Assembly: GCA_965113315.1 (NCBI GenBank)
Contig: OZ220363.1
Direction: 5' to 3' (one strand)
Source of the DNA: Podarcis vaucheri
Lineage: Eukaryota
Length of the DNA stretch: 64,000 nt
Position 1 is the stretch's first letter; each line of letters opens with the position of its first letter. This document shows positions 1 to 64,000 of this stretch, piece by piece. The position numbers and the translations under genes are program-made. The notes beneath the pieces are model-generated. The model saw only the letters and a list, made by a program, of their open reading frames with translations, was not told the origin of the DNA and ran no database searches.

Positions 1-309
1 CATGGCATAATCTCACACTTCTCTCCAGTGAGTGGACTGGTCATGCATGGATCTTAAGCTACCAGGGCAAATACATATTGTATTGTGTTCTCCATGCAGT
101 ATGTTCTGCTAGGTAAGATTTTTCAAAAATAAGGGAGTTGTCTGCTCCCTGATTGGCTTGCACTTTGAGTACATGCTTGAGCTGTTTATTTTCTAACTTA
201 GTAGATTTTTAGTATATTCAGCTGGGCTCTGAATAACTGTGTCTCAGGCTAACTATGCAATTTTGTTAGGGTACTTTTCCTTATTCCTTGTACTGTGACC
301 AGTAGATTG

Positions 310-1088
310 CCGTATTTTTCGCTCCATAAGATGCACTTTTTTCTTCCTAAAAAGTAAGGGAAGATGTCTGTGGTCCCTGGAGCCGAATTGCCCAGGGGCG
401 AAAAGCAGATCATGCTTTTTTTTAAAAAAAAAAAAAAAGAGGGAAGTGGGTGTTGAAACAAAGCCACTGATCAGCAAGCGATCAGGAGGGAGATGAGGGA
501 CACTAGCAATAAAGGAGGCTGTCTGGGAGGGGGGAGGTAAAGACAGCGAACTTGGAAGGAGAGGAGACAGGAAGACTAAAGCACTGAGGAGAGAAATTAG
601 AAGAAAAGGATAAGCAAAAAACTGCTCCAGCTAAGGAAAAGACACTAATGCAAACAAGAGGGAAGGGAGTGTTGAAAGGAAGCAGCTGATTGGCAAGCGA
701 TCGGGAGGGAGATAAGGGACGCTAGTGATAAAGGAGGCTGCCTGGGAGGAGGGGGGTAAAAGCCCATGGATCCTCAGGATTTTTGCATTGGGTCACCCGA
801 AATCACATCAGATCACATAGCATGTCCATGGCTACAGCCTGCACCAAAAAAAATCCTGCACCCACCGTTGCGTGGGGCCACAATGGCGCAAAAATGTGGT
901 TACAAAGCACAGGTCCACATGGATCCTCAGGATTTTTGCTTTGGGTCACCCCAAACTCGCCGTCAAATCACACGTCTGTGGCCACAGCATGAACCACAAA
1001 AATCATACATCCACTGTTTCATTCAGAATATTTTTTTTTTCTTGTTTTCCTCTAAAAACTAGGTGCGTCTTATGGAGCAAAACTACGG
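310..1088. mobile_element. Non-autonomous Tc1/mariner-superfamily (Tc2/Kanga-like) DNA transposon (MITE) with internal duplications
   Basis: Terminal inverted repeats CCGTATTTTTCGCTCCATAAGATGCAC (310) and GTGCGTCTTATGGAGCAAAACTACGG (ends 1088). The same TIR family occurs at 37405-37664. Internal direct repeats at ~465-540/~685-760 and ~765-800/~918-952. Confidence 0.7.
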
Positions 1089-2174
1089 TGCTTCTGTAGG
1101 TTAGAATCAGACGCCCTGGTAAATGTGTCAAGGGCCCAGTCTATATATTGCAATAAGTCCTGGTTACTGTGAACTAGTAGCATGCTAATGCAAACTGCTC
1201 AGTAGCTGCCAGTTTGCTGCTGCCCTGCCATGAATGACAGCAATAATCTGATCAAGACACAATCCGCAATCCAAAGTTTGTTCTTGACTTACCGACCATT
1301 GTTCAAGAGAAACAAGCTGTGATTCCAATGTGCATGTTAATGACAAGCCAATCTCCATGGCTTATTGCTCCCATCCATGCTATGGGAAAGTGCGAGTGCT
1401 TGGGCAGTTTTGTTTTTAAGTTTGTGCAGAAAGCTACTTTTGCCCTTCCTGACTGTATTGATTGTGTCTGAGGCTGTACCTCTGCAAGCATTAAATTCAG
1501 AGTCAGTCATCATTAGTGTGTTTGATTTATGGAATCCCTGATGAGCCCAGCTATGATTCACAGACGTAACTATCTCTTTGAAGAGTTTTTACCATCTCTG
1601 TGTTCATGTTTGCTGGTCTTGTTTGCCTCTTTGTAAAGCAAACCAATAAACCCAACAACAAATCCAGCTGACTTATACTACTTTGAATTCTCAGACCTAG
1701 CATAAGGGAGAGAAATTGCAAAAAAAAAAAAAAGAGTTCAGATCTTTTATTTCAAGAGGAGCATCACAGACTAGTATTGGTAGAATAACTTCTCTAACTT
1801 GAAAATTAGCCAATTTTTTCCAATGGCAATCTGCCTTGGGTGCCCTGGAATAAAAAGTGGAGTAGAAACTACAAAAATAAGTAAAACATAGCCTTGCAAT
1901 CTCACCACCCTCTTTGCTTTATGAATGTGACTAGCACCTAAGGTGGCGATGAGTCTGACTTGAGAGTAAGTTTGATTCAGTGGGTAAAGTGCTGAGTCTA
2001 GTCCAGTTCAACCATGAGCTAAGACAACCCTGTAGCTTTGGTTCCCTATTGCATGTGGAAATAACTTCCCCGTGGAGTTACAGTCCAGGGTTAATGAACA
2101 AAATTCTCAACAAACCTCTTTGAAAGTGCTATAGAACTTACTGGCTTTTCCAATTTTGTTTTGTCTCTTTCTAG

Positions 2175-4150
2175 GAGCGTGGGAAGCATTCAGTGTTTTT
2201 ATGGACTCTGATCTCCTCTCCTTAATCAAGACTAAAATATGGAGGCTTCTCCACCCCCTCCTTCCCACTGCCCTCTGCTCTTTCCGGACCCCTTGGAAGG
2301 GACTTTGCCTGCAGAACTCCATCTGGCACACCATGGTATTGGGACCTGAGCTCTGCCTGTGTGCTGTCGCTGCTGCTTGATGGAGAAGCACTGAATGACT
2401 TGGAGGGTGGGAGGGGTTGGTTGTCTGAGCCACCGTGACCAGGGGGCCACTTCAATCCATGGATTCTTGGACCCAAAGAGAATGGTGCTTTCCACAGAGG
2501 TCTCTCGCCTCTTTCCTTTCCGTGGCTTTTTTAGGAGCACTGGGGAAGGAGCCCATCCAGCTCGTCTCCTGCAACAAAAACTGGTGCTTCAGCGCAGTAT
2601 GAGATGTCTGACCCTATTCTCCCCGGAACTCGTGTCCACGGTCCACACTGCATTGTTTTCTTAGGCATCGAGGCATCCATTCCTCCTTAAATCTGATCCT
2701 TTTTCCCAAGCAGCTTCAGTCTCACCCTCCAGCACCGTTGTACACAGCTTAGAAAACAGTATTTCCCTGCTAGGATGGAAGGCAGGCTGGCTGCTTCTTC
2801 GGGTCACCCCTCTTCTCCCTTCCTCCTTTAGTTGCGGGGAAATGTCACCTCCTTTCTACCTGGCTTCTTCTAGAGGGGCCTGCGTCGGTCAACCGGCTCG
2901 CAACGTTGAATCTCCCTTAAAAAATAGATCTGGCTACTGCAGGTCCGCTTTCCACTGATTTGCTAACCATTTTTCCTCGCTTTGTTTCATGCAATAGCTG
3001 CTCCAGTTGTAACTTCTGATGTAAACCTTTGTTTCTGGGGCCAGCCCCTCCCAGATTGCCGCCTTCCTTGTTGTAGAGGAAGTGTTGTGAACGGAGACCA
3101 TCGAATGGAAAGGGGCAAAGTCAAGCTGGGGCTACCTGGAAGTTACCGAATGCAGCACACCCTAAGCATTTTTAAAATTCTATGTGATGTACTTGTTGAA
3201 CGTGTTGATTTAAGGTCCAGAGCTTTCCTTGGCCCCTGCCTCCTTTTAAAAGGAATTCCTTTTTGGAGTGGTTCACTCATGAGTTTGCTTCAGATCGCAC
3301 CATACCTCACTGATCTCTGGCATGCCAGTCTAGGGAGACGATTAGAGACAGTGGGAGGCGTCTCTTCACACCACCATATTTAGCTGTGTTATGTAATCGT
3401 AAGTAGGGTTTCTGGAGCCACTCTAGTCACCAGGCAGCCCTTTGAGACCAGTTGCAGCAAAAACCTGCGTGTTTGGAGCATTATGGGACAAAAGCACCTG
3501 CAGAGTTCTTGATTAAGCTCTCATCCTTGAGTTGCAACCCTACGGGTGTTCATTTTCAGCTTTCATTGCTCCATCCTAGCCTGAGCACCCAGTTACTTAA
3601 AATCAAGGTAACACGTTACACCCTGGAATATGCAGTCTCCAGCAACTGGATCTCAGTAGTGAGGCCAAGCATCTGTTGTGCTCACGAACACTTAATGTGA
3701 TTGTTCAGCTGCATGGTGAAGCCTCCCTTGTAGAAGGACCCTGTTTTGACTCACAGAACAATGTTGTGGCCTAAGGCGGAGGGGGTGGTGTCTGGCAAAG
3801 GATGTTCTTGTGTGATGTGGCACCTCCTTTTGTACTGTTGATCACAGAGGTGCTCAGCTCTAAATGTGGTTTTTTAAAAAATAAAACGGGGAAAGTTGTG
3901 TAAGCAATGGAGTGACAACTTAAACTGTAAAATATATTAAAAATTGATGATTGGAAAAGTTGCTTTTTACATAATGGACATTTTTAGTTTGTTTTGAAAT
4001 AATGGAAGTAAGAAAAGAAAGAAATGAAACAACAGAAACATAGCCTTGGTTCCTTTCAACTCACCCACCCCTGTTCTTCGTGATTTGATTTGTTTGTCTT
4101 TTTCTGATAGGTTGGAAATTGTGTAATAAACTTGATGATATTGTCAATCT
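2175..4150 (+). other. CPSF7: Probable terminal non-coding exon (3' UTR) of CPSF7
   Basis: Strong acceptor ttttgtctctttctag| at 2174/2175, no credible ORF, and AATAAA at 4125-4130 followed by U/GU-rich sequence. Position and orientation match the human CPSF7-TMEM216 tail-to-tail arrangement. The exon start resembles mammalian CPSF7 3'UTR as I recall it; not verified by alignment. Confidence 0.5.
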
Positions 4151-5103
4151 TTTATACTGCATTGTATGGCTTCTTTTCATTTTGTAACTATTTTGAATGC
4201 TGGGTGAGCTGTTTTCTAGAATCTCCACTAAATATGAGCGGGGGACAGGGGGGAGACCTTGATATGGAAAAGAGGATGGATAGATAAGACAGGTGCCATA
4301 TTTTGGCTGGGTAGTAGCCCTTGTAAAACCATGGTTTTATGTATTGCTAAACTAGTTCCAAACCCACTTTATGTACACATATTAAAATGATTTTTTAAAA
4401 AAGCTTCTATCTCTCAGTCATCTCCATTTAAAGGGGAGTGTCTGGTAGCAAGCCAAGGAAAGATTTGAGACCCTTGAGAATTTCTGCCAGTGTGAAATCA
4501 GTACACTGAATGAAGATTTGATGCTCAGCATCATTTTAAGGAGCTCCTTTAAAAAATATTTGCTCTGGAAAACATGAACAGAAATCACAGGTTTCATAAA
4601 AAGGCATAAGCATTATGCTGAACAGAGATGGGGAAATGAAGCCATGATGGAAACAGATGAAACTCAAACACTTTGAAAGGGGATTGTGCCTTTCACGTGA
4701 AATTGAATATTACAGGCAAGGATGCAAGGAAATATAATAGCATATAAGGGCTTTCTATGGCAGGAAAAGGTTCAGTTACAAGAGTACAGTATTGTCCTGA
4801 TTGCTAGTGGTATTCAGTGAAATGTTTCTGGGGATCATAGGCTTGCACAGATGGCTTGTGTTTCACCTTCCTGAAGGTTTGTCATAAAAGGGCATTTGCC
4901 TGTGACTGGCGGATGAGGTGGTAGTACTTTCAGAATGCAGCTTGAGTGGTGAACAGTCTGTGGGAGGGGCTTAATGCTGAGTGGGTGGGTTTACCTGGTT
5001 GCTAGGTGATGATTGTGATCTAAGGGACCAGGATTAATCTCAAGTGAGCCCAGATAACTGGTCTGATGAATGGGTACCATTCAAGTCTCTTGTCATTCTC
5101 ACC

Positions 5104-5409
5104 ATGACATACTCACTAGAATTTGGCCTTGTTAATGCGGCCAACCGGTACCTGACTGCTGAACCTTTCCGTTTCCAGGTGGCAGCCACAGGCAAGCAAC
5201 TGAAGCCTCGCCAGTTGTGGGTACTGCAGTTTGTGAGCCCACAGGGAGCTGGGGCAGCTGGCCCAGGAGAAGGGGCTGGCCAAAAGCTTCACCTGATCAG
5301 TGCACTGAAACGCTACTTGGCGGCTGACGCAAATGGAAAAGTCACCTGTGACCAGGACAAACCAGGGCCTCAGACCTTCTTTCTCTTGCATCAGTATCCA
5401 GATGGCAAG
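5104..5409 (+). CDS. Fascin-like exon 1 (MTYSLEFGLVN...YPDGK)
   Basis: accATG start, fascin N-terminal motif, weak donor AAG|gtgctg (phase 0). Confidence 0.85.
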
Positions 5410-8400
5410 GTGCTGTCTCTCACGCAGGCACAAGCATCCTATCTCTCAAGTGTAGCTTATGTTCGATATTATCGGGCTGGAATTCTGGACAAAGAGGGTT
5501 GGGTGGGTGGGTGAGACGGAGGGCAGAAGGTAGGAAAACAATGCTTAAAGTTGCCTCAAAAGGGCCTCAAAACTATTCCGCTATTACCCAAATGTAGGCT
5601 TCTTGTTTTGCTTACAAATGTTTTTTACAATTAAGAGGCAGAAATGAGGGCAGGGTTGAGCTCGATTTGCAGACTAGTTTGCTGTGGTGAGAAGCAGGGT
5701 TTTTCTAGATTCTTACGGGTAAGTCCAGGCAGCAGATTCCTGCACTCCAGTGCTGTAAAGTGCATCAGGAAGAGTGCAAAATGTTCCTGGACTCCCCCCC
5801 CCCCCATGGTCTCCTTGGGAAGCCAGTAACATGAGCCAAAGCTTTTTGCCCCTGTCGGCCAAACAGTATGATAGTCAGCCACTATGGGCTGAAGGGGAGA
5901 GAATGTATCTGACTAGCTTATTTGAGTCCCTGTGCTAAGAGTTGCCGGGTGTATCCTTCAAGGTGCCCTAGCCACTTCCCATCCACAACTGGAAACAACT
6001 GTTGCACAATGGAACTTGGGTGATCATGGCAACTCCATAAGCCCAAAGGTGTAACGTAACTGGTGTAATGATACCTGAATTTTATTCTGCCATGTTCTTT
6101 GCTCATTGAGAGTATTCCTGCTTTTCTTGTCTTGGGCAATGTAGCTGACCAGACATCTTTCCCTCCCTGCAGGTGTCCTTGCAAAATGAACAGTCCAAGC
6201 GCTACCTGGGTGGAGCAGAGGAGAACGTCACTTGCTTTGCCCAGGCTGCCACCGAAACTGAAAAATGGACCCTCCACCTGGCTGTGCACCCCAATGTTGC
6301 CATGTACAACCCCAACAGGAAGCGTTATGTGCGGTGTGATGATAAAACTGGGGTGCTGCGCTGTGACCGTGACATGCCCTGGGGGGCTGAATCAGTCATC
6401 ACTATCTACTATGATTTCAGAGGTGGGTGGTGGCATTTTCCTATTTTGTTTTCAATTGATATGTCAATTTTTCTCTCTAATACTGTAACACACATCTCCC
6501 CCCCCCCTTTGTTGGGGGAGCGTGTTAAAGAAGCAAAACAAGCTTTCATTCTGCTGTAGGGTTACACACACACACACACACACAGCAATTCCTATTGCAG
6601 ATGAGGACTTATAGCTACCATACTAACAAGAAAGTTGCTTCTTCTGAACTAAGGATTGTTTAAAGTTTTCTGTTATCCTCTCCAACTATGGAGCAGACAC
6701 CTGGGGTAAGTCTGAACACCTGGAAAGACTTGAGAAATTTGAGAGATGGAGAAAGTCTGTACCGGTCACAGGCTTTCTCCTCCCACAGTGAGAAAGTTGC
6801 TACTTTATTCTACAGATGTTTGTCTGCTTGTGATTTTACCTGTACATGAGGATTTCTAAGTGCTACAGGTGGGTGGGGTGGCCTGGGAAGGCAGTAAGTG
6901 CTTCTAAGTGGAAGGTCTTAATTCAAAAAGTTTGAGTGACACTGCCTTATTTACACATCTCTATCCAAAGGCCACCCAAGCACCTTCTAAGATAGTCCTC
7001 TGTTATTGATGTGTGAAAAAGTTCAGTTTGAGTCATTTGCATCTCCTCCAATAGGTCTGGAGTCCAATGGTGAGAGAAGGCAATTTTCCCCATACATACC
7101 AGGTGAATTCAAATTCTGTTTACCCAAAAAGTCACTGTGGCTGGCAGGAATTTTGATTTCCTTGACATCATTAATTAGCCTGGGTAATTCTTAGAACTAC
7201 TAATTGCCCTATGCAAGACTTTCTGGTAAGTTAGACACCAGTGCAAACTTTCCAAATAAGGCAAGAAAGGGAATTGTCTGTGCAGTGAAGTTTCCAAGTG
7301 CAAATCCTCTTTCCTGACCGTATTGATGTTGGAGGTTCCCCACTCTCACACACACACTTTTAAGTGAAATTGCACACTAGGCTAAATAATCTAATACAAC
7401 CAGTTTTTAAAACACACATGTAGTGTGGATAAAGGTGTGTATTAGTGCAGATGGGAACATGACTTCAATCCCAATCTCAGCCTGCATGTGCCCATGGCAC
7501 ATCTCACTATACCTGGGTAGGGGGTCATGGCCTCTAGCTTTATCAAGCAAACATGTAAACCCCCAAAGTAATTATGCAAGAAAAATAGGGTGTAATCTAC
7601 GAGGAAACAAATGCAGTATCAGCACCACCAATGCTGTACAAAGCTGAGGCCCAATGAACCTCAACTTGCCTATCAGAACAAAGCATGGGGGCTGTTTACA
7701 CACATGTACAAATGATATATGAGATTCTGGGTAAGGGAAATACAATGGGAAATGTTAAGGGTGAACAGGACTAGCGTGCTCTAAAGGGTTGGTGTTTGGA
7801 ACTGCAGGCAGGGTGGGTTTGTGTGGCAATCCTGCAGTGAAACAAGCATCAGCCCTGATGCTGCTTTGTAAGACAATTGATTTGGAGATTGTTTTCCAGG
7901 ACTGAACACCAAGCTGCTGTCAACCTCTCATCTCTCTCGCCTTTGTCTCCAGCAAAGAAGTATGGATTGAGGAATGGGGCTGGCAAACTGTTGGCTTCCA
8001 ACGGCTCACTGGTACCAGATGTTACCCCACAAACTTTGTACTCCCTGGAGGTGCATGGCGGCTTGGTCGCTCTGCGGGATGAGGAGGGAAAGTACTTGAC
8101 TGGGCGAGAGGGTAGCATGAGAACCGTAAAGATGGACAAACCTGGACGGGAGGAACTCTTCAGCATGGAATCCAGCCCTGCCCAGGTCTCTATGCGCTCT
8201 TCTTCTACTAACAAGTTCATTTGCTGCAGGCCAGGTAAGTCAGGAGAAAACAGTACTATCTATATTGCATTGCACTTTGTGGAGCCTCTGCAGCTGATTG
8301 GCTTTTCCGATCTGATGAGATGGAATGTTTGTGACCATTTCACCTGCTCAGAAAATGAGGCACAGTGGTGGTCCACATTCTGCGAGCAATGGGGCAGTTG

Positions 8401-11400
8401 TCAGTTTGGTTGGGTAAAACTGAGATAAGACTGACTCGGGAGGCAGGGTGAAGGCTGGGAGGAGTTCTTAGAAGGCAGGTAAGCTTAGATGCTGGGACCT
8501 GAGAGGCAAGATTGCTGAAGAGAGGATGCAGAAGTAAGAAGCAGAAAAAGGGCACATACAATTGAAGTAGCAAGGATCCAGTAAGATTACGGTCCCTGAA
8601 AAAAACCACAGCATTTCTTATTAAAAGTGGTGTGACAGAAGTGCTAGGGAGGCTAACCAGAATACAAGATGGCCAATCGAAATGGGGCTAAGTAGGCTGT
8701 GAGCTGAAAAAGCAAAAACCTGAGGAAATGAATGGTGTAGCTATAGAACTAGGGCAAGAAGACTGGAAGAAAACCACACAAAGTGCTTTGACTAGAGAAA
8801 CCCAGGATGGAATTTAATGTCATTTTAAGGCGATTGTTCTGCTTCCCAGATGAAGTGATTTCACCTTTCCCACATACTTGTTCGGGGGTTGTCTTGAACC
8901 TGCAGAGCAGATTTGGGGGGCCATGGGAGAAGCCATGTAGCCAGAGATCTTCCATCGGGCTCCCCTGGTGAGACAGGTTACTTGAATCCACACACTGCAC
9001 TCCTTTGGAAGAAACGAAGTACAGCAAGCCAGCAACTTACGGCACATTTAACTTGTGCACAATTAATCCAGATCTGAAAGAGGATTTGAATTTAGGCTTG
9101 CACGTGACGTTTTGTGCTCTTAAACCAGCCTGCCTCCAAAGATAAAGATAGGAAGGTCCAAATGATCCTAGGTCAGTTGACACACAAACAATGCCCCCAT
9201 TCTCTGCACAATGTTTTCCTCTTTCGATCCATGAAGCACTGATTTCAGCCTGCAGGAGTGGGCAATGGCATATGTAGGAATGCTGACCTCGGGTGTTTCT
9301 TCCCTGCCCCCTGCAGGTGCTGATCTCTATGCCAATGCTATGGCTGTCGGCAACACCGAGATCTTCCAGGTGCTGTTTGATGACACCACAAAGAAGGTCT
9401 GCTTCCGTAGCCACAGCGGCGCGTATATGTCCTTGGTGAGTGTGCCTGCCACGCATTACGAAGAACAGCAGCAATCAGGCAGGACCAGCTATTTCAAATT
9501 GTTTCCTAACTATGGAGAAGGACTGCAGTCCGTAGGTGGTAGAGCACATGCTTTGCATGCAGAAAGCCCCAAGCTTTTTTCAGCCACAGCCACTCAGTCC
9601 AGTCTTGTCCCCAACCTCCTTCTGACTATATTCTACAATGGGCAACACTGAGACTAAGGAGGGAGGAAGCTGACAGGCAGCCCCACCCCACGACTGGTTG
9701 TAAGTGAGAATGGGGGGACTGATCAAGGGCAGAGTGAGGATGGTGGGGCAGGGCCCCTTTTGCCCAAGTGGATCAGCTTCCACTGGATACACCTGTGCCC
9801 AGATTGTGGTGCACTAACTTAATCTGGAATTCTTTTAAATGTGAGCAAGGAGGTGGGTGAGCGGCATCCTTGACGCTTGGCTGCGATCATTCACAAAAAT
9901 TGTGGCCTGGTTCAAAAAACAAAACGTCGTAAGCTTGAAACGATGTAGTAGAGGCTTTGCCACCTCAAGTGTTCACCAAGTCTCCCCGGATGAAGAAGAT
10001 ATATCTGCGCCATGTGTGTATTAATACAGAAAGGCAGGCTGCAAATCAAGAGGATAATAATATAGCAAGCAGAGAACTGATAAAAGGAGGCTTGTTAAAT
10101 AGCAGAAGATAGCTCTTGGTCCTGGACTTGTTTGTTAATGTTAGTAAGGGCTGTCTCAGGCCTTTTCCAAAATATTTTTGTCAACTTTAGTGCGGGTGGG
10201 GGGAGTTACTCTATTCTACAAAGCAAAACAGGGCATTATACACAATCCTCCTTGTGTAAAAGTGGAAAATTGTTTTTTGTACACTGAGGATGGAGAACCT
10301 GTGGCTCTCGAGTTGTTGTACTCAAATTCCTATTGTCCTTGATCATTGGCTGGCAGTTATTACTCCAACATATTGAAGGCCTCAGGTTTCTCATCCCTGC
10401 CACAGATGAAATATGTAAGTGTGCAGTAGGAATGCACATCTTCCTGAACAACCTCTTAAGAGAAAGCTAACTGCTTAAGCCTGGAGCGCTGGAGACATCT
10501 TTTTCAGGTCTGCTATTCACTTACCTGGGAGTAAAACTTGTTGAACTAAATGAAACTTATAAGTAGAGTTGAAGGTGGTCTTCTGGCTGCATTGTTCATG
10601 GTGTGCACATACACTATCTGCTATGAACCCAGTCAGAAATTTTGCAGATTTTTGTTGTGCTTCAAAACCTATACTGCACATCTAACATACCATTTAGAAA
10701 TCTTATAGTTTGGCTTCAGTCTGGGCTATGGTTCACATAGTGCAACTTGAAGTGTGAAGTCAACAATAAAGTGGCTTTGAATAAAGCCAAGGTCCACCAC
10801 CCTCCCTAGCTTGCTGATGCTAGAAACCTTCCCCTTTTGGAGGTAACTGCTGCTGGACTAACCTCCCTGGTATTGAGAAGCTCATGCATTGCTGTACTCT
10901 TGTGTTGCGTCACCTACCACAATGGAACTCTCAGTCTTGATGCAGCACCAAATACCTTCCACTGAAAATATATCAACATGGATCTCAGAACGTAGCTGAT
11001 AAAGGGACTGCTACAGAAGGTTTCTATCAGTCAAAGTAACCCCAAAACACAAAAAGCACTTTCCAACGAATGCATCCTGTCTTTTGCAGGGTCCTAATGA
11101 CTGTATTAACAGCAACACCAAACAGGACAGGAATGTCTGGTTCGACATCCAGTACCAAGACCAAAAGGTGTGTCTCCGCATAGCAGACAAGCAAGTGTCC
11201 ATGCGGCCCAATGGACAGCTCCTGGCAATTCCCAAAGCTGCAGGTACAAGTTGGTAGAGAGCTTCTCTTACAAGCACCAGGGCATCAGTGTGGACAGGTG
11301 AACACAGCTAGGGTGGGAAGAGAGACTGCACACTGCCAGCTGCAAATTAGCTTTAGGTAGTTCTAGGGGAAAGGACTGGAAGCGACAGCCTTGCACTAAC

Positions 11401-13154
11401 TCCCTAGATAGCTCTCTAGAGGAATAATGTGGGGAATGTCTTTGCACAGAAACCAAGCTGTCCCTGGATATAAAATTGGAACATGGGGAGCCAACCTTAA
11501 GCCCATCCTGTGAAATGGCTTTTTAGACACCTCAAGGGTTTCTTGTTGGAAACCAGCAACCAAAACTTTCATAATCTTGCTCTTGCAAGATGGAATGAGT
11601 TCTGTTTACACTCCCTTCCTTACACTTTGGAGTAGCTAACATCACTACAAATACAGCCTACATGAAAGAGAAAAAAACACCCTAAGACTCACTAAAACAC
11701 TGCCCCTCTGTGCATATAATCCTGGCCCCCAGAACTGCATACCAAGTAGGTTGACATTGCTTCTGTAATATGATCTGGGAAGCAGTCAGAGAATGAGTTC
11801 CAGTTTGGGGGGAACCACCACCAGAAACAGATGTGCAGTTGTTGTCCATAGTGGTTACTTGAATGAACTTTGGGGCAAATGCTACTGACAGTAGAAATCA
11901 GGATAAAACCCAAGGGAAGAACAGTATTTGAAGTCCAAGCCATTAAAAGCTTTCTGTGCCATAAGCAGCACCTTGAATCAAGTAAGAAAGACTAGAGGGA
12001 GATATTGTGAATTCTAGGCCCCTGTTACAACACTCAGCCTGGCTTCTCAGTGTGGGGTGATTTCTCCTGATCTTTAGCACTGAAGTTGACTTTCCCTGGG
12101 GAGCTGATTCCCTCTTGAGAGCAAAAGGAAGGGTGGCAAAATAGTTCTCTTTGAAAGCCAGGCCAATGCTAAAGGTTTCCCTTGTACCTTCAGGGAAGAG
12201 TGAAGATTTCCTGCTGGTGCTGGTGAACCGGCCACTGCTTGTCCTGCACAGTGATGCCGGCTACGTGGGTCTGTGTTCTGACATGAGGAAGCTGGAAGGG
12301 AACTGCGTCAGCTATGTTGCCAGCAGCCTGTCGCTCACCGAGGAAGGCTACTACAACTTCCAAGTTGGTTAGTATGTTTCCAGGTGGGACTAAGTATATC
12401 CCAAGGGGTTGGGGTCTCCTAGTATCTGTGTTGCGAGTGAAACATGACCTACTCATAAATGGGAGCTGCCATCAAAGGATTTTTATAAAAACAAGCCTAG
12501 TTTATACGTAGCTATAAGAGGGAGCCAAAACTTGCTTTCCCAAACCAAAACAATGCAAGAGAGCGCATCATCACTATTTCCCCCCCTTTGCCCTTTGTTT
12601 TGCTCCATGACCCCTGGACAATAGTTTCCTAGGCCCAATTAAGGATAAACTACTGTTCAGGTTGGATGGCCATCTGTCATGGTTGATTTAGCTGTGATTC
12701 CTGTGTTGCAGGGCGTTGGACTAATGACCCTTGGGTCCCTTCCGACTCTCTTATTCTAGGTGTCGATCATGTTTTCACTTTATACATGGTTTCTTTCTAA
12801 ACCATACCTAGTATTGCCATGACAAGCACATCCTAATTACCTGTGATTCTTTTACCTCGTAAAAGTCAGAGAGATCCAAGAGCTGGTCTTGCCACACCTC
12901 TACCTTCCCTGACCCTCACCCTTCCTTCCACTAATTCTGCCACTTGACCTGCAGGCAGCAAGTACTGGGCTCTGGATAACGATGGACAAATCTTGGTAAA
13001 CAGTGACCGTCCCAGCAATTTCACCATCCAGCTTGCATCCTCCAGCTGCCTGATCATCAAAGCACCCAACAACAAGTTTTTTGTGGCTGAGCAAGGAGGC
13101 CGACTATGGGCAGGGGCTTCAGACGCATCTGGAGCAACACTGTTCCATTTCTGA
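5104..13154 (+). CDS. Fascin-like actin-bundling protein (four beta-trefoil domains), 7 coding exons, 494 aa; divergent paralog not clearly FSCN1/2/3
   Basis: Exons 5104-5409, 6173-6422, 7953-8234, 9317-9435, 11090-11243, 12194-12367, 12955-13154. All introns are GT-AG, phases are compatible, and the 1485 nt are open. Fascin motifs throughout: FGLVNAANRYLTAE, KRYLGG..CFAQ..EKWTLHLAVHP, DRDMPWG, ALRDEEGKYL, FRSHSGAY, NGQL, LVNRP, SKYW, TLFHF*. Start context accATG. Confidence 0.92.
6173..6422 (+). CDS. Fascin-like exon 2 (VSLQNEQSKRYLGG...IYYDFR)
   Basis: Acceptor ccctccctgcag|, donor G|gtgggt, fascin homology. Confidence 0.9.
7953..8234 (+). CDS. Fascin-like exon 3 (AKKYGLRNG...ICCRPG)
   Basis: Acceptor tttgtctccag|, donor G|gtaagt, fascin homology. 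Confidence 0.9.
9317..9435 (+). CDS. Fascin-like exon 4 (ADLYAN...GAYMSL)
   Basis: Acceptor ccccctgcag|, donor TTG|gtgagt. Confidence 0.9.
11090..11243 (+). CDS. Fascin-like exon 5 (GPNDCINS...NGQLLAIPKAAG)
   Basis: Acceptor gtcttttgcag|, donor G|gtacaa. Not in the ORF track; translated by hand (WFDIQY..VCLR..NGQL). Confidence 0.88.
12194..12367 (+). CDS. Fascin-like exon 6 (KSEDFLLVLVNRP...YYNFQV)
   Basis: Acceptor taccttcag|, donor G|gttagt. Confidence 0.9.
12655..12760 (+). mobile_element. CR1 LINE 3' end fragment
   Basis: Resembles a CR1 3' terminus (gttggactaatgacccttgggtcccttccgactc...attcta). Confidence 0.55.
12955..13154 (+). CDS. Fascin-like exon 7 (SKYWALDND...TLFHF*)
   Basis: Acceptor acctgcag|, TGA at 13152-13154, AATAAA at 13181. 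Confidence 0.88.
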
Positions 13155-13180
13155 GAGCATCTGACCTTGCTCTTCCCACC

Positions 13181-13186
13181 AATAAA
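13181..13186 (+). terminator. Proximal polyadenylation signal of the fascin-like gene
   Basis: AATAAA 27 nt after the stop, followed by U/GU-rich tttttctgtgtgg. Confidence 0.7.
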
Positions 13187-13570
13187 CTTTTTCTGTGTGG
13201 GCTTACTTCATGCTTATCTCAACTGATGCCCAATTGGCCCATGTGTTAGACCTCTTGGAAATGACCCTTCCTCCGTAGATCCTCCCTCACACAGGGCATA
13301 CTTGAACTCTAAATGAAAGCTCTGCTACCTACAGCAGACCCAAGCCAGGACCCTTTCATATGAATTTCCTTATGCAAAAACTTTCTGTGCCCATGAGGTC
13401 CCTTCTGAAGCACCTTCCTGCAGTTAGGATGATTTGCAAAGCCTCAGTTATCTTAAAGATGTGTACCTCTCTTCAGCCCAAGAGGGGTCCCCCCATGCTT
13501 CTAGGAGCACTGCTGTTCTCCCAGTGTACCAATGTTTGTCTTAAGCTCCACATAGCTTCAGTAGTTTAAA

Positions 13571-13584
13571 AATAAATATTTATT
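13571..13584. terminator. Palindromic bidirectional polyA signal AATAAATATTTATT (likely TMEM216 3' end)
   Basis: Perfect 14-bp palindrome giving AATAAA on both strands, located between two convergent genes. Confidence 0.5.
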
Positions 13585-14420
13585 CCAAGGATGCAGTAGA
13601 AAACCAAGTATCACAAATTATCAATACACACCAATAACAACACTGATTTGGGGGAAGGGGCACAAGGCCTGCTGCCCTTATCCCTACCCACATTCAGGAA
13701 GAGGGCACAGGAGGTAACACAACAATTAGGGAGGATGAGCAAGACTGCCCTCCTGAGTCACTGCACACATGCTAGAGTCTTGAGTTGTTAGAATGTACCA
13801 CGCTGGGGAATTCAAAGGACACACCAGCTGCAGGCAAAGTCTGATTATTAGGTGGCATTCACTGGCCCATAGTCTTTTGACTTGCAAGAGTCAATTACCA
13901 AAGGTACAAAGTTGGAATGGATCAATTGGCGCCCTCCAGGAGGATTGCAAGCTTAGTTAGGGTGTGTGGGTCCGTCATCTCATGAAAACTGTTTCCAGAC
14001 ACTGGAGACCCTGCTAACGGTGCTCTACCTGAATGAGCTTGAAATGAGAAGTTGAGCCGCCGCCTTTCAGCTTATTGGGGGAATTGGACCCACACCTCAT
14101 CTTGTTCCAGCCACAGAAATGGAGGGTTCATGCAGCCTCTCTCCAGTCTGAAGAGCACACAGTTCCATACATTGCAGCCCACAAAGGTTCTCAGTAAGAG
14201 TCCAAGCTGCAGAAAATACAGAGGGAAACATGAGGATCTTAGCAACAGCAACAGCAAATACCTCTGCCTTCCTACCCAAAGTACAGTGGAACAGACTGAA
14301 CACCTATTCCAAGGATGGGGAACCTGCAGGCCTCCAGATGTTGGAATCCAACTCCCACCATAGCCAATAATCAGTGATGATGGAAGTTGTCTAGCAACAT
14401 CTGGGGAGCCCATGGGTACT

Positions 14421-17400
14421 TTATCCCTGTTGTATTCCATTGATTCCCCTGTTTGAAGAAATAAGCCAACCAACATAAATATATGATAAGCCACCTGTGC
14501 AATTTAGCATTACATCATTGAGCCTGAATGAATCAGAAAAAGAACGTCAAACTTGCATGTTCTCCCACAACGGCCAAGGAGGACTTCAGCAGGATTTTAT
14601 GTTCTCTATTTAATTAAACTTTTAAAGAATCCTAGCTTAGCATTATTTCTGAATCAGGAATCCTGGTTTAAAACTCTGGTAAGTGCCATAATAAATCAAC
14701 TTTACACTATGGGTTATAAAGTTGGCTTCTTAAACGGATCAGAGTTACAGTATACCAATTTCCAGAGAGTATAACAGAAAGGCTTGCATTCAACACAGCG
14801 CTAAGAAGAAAGATTTCTCCTTGTGCAATTGAGCATATTCCCCACCTGCATGCCCCTTAAATCTGCTCTGGGAATGGCATGGAGCACAGAAGTCCCACTG
14901 TACTAATACTAATCCTTGCACTAGTGTGGGTATTTGGTTGAATATTGTCCAGTCTTTGGGGGACATTAAAGGCTAAGCTAACACATTTATTACAGCTTAA
15001 GCTAGTCCATGAAAACTTATGCCATAACTAATTTGATACTTTTTAATGTGCCACAGGACTTTTGTTGTTTTAAACCAGGATCCTTGGTTCCAACATGATG
15101 CTAAACAGGGATTATTTAAAAGTGAAAGTAAATCCTTCCACGTCCTCCCAGCCATAAAGGAAGGGGATATGGGGACTCACACACGAGCCTGAAACTTCAC
15201 TTAGACCTTTCCATATAGCACTAAGCCCAACATTACATGTAAATACAGTCAGTGTCTTAAAAAACAAAATCTAATCAATGCACATAAAAAAATATTTCCC
15301 TAAAATACCATAATGGTAGGCAAGTAAAGTACCTGGAGAAGGCAGCCAGAGTGAGAACACCCAGTAACAGCTCCACAGCATAGAAGAGGAGGAGGATAGC
15401 ATTAAGGATGGCCTCCAGCCGCAGAGCATAAGTCTGCAGCAGCAGATAATAGGCTGCCATCATTGCTGCTGGAAAGGTTAAAGCCAGACTGATAGCAAGT
15501 GGCACTTTCCGTTGACAGAGGTTCCCTTTTGAGCCTGCCATACACAGAAAATATTAAAAAGAAAATGCATAGACCTGTTCAGCATAAAAGCCACAGTATT
15601 TGGAATCTGATGGCACAAAATGAATAGCTCTACTTTTCAGGGATCAGTTCTCATTTAACTAAATAAGTCAAAAAATAACTCATTTAACTAAATAAGTCAA
15701 AAAATTGTCCAGTAGCACCTTCGAGACCAACTAAGTTTGTTCTGGGTATAAGCTTTCGTGTGCATGCACACTTCTTCAGATACACTGAAACAGAAGTCAC
15801 CAGAACCTTATATATAATGGGAGGTGGGGTGGGGTATTTCTCAGAAGGGTAGTAGAAGATGGGTGATTGACTCAATGGGTATGGTAAATCTGTTGATGAC
15901 TGAACAATTTTGTATTAAAAAATTTTTTTTTTTAATTTTTAAAAAAAATAAATAACTTTTTTTAAAAAACACATTTATTTTATTTCGACTGCGTCAGACC
16001 AACACGGCTATCTACCTGAATCAAGAATCATTTAACAGAGAATAAGGAATGGGATTTTGCATTTAACATTTGTACTGTAGTTCATAAGCTAGTCTCAGGT
16101 CAGGAAGGACAGTCAGACTGGATAAATGGGATCTCATATTTCCACCCACATAATGATGTCTTGCCTCCTACCTACTCCCGAATTAAGGGATGTACCACAG
16201 AGCCCCTTTTTCAGCCTCATTTCATTGGAGGCACCTATTCCAGTTCAGCAGAATAATTAGGAAGGCCTGGAATGATGGAGTGAAGGCACTGTCAGCAATT
16301 TACACTCTGCTCAACTACTCTACTCTCAAACACCTTTGCTGTTGGAGAAGCGGAATTTATCGATGAGTGAACCACCTTAACAACAACAACAATAAATTTT
16401 ATTCATATCCTGCCCATCTGGCTGGGTTTCCCTAGGAGTCATCTTTTCAGGTCAAGTGCCATCAAAGATGCTCACAAAATGGCAGGTGAGTGCACTACTC
16501 GTGGGAACATTTTTATTGAATACTCACCAAAAAATATCCGGGTCACTTCAATCCCAAGATAGAGAAAAAGCATAATCAGGTCCAAAGCCAAATTGGCAGA
16601 GGGGTAGGGCAACAGGAGTCCTAAGCGGGTACACAAATGGACATGTGCATTAAGAGAACAGCAAAGCCAGATGCCTCTTCCCATTTAATGAATTCCTTAA
16701 TAAAAGAAGAGTGTCTGATGTTGGTTAACATCTAATGTAGCAGCTAGAATGACAACAAACGCTGGGACATGGATGGTTCTGAAAAAGGCTGTGAACTCTT
16801 AAGCAGCTAGGTGAGAAATAAATAATTACACTATCCACTTTGTTCTTTCACTTTCTTCAGGCGAGAGCCACAAGGTAAATGCGTTAAAAAAGCCTGCAGG
16901 CAACCCAAACATATCACCCCTTCAAAAACTCACCTTTATAGACAAATATGAAAATCTCCAACAGAAAATATGTTGCATAATACCAGCCGTTCAGGAACAG
17001 GAGAATCTCCAGAGGGGTGGAGGAGAGCTGGCGATCTAGGGGGTGAAACCAGAATATGATTATCTATGGGGTAAACATTTTGTGTCCCCCTGCTTTCCAG
17101 CTGAATCAGAGCCAATGGCAATTCTGGTTTTCCCAGGACTGCCATTTGTTCCAATCTATCCCAAGGTGGGTTTTCCCTCAGAAAGGAGCAGGGCAAAGGG
17201 TGTGAGTCAAGCAGAAACTGCTGCTAAGAAGCCAAGCAGCAATGAGACAGTCTCAGTTCTGTTCTAAACTCAGTCAACAGAGACCGGTGTGAGGTGAAGA
17301 TTGTCAAAATGGAAGCCCCGAGATGACAACAGCCATTAGGGGACGCCAATATTTGTACAGGGCTGGACAAGGGCACAGAACACAAGCCTTGTGTGCAGCT

Positions 17401-18006
17401 ACTCTTCATTTCGCCTTTCTTGCATTTGGGGGTGTACTGGACGTTGTGAGCTCAAATTTGGGATGCTGCGTCCTCACCAGCTTAGCGTGGAACCTCAGCA
17501 AATGGTCTAACATACCTCAGGCAAAGGGAAACCAACCAGCAGCAGGGAATAAAAACCCCAGGCCACCGAACTGAACCCCTTGGAAGGGTCCAAAACCCCG
17601 TATTTGGGCAGCTTTACGCTAGGAGAGGGTTGCGAAGGGGCAGCCTCCGGCAGGACGTGGTTTTTCTGCGGAAGCTCAGCGCTAGGCTGAGCCAAGAGGC
17701 CCCTCATCAGGCTCTGGGGACCCGGGGGCCACTCTGCCTCCCTCCCCTTCGCTCCGGCTATTCCTCCCGCCTGGGGAGCGCTTGGCGGGATGCCGTCGGA
17801 TCCCCGCCGTCGCTGCCGGGCTGCAGCCGGAGCCCGGTTCCTGTCCCTGCTCCAGGGCTCGGGGTGTCCTGGGCGGCGGGCCGGGCGAGCGGGGTGGGAA
17901 TCAAGAAGAGCCGAGCCTTCCACGGGGATCAGTCGCGGTCACGTGACCTCGCAGCCCCCAGGGCCCTAGGACGCTGCCGGGACCCCGACTTACTGCGAGG
18001 CGCCAT
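14421..18006 (-). CDS. TMEM216: Transmembrane protein 216 (ciliary transition zone, MKS module)
   Basis: Exons (minus) 18006-17994 (MAPR), 17035-16934 (RQLSSTPLEILLFLNGWYYATYF...YK), 16620-16528 (LLLPYPSANLALD...IFF), 15534-15333 (SKGNLCQRKVPL...TLAAFS). The short terminal exon is uncertain; best candidate is 14448-14421 (RGINGIQQG*). Confidence 0.9.
15005..15070 (+). mobile_element. Degraded Penelope-like element terminal fragment
   Basis: tccatgaaaacttatgccataactaatttg...gtgccacaggacttttgttgtttt resembles reptile PLE termini as recalled. Confidence 0.4.
15700..16025 (-). mobile_element. Penelope-like retroelement remnant in TMEM216 intron 3
   Basis: gtccagtagcaccttcgagaccaactaag...agctttcgtgtgcatgcacacttcttcagatac and cagaccaacacggctatctacctgaatc resemble squamate PLE terminal repeats. 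Flanked by catttaac duplications. Confidence 0.65.
15746..15783 (-). ncRNA. Minimal type I hammerhead ribozyme-like motif (PLE-associated)
   Basis: Minus strand reads GUAU-CUGAAGA-A-GUGUGC(AU)GCACAC-GAAA-GCUU-AUAC: core boxes, perfect stem II, stem I GUAU/AUAC and a palindromic AGCU stem III. Confidence 0.6.
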
Positions 18007-18400
18007 CTTCCATCGCCATGGAAACCGCTACGCAGGAAACCCACTTCCGGCGGAGCTCACGGCACAAAAGCGGGAGAGGGCGCAGTGGCGCGCAGCGTTC
18101 GCGGAGGCAGAAAGGTGTGGGTTGGCAAGGCGCGCGCTCGCTCCCTCGCTCCCAGCACGTTAGACCGAATGGACGCAGAGCAGAGCCGCTCTATCCCTGG
18201 CCTCTTTGTGCCGGAAGACCCGTTAGAAAGGCAAAAAGCTGCATTCGATGCCGGATATCGAGCCGCGTCTCTTTGGGGCGGAGGCCCAGATTCCGAGCGG
18301 GGACGGCGTCGCCTCGTCTCCATGGTAACCCATGAATGCTACCCGCGCTTCCTCCGCGCGAGTTGTGGGGGCAGGAAATAAACGCGGGGGCTCCTTCTGA
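17600..18400 (-). promoter_or_regulatory. TMEM216 CpG-island promoter with RFX X-boxes, ETS, YY1 and E-box motifs
   Basis: CpG-rich. GTCTCCATGGTAAC at 18316-18329, partial X-box ccatggaaac at ~18016-18025, ccggaagt (minus strand) at ~18043-18050, AAGATGGCG at the ATG, GTCACGTGAC at 17938-17947. Confidence 0.8.
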
Positions 18401-19612
18401 CAAGGAGCGACACCAATTTCTTTCCTTGTTATGTAACGGCCCCGTTTTTCTTCCGCCCTTTCCTCACACGCACATTTTTATTTTAGATTTTACAAGTTTT
18501 TTCCCCGGGAAGTGGGGACAACATACACACACGCGCATCATACAACGCACCTCGGATTGCTCAGTTCACGTGGCCCAAATGGCACCTAGCTCGTATATAT
18601 CCGAAAATCCACCACTTAACAAGTTACCCAGCATCCCCTCCTGCCCTCAAAACCTTTTTGATTATTCCATCAAAGGCCCACAGCGTTCCACAATTAATTC
18701 TACTGTTAGGAGTCCTGCCCCACATTTCAGAGTACAAGATTTCCTGGGTATTGCGCTTTAGGAACAAGCTTCTGTTCCCCCTCCCAGTTTATTTTTTCTG
18801 TGAATTTCATTATCTTGCCCTAAACCACACACATGCCAGGCGTAACGAAAACATCCATTTGTTTTCTGTATTGGAATGTTGCTAAATTATATGGTTTATT
18901 TTTAGTATCAACAGCACAACACAGAGAACTGGTGGTAATAAATCAAGCCTTGGAATGGAAAGAACACCCTTTTACTACCACACATTAGAGGAAAAACAAT
19001 AAAGCAAGATCACCACACTCTGGTTTCTGAAAAAGAGCCGATTTATTTTCTCACCATTTATAAAAATGCAAGTACAAAAGGGGAATCTAACAAGTCAATA
19101 AGAGTACATTTGCTCAGGCTGAATACTGCAAAGCCAAACCATAGTCTTTACTTCTTGTCGCACTGTCAGAGGTACTAGTGAAGGCAGGAATCCTTTTCTG
19201 CCACAGGGGAGCTTAGGGCAAGAAAATATTCTCAAGGAGGAAAATGCAGCATTGCTACTCAGTGGGAGTTGTCAGCCAAATCTGTTTGGCACTTCAAATC
19301 GTTCCTCAGTAAGGCTTCAGCCAAATCCAGAGTGCAGTTTGCTGAACTGAAAGGAGGATTGTGGAGTGCTTGGAGACCGAGAAGCATATAGTAGCAAGCA
19401 GGGTATCCACAAAAGAGCAGTTCCATTGATGAGTAGCCTAATGTGCACGAATGTAGGAAAGGGATGAAGTCATTTGACCACATGAGATTTAGAACTTGAC
19501 TGTAGGAGACAAATTGTAGTGGGAGGAGGGCAACTTGCTGCAAGATATTGGTAAAATCTCTCTGGACATTCTAGCAAGCTGGCCTCTGCTCCAAATGATC
19601 CAGAAGCAGCTG

Positions 19613-22600
19613 TCAACTGTGTGCTTGTGCAAACTCTTTCCGTAGCCAAAGAGAGTCCTGGTAGAAACGGGGATCTCCCAAGTGCACAGCCGTCCTCTTA
19701 TAGAAGTAGTAGTACAGCACAGCCACTGCAACCAATCAGAAATAAGTCACAAGCCAGCAAGGTCAACACCTGTAGCAACTTTACTAGTGTTCTTACATTC
19801 AACTTCACCATTATCTCCCCAGCTACACTCCCCCTGCTCCCTGTCCCATCTACTTTCTGTGGGGAAGCACAGATGGAACCAGCCTCATTGATAAATTTTT
19901 CAGCTTTGCTCAGAAGTCATAACACAGGGGAGAAATGAAACAGCCTCGTACCCATTCTCTGGAAAACAAAAAGAGTCTGCAGCCCATCTGTCCACACAAA
20001 ATAGTTGGAATTTTTCCAGCGGAGGTTCTGTGGGAAAGAAATGTATGAAATATTAAAGGCAGGAAATAGACTGTTCCTCCCAGAACAACACAAAACAATA
20101 CCAACCATCCTTTCAGACTTTCTTCAGTGCCCCATCTTTCTACCAAATTCCTTGAGAAACATGGCTCCCATTTTCCTACTCCCAATAATTATTTATATAT
20201 TTAGGAAGCAGCAACATTCCTAACTACTTCTCTTGAAAGTTCAGAGATTATTACAATCTCAAATAAACATTCTAGAAACCATGCAATAATCCAGGACAAC
20301 AAAGAAGGCCTGTGGTATCCCATTGATTGGTGTGTCCCCTTCCTACATCCCACTCAAGGAAGCTTCCACATTTTTTCCAAGTATATTAAACCAGGACTTA
20401 TGCAACTGTATCTATAAAAATATTTTCACAGATAAAATAAAAACCAAAAGTTGACCCACATTAAAATTAGACACAATATTTGTTGAGCTTGTTGGAAAAA
20501 AAGAGTAATGATGTTAGATCCACTACTAGAGAGTTTCCAAAACTCATGTTCCCAGTCATAATAGGCTATTCCAAGTCTTTCTTAACAGTTAAGCAACCAG
20601 ACACCACATGGAATGGATGCCAGCACTCGGAGCAGCTCAGGGAGCAAAGAAAGGTTAATCGGATCAGCAGATTTATACAGAACAACCAGACCTATTCTAG
20701 CTCTCAACAACTGATCACAGAAAATCCTCTTAAATCCTCCTGCCTCACCAAGCAAGGTTTAGGAAAGCAGTAGTACCCAACTTTCAAGCTAGATTGCTTC
20801 ATCTAACTTCAAAGATGAGATATTAATTCCCTAAATATGAGATGACAAGATACTGGGACTTAACTACAATATGTACCATTTTGTCCAGTGTATTCTAGGC
20901 AGGTTTACCATTTACAAATAATGGCATGCAATCTTAAAAGAAAGAGTAAAAAAAGGGATGGGGAATGAAAAGGAAAATAGACACACTGAGTTATTCAAAC
21001 TGGAAATGAGGTGAGATTGAAATAAATCTATTGTTAGCCTCCGTAAAGCCCTCACTCATCTAAAGAGAGCCAAAGAAATCCATAGGGAGGTACTAGACTA
21101 TTGAGGCTGTAAATATGAGAAGGTTTTTGCCTTCAGTGCAGTGAATTCATATCAATGCAAGCACTGCTTTGGAATTTAAACATTCTGTTCCAAGAAGCCA
21201 AGGGTGCTGTACCACGAACTTTTATGACTCTTTGGCAATATAGCCCATCATCAGTGGTAAGTCATTGCATGTCAATGACACCTGTTCATTGTAGTTGTTT
21301 GCTCCACTGAACAAAACTTGGACTGAATTTAAATATGTATCCTTCACTTAGGCAGCTGGACAGCAAGACACACGAAGAACCAGGAATTAGGACCTCGTTT
21401 TTAAATCACAACATCTGTTGATATTTGAAAAGTAAATCACACAGATCATTGCCTATTGCGACAACAGCAAAAATGCTGAGTGCTTACAATGGATCAGGGT
21501 GTCAAACAGAAAATACAGTTTGATCAACTAAAAGCTCAGAGACCAAATATACTTCCTGGCCACTGTTCCAAAACAACTTCTGCACAGCTTCCTGACGCTT
21601 CCAAATACCCTGGAAACCTACAAATCTTTTGTCCCAAATGCTTCTGTCCTCCTTCCCTTTAATTACCCAAATTACAGTGACCTCTGTTAAACTTCACAAA
21701 TCTGTCCAGGAAAAAAGGTGAATGATATAACAGTTATTAAAGCTCAAGATATGTGATATAGGACAAATGCCCAGGCACACTGCCTAGAAGGACAAGACAA
21801 ACCTAGGAGATAACTACAGAACCGAGCAAATAGAGCCAGAACAAAGCATATATTGATCATTCTATGAGATTTCAATGATCCAATGGGCTCACCCCAATCA
21901 ACTAATAGCACAGCGAGAGTCAATGGAATAATGGGCTGTGGACAACGCTGCAGCCAAGAAACTTACTTATACAGCCAATAATCAATAAATTAGAGAGGCC
22001 ACCTTTATACAATATTACAAAATAATAGCAAACATATAACATTTCAACCAGACTTCACTAGGACTACACTAATGCCAGTACTGAGCAAATTAGTGAGTCA
22101 CATTCCAATACTCCATTTGTGTCCATAGCTGCAGCTGCAAATCAGCATGGGTAGTCATGTATGGCTGCCTTTGACAAAACTGCAGATAAAGTTTGGAAGT
22201 CTGTTATAAGAATCAAAATATAAATTTTCTTCTTGGTTCTTTTGAAAAAGACATCAGTCTTCCTTATTGTTGGGATTGTTTGGTTTTGCTTCATAAAAAA
22301 AGAGAGAGTTAAAAGATTAAGAATAGATTCTGCTACAAGCATACTGAGCAGTGTTAAGGGGTACAAAGTCTATACATTACATTGAAAAGATGTGAAGACA
22401 GCATGAAGGTGAAATGTTTTGGTGCATGAAGCAACAAGAGAAACCAGGAAATTGGGCGGTGGGGGGAATCTGAAGGATGAGCTGTTGCCTACACAGCTTC
22501 CAAATCATAAAAAGTGCCAGTAAACCAAGTCAATCAAATGTTAATAACCACTCAACTTACACATAATCACATGTACACAACAAGCTTGCCCTCAGTAAAG

Positions 22601-25367
22601 ACCATAAGAGGGCAACTATGATGGACGATGCAATACGTTAACTTAGGGTACTTTGTGTGATTTGCTATCACATGAATACAGTATTAACAAAATGTACAAT
22701 AGACCACTTAAATGACAGCTTAGGCAATTATTGCAAGGCCAATCATTTTTCATGGATCTCAGACACAGATATCTAAAAAGAATAAATTAATGTGAGCAGA
22801 AGTCAGTGTAACAAGATGTCCGAAGAAAACAAGAATAATGGAGCACACTGTAAATTATGCTCATCAAAAGCAAAAGAAAAGTATGCTTGTTCAAAAAGAT
22901 CTTAGAAAAAGAAGTGATTGGTATGTATGCAAGAAGTCCAGGGTGTGATGGTGAAGAACGAAGGACAGCTGAGAAAAACAGAACTGCCCCAAAGGGGGGG
23001 GGGGACACTGGTCAAAGAAGACTGTAAGGCCTCCTGTATCCAGCTAACCCTATCAGTAGGAAATTCTAGCTTTATACTAACAAGATTCTGAAAGGTTGGA
23101 AGGTGAATTAACATGCCAAGCCACAATAATATATTGCATTATAACAGTTGCAACAGCTAGGACCCCTTCCAGTTTATCCTGTTTCATCAGACGAGCTTTT
23201 AAATGTCTTAAATACTATTTGGTTTATCTAATCCAACTCCTTCCCAGGTCTTTATTCCTGGGAACTCCTCAACCAGTTCAATGAGACAGCTACTGTTCTA
23301 CAAATTTTGCACACATTATTTATCACACAGAAGTTGGTACAAAAACCTGAGCTTCTTTTAAAAATATAATGAGTGTTGAAACAAATTTGGAAATCCACAG
23401 GTGGTGTTTGCAAGGGATTCCTAGGGTTCAATAGAGAGCACTTCTATCTCTTCCACAGCTACCTGTTGTAACCTAACCTGTTAGTTTCTTCTATTCATCC
23501 CTGCTCTTGCACAACATTTCTTCCATTTACCATACTGCTTTTTTGTTACATCCAGACCTCCATGTTTAAAAACTACAGAGTGCTAAACCTGGAGGGAGCA
23601 TAAAATAAAGTTTGTTTCAACGTGTGTTTTCTTTGCTTGCACAATTACTCCTGTATTCAGAATCTGGGCTTCCTTGATAACCAGTATAAACAATCCTCTC
23701 CTGCCTTACCATGACCCAGATGTGGAAGGATATGCTCAAACCAAGGTATGTTGCTGACAAGACAATGGTCCCTTTAAATTTCTGGAACAGAAGATTAACC
23801 AGGCCAGCCTGGAAGACGAAGGTATTGAAGAACATGAGGAAGATGATGATGACATTGAAGAGGATGGCAATATCCTGAATGCTGTAAGACAGGCAAACAT
23901 TTTAATGAGACAGAGATTGATAGATACCTTATACACAGAGGTGTACCTAGGTTCCCTTGCATCCTTGGCATCACACACACACCCTGGTCCCTTGCACAAT
24001 TGCATTTCTCCACCGAAGCACCCACAGGAGCCTGCATGCTTTGCCCAGCCACCCATAGTATTGGAGGAGCAGCCCAGGGAGCACACGAACAGGAAAGCAA
24101 GTCCCTAGCCACTCCAAGCCAGAGTGGAGAGGCACAATTTTTGTGCACACTCTCCAAGCCTGCACTCTTGGCAGGGGCTCACCTAACCAACTCCTAGGTA
24201 TGCCCCTGCTTGTGGCTCTCCAAATACTACTGGACACCAGCTCCCCACCACCACCCATGGTCATAGATAATGGGAGTTGTGGTCCAGCAACGTTTGGAGG
24301 GCCACAGGCTCTCCACAATTGTGGCTCAAGCCTAGTACTTGGAGAACAAAAAGCAGATTAACATAGCTGCAGAAGTTTTCACTGTCCATGCTGCCAAGTG
24401 AGACATTAGTCCACTAATTGCAGAGGAAAGGGAACCCCGAAACCCTTTCTAGAAGATTACAATGGAAATAATACCTGCTGCAGCTATCTCTATTTCCCCC
24501 TGCTTATCACTCATTTTCATAATCTGAGTGTAGAACTTTATGTAATGGCAATTGAGCTAACAGCTGCTAATACCCACAGAGAAAAGATAGAATGAATGGA
24601 TTATAATAGCACCACCCCTTTAAAAATATCATTCAACACAATACAGCCTACTAACTGCCGATGTTTCAGGAGTAGGGAAAGAATAATAATTTTCTTGGTA
24701 TCTTTTATTCTACTTCATTCCTCCATTCATCTCTTCTCTGGCACTCTCTTCTTCCCATTTTCCTGAATGAGAGTGTCCCAAGAAGAGTAGAAACAAACAG
24801 AAAGTGCATTCCTGTGCATGTTTACTCAAAAAAGTTCCACTGTGTTCAATGTGGCAAATTCTCTGTAATCCTAAGCACATTTACTATGGATCAAGTCCTC
24901 TTGTATACATAAAGGCTTAAGCTGCAATCCTATGCACACTTACACAACAGTAAGCATGACTGAAAACAATGGGACTTCCTTCAGAGTCAAAATAATATAT
25001 AAGATTGCACTGTTGCTCCTGAGTAGACATACTAACCATCTCTTCTCCATTCCAATTCACTTATTCAAGCACTAGTATACAGTTCTATCCAAGGACCTGA
25101 AGAGTAACCACGTTTTTGATCCCTACAGCTTATTTAAGAGCTCATAGCACTGTTGAGCATCTTTTCAGAGACAAATGTATACAAGCCCTTTAAAAAACAC
25201 CCAGACAGTGACAAGCACCCACTGTTGTGCCATACTCACATGAAAAGCACAAGCTGGATGACGGGCGCCATGCGCAGCAGCTCCGAGAAGGAGTTGACAA
25301 AGAGGTCATAGAACAGCAGTAGGAACTGCAAGGAAAGCACCAGGCTATAGTTGCTGGTTTGGAGCAT
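19613..25367 (-). CDS. TMEM138: Transmembrane protein 138 (ciliary trafficking; JBTS16), 162 aa
   Basis: Exons (minus) 25367-25240 ([15 protein letters not shown]), 23881-23710 (IQDIAILFN...HIWVM), 20027-19952 (NLRWKNSN...FQRM), 19725-19613 ([31 protein letters not shown]...*); 489 nt in total. Non-coding exon 1 donor at 26059. Confidence 0.96.
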
Positions 25368-25749
25368 CTTCCTTGCCTCAGTGTCTGCATCCCAGATGAG
25401 AGGGACACCTCATGCTCACACAACAGAGGGATACAAACTTTTTCCTCCAGCGCAATCACTCATAGCTCCCTTTGGGCAGAGACCTGAAACCTGCAGAAAC
25501 ACCAGGTGGGGGGAAAGAGGGAGAATAAGGTGAGCAACACTTGCAATAATAGCGGGGAGGGGGGGCATCACAAATCTGGAGCACACCACACACAATCTAG
25601 CACTAGAGAGCAAAGATAAACCAGTCAGAAATACAAACAATGAATAAGAATCCCTTTGTTGAAGTAAGACTGGTTGCACCGTTAACTGCTACTGCCTAAC
25701 ACTGTTCTTAACATTTTTCGGTGATCTAAGAACTTTACTCTTGCTGCCC

Positions 25750-27950
25750 CTCCGCGGCTTTTCTCCTATTTCTACACAGTGGAAAGCAAAGCACGAGGGT
25801 GGGTGGCGAGGGCTGACTGGCCCCAGCCACCTCCAAGGGGCTGGAAAAGGCGCCTTTTCTTCCTGGGCAACACGGATCAAGCGCCACGGACCTCATCTCC
25901 TTGGTGATCAAGATTTCGAACCGGGTACACGCGATCTCGTTCTGTGGGCTCCCAAGCGCCCTCGACCTCACGCTCCCCGTGTTAAGTAACGGGGCACGAC
26001 AGGTCGCGAAAGATAGGCCCGTCGCTGCTCCAGCTCGCTCTTTGCTCCCGGCCCTCACCTGGCGCGGCAGTTGCCCGTTCCCATGGAGACGGCGCAGCCA
26101 CTCAGGGGAGCGTAGGAGGCAGCCTGGCCGGAAGCTGCCGCCCTTGCGGTCACGGTCACAGAGTTGTAAATGACAGAGCGGACGGAGAATCTCGTTGCCC
26201 GGATAGGAAACTTCCGCCCTGCCTCTGGAAGCCATTTATAAAGTCTTCCATGGGGCGGAAGTGAATGCATCTGGAAGAAACCCGTGATTCTACAGCGGCT
26301 TAGAGGGGACTACTTTTTTTGATGCTTAGTTTTAAAAACAACAAAAACAAAAACATTTAAAACATGGCCCAGCACAGTCGGATCACATTTCACCATTTGT
26401 GTGCCGGGGTTTTTGGCTTGGAGAGCTGCTTATAACAGCCCTGCAAGGACACTATTAATGGTGCAGGTCAGAAGTAGCACGAACATTTGCATTTTCAGGT
26501 TACAGCAATCTAGTTCATTTGCCTCTTCATACCACCCTCGTCCACTAAACTCCGTAGACTCCGCGCTACACCCGCAAATGTTTACAGGGGTGTGCGCGCG
26601 CCTCTCACCTGATACAAGACCCCGAGTTAGAAAATTATAGACTCCTCTCTTTGCTACTACTTTTTGCTCGTTATGTGGGCACCTGCTTCCCAACTATTGC
26701 TAAAGTAAAATCTTCAATTTCTCCTTTGATTTCTATGAGCAGCTGAAATTCCGCGTGCAGACGACAACCGCTGGCGCTTTTCCCCTATCTGTATGATACA
26801 TGGTGCGGAGAGCGTGTTTTTTGTTTTTGCCTTTATTTACCCTTTGCCGCTGATCCGGCTTTTGAGCTTTTCTGGTGGATTATTACCACTTCGGTGCGAA
26901 AGAAATAATTCTCCCCTTCCTTCCTTCCTTCGGTCTCCTTCAGCGCACTAAACTGGAACTTCCAGCTGCTGGAGAGGCATTCCACCATTTGATGAAATCA
27001 ATCCGTGTTTACTGCCTCAATTTTTAAAAATGCAGTCGTTCCAGTGAAATCAGACCACCGGAAATCTATTTTTGTTTTGATACCACAGCTACAGAGCGAA
27101 ATCCTGCAGCGCGATTTCAGCAGATTAAGGGGCACCTACCTAACGCCGCTGCCAGTCTACAATAATAACTTACTGGCGTGGAACAGGGAGTTATAGAAAA
27201 GGTTGCCAACCTGACACAGCTCCTCCTTTGCCTTCAGCCCTTGCTGTGTGACAGGCAAAACTTCGTCACGTGACGCGTTTCCTGTTACTACACCTGTATA
27301 CATACCTGCAATATACCTATACCAGCTCAATTTGCCGGGCACTTAGGCATCCAGGAAGTCCCTCATCTGACGCAAGGGAAAACAGTAATGACGGGTGCAC
27401 CTAGGTACAGGCAGAAGCAAACGAAGAGGCTTGTAAAGCATCCTTAAATGAGAACTTTCCCGGCTCGATTCCCCGCCGTGCTCATGCCCAGCAATATACT
27501 GTATAGTACTGTACAGATCTTGCCGAGAAAACTACATTTCCCAGAAACCCGTCGTGGCGTTGGCTGGACAGTGCCATAAACTGCGCTAGACTAATCTCGA
27601 GTGCCTCCTGTCATGAGCAGAGACGATGGAGCTGAAGGGGACCTGGAGCTTTGGAACTACTTTTCCCGGCGCTCCCCGCGACTCAGGCGGAAGCGAGGTG
27701 TGAGCTGTTGCTTGTATTTCTCGGTTCTTTGGGTGCGTGGACGCAGCTGGGTCGCGAAAGCAAACCTTGACCCTTGTGTGCGCGCAATCCCTCTTGCGGC
27801 TGCTCCCAGGCGCTTCCCTGCAAGGGGCGATCTCGCTACCCATTTATACGTTATGCTATCTAGCAAGTGTACTTCCTTATTGCTCCTCATATGCGCTTTA
27901 ATGGCGCGGTCGGGGGTGTGCCCTGGGCAGCAGAACCCGCAGTGCTTGAA
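25750..27950. promoter_or_regulatory. TMEM138/CYB561A3 divergent promoter region (CpG-rich) with X-box, ETS, CLEAR and ZNF143 motifs
   Basis: GTTCCCATGGAGAC at 26077-26090, GTTGCCCGGATAGGAAAC at 26194-26211, cggaagt at ~26256, GTCACGTGAC at 27265-27274, ACTACATTTCCCAG at 27531-27544. Confidence 0.75.
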
Positions 27951-28499
27951 ACTGCTTGCAAGTTGCTCTCTGGAACTGCTATGGGTTCAGCTTCGCTCGA
28001 CAGCCTGGATCCAATAGATGTTTCGTGTGCTAGTTGAACAGAGATGCGACCGGGGATCCTGCAGCCCTGCAGGTGCTTCTGGACTCCAGCTCCCATCAGC
28101 TTCAGCCACAAGGGGGAGGTGGCCTGGGTGATGGGAGTTGTAGTCTATCAGTATCTGGAGAGCAGCAGGTGCCCCAGTTGTGCAAGGTAACTGTACTGTA
28201 TGTTGCTTACGAAGGATGTTGCCGCAGCAAACCAATTTATCGCTTAAATGCCAGCAGCTTTCTTGCGGCAGAGCACTGGACGTCACGGGACTTTGTGCTT
28301 TATTGTTAACTTTATGAGGCTGGAGTTGGTTCCTTGTTCAGCACGCATGAGGGAGCAGCCTGAATATGGAACTGACGTTTGCACACTTCTGCGCCTTGCG
28401 ATAAGTTGTCGGCAGCCGCGTTTCAATTCCAGCGTCACCCCGAGAGACTGCCAGCTATAAGTAGTGCCATCTTAGCATTCTCTCCCATCCAAGGGTTGT

Positions 28500-28541
28500 T
28501 TTTTGTTTGTTTGTTTGTTTGTTTGTTTGTTTGTTTGTTTG
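28500..28541. repeat. (GTTT)n microsatellite
   Basis: Read directly from the sequence. Confidence 0.9.
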
Positions 28542-31076
28542 CATTGGCTGCCGTTATGTTCGTGAAACCGAGAGACGGTGAAATTCAAGGCTAAAAGACG
28601 GAGTAGTTTGTCACTAGTTAAATCTGTTCACCAGTCGATGCCAGAAATTATTCTAATTTAAATATCGACCCACAAGTGCTTAAAGTCCTCCCTCTCTTTG
28701 GAAGCAAAGGAAAGCAAAAGCAGCAACCACCTGGTGCGATTTTCAAAAGGGGCTCTTTGGCATGGTAGTGCATCAGTGTTTATTAGTTATTGCCACAGTG
28801 GCCATTTTCTGCTCTTCTCTTTGACCCGGCTTATACTTTGCAGTAAAGCTATAAGACTGTAAGTAAAAAGGTTGATCATAAAGATAAATTATTCTAATCG
28901 GGTAGCTGGTCAAAACATGTTAGCAAAACCATATTTTGAATGAAACATTTCCAAAGTTGGCTGTAGTTTCTATGTATTTCTTTTCTTATCTTACACCTAC
29001 TTACCCTTGATGTTTACACTTCCTTTCCTAAGGGTGTTTTAATACTTTGTTCTAAATCTATTGATGGGGGGGTTGTGTGTGTGTGTGTGTGTTGTTATGA
29101 ATTTGTGGGGTGAGAGACACTCTAAATTCCTGGGTCCAATAAAAGTTATAATTAATCAAGGACTGGGGAGTTAAAACTGCCGAGCGAGCACTGAACCACT
29201 GGAATATTAACATTAACAACAACAACAACAACAATTCTATACTGCCCTTCATCCAAGGATCACAGGGCGGTTTAAAATATAAAAGGACCAAAATGCATGC
29301 CATAGTAACAAACAAAAACACAGTAGTTACTCTGTGCTGGATAGCAGAGGGGTGTGAGACCCTCCTCCTTCTAGAGAAGTAGATAGTAATACAAATGGCC
29401 ATTTTTCAGTTGCAGTGGACTGATGTAAGCAAGAGGGAAAATAGTTTTGGGAGGGAAGCAGAGTCTATGGTGAAAAGGCGGTCACAGCACAATGTGGGCT
29501 GACAGTTTGAATCCAGCGTGGCAGCAATGGTAGAAACAGGGCCCTCCTGACCTGTAAAACTCCCCTGTATAATTGTGGGAATTGCAGTTGTAGGTGCTGT
29601 GAATTGTAGCTCGGTGAGAGGCAAACTACAATTCCCAAGCTTATTTTGAGGAAGCCATGAGCTTTGAATGTAAATGTATGGTACAGGTGTGACCCCAAAC
29701 TGAACTGGCAACTTTAAACAATTTTTTGTGGGCTATGCCCCCCACAGAAACCACACAGGACACAGCTGCTCAGCAGCTTTCACTTTTGCATCAGCACATT
29801 TTCCTCTTGGTGTACGTGGTGAGTTAATGGCACAAAAGTTTCAGTAGAGCTCTCCAGTTCATGAGAAGATGCTAATAGAAGATGCCAGCCATCCAAACTG
29901 AGAGTCTGGCTGCAGTTAGACAAGAGACTTTTTTTTTTAAGACCCTAGGTTGTCACTCACTTAACTTCCAGCCCACCTTTGCACTGTGAAGAGCAATGTT
30001 TCAGTCATTGCCATAGTCTTTTAATGCACACACTCTGCAAGCTTCTCACTTCTGTCTTGAAAGCAGAAGTTGGGATGATCTTGTGACCGTTGTCTCCCTC
30101 CAGGACCCAGTGGTTGCAGGTGCAGCATCTGTGAAGGGCTGCTGGGTTGGTAGAAAAAGTCTGTGGTTTGCACCTTTCACTGTGGGGACAGTTCGTAAAT
30201 AAATTTGAAAACTAATGTGAGGCTATCTGTTTTCTTATGCAATTGGCTGCAGTGACCTTTATTTTTGGCTGAAACTCAGCTATGGCTCTTAGATCAAGTT
30301 GGATCCAGTAGTAGCCAATCTAACTTCACTTTATGAGTGCCAGTGTTGCTTACACAAAAGTTTGCCTTGGTTCACAGAAGAGCCTTGGATATCAGAATTG
30401 GACATAACACATGGTATCTGCTGCCTAACTAGATTTAACTAAATTGGAGTTGCATCCTGCCAGATCATATGATCAATTCAGTGTAAGTTCTGGTTCCTGA
30501 TCAACAACTGTGGGACTGTTTTGTTTCTCTGGAAACTTTCTCTTCAGTAACATGTGTACTCCTTTGGTGTTTCTGTGCGATTTGGCTTTGGGAAGTATGG
30601 AATCATCAGTAATTGAGCCTCCTTCTTTTAGTGGACAGGGGCTGCAGACAGTAGAAGCCCCTGCTGACACAGTTGGATATAGTCTGTGAGGTGTGTTACC
30701 CCATTGGACAAGCTGCTGGTAACTGCCAGCCTTGACTTTTGCGAGAATAGTGGTTAGAATGTGAATTGCCTTAACCAGCCTGGGGAAATTCCAGATCTAC
30801 CTTCCACTTAGCTGTGAAGTTTTGATGTTTCATGGTCTGTGGTGGACATACTATTGAAATCAGTTCCTCTGACCCAGCGTCTGAGACTCCACCCTATTTT
30901 GGGTTACAAAACTGTGTGACAGAAAAACAGTTCTCTGCTGAAGGGAGGAAAGCAGAACTAGGTAGTAAGGAAAGGGAGGAGGCAAAAATCTGCTGGTGCC
31001 AGAAGCAGCAGATGGTTGGACAGCTTTTACAGCTAGCTGGTCTCTTGCCTTCTCAGGTGTGCTCCCTGTGAACAGG

Positions 31077-34000
31077 ATGATTCCCAGAGTCTCATTCTTG
31101 CTGCTCTCAATCCTACTGGGAATTCTGGGGATCTTGTGTGTGGTGTTCACAGTCTACTGGACCCAACACTGGCTTGGTGGCTTTGCCTGGGATGGTTCTT
31201 CTCAGATGTTTAACTGGCATCCAGTTTTCATGGTGACAGGCATGTTGGTCTTGACTGGTGCAGGTAAGTGAAAAGAGGATCCAATCCTTTTCTGATTTCC
31301 CCTCCTCCTGCCCCAGTAGCAGAACAGATATTAACATCCTATACAGTGGTATCTCCGGTTAAGAACTTAATTTGTTCTGGAGGTCTGTTTTTAACCTGAA
31401 ACTGTTCTTAACCTGAAGTACCACTTTAGCTAATGGGGCCTCCCGCTGCCACCGCACGATTTCTGTTCTCATCCTGAAGCAAAGTTCTTAACCCGAGGTA
31501 CTCTTTCTGGGTTTGCTGAGTCTGTACCCTGAAGCATCTGTAACCTGAGATACCACTGTATCCTTTTAAGTGTGTTTGTGTGTGTTTGGGCGGGGGGTTA
31601 TTTTATTATGTATCTTGTGTTTTTATCTTGTGTTTTTATGCTGTGAACCAGCCTGAGATCATTGGCTGAAGGGCAGTATACAAAACAAGCAAACCTGGGA
31701 ATCAGTGACTTGGCTATTTTGGCGGGGATGTGGGGAGGGTGCCTGAGCCATCTTGGCTCTAGTGACTTCTCCCCCTCTTTCTCCTCCAGCGGTGCTGGTG
31801 TATCGCGTGCCCCTCTCTTGGTCGGGGCCCAAACTGCCATGGAAGCTGCTGCATGCAGGACTGACCTTGGCAGCATTCATCCTAATTGTCCTGGGACTGG
31901 TGGCCGTCTTTGAATATCACAACAAACAGGGCATTGCCAACATGTACTCCCTCCACAGCTGGCTAGGGCTTGGCGCTGTGCTGCTCTTCTCCTGTCAGGT
32001 GGGTAAGAACCTAAGAAGCTGTAGCTTGGTGGCAGAGCACATACTTTGCATCGGGTGTGGGGAACATTCACCCTCCAGATGTTGCGGAACTACACTTCTC
32101 ATCATCCCTGAGTATTGGCCATGCTTGCTAGGGCAAATAGGAGTTGCTGTGCTGCAACATCTGAGGGCCAAATATCCCCCACCCCTGTTTTACATACTTG
32201 GTTCAGTCCCAGTCACTTTTATGTAGGGTCGGAGCAGGGGGAAACCTGTCTGAAACTGCCGCTTTTAGTGTTCGGGAGGGATACACAATCTTCAGGTTTG
32301 TTGGATCTACTTTGGTTGTTTTTCTTCACAAGAATCCCAAGAGCAACCAACCACAGCTAGGTGCAAAAGACATATTTGGAATTAAATAAGGTGGTTGCCT
32401 CCTAGCACAATCTCAGCCCATGAATCCCAGTACTGAGAAAGTTGCCATTTGTAGATCTAACCTCCTTGAATTCATCGTAATACTTCTAAGAGCAAAGTAT
32501 TTTGGTGGGTTGTCACCAGTGCTTTTTTCTGGGGGACACAGGTGTACGCATACCCCTAAACATTTTGTGAATTTAATTTTGGCCTCATTGAGGGGCAGTA
32601 TTTCAATATTAATAGGAAAATGAGAGTACTCCTAAACATTTTTTAAAGAAAAAAAGCACTGGTTGTCACCCACATTGCATAGAAAATATACTTTTGTCTT
32701 AAACCTGCGGCCTGACACTTCTTGTATTTTGTGAGAGTGAATAATTTGTTGTAGCCACCCTTTTCATAAATATTAGGTTTCCTCCCTCTTGGGTAATCCC
32801 CCCTTAACCCCTTCACCATGTGCACATGTGGTATTAAAAGTTTGTTTCAAACATTTTATTTGTTTTATTTAAAATGTTATCTGTAAAAGCGCAGTAGATA
32901 TTTGAAAAAAACTAACCTAAATTGTTCGCTGGTGGCTGTCTATCTCCCCCCCCCCCAAGCTCTCATAGCTAGTTTGAGATTTTAGATCATGAATATAATA
33001 AAAAAAATACTTCTGCAAATCTGGTTTCTGCATTACTTGTGCTCAGTCCCTGTGCAGATGCCATGCTGAGCCCTTCCTCCAATATGGGTTTCTGAAAATA
33101 TCCCAATTTCTTATCTCTTCCATCCAGTGGGCCATGGGCTTTGCTTCTTTCTTGCTGCCTTGGGCTCCCACCTGGTTCCGAGCCTTGTACAAGCCCATCC
33201 ATGTCTTCTTTGGCTCTGCCATCATCCCTCTAGTTGTGGCCGCCTGCATCTCCGGCATCAATGAGAAGCTTTTCTTCAAACTGTGAGTAGCAAAACAGAG
33301 AGGGCTTGATAATGGGAGGAGGAAAGAGCATGCGCTAAAAAGACAATGGAGAATATGTTGCGGGTTATTTACACTGGAGAGAGTTGGCAGCCTTCTGGGG
33401 TACAGATAATGAGGGATGAAGAGGCAGCTGCTCAGCCTGGTCCAGATCGATAGCAGTCATTATAAGTTTGAAAGCAATGATAGCTTTGAGACCAGGAATA
33501 AGGAACATATAGTTCGGCAACGTTTGAAAGGCCACTGGTTCCCCATCCCTGTTTTAGAAGTACAGAAGGGAAATGTGTCCACAAGGCAATGGGGAACCTG
33601 AGAATGCGGTTAAACCACATGTAGCAGAAGCAGATGGGAATGTGGAGCTAGTGTCTGGAGGCTTGCAATGTGAAGATAGTGTTCTGCTCAATAGGTCATT
33701 GTACACATTTCCTTGAATATAAGATGTGCTCCAGCCTCGAGCCCAAATGCATTACTTGGGTGTCTGGGACAGCAGAGTGGCTGTTGGAGCAAAGCTACGT
33801 ACATATGGTGAAAGAGATTATGTGGCTTAATATAGATTGTTGGCACTATCCAGATATTTCCTTCTTGATGGGTCTCTGGGGAGGTGTTTGTGGTGCTATT
33901 GGCTTTTCATCAAGCATTTTTGCTTTTTGTCTGTACTTTTAGAACAAGCACAACCACACCCTACTCTCAGCTTCCTGCAGAGGCATGGTTTGCCAACATA

Positions 34001-34102
34001 TTGGGGATGCTGATCCTGGTCTTTGGGCTACTGGTGCTGTTTGCCCTTGCCATGCCAGTATGGAAGCGTCCAGATGTGAATTCGCAAGATACCCAAGAGG
34101 TG

Positions 34103-34135
<33 letters not shown>

Positions 34136-35648
34136 GCCTTTAATATTTATTTATTTTACTACAACTATTTCCTGCCTATCCTTCAAGGCATCACACAAGG
34201 TTTTCTGTCTCCCCCACTACAATTTATCCTAACAACAACCCTCTGAGGCAGGTTAGGCTAAGAGGGACTGGCCAAAGTCACCCACTGAGAGGGGATTTGA
34301 CCCTGGATCTTCTTGGTCCTAGTCGAGCACTCTAGTCACTACACCATACTGGCTCGAACCCACCAATGTATTGTGGCTTGTAATTCATGTCTGTTGAGTT
34401 TAAATGGTAGTGTGTACTAGCTTGGACAAAGTAGCGGAGGGATGGGGGAAGAATTTTTCAGAAAATGAAACTCTTGTTCAACTGTTGTTAGGATGAGAGC
34501 AGTGTATTTTCGCTGTGTACACACAAGAGTTCCAAGTAGATTTGGTGCATCCCATGTTTACATGTTTTTTCCCCCTGCCATCCACATGATTTTATCCTCC
34601 TTCAAGTAGAAACTTGCACCACCTCCCAATAATTCAGATTTATTTGATACACAGATAATGCAGTAAGGGGAAAAAAATCCAACATAAAACCACATGCTAC
34701 CCAAATATGAATGTACTAAAGCACATTATGTGGGTGACACCCATATATGTACGTGTGTGATGATGTTTTGCTGGGTGTCATGTTTTCATCATCACCTCTA
34801 CTTCTGATGACAAGGCAGTTCTCAATGGGCTTCTGGTGGGGCTGAGTATGACCTCATATATGCTTTTTTTCTTTTTCTTTCTTTTAAAAATCTCCTGTTT
34901 TCTGCAAATCTGGTATATCAGAAAACTTGTATCTATATTTCTTTTAATGGCTGTGCACACAAGTAAGCAAATACCTGTGCAAATGCTCATAATGGACCGC
35001 GGGTGTCCTTAAGTCAGAGAGGGGTTCTATAAAGTACTAATGGGGAAGTACTAATTGAGGAGAGGGGGGACAATAACACATAGGATGAGTATAGCCCTTC
35101 AAGAACTGACCGATAGTACGGACAGGAGACGTTAAACTTCATTAGATTTTGGGTTGTGGGTTTTTTGGTTTTATTATACACACACACACACACACACACA
35201 CAAATATGTTCATTGCATACCACCCTAACGAAGGAAATAACTGAACAGTGGGGGCGTGTTTTTGAGATTTAATTTTCGGTTAATGATAAGAAATGTTCCT
35301 TGTGGATTATTAGTCTGACTGGCTTCCAACAGTTCTCTGTCCTATTTCCCCATAGCCTCCATGGGTTTATATTGCAGAACATTTGTTTTGAAAACACAGA
35401 CATAGAATGACACATGTGTATAGTAGTGGAACTTATCCCTGGCAAAAGGAGCAACAGTATGGGAGCTAAATCCTAGAAACCTGGTCTGAATTTTCTCTGC
35501 AAGAGGCCTAGACTGAACATCATAAGCAATAGACAACATGTTCTGAGAGAGTTTAATATCTGAGAGTGAGATAGAAAGCTTATGGAATCAAGCTTTATTA
35601 TTTACTTCTGTTCTTTTTCTACAGCCCTTGCTACAGGAGCATAAATGA
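31077..35648 (+). CDS. CYB561A3: Cytochrome b561 family member A3 (lysosomal ascorbate-dependent ferric reductase), 243 aa
   Basis: Exons 31077-31263, 31790-31998, 33128-33282, 33943-34099, 35625-35648 (732 nt). Motifs FNWHPVFM, WKLLHA, NMYSLHSWLG, YKPIHVFFG, GINEKLFF and C-terminal PLL; syntenic position. Confidence 0.95.
31344..31558. mobile_element. Tigger/pogo-like MITE
   Basis: TIRs CAGTGGTATCTC...GAGATACCACTG with TA target-site duplication; second copy at 40573-40798. Confidence 0.8.
32517..32661. mobile_element. hAT-family MITE (145 bp)
   Basis: TIRs CAGTGCTTTTTTCT / AGAAAAAAAGCACTG with a perfect 8-bp TSD GTTGTCAC (32509-32516 and 32662-32669). Confidence 0.85.
34104..34355 (-). 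mobile_element. tRNA-derived SINE (MIR/Squam-like) with (TTA)n tail
   Basis: aacaacaaccctctgaggcaggttagg core, a tRNA-like head on the minus strand, and (TTA)n immediately after the exon donor. Confidence 0.55.
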
Positions 35649-37404
35649 AGCAGCAAACAGGAAGGATTGTGATCCAGACCTGTGTGGTGGCCTGTTCTCC
35701 ACTGAGATCTTCAGCCATTCTTGCTTCTGTTTTCAGTGCAAGAGTTGAAACTTTAATTGTGGCACTGAATTGTCTGGCCTTCTGGGTACTTTATTCATTC
35801 CCCCCACCCCACCCCACCCCCGGCTTGCTCTTGCTGAGTTGTTGAGCTGCTGGAAATCCAGGTATCTCTGAACAATTCATTTCTTAGTTGCTATTGTGCC
35901 ATTATGACAAGTTCCCAGATTTTTGTACTTCGTGGACTTATTAGAAACCTAAATTATCAGATGAAATAAATGATTCCTTCTAATTGTTTTGCTGTTGGAT
36001 TTGCAGGTGCTTCTACACTAGGTGTTCAGCGTGGAATTGTCATGCTTCGGGCATTCACTTTTGAATGGGGCATCCATACAGTGCTGACATCCATGTATTG
36101 TCCTCCTGTGTTTTCCTGTGACTCTTGTTAGGTATTTGTTTAATACCTACTCTTGTTAGGTATTTTCTGTTTAATAACAGAAAAACAGCACAATTCTGAC
36201 GGTGCCTGCGGCCTTAGCATTCCTCATCCATCTTCTTAAAGAGATGGAGTTTCAATTAGTGTGTCCAGATGAGGGTCTCCTACTGCTATCAGTCATGACT
36301 CTCCCGTTATAAGCAGAATGGCAGCTGATTATCCACCTGCCTCTGGTGCTCTGGTGCAGTGTCTGCATCTTATTATATTTTGTCCACAAGGTGGGCATGA
36401 CATAACTGTATGGACAAGGTTATACCCTTCTGTTTCTTCACCTGTTGGTTGGCTGTCACACGTCTCCTTTTCCTCACATTTTGAAGCGGGTGCTTCTTGG
36501 CACCATTTTAACCCCCTGCTTTGTGTGCCCTCCTGTGTGAATGTGTTTACACAGTTAGCACAATTGCAAAAAAGTAAAGAAGAGTGCTTGCAGCTTACTT
36601 CCAAGTAAACATCATTAGAGATCAGGCTCTAAATCCCGTGGATTTCACTTGAGAATGACTAATCTCTAGTTCAGTCAATTTTAGAACCAGATCTAATTGG
36701 ACAATCCAGTGTAGCCAGTTCAACAACCCAGCTAGAAAGCATGTTAAATTGATTCCCCGTCCCCTTGCTTATTGGTTGCAGTATTTTACCACAGCACAAT
36801 TGTTAAATGTTTTTAATAGTGTCTGCAGCACAGGGGCTGGAGGATTGTGGCCTTGCAGGATTACTGCTGAAACCTACACCTTGCTACTTGGAAGTCAGCA
36901 ATACTTTATCTTAATGCAGTTTACCAATAAAATAGCTAACTGAAGTGTGTAGGGAACCTTGTTCTAGGGAACAATTTATTAAGACTGAAATCTGGTAGAA
37001 AGGAGTTGAGGTACAGGACATGAAATGATTTTTAAGCCAGAAGTACATGGCAGGCCTTAGAGAAAGGAGCGGTCATCTCCAACATGTCAGGGAAAACAAC
37101 TCCCAGTGTGGTTCAGATGTGACTTTTCCTGTGCACAACTGCAAGGAGATTGCTGTGCACTTCTGCTCTTTCCCTCTTTAACAATAAGAAAAAAGGTGGA
37201 AGAAGCAATGGGAAAGCATGGGAGGATTATACTTGGCTTACATCCAGATGCCCTGTAACACTGCATGGCAGAGGCATACCAAATACACATTAAAAGCTTC
37301 AGAGAAGGCATAATGAACACATATACTGAAAGCCTCATAGGGAAGCAGCCAGTGTGTGCCATGATCTATAAGCAAGGACAATAATAATAACAAATTTTTA
37401 TTTA

Positions 37405-37664
37405 CCGTATTTTTCGCTCTATAAGACGCACCAGACCACAGGACGCACCTAATTTTTGCAGAAGGAAAACAAGGGGGGGGGGGATTCTGAATCTCAGAAG
37501 CCAGAACAGCAAGAGGGATCGCTGTGCAGTGAAAGCAGCAATCCCTCTTGCTGTTCTGGCTTCTGTGATAGCTGCGCAGCCTGCATTCGCTCTATAAGAC
37601 GCACACACATTTCCCCGTACTTTTTAGGAGGGAAAAAGTGAGTCTTATAGAGCAAAAAATACGG
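37405..37664. mobile_element. Tc2/Kanga-like MITE with internal palindrome
   Basis: TA|CCGTATTTTTCGCTCTATAAGACGCAC ... GAGTCTTATAGAGCAAAAAATACGG|TA, with an internal ~30-bp inverted repeat at 37492-37569. Confidence 0.8.
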
Positions 37665-38355
37665 TATATCCTGCCCTCCCCAGCCAAAGCTGGGCTCAGA
37701 GCGGCTAACAACAATATTGCCATTCAATGTACCATTGTTATCTTTCTAGTTGGAGTCATTATATCAACCCCATTCATTTTTTCCACTCATCGTCAGATTA
37801 GCTCTGTAGTTTATTTTGTTGGTAGACACACATAAACAGCATATATATTTCTACCATAGGACTCTGGTACACCGTGGTGACCGGTAGGATAGAAAGTTAA
37901 AGATAGAGCCAGAGCCACCCTCCTCTCTGCTGAGTTGTACAAGCAATACTGAGACTAAGGCAGCCAGGACCAATCCCTGGACTGGATGCTAAAGTAGGAT
38001 GGCAGCATTTGGGGGCTGACTGGGGGCAGACTAGGACTGGTGGGGCAGTGCCCTGATTCATACCTCCACTGGTGCTACACCAAGTGTTATGCCTTCCTTT
38101 TTTCTTTTTTCTTTACTTTGTTGCAGCTACCACCTAGTAAGAGTTCCTTAATACATCTGGTTCATCTGTCATTAGAGTCAAAGCGAGGGACACTTTGGCC
38201 TTGCTCTCACATGGGGCTACTTCTTGGTGATTCTACATTGGTAGCAGCCAATGTATAATATGTATTGGGATGTCTTGTCTAGTCTGCAGAATGCACACTG
38301 CTTTTTCAAGATGTCACGCGTTTATGCTTTTATTATATCCTCCTAAATACTTCCT

Positions 38356-38663
38356 GTAAAGTAAAGGTAAAGGGATCCCTGACCATTAGGTCCAGTCACG
38401 GACAACTCTGGGGTTGTGGTGCTCATCTCGCTTTACTGGCCAAGGGAGCCGGTGTACAGCTTCCGGGTCATGTGGCTAGCATGACTAAGCCACTTCTGTC
38501 AAACCAGAGCAGCGCACGGAAACGCCGTTTACCTTCCCATCAGAGCGGTACCTATTTATCTACATGTACTTCATGCTTTCGAACTGCTAGGTTGGCAGGA
38601 GCAGGGACCGAGCAATGGGAGCTCACCCCGTTGCGGGGATTCGAACCGCCGACCTTCTGATCA
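38356..38663 (-). mobile_element. Sauria-type SINE
   Basis: gtaaaggtaaagggatccctgaccattaggtccagtc...ggattcgaaccgccgaccttctgatc, with (ACCTTT)-type tail and tRNA B-box on the minus strand. Confidence 0.8.
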
Positions 38664-40572
38664 GTGATCTGCTTATTTTTCCAGTAACAAATTAACATAA
38701 CCTTCTTTTGGGGAGGGGAGCCACTCCCCCCCCCCATGGCAACATGGAATATATAGAGGTACAACTTAGAAAGTGATATTCAGGACGATGTTTGAATTAT
38801 TATAGAACTATGTTTTACCACATCCCGTTTTTCAGCATTCTTTCTAAACAGCTCATCTTCAACTAGCCTGACATAAGCTGACAAGTCATTATGTAAATTT
38901 TTATATAGAGATTTCGATCCTGCCATTCTAGTAACTAGGTATGAGATTAACTCTCCTAGTTCAAGGCCAAGCATTTATAGGATACTGTACTTGTGACTTT
39001 TCTCTCTCTGATATATATCTTGTTTTGTTGAGTCACCTCATCTATCATTTTTGGAACTATAAACTATGTACTATAATGTCAGTAGTGTTTGAGGGTGCTT
39101 ATGAAAGACAGATTGCTTTCTCCACGGTTAACCACATAAAGACTCCCATACCGAAACAAGCAGTGGGAAATGGTCTTTTCCTGGCGGAGAACTATTTCTT
39201 GGCATGAAGCTAAATTTGCACTTGAATAACACTTAGTGATATCACCTGATTCAGAGCACTGGTATCTGGCTTAGTTATTCCTAGCATGTGGTGCCTGCTG
39301 GTTTTTTTTTTGTAGATTTCAGTCTGTTAGAACTGGTAAAAGGCCATCACAGTCTAATATACACTGATTGGTGAAATAATTCTCCCCACCACCCCAGACC
39401 CATCCATAAACATACATAAACATACATAATACTCTTTCAGTCATCAACAGCTCCACCTAAGTCTCATTCTTGCCACCTTTCTAAAATAAGCAATGATTTC
39501 TTCTTCTCTTGGTTTCAAATGTGTTTCAGAACTCTTGTACATGCTGCCTCTATATATGAACCTTATGGCAAACAGTAGAGAATGCTGTTGCTATCTTCAG
39601 GGGGAATTGAAAACTAGGTTTGTGCAATTAAAGTTGATTTGATACAGCATGACCACAAACCTTTCCACCTCCAATCATACTTTTGTGATAATGAAAGTAA
39701 TAAGGAAAAGCACTGGAAAGGGTGGGATAACACATGCTTGATGCATTGTGCAAGGAAATTGAATGTTCAATATGCAGGTCGTCTGGAGGCAACCTTGGCT
39801 AGGTAAGGGTTGGGGCATGCCTAGTCTTCTCTTCTATTCCTAGACAAAAAGAAAGGGGGGGAGAGCAGAGTACTCAGTCTCTTGTCTAAATCTTTTTTTG
39901 GCATTTTTACCTTAAAAGTACTAATAGCACTTCAGCAGTGTTGCTATTTTGTGGGTGGAATTGTGCGAGAGCACCAAATTCACTTTTAATGTTGACTATA
40001 TTTTGTACATTGCTGTATATATCAACACGCTTCCACCCCCAAGTTGGAATTTTTGTGGTAACAAAAGGAGGAAATGTCCTACAACGTAACACTTCCTTGA
40101 GCAACATAGTACAACCTCCTGGCAAACAAATGCTCAGGAACAGTGGATATCATGTAACCTCCCTGCAAACTTTGTACAGAAAGATGTGGATGAATGCTCC
40201 ATAAAGAGGTGATTTGGAAGCAACCTGAGACCAGTATATTGTCTTGCAGTGCAATCCTAACCATGTCTACAGACCAATAAATCCTATAGATGTGAACAGG
40301 GATTACTCTTAGGTAAGCAGGGTTAGGATTGAAGCCTTAATGCTGTTTAGAAAGTTCCATTCAGTGATCTGCTTCTTGACAAATGTTCTTTGCAAATGTA
40401 GTGATTAGCTCCTAAGTATAATTCTAATACCATTTTTCCTTGCCTAGACAAGCCATTCAATATCAGGTAAGCTTTCTATGAAGAAATTGGCTGAGTTGCT
40501 TTATTCCAGTATTTGTCAACTAGATATTAAGCCACTGTTCCCCCTTTTGAGATACAACAGGAAACAGAAGTA

Positions 40573-40798
40573 CAGTGGTGCCTCGGGTTAAGTACTTAAT
40601 TCGTTCTGGAGGTCCGTTCTTAACCTGAAACTGTTCTTAACCTGAAGCACCACTTTAGCTAATGGGGCCTCCCGCTGCTGCCGTGCCGCCAGACCACGAT
40701 TTCTGTTCTCATCCTGAAGCAAAGTTCTTAACCTGAAGCACTATTTCTGGGTTAGCGGAGTATGTAACCTGAAGCGTATGTAACCCGAGGTACCACTG
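40573..40798. mobile_element. Tigger/pogo-like MITE (second copy)
   Basis: TA|CAGTGGTGCCTCGGGTTA ... TAACCCGAGGTACCACTG|TA; highly similar to 31344-31558. Confidence 0.85.
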
Positions 40799-42489
40799 TA
40801 TAAACTTATCAGGACTGTTGCACACATGGAAGCAATTTAAGCAAGCTAAGAATGAACATTTGAAAAGATGCGATATTTCTAAGGTCTGAATATTTCTGTT
40901 TTCCTACTTGGGTATATATGTGTGCACATATCATTCTCCTTAGTTACTGCCACTAGTACAAACCTGGTTTATTGAGGACAGTGATTAGCCCAAGTCAAAT
41001 ATAAGCTTATCTATTCCCATGAAACAGCTTTGTCTACAAAATGTAGTTTCAAAGGAGCATCCTCTTTGTATAGAGGGCTAGGGAACCTCAGGGCCAGGAG
41101 CCAAATGGAAGCATCTCCCTTGGCCATGTCTCATCACCAGCCTTGATCCATGCTCTCCTTGAGTGCTTTTCCTAGCTGGAGTATGTCCTTGAACTAAGAT
41201 AATGCTGTCTCTTGTTTACCTGGATGGAGAGGGTGTATGCGTAGAAACCTCTGACAATTGTGTGTCCATAATGTAAACAAAATGTGTCCAAAATCCATTG
41301 CTCTGCTTACTTTTGCCTCTAGCCCCACCCACCATTAACATACTAACATAAGAAAAGCCTGCTGGGTCAGACTAAAGACCCATCTAGTCCAGTGCTGTGG
41401 ACCTGGGAACAGCCATACTTTCCAGCTTGTGATCCCCAGCCCCTGCTATTCAGAGGCACTATCTCGGATACTGGAGGTATTATGGTCATCACGACTAGTA
41501 GCTATGGATTATCTTATCCTCCACAGATTTATCTAAATCACAGCTCTCTTCTGTTATGAAAAAAGCCCACCCTGGCTTCATCAGTGGGGTGGTGTCTAAA
41601 AACCTCAGTCAGCATAGCTGAGTAACAGATGTACAAACTTCCTGTTTTGTTAAATGTAATCAATGCATGACTTTAATCAAAGATCTTCAGGAACAGCTCC
41701 TAAGTGGGGAGGTATTGCTGCAAAAATTATGAAGCAGCAGAGTGACAACACAAGCAACTCCAAAGATAGGACTCTTTATTACAGCCAAATTTCATAAAGT
41801 ACAAAGTAATGATCTCAAAACTAAGAATATAAAGCATAGACCTGTACTTATGCATGGGGTTACAGAAACACCAGATACTATTCACTACAAGGATGCTCTT
41901 GAGCCTGAAGTATTAGAAGCAAGGTACCATAAGAACATCATGTTGCCATTCTGAAGCTACTTCGATTCAATGGAGAGCCCTGCACAGGAGAGGAATGGTG
42001 ATACAACATTTTAGCAAGTCTTGAATTATGAGCTGAATCAAAGGAAGGAGGTATCACTGCACCCAGGACCCCACCCAACCAGCTTCTGCCGGTCAGGATG
42101 GGCAGTCAAGAGCAAGAAGCTGTCCACATCATTATAAGAGTTCTGTCCACATCATCAGGCCATATAAATTGAAATTGACCGCACAGAGTACTGCAATGAG
42201 CACCTCAACTAGAGTTGCAGTAACAGTGACATCCAAGGCACTACAGAGCTGCGTGATTTTATCCCCAAATCATTGTGCAAATTGCTCATAGCATGCTGCC
42301 AAAGGTTCCAGTGGCCCATCTGCTACTTCTGGTACAACCATACTCTGGAACACTCAAAACAATTCTGCTGCATGGCTCTTCGAGGATACAATAGAGGCAG
42401 CAGAATAATCTCTTAGCCTGCTTCACTACAACTTAGGTCCAGGGTACCTTTATATCCCTCTGAGAACAGCAGCAGGAGTGTTCCCTGAG

Positions 42490-42800
42490 TTGGTGAGGCT
42501 CATTTGACAACAATGAGAAACCAAACCTTTTGTGTCATTGGCCCAGTCCTTTGGAATACTCTGCCAAGAGAGTTTCAGGAGGCACCTTCTGTGCCATCTT
42601 CTAAATGCCTGCTGAAAATCTTTTTATTTCGCCAGGCTTATGCAGACAGTTAAGAGTTCATCCTCCATCATGGTTTATTTATGCTTGTTTTTAACTTCTT
42701 TTTCTTTTAATTTAGTTTTTATATTTGCTTTTTAAATGTAGTTTTTATCTTTTAAATGTTGTAAGTCGCTTTGATATGTTTTGTGATTTAGTGGTATATA
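42490..42800 (+). mobile_element. Old L2-type LINE 3' fragment in the TKFC 3' UTR region
   Basis: ctttggaatactctgcc...ctgaaaatctttttatttcgccaggctt and tgtaagtcgctttga, which resemble an L2 tail. Confidence 0.5.
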
Positions 42801-43249
42801 CTTTTATAAATATATACAATAAATTAATCACCACTAAATTAAATTGTTTTAACCTGCAATCCTTCCATCACTGCACGAAGAATAGCTGCAGCTGCTACAG
42901 CACCAGGGTCTGGCCGATTTAGGCGGGATGAGCCAATGTAACTGGCCCTGCCTGCAGCTGCTTCCATATGTTTTGTAGACTCAGCAGCAGCCTCTGCCTC
43001 CTGCAGAAAAAAGCAAGACATTATAAGAGGAGAAACAGATACCTATGTGCTCACCATTTGCAAGGAATTAAGAGTAGATAGATACCACCAAAAGCTTTCA
43101 TTTGCTTCTAAATTTGAAACCATAAGCCCTCATCTGGACACTAGTCCTCCCCATTTCTGTTGTGATGTGATGCCTTTTAGTCCTAATGCTGCAAACAAAC
43201 CACTTTAGGATTTTGCCTAATGATTTTAAGTGTTTGGTAATTTTTCCCT

Positions 43250-43513
43250 CACTGTGAGAGGCCAAGTTACAGGGAACCAGGCAGAGGGCCTTCTCGGTAG
43301 TGGCACCCGCCCTGTGGAACGCCCTCCCATCAGATGTCAAAGCGATAAACAACTACCTGACATTCAGAAGACATCTGAAGGCAGCCCTGTTCAGGGAAGT
43401 TTTTAATATGTGACATTTTAGTGTATTTTTCATCTTTGTTGGAAGCCGCCCAGAGTGGCTGGGGAAACCCAGCCAGATGGGCGGGGTACAAATAATAAAT
43501 TATTATTATTATT
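43250..43513 (+). mobile_element. Young L2-type LINE 3' end with (TTA)n tail in the last TKFC intron
   Basis: gcagagggccttctcggtagtggc...ggaagccgcccagagtggctggggaaacccagccagatgggcggggt...aataataaattattatt. Confidence 0.75.
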
Positions 43514-46500
43514 CAGATTGCAGATGGACTACTAGTGAAATTGATACTGTGTGCCTGATAAGACTTATGCTGATTGGACAATACGAGAATGCACAGAACT
43601 ACAGATACGTATACTACATATCTATAACCTGAGAAAACTTGCTTATAGTTCCCTGCTCTCATCTTCCTAAATGATGCAAAAGGGTGTTGTTGTTTTTTAC
43701 ACTTTGGGTTGTAGGTACATTAACATACTCACTTCTACAGCTTTGGTCAGAACCTTCAGTGGATTAGTCTCTGGGTTCTTCAGAGCTCTGAGCTGCCCAG
43801 CAGCAGCACAGAGTGAATCCAGCTAGCAAAGAGACAAAGAATAATTAAGAGGACAATAGCTCTATCAGGGTTAGTTATGGACAGTCATTATCTTGGCAGG
43901 GATAGTCTCCTATCTGAAACCTGAACACCTGGAATTGTTTGCTGAAACTGAATGTTATGGGAAATATTCCATACATTCTGGACAAGGCAAGTTAATGTTG
44001 GTAACTATTGTTTAGATAAATTGTGCTAACTAACACTACACTAATTTGCTAGTGTAAAGTGTCTGGTATGTGCAGATGTGTGAAGCATTCTAAAGTAACC
44101 ATAATTAAGACTGCAAGCCATGACTGCTAAGTAAAGCAAAAAAAAAGTGGTGTCACTTTTGCCTTGAGGTAGCTCCATGGCAGAAAAAGAAATTTCAGGT
44201 GCTTCTCCTGATTTCTTTCCCTTCTCATTCTGCACTTATGGTATAGCATGACACTTCTCATACCTTCCTGAATTTTGTGTTTTTGCATTCATGGTACCCC
44301 ATCTGACCATGTCTGAGAGTACCCATTTTCTTCGAGCACAGACCCTCCTTTCTCCATACTTCACATCAAAGCAAGAGTAACAACCTTCCATGGCTGTTCC
44401 TTGAAATGCAATGACTCAAGTGTGTCCTTCTATGCCAAACCACAAATGAGGCAGCATGGCAGTGGAGCAACCCTCAGAAGTGTTATAACACCCCAGAAAC
44501 AAACTGTCTCCAAAAATTCAAAGTCATACCTTTGGAATTTTTGCATCTATGCTGGTATTAACAGTAAATCTGAATTAACAAGGCGACAACTCAAGCATGA
44601 CATTGTGTAGATGTCCCCTAAAATTAGTTCCTGGGTGCCTTCAGATATGCTTCAAATAGCTGGAATGGAAGGGGCCTTAATGAAGGACAGTGCTAGGGCA
44701 CATTACTCACCATAGTTCTGTCTCCAGGTGAAGCTCCTCCATACCTGTCAGATGAATACAGTTAGTAGTGTAGGTTCCACATGTGCATCCCTCCCACCGT
44801 AGAGGCAGTCTCACTCATATAGCAAGGATGGAAGTAGCAAGAGAACACATGTATAATTACTCTGCTGCAGTCATGTAAGGGTCACACTCACCGCATCATG
44901 GCATCAATACCAGCATCCATGGCCGCTGACCAAGTTGCCAATTCATCATCAGTCCGTAGGGGCTGAGCAGCTGCTGTTAGAAACAGTCCATAGAGCTGTA
45001 AGAAAACAAAGTGGTTTCATCTCTGATAAAGTCTAGGGTAATAATACAATAATCAAATGCAGTATTTCTCTTTAGCATATTACAATTTTCTCCTTATCTA
45101 CTCCTACAGCTTGAGACAGAAAATAGTTTAAAACGCAATAAAATCTAACAAAATAAGCTGAATGGAACTTCTTTTTATCAATAAGCGTCTTAACAAAGAA
45201 CCTTTTAATAAAGTTTCCATAGTCAAGGTAGTCTAAGAGCTATCAGATCAAAATCAGAATTCAGTGGCCCTAGCAAAACAAATTATTACAGCCCACCCTA
45301 GTTCCAAGGTCTATGGCACATCTTTTCTGTCTGCATATCTGCCATCTTGTGAGACTAATGAACCACAAAGGCACCCCCTGAGTATAAGACAAAAGGGGAT
45401 ATAAACCTGTGTCTCCATTGTCCAACACTGTTGCTTCATGAATTCCCTTTGTGATAGCTTTTGACCTCTAAACACAACAGAGTGAGATGGACTAGAGTCC
45501 TGAGGTAGTAAAATGGATTGTAGCATTTCTGACTGTAGACAAGAGATCACATTTGTGCATGATGCTCTAACTAAAAACATTTTGTAAGTAGAAATTAGCC
45601 TAACCATACTCCTTTTATGCTAGAACTTCTTTCCAAAATGTGCCCCACCTCCGAAGTAGTACAGTCTATTCTACTACAACTGTCTGTTGCATGAATAGAC
45701 TACATTTAAATTTCTCAGTGGAAATAGTTTCAGTGTATTTTGGAACTACTACATGCATACAAGTTTGCTCCAATTTAGTAAAAGCTTTAATTTTTATGTT
45801 ATGAGAATTTGCCGGTTCTGTATGTTAGATATTATAATTTAAAAACTTAATTTCTCACCAAAAGAGCATTTATTGATGAGAAAGGGAAACAGTACTGCAC
45901 TCTAAAGAGTTGCTTGTTGTAGTGCTAGTTTGTCTCACAACTAGGAAGCTCCCAGTTTCTCCATCTGAAAGTGTTTAAAATATTCTGATCATCTCCCACC
46001 CCGTTTCCTAACATGAGCCACATTTTTAGAGAATTATGTGTCAGCAGTAAAAATGCTTATTTGCTACTTTTTCCTAACTGTTGCTCCTTCTCCCACTACA
46101 CACACAAATTCTAGTAGTACCAATCACCCTTACATAAGAGCAATGAGCAACCTTAAACAGGTTATCCAAATTCTTCTAACACTTTTTTTTTTTAAAAAAA
46201 TATTTATTAAAAGTTTAAGAATTAAAGAAAAAAAGTACTTTTTTCTTTTTGTACTTGTACAAATTCTTCTAACACTCACCGCCCCCGAAGAACCCCCCAT
46301 CTTCTCCAGCAGTAACTTTGCTAGGGCAGAGAGCAGCTGAGAGGGGTACAGTGGTAAAGGTTTTGACTCCACCCATTCCTGGATTGCTGAGGAAACAACA
46401 CTCACTGGTTAAAATTGACAATCTCCCATCTGGCTAAGGGCTCCCCCTGACTGGTGTTTATTGCAGGTGTATTCTGCAAAATGTTTTTAAGCACGGTAAT

Positions 46501-49500
46501 AGTGCATAAATGGCGGATTTATTCTGCTGTGATGCTTCTCCAATGCTACCACATTACTGATGTCTGGAGAGGCTATCATGCAACAAAGAAGAACAAAAAT
46601 GAACATTTTAAACATTTGTTAAAAAGAGCTACAGGTTTTCAGCACAGGATATGCACTGATTGGAACTGAAGCAGTGTGACCATCCCAAAGCTTGGGACAA
46701 CTCTATTAGGATCAAGAACACAAATAGTCATGAATATACCATAAAAAGGATGTCTGGAGGGGCCCTCACTAATTTTGCAATCAATTGCATTTTTCAACAA
46801 CATAGGTCCCCCAAAAAACTAAGACTAAGCCTATAAAGCAATTCTGCAGATATGTCTCAGTTAGTATGGTAATTTGAAGCATCAAGGGAAAAGATCTCAA
46901 CAACCTTTTTTCAGTCAGAGTACATAGTTTTCCCACACCAACACCTTTTTATCATATTCAGTCTATGGCATCTCTGAAGAGTCCTTTAGCAGCAGGAAGA
47001 TTCAGGAAGGCATTTTATGTAGGCCACCAAGTCTAGTGTTCCCTCCTGAACCGGAACAAATTTAGTACCTTTCAGCATATTCTTTGCTCCATTTTAGCTT
47101 AACAATATTATTATTATTATGGTATTTTAATTTATTGCCCACCCTTCAACACCCTGGGATGATTTACAACAATTTAAAGTGCAACATTAAAAACATTTAA
47201 AATAACCTACAATCAAAAACGGCCCAGAGGCTTCATATAGATGTTAAATAGCATAGGGGATAAGATGGAACCCTGTGGATTCCAACACACTTTTTATCAA
47301 CATATCATCAAACAGCATATATAACCCATCCAGCTCATATTCTCTCTGTTCTTCAGAAAAGTAGTACACCAGTGTCATTATTCATTTAACTTACAACCCC
47401 AAGTCTATAATGGAACACAAGCTGAGGTTATGTGCTCCAAAAATAGCAAAGGAGTTGTCGGAAGAGCACTAACCTCTGGCAGCTCGTGCATGTGTGCTGC
47501 CACAGTCTCCATCACCTGCGGCCCGATCTAGATCATTGAGCTCCTCTTGTAGGTTCAGCAGTGTGTTGCACACCTTCTCTAGAACTGCTCTCATGTAGGG
47601 CGTGGCTGGTGCTAAATGAAATGGGAATAGCTATTTCATTTCAATAGTGGTAAGGCTCCCAGTTTCACATTTTGTCTTACAGAGCAAGTACTGATGTTGC
47701 TATGCATTTCCCTTTCATATAATGTGTGAGTGTAAGGGTAAACTCTATCCAAACATATCACTTTATTAGTAGGCTATTTCAGTTCATGCTGGATTTTTCA
47801 TCACTTGTTTACTCAGCACCTGATGAAACAGCTGAAAATCTGTAATGATTCAGCTTAATAGTTCTGTATTTGAAATGAATAAAGTAATATGAAACATTCT
47901 GCATGTGATATTTGATCTATGATGGCCCAGTCATGTGTATAAATCACTTTATGCTGAAGTCATCATGAATATCCATGGATTAACTGGTGCAGAAACAGAA
48001 AGGCCAGCTCACAGATAAACACATCCAATTGCTTGCATATGCAGAAAGAAATGCTGCAAATACTACTACCTAGGAATCTATTATCATTAACTTACAGATG
48101 GAGAAACTGGGGTATGAAAGGATTTTTGTTTATATGTTTTATATGTCATACAGATAATGAGAGAACAAGAGTGAAGCAAAACAAAAGCCAACATTTCTGG
48201 CAAAAAGGCATTTACTGTCCTGACCAGCCTTTTGCTCATCCAGTCCTTCAAACAGGACACGATGACTCCTGTTGGTGCTGCTTGTGTCTCCAAATTACTT
48301 TCACTCTCAATGCTCCTTGAGAGAAGGACATTCTGCCATCACAAAGCCAGAATCACTGTCTCAGCAGACAGGATGAAACTGGTTACAGTATGGCAAGAAA
48401 TTTCTCAGAGAGATGATGTTTCAGCCTGTACCTTTAAATGGAAAAGACTCCTCTTCCTCCTCTTCCTTGGGTGCTACTGACTCTCTCACTCTTTTCTGGC
48501 CTGACACATGCACCTTGGCAGGTTGTGACCAAGCAACAGCTGTAGTGTCGGAATCTAGAATTTGGAATACAAGAGTGTGATATACATTTGCTGATAGTTT
48601 CACAACACCATTGGTTCATATCCATGAAGTCATCAACACACGGACTCTTAAAAATCATCAGCATTTTTCTTAGCAGAAGCCACAAAAGTCTGGTTATGAA
48701 CCCCAAATAACAAAGCCCAACATTAACAGAATTGGGCAGTCTAACAAGACAGGACTTATATTATTAATGAGAAGTTCAAATTTATATATTTTGGAGTTAT
48801 TGTGTCTCATCACTGGGCTTATAGCAAACTGGAGACATTTGGTCAAACTGTCAGGAAATGCTGCCATTTGGATCAAGGGAAATAATGTAATTTGTATTAT
48901 CTATTTTATCTGTATTGGAATGAGAATATACTCATTATCAGAAAGAAAATGAGCCTCCAGGACGTAATACATATTTTCAAGACATATACCACCCCCCCCA
49001 ACCTGATCAATTAAGTCACAACTTATTTTCAAGTCGCAAATTTGAGAAGAAAACTGGTATCTCAAGAACTCACCAATGAGAGTCAACAGCTCATCATCTA
49101 CAAGCATAAGAGTAAGGGAGACACCTGCCATTTCCAGTGCAGTCATAAAGGAGCCAACAAAAACTCGGGCAATATGGATGCCCCTGCTCTCTGCAGTGAT
49201 GAAGCAAGAGAAACTAAGAAGCATGATTAGGAACATTACATTACATCTCTGCCAGGGTGGAGCCAGATGGATATATGAAAGGTATTGTGCATTTTCCCCC
49301 TGAACATCTGTGTGATCCTCTGATATCATAAAGGTTCTTCCCCATATATCCCAGTCGTGCAGAACATGGCATACTGATGTCCCACAGTGATATAATGTTT
49401 GGTGGAGATACACCAAATTAAGTTTCAATGTTCTGCTGTCATATTTGGATCAGTGAAGCTACTGTCCCCAGTAGCTGATTGGTGCCCTGTCTTTTTTTTT

Positions 49501-49631
49501 ATAGTGTGTGATTTATTTCATTATATACATTTTAAGCCATTTGCTCTATGTTTTCTTTTTCTTTCTTTTTTTACACACTGCACCTACTCTTAGCTTGTGG
49601 CATACTAGTCTGGACAGCATGGGCTCTACTG

Positions 49632-49985
49632 CTGAATCATCCCGCCTTGGGTGTTGGAAAAGATGAGTTTTTCTAAAGCTGGTCTAATAAGTAAAATGTG
49701 ATGAGCTTTATCAAACTACATATAATCTACATCGTAAGTATTCTAAACTTCTAGGCATCACTATGAACATTAAATGCTAGTTTTGCACAATTAAGCATGC
49801 TCCAAATTCTGAATCATCCCGCCTTGGGTGTTGGAAAAGATGAGTTTTTCTAAAGCTGGTCTAATAAGTAAAATGTGATGAGCTTTATCAAACTACATAT
49901 AATCTACATCGTAAGTATTCTAAACTTCTAGGCATCGCTATGAACATTAAATGCTAGTTTTGCACAATAAAGCATGCTCCAAATT
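49632..49985. repeat. Tandem duplication, 2 x 177 bp, in a TKFC intron
   Basis: Units 49632-49808 and 49809-49985, both starting ctgaatcatcccgcc; about 2 mismatches seen. Confidence 0.92.
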
Positions 49986-52900
49986 ATTTTCTCACCTTAT
50001 AGGTATCTAGGCAATCTGGTATTTTACAGGCCTCATTTATGTAATTTTACATAGTTTTTAATGTTACACAATGCAGAATTAGACAATCTCAACCAATATT
50101 CTAACAAGGGAAACTTACCAAGACAACGCACAGCAGACCCAGCCACTACACTTAATTCAAGGTAGGATAACCCACCCAAATTGTTCACCATCAAGACTAC
50201 AGAAGCACCTGAAAGCCAAAACAAAGTAAGATTGAAGACTAATCTGCACACTATACTTAATATGCAAAAGGTGATGTAAAAAGCTTCTGCATGGCTATTT
50301 CTCCCCATCTGGGCTAACATCTGGATCTACTGATCAATGACTGACCAATCACACAGTAAATCTCCATTCCAGCAATTGCTGATATTGTAATAGAAACTCA
50401 CTACATAAACGTGATTTTACAAGCATTTTTGTATATATTGTACTGTATATATATTACAGTTCAGCTATAGAAAAATAGCCACAGAAAAAAAATATTCCCA
50501 GATTCCTCAGAGTAGAAGGAATAATATATAGGCCAGCCTCAAAATTGTTACTTACCAGACTTGAGTCGCACACGTGAAGCGTTGGAGTGACTGGTCATGT
50601 GATCCAGCATTATTTTGACAACCTGATCTGCTGATGTTATCTGTGAAGAGGACATGTGTAAGGGGGCAGGGTTGTACTTCTTCATTAGCAAAAAGGTGAC
50701 AGGCTACTTACCTTCATCCTACGCACACCTGCTTCACCATGGATTCCTACAGAAAGAGCAAGATATCAGATATCAGTTATGGCACCTGCCATGACTATCT
50801 TCTTTCTAAATAGAAGATGACTGAGTTTAAGGGCACTAATTGATGAAATCCTAATCATGCTAGTCAGTGATATATAGCCATTGAACTTAAACTACACACA
50901 AAAGAAAAATAGTAAAAGAACATATCTGTGCCCTGTTAGTATCTGACTGGTAATGGATACCCATGCATCATAGGTGATAGCACCTCAGACTGACCCCTAT
51001 GTCTGCAATGATGGAATGGAACTGGTCACAACTAATAATTCAGAGCATGGACAGAGTCCCAAAACAAACGGCATGCAGTCCCAAAGAGACAATGCTCATG
51101 AGGACATTCTAAAGAAGTAGATGGAAACGCATTCCTCACCTAAGCCTAGCTCAAGTTCATCATCAGCAAGCTGGAAGGTAGGTCTAGATCCAGGAACACT
51201 GCAGGGGGTTAGACTAACTCCAAGGGTCCCTGTGCAAAAATAAAATGCCACCTTCCATACAGATGTTTCAGCATCAGTACAAGAAAATAGACAAAAGTGT
51301 ATGTTCTGCTTATGCCCCCGGTTACAATGCACAACTCTAAATGATACTACAATATTGCAATGTAGTTTTGGATTGAAAGGTGCAGTCTTGAGGATCACCA
51401 GCTAATTACAGAAACATTATTTGTTCATATTAATTAAACTTATATCAAGCTATCAATGGCTAGCTATTTTACCTGCATTATCAGAGGCAGCATGTTTCTG
51501 AATACCAGTTATTAGAGATCATGAGTGGCAGTGTCTTATTGCACCTCTGTTCTGCTTATGGAATTCCCAAAGGCATCTGGTTGGGAACTTAGGGACCACA
51601 TAGCTGGACAGATAGGTCCTCGATCTGACCCATCAGTGCTCTTCTCAAGTTCTTATACCTCACCTTTTCCTCCAGTGACCTGAAGGTGGTGTATATGGTT
51701 CTCCCCATTTAATCCTCACAACAATCCTGTGTGGGAGGTTAAACTAGGCGATGGTGAATGCTGAGTCCAAATCTTATACATTAACCACAAAGGGTCAGCC
51801 ACACAATTGGGGTTCTCTTTCTTTCAGGGATCATTAATTTTAAATCTTCACTACATTCACTGCATGTCAAAACCATAAACCCTATAAAAGACAGCATAAT
51901 AAATTTAGCCAGCATGACCTTGCTAGACTGCTTGATTTGCCAGGTGTCAAAGAATAACGTAGCCTTTGGCCAGATGCTTACCTCCCAAAGAGAGCTACTT
52001 AAACACTTACCCATTGAGTGTGCAACAGCAGTAACCTTGCGAGCAATTGCACTCAGACCACAACCTGCCTCAGACAGAGCCCCAGCTACCTAAACATAAA
52101 CAACTGTAAGGAAAAATGTTGCTTTGATTTCTCAACAAAAGGATCACAGCAGATTAGCATACATTCATTCACTTCATACTACAGGGACAAAGCCAGGTGT
52201 GTCAGGACTAACGGAGAAGAATGGCTGTGTGAAGAATCATGCTTTTATGTGGCTAGGAGTTCAGGCACAATATGCAGGGAGGAATGCCTATGGGCACCTC
52301 ACACTCTACAACATTCTTAGGCCTCAAAGCATTATTTGCACTTTGGTAATACTACTGTACAGTGGGGTCCTAAGTCAATGACAATGTTGGTTCTGAATTT
52401 GGGGATGGATGATTCCTACCTTGTGTATTAACACTGTGCCACATAGACCTCTCCTGCCAGCCTTCTTCTGTTTGGTAAAGGCACAGTCGTCACCGATAAC
52501 CACCATCTCCACAGAAGCCCCTTCTGCCCGTGCTTGTTCCAATGCCAGCCCAAAGTTCAGACGGTCCCCAGTATAGTTCTTCACTATTAGCAGTGTCCCA
52601 ACTACAGAAGAGAGATGGTTTGAATTCTGTGATATTCCTCCCTCAAGAGAGATGTTCATCTACCAAAAATGATGCCATACCTGCACCAGCTTGCCTCACA
52701 GCCCGAATTGCTGCTAAAATGCTGCCCACTGCAGGTGAAGTGAATACCGGACCAGCTACCACTCCAGTGAGCATTCCCTTCCCAATGTACCCTGAGGAAA
52801 GAAGACAGGCATGGCGGTATTGCATCTGCTTTGGGAGCATCTTGCTCACACTCTAGTTCTGTGGCTGTTTATCTTAACTCCAATAACTGAATCGTACAGC

Positions 52901-55549
52901 TGCCAGAACTGTGGCACAAACGTTTTCAGTTCATGATGTCCAGAAATATGGGATCACAGGGTGTCCTCTTCTCTTTGTATTCATGAAATGCCAGTGTTAA
53001 GTGAAGTGAGGGAAACCAGATTGAAACCCTCTCCCCCAGACTCAAAGCTCCCATAACTTTGATCCCACTAACCTGCATGTGCAGGCTCATGTCCTGAACC
53101 ACCTCCAGAAATAAGTGCCACTTTGCCTCGCAGATTCTCCAAGTCAGCACGTAATGCCACTCTGTGTCCATGCAGGATCTGGAGATGAGGATTACAAGCC
53201 ACTGTTCCAGCCAATGCATCGTCTGCACAACCCAGAATTGTGTTCACTAGCTTCTTTGAACCCTAGAATAGGAAAACATCACAAAAGTTTCTCATACGCA
53301 CAGCCTTCCACATGGAGGTAGTTTCTAGTTCATTATTGTCCAACCAGCTTCAGATACTACAAGTGCTTATAAGCAATTGTACCAGTGATTCATGATTTTG
53401 TTGTAATATCTGAAAAAAGAATTATTGCAAGAGACACATGCAAGCTGTGTATAATGCTTGAGCCCATGCATTTCCCATGTCAAACACCTCTGAACAGCAG
53501 AGTGAAAAGGCAGAACACAAAAGTAACTAGCACACCCATCCATTAGTATTTGCAATACCACCTGATATTGCTTTCAAAAAATATGAAGATTGGGTCATTC
53601 ACCTTCCATGCTTTCTGTCATGCCACAGACAACCATTACATTGGTAGAATTTGTTAGCCATCCACGAAAAAACTGTTCCTCCACATTAGCAGAAAGAGCA
53701 GCAGCTGTGAATCAAAACTGAGTTTTATGTAACAATGAAAGCATAATTTTGACACGTCCACTCTTTGTCTAAAGTTGTACCCAATATATTTTCCATTTAA
53801 CTTTTTGAGTCTTCCAGCCTGCTTCATCCTATAGCATTATTATTATTACATTGACTTCCACAAACGTCACCAGGTGTACAAATGCAACAAAAACAGCTAA
53901 AAACACAGAATGTAACAGATAAAGTTAAAAACAATACTAATTAGACAGCCAAACATGCAGATAGCAGGTGTCTGTCATAGCCTGACAGGAATTCTGTTCC
54001 ACAGAACAGAGGCAGACACACCAGTTACTGTGCTTCGGAGATCTTTAGAACATGAAGGCGAAGTAGGTAACAGTATGTTAGTCATTCAACAGTATTGTAA
54101 TTTAGTAGTCATTTGGTCACCTGTAGCAACAAATAACTAATTCTAGGTCATCAAGAGCTGGTCATGCAGCTGCAACAGTATTAGTCTGTGACAACATCAC
54201 CTGACACTTCTCATATTCCCTCCTAGTCCTAAAGAGTTGCAGACTCTTAATGGTTGAGAAATATCCACGTCCAGTCTTCAGAATGTTATAGATGCTGCAC
54301 TTGCTTTTTTGGTTTTTCTTTTAGCTTGGGGCTAGAAAGAAGAACAAAACCATGTGTGCAGCTTTCCTAGTGTTGCTTCATGTTTGTGCAGCTGGCTCAT
54401 TCTAGCACAATATCTGGTAGCCACTTCTAAGGCCAGAAGGAAGGTGAAAGGGTTTCTTTATGAAGTCTCCACAGCATTTTTATGTAATAGACCCTGTAGA
54501 AGTAGATATTTCCCTGTAACTCCTGGGTCTTAGATTTAATCTTCTGAAATCATATATACTATGGGCCCCCAAAGTCACATCCAGGTAATGCAAAAAGGTT
54601 CAAATGGTCACAGCTGAGACATAACCCACCAAAAGAAAATGAGGAATTGACAATTTGCTGCCCAGGGAGATGTGTCTGGCTCTCTCCATGCTCACTTTTA
54701 GGCATCAGGTCAAACTCCTGTTGTTAAACTTTAAGCAAACATTTGGCATGGGTAGTAGCCTAGTTTGGACTCTGGTCCTGATTTTCTGCTTCCGTGCATT
54801 TAATTATCTGCTGAGTCTTCTGACTGCATTATTAATTGATAATTATTAGCCAGTGTGCCCTTCAGAGCTATACAAGTGGGAGCTGCCACAAAATGTTGCA
54901 GTGTAGAATATCCCTTTTCAGAGTTTCAGCCAGCTATGCCTTCTTTCAGGATATTCAATCTCCCCGTCTGTTTTTCTGTCTCCCCCCATCAGTGGGATCC
55001 TGTGGCCACTAATCACATGCTCAGTCCCTCCGTCCTTATTGAGTTGTTCAGTTTTCCACCACCCCAATATATTTTCTACTTCTGCAAACCTTCAGGTCCC
55101 CACCCCAAGCATTCCGACACCTCTCTTTTGTTAGCTCCATTGGCTTCATAGTCATTTGACTGGGCTTCTAACACTGTATATACTTGCTTTATTATTTCTT
55201 TGTATCCTAAGCTGTCCTGAATATTCCTGAGTGAACACAAAGGCAGAATATAAAGATTGCAAGGGACCGATACAAAGAGACTGAAGTTTGACTCCCAAGT
55301 CCCAAGTTACCCTGTTTCGGATGCTTTCCCTCAATCCGCAGGGCTTCAGAGACTTAATGGAAGGGACTCTCTCCCTTGCTTTCCAGTGATCGCACAACCG
55401 CAGCTGACCAAAACCAATTCTCTGCTCTGACTGAGGCAGAAACAGTGCAAGGGCAGCAGAGCTGGATCTGAAGCAGTTTTCTAGCCCAAGTCCCAAACTC
55501 AGCCTTGGGCCTCATGGGTCAATTGGGGCCACGCTCAGGCTAGCGCCTA

Positions 55550-63999
<8,450 letters not shown>

Positions 64000-64000
64000 A

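Follow-up and report, generated by a model that had tools for sequence, protein, structure and literature searches.

The window analysed here is a stretch of 64,000 nucleotides of the wall lizard Podarcis vaucheri (contig OZ220363.1 of assembly GCA_965113315.1). Seven exons on its + strand, between positions 5104 and 13154, join into a coding sequence of 1485 nt, that is, 494 codons plus TGA, with 0 internal stops. All introns between the predicted exons are bounded by GT..AG and have pyrimidine-rich acceptors, and the start codon lies in the context caccATGa with A at -3. The first-pass annotation of this DNA had described an intact 494-aa fascin of seven GT-AG exons with a Kozak-like start; both claims were confirmed, the former by the reading frame, the splice sites and RNA joints. 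The Pfam Fascin family (PF06268) matches exons 1, 2, 3 and 7 at or above its curated cut-off. Exon 1 scores 8e-10 with this family and an E-value of 7e-18 with human fascin-1, and it is a 100% match to P0001. The junction residues of exon 2 are identical to those of the annotated Lacerta agilis protein P0148. The features are as follows.

5104..5409, + strand: coding exon 1, ATG at 5104, amino acids 1-102, open frame, GT donor
5104..5409, + strand: protein part of exon 1, covering most of beta-trefoil 1 together with the GAGAAG loop specific to amniotes
6173..6422, + strand: coding exon 2, phase 0 in and phase 1 out, AG/GT borders, Pfam Fascin match
7055-7102, + strand: alternative in-frame cassette exon of 48 nt encoding GLESNGERRQFSPYIP, borders aatag and gtgaat, corresponding to an insert in orthologues
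7953..8234, + strand: coding exon 3, Pfam Fascin 3.6e-9, RNA contig, joint 8234/9317
9317..9435, + strand: coding exon 4, RNA joints 8234/9317 and 9435/11090 (contig depth 213)
11090..11243, + strand: coding exon 5, RNA joints 9435/11090 and 11243/12194
12194..12367, + strand: coding exon 6, RNA joints 11243/12194 and 12367/12955
12955..13154, + strand: coding exon 7, TGA at 13152-13154, Pfam Fascin 3.7e-6, RNA contig
13155..13493, + strand: minimum extent of the 3' UTR, AATAAA at 13181-13186, RNA contig record 4

The cassette exon had been missed, so that the earlier count of seven exons stands with an eighth, alternative coding exon added at 7055-7102. It is conserved, being equal to the insert of L. 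agilis P0148, and related inserts occur in Python, Erythrolamprus and Eublepharis. Its inclusion would give a predicted isoform of 510 aa, as annotated in L. agilis. The insert is modelled as a surface loop (residues 187-201, pLDDT<50), and the exon may thus place a disordered loop into trefoil 2. At the other end of the gene, the polyA signal noted previously is present (AATAAA at 13181, 27 nt downstream of the stop). RNA contig record 4 spans 12954-13493 and then runs for ~1.1 kb more. Since this contig extends past 13493, another 3' end besides that of the AATAAA at 13181 is in use, perhaps as the main one. The contig may extend as far as the convergent 3' end of TMEM216 or be fused with it.

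Pfam confirms TMEM216, TMEM138, TKFC and DDB1 near the gene. Its placement in a CPSF7-TMEM216 block holds on the TMEM216 side; no CPSF7 coding sequence was found in positions 1-5100, where its arginine-rich tail was also looked for.

The lizard gene belongs to a jawed-vertebrate lineage of 'fascin-like' proteins, hereafter clade X. Database searches and fold prediction were run with single exons or public orthologues, and the joined translation from the window served for the frame, local alignments and trees. Clade X orthologues were found in at least 17 squamates, turtles, an alligator, two archaic frogs, a sturgeon, sharks, rays and a chimaera; none from birds, mammals or teleosts appeared among the matches listed in single-sequence and profile searches, the latter covering the best 120 of 138 and the best 120 of 161 matches. 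A clear gap in E-value separates clade X members from all other fascins. L. agilis P0148 is the direct orthologue, with 96% identity, 5/494 residues differing and the same cassette exon. Anolis XP_016851051, Alligator P0138 and Scyliorhinus XP_038666649 are likewise direct orthologues, and all three are automatic 'fascin-like' loci. The expectation that databases would carry the gene only under such automatic names was borne out. In nr, the chimaera protein P0165 bears the title 'fascin-3 [Callorhinchus milii]'. A search of the accessible literature found no paper describing a fourth fascin or vertebrate 'fascin-like' genes. The lizard gene is one more species' version of a gene that is predicted but unstudied. 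Many of the turtle models are truncated, which may reflect lineage decay or merely poor annotation.

Expression was examined in contigs of run X1, from a related lizard, in run X2 and in two raw RNA-seq runs. An X1 contig of 2133 nt (depth 213) joins exons 3 to 7, its four joints falling exactly at the predicted GT..AG sites, and another covers exon 3 (7951-8236) at a depth of 643 as compared to ~7 for introns. The gene is intact, as claimed, and also expressed. No exon enrichment was seen in run X2 or in the two raw runs (three of the four runs). Expression is strongly sample-restricted, the signal coming from a single sample of a related species whose tissue is given as a code. The gene is under purifying selection: seven of the eight exonic differences among those listed are synonymous (P 2e-4, or 3e-3 with transitions only), the contigs diverge by ~1.2% in exons 3-6 vs. 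~3.3% in introns, and identity among squamate orthologues is 81-89%, close to the 86-88% of FSCN1. A decaying or non-functional locus with a fortuitous frame, or an annotation artefact, would fit the truncation of several turtle models and the three RNA runs devoid of enrichment, but it is very improbable given a frame open across seven exons, a spliced transcript at high depth, the excess of synonymous substitutions and the squamate identity.

ML trees covered clade X, FSCN1, FSCN2 and lamprey fascins. Clade X, with the 'fascin-like' proteins of sharks, sturgeon, frogs, turtles, crocodilians and squamates, is monophyletic. Support in the careful ML tree is 100/100 for clade X, 99/98 for FSCN1, 100/99 for FSCN2 and 100/100 for all vertebrate fascins included; a second tree agrees, with a support of 100 for clade X. 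The FSCN1 and FSCN2 crowns both exclude the lizard protein in both trees, and clade X, FSCN1, FSCN2 and the lamprey fascins form an unresolved four-way split. Because the FSCN1 and FSCN2 clades each contain cartilaginous-fish sequences, the split of clade X predates jawed vertebrates. The lizard protein is 35-37% identical to FSCN1/2 (~35% to chicken and turtle FSCN2), and L. agilis possesses a separate FSCN1, P0310, with 36% identity. The strong divergence from FSCN1/2 proposed at the outset is thus borne out by identity and by position outside both clades. The stem of clade X is long (~1.0 change per site) and its evolution is ~3 times faster than that of FSCN1 over deep splits; on account of both, the function of clade X may have shifted.

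The same data dispose of a gain in reptiles, be it as a recent FSCN1/FSCN2 duplicate, a retrocopy or a translocated orthologue. We reject this explanation as next to impossible: no evidence supports it, there are orthologues in chimaera, sharks, rays, sturgeon and frogs, both trees put the protein outside the crowns of FSCN1 and FSCN2, L. agilis keeps its own FSCN1, and with six to seven introns the gene cannot be a retrocopy. The idea of a lineage-specific actin-bundling system, raised in the first-pass annotation, is too strong for a gene common to most jawed-vertebrate classes. There is no new kind of molecular system here, and public annotations already predict the locus.

Alignments of public orthologues with human fascin-1 span both proteins from end to end (phmmer E-values of 2.5e-94 for L. 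agilis P0148 and 7e-101 for Varanus P0143). The AF2 model (pLDDT 83, pTM 0.80) is all-beta with four beta-trefoils, and its TM scores against the fascin-1 structures 3p53, 7zau and 1dfc are 0.82-0.90. With fascin-1 (human 1DFC / 3P53 / 8VO5) the lizard protein shares the length class, the four tandem beta-trefoils and, in the form of R, the K22 equivalent. Among the basic sites of fascin-1, K41 and R149-K150-R151 are kept and K358 is replaced by R. PDB entries record mutagenesis of these sites and of S39 in fascin-1: 4gov (S39D), 4goy (K41A), 4gp0 (R149A/K150A/R151A) and 4gp3 (K358A). In the alignment of Varanus P0143 with human fascin-1, R398/K399 and K471 are seemingly not conserved. These residues we take to be part of the actin-binding surface of fascin-1. 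The lizard protein has neither of the two regulatory serines of fascin-1 (S39Q and S274C); the S274 position is C in all bony-vertebrate members of clade X and the S39 position varies within the clade. In fascin-1 these serines are regulatory, S39 being the one for PKC (PMC7698196). S39 and S274 regulate fascin-1, and neither defines the fascin family.

In general, these data suggest, with a probability of about 0.88, that the gene is functional and encodes an actin cross-linker of the fascin family, as the lacertid representative of an old lineage of jawed vertebrates apart from FSCN1 and FSCN2. Actin bundling by any clade X member is predicted from homology alone. As K41, R149-K150-R151 and K358 (as R) are retained, the predicted protein would act like fascin-1: a monomer would bind actin through two surfaces and hold parallel filaments together in tight bundles. 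Since S39Q and S274C replace both regulatory serines, this bundling would probably not be turned off by PKC phosphorylation, and its control more likely operates via the site of gene expression. The differences from FSCN1 are several: both known phospho-switches are absent, the locus adjoins TMEM216, and the clades have been separate since before the shark/bony-fish split. Furthermore, the lizard protein has a GAGAAG-type loop of 9 residues in trefoil 1, which is specific to amniotes, and an alternative 16-aa loop in trefoil 2. Two extra introns lie in the part of the lizard gene matching FSCN1 residues 1-279, and its intron 3 sits where the FSCN1-like read-through model P0019 departs from the FSCN1 sequence.

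How clade X relates to FSCN3 is a separate matter. We lean towards clade X being what corresponds to FSCN3 outside mammals, as its orthologue or pro-orthologue; on the mammalian stem the gene would have moved from the TMEM216 region to PAX4-ARF5 and diverged rapidly as a testis gene. The lizard gene would then be FSCN3 at its older address, with no fourth fascin to account for. To our knowledge, FSCN3 is restricted to mammals. Clade X never occurs in mammals among the matches listed, so the two distributions look complementary, and a single relocation is more parsimonious than at least four reciprocal losses. The chimaera protein P0165 carries the name 'fascin-3'. Clade X and FSCN3 are each a divergent branch of vertebrate fascins, and the strongly sample-restricted expression of the clade X gene, strong in X1 and absent from the three other runs, would fit. 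Human FSCN3 presumably also has seven exons and short motifs in common with clade X. One such motif, APNGxY, was rejected: invertebrate fascins have it as well, which makes it ancestral and uninformative and removes it as an argument for the FSCN3 link. The likeness to mammalian testis FSCN3 would lie in divergence, restricted expression and seemingly complementary taxa. No FSCN3 sequence was retrieved by the exon 1 search of 1.84 billion representatives or among the single-sequence and profile matches listed, the PDB search for fascin relatives returned fascin-1 only, and FSCN3 did not figure in the supplements of PMC3759438 and PMC13450315. FSCN3 is 29% identical to fascin-1 (PMC7698196). 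It lies between PAX4 and ARF5/GCC1, as described for mammals only (PMC3563606), whereas the lizard gene has TMEM216, TMEM138, TKFC and DDB1 as neighbours. This difference in locus speaks against an FSCN3 counterpart; however, as the PAX4-ARF5 address has been described only in mammals, it is compatible with FSCN3 orthology. Annotation pipelines also tell against the link, since they name the clade after fascin rather than fascin-3, and no FSCN3 name has been projected onto the entries derived from UniProt/Ensembl. Similarly, the ESM Atlas puts the fascin-3 cluster no higher than fascin clusters.

Some of these observations would suit a genuine fourth fascin of vertebrates, an ohnologue from the early vertebrate genome duplications that differs from FSCN1, FSCN2 and FSCN3, has stayed at an ancestral address near TMEM216 and was lost independently in mammals, birds and teleosts; this we hold to be conceivable, if on balance doubtful. 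In age clade X equals FSCN1 and FSCN2, the four-way split that it forms with these two and with lamprey fascins fits genome-duplication products, its locus is unlike that of FSCN3, and pipelines using similarity and synteny made no FSCN3 assignment. DAGLA and CYB561A3 presumably lie on human 11q12.2, and their respective paralogues, DAGLB and CYB561, at 7p22 and 17q23, near FSCN1 and FSCN2. Such a putative paralogon would fit an ohnologue still in place. A fourth ohnologue also needs the loss of FSCN3 in every non-mammalian lineage together with the loss of clade X in exactly mammals. The ancient origin with loss in mammals that had been proposed for the gene is in this sense possible.

According to reviews, vertebrates have three fascins (PMC7698196). 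Either there is a fourth old lineage, missing from mouse, chicken and zebrafish, or FSCN3 has deep, slower-evolving relatives elsewhere; either outcome would help to date and explain the fascin duplications. Should the former be true, the textbook 'three vertebrate fascins' would be what is left in mammals, while an unstudied actin bundler devoid of both phospho-switches would exist in reptiles, sharks and sturgeons. Should the latter be true, FSCN3 would have relatives at another locus from sharks to lizards. For studies of structure and function, the lizard gene would supply a natural fascin that lacks the S39 and S274 switches.

Stop-free stretches on the plus strand between 5.0 and 13.2 kb of the window encode fascin-like peptides, and seven coding exons (E1-E7) were delimited among them.

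Coding exons of the window fascin gene
E1, 5104-5409, plus strand: splice-site fit; Pfam Fascin match
E2, 6173-6422, plus strand: splice-site fit; Pfam Fascin match
E3, 7953-8234, plus strand: splice-site fit; Pfam Fascin match
E4, 9317-9435, plus strand: splice-site fit
E5, 11090-11243, plus strand: splice-site fit
E6, 12194-12367, plus strand: splice-site fit
E7, 12955-13154, plus strand: splice-site fit; Pfam Fascin match

The joined coding sequence of 1485 nt comprises 494 codons and a TGA, with no internal stops. Each intron has GT..AG ends and a pyrimidine-rich acceptor, and the six fall after residues 102 (phase 0), 185 (phase 1), 279 (phase 1), 319 (phase 0), 370 (phase 1) and 428 (phase 1). 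The ATG stands in the context caccATGa, and there is an AATAAA at 13181. Exons 1, 2, 3 and 7 match Pfam Fascin (PF06268), and exon 1 alone matches human fascin-1 in a PDB search (E 7e-18). Database queries were single exons or public orthologue proteins, the joined 494-aa protein being used only in local analyses. The first-pass annotation was correct in describing an intact seven-exon fascin gene at 5104-13154, because the spliced frame is open and both Pfam and the PDB return fascin.

RNA contigs and reads were compared over 7700-13500 (5,801 letters), which covers E3-E7. The X1 contigs come from a related lizard (organism A) and are 92-99% alike to the window. One of them, 2133 nt long with a depth of 213, skips 8234/9317, 9435/11090, 11243/12194 and 12367/12955, which after the tool's stated cut offsets are the four predicted introns. 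Exon 3 has a separate contig (7951-8236, depth 643), and intron contigs have a depth of about 7. X2, a further sample from that study, gave unspliced coverage only (about 6x), and organism B, with two raw RNA-seq runs, gave zero exon reads. Given the X1 joints against these two patterns, the gene is spliced as predicted and its expression is sample-restricted. For the E1/E2 and E2/E3 junctions the support is protein-level: the annotated L. agilis and Varanus orthologues have the same residues on both sides. Since the spliced contig runs beyond 13493, about 1.1 kb past the compared stretch, the 3' UTR either extends further than the AATAAA at 13181 implies or has been fused by an unstranded assembly with the convergent TMEM216 3' end. 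All four runs cover an intron-6 segment, 12550-12743, very deeply (contigs up to about 485, raw RNA reads about 8.6), with reads extending into unrelated sequence, the behaviour of a transcribed interspersed repeat.

The Lacerta agilis orthologue, P0148, is 510 aa long because of a 16-residue insert at the exon 2/exon 3 boundary. The exon list of the first-pass annotation lacked the corresponding segment, which was added from the match to this insert:

7055-7102, plus strand: cassette exon of 48 nt, aatag/GTCTGG...ACCAG/gtgaat, matching the P0148 insert

Its reading frame fits the phase-1 junctions, and it translates as GLESNGERRQFSPYIP. Annotated proteins of Python, Erythrolamprus and Eublepharis have related inserts, and 494-aa forms are named "isoform X2" in several species. 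The segment is a cassette exon conserved among squamates. Its 16 residues form a disordered loop of trefoil 2, modelled by AF2 with low confidence (residues 187-201, pLDDT<50).

Exon 1 was searched against 1.84 billion representative sequences. Six close matches, named "fascin-like" or "fascin" predictions, stand apart from the rest: a gap separates the weakest of them (P0006, E 1.7e-35) from lamprey P0007 (2.3e-17). Membership of the window gene's branch, clade X, was taken from cluster look-ups and homologue searches, the profile listings being the best 120 of 138 and the best 120 of 161. At least 17 squamates are included: the lizards Lacerta, Podarcis, Varanus, Anolis, Phrynosoma, Hemicordylus, Tiliqua, Salvator and four geckos, and the snakes Python, Liasis, Crotalus, Erythrolamprus, Naja and Laticauda. 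Between the window and L. agilis proteins 5/494 residues differ, which puts the window in a lacertid. Other members come from many turtles, Alligator, the frogs Ascaphus and Discoglossus, the sterlet, and cartilaginous fishes (sharks, rays, sawfish and Callorhinchus). No bird, mammal or teleost member is among the matches listed, although these searches extended as far as invertebrate fascins of 30% identity. Turtle models are often truncated (126-433 aa; P0004, P0124, P0006, P0127, P0142, P0153), and the Lepidochelys olivacea product has 513 aa; the short models may reflect gene decay in some turtles or weak annotation.

A careful ML tree (LG+C20+F+G4, 42 sequences, 491 columns) recovered all vertebrate fascins at 100/100, FSCN1 at 99/98, FSCN2 at 100/99 and clade X at 100/100; the stem of clade X measures about 1.0 change per site. 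Lamprey fascins group weakly, and the tree leaves FSCN1, FSCN2, clade X and lamprey fascins as a four-way split among vertebrate fascins. In a second taxon set, to which L. agilis FSCN1 and turtle FSCN2 were added, clade X again has a support of 100; its sister is FSCN1, with an SH-aLRT of just 92, and X+FSCN2 is not rejected by an AU test (p 0.28). P0016 and P0135 ("fascin-like") represent a second, very divergent lamprey fascin of odd amino-acid composition, joining the other lamprey fascin at 83/31. Because cartilaginous-fish sequences lie within both clade X and FSCN1, and ray-finned and lobe-finned fish sequences within FSCN2, the duplications predate jawed vertebrates or sit at their base. 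With clade X outside both known groups and holding its own fish members, a translocated FSCN1 or FSCN2 is ruled out. A gain in reptiles, also suggested earlier, is refuted by the members in Callorhinchus, sharks, rays, sterlet and frogs. The first-pass interpretation is borne out in part: this is a genuine, old gene, separate from FSCN1/2 and, as anticipated, present in databases only as automatic predictions, but it is not reptile-specific.

Neighbouring genes in the window
TMEM216, 15278-16684, minus strand: Pfam
TMEM138, 23620-23901, minus strand: Pfam
TKFC, 52378-52659, minus strand: Pfam
DDB1, 57829-59809, plus strand: Pfam

The fascin gene is convergent with TMEM216. TMEM138 and TMEM216 stand head to tail, which is also their arrangement in human and mouse (PMC9169668). 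The first-pass annotation had placed the gene in a CPSF7-TMEM216 block; these four genes bear out its TMEM216 side, but CPSF7 coding sequence was not found in the first 5.1 kb. Two G+C-rich regions have the long multi-frame open stretches typical of CpG-island promoters: 17500-18400, at the TMEM216 5' end, and 55400-56900, between TKFC and DDB1, which are divergent.

We favour, at a probability of roughly 0.55, clade X as the non-mammalian counterpart of FSCN3, the mammalian testis fascin. The taxon distributions of the two appear complementary, both are the family's divergent branch, expression of the window gene is restricted, and one Callorhinchus entry carries the name "fascin-3". FSCN3/ARF5 adjoin PAX4 only in mammals (PMC3563606), which also speaks for this reading, and FSCN3 has 29% identity to fascin-1 (PMC7698196). 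Against the FSCN3 reading, the locus in the window differs from that of FSCN3, annotation pipelines did not give clade X that name, and one shared motif, APNGxY, is ancestral, being present in invertebrate fascins. That clade X is a separate fourth fascin ohnologue is a more tentative proposition, and other histories take the rest. No analysis of clade X was found in the literature searched; the window gene is an unstudied member of a known family, known only as automatic annotation.

Seven of the eight listed exonic differences from organism A are synonymous, an excess with P 2e-4 when 22.8% of possible changes are synonymous and P 3e-3 counting transitions only. Divergence to its contigs is about 1.2% in exons 3-6 and 3.3% in introns. 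Squamate orthologues share 81-89% identity, a range like that of FSCN1 (86-88%) across the same families. Over deep splits the window gene evolves much faster than FSCN1 (61% vs 85% identity to turtles, 44% vs 78% to chimaera).

The P0148 AF2 model, built on the clade alignment, is all-beta (pLDDT 83, pTM 0.80) and matches the human fascin-1 fold along the entire chain (TM 0.82-0.90, E ~1e-42). In the alignment, fascin-1 F29, K41, R149-K150-R151 and K247 are retained, and K22, K43 and K358 are each R in the window protein. K41, 149-151 and K358 are experimentally targeted in PDB mutant entries. R398/K399 and K471, further relevant surface positions, appear non-conserved in the end-to-end alignment with human fascin-1. 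By homology, the window protein may be a fascin-1-like monomeric bundler. In fascin-1, PKC phosphorylation of S39 inhibits bundling and S274 is a second known phospho-site (PMC7698196), whereas the window protein has Q and C there, and its bundling would not be switched by these phosphorylations. All amniote members of clade X have a low-complexity, GAGAAG-type GAGAAGPGEGAG insertion in trefoil 1 (5242-5277, plus strand; residues 47-58), which frog, sturgeon and shark members lack and which forms a loop with pLDDT<50 in the model.
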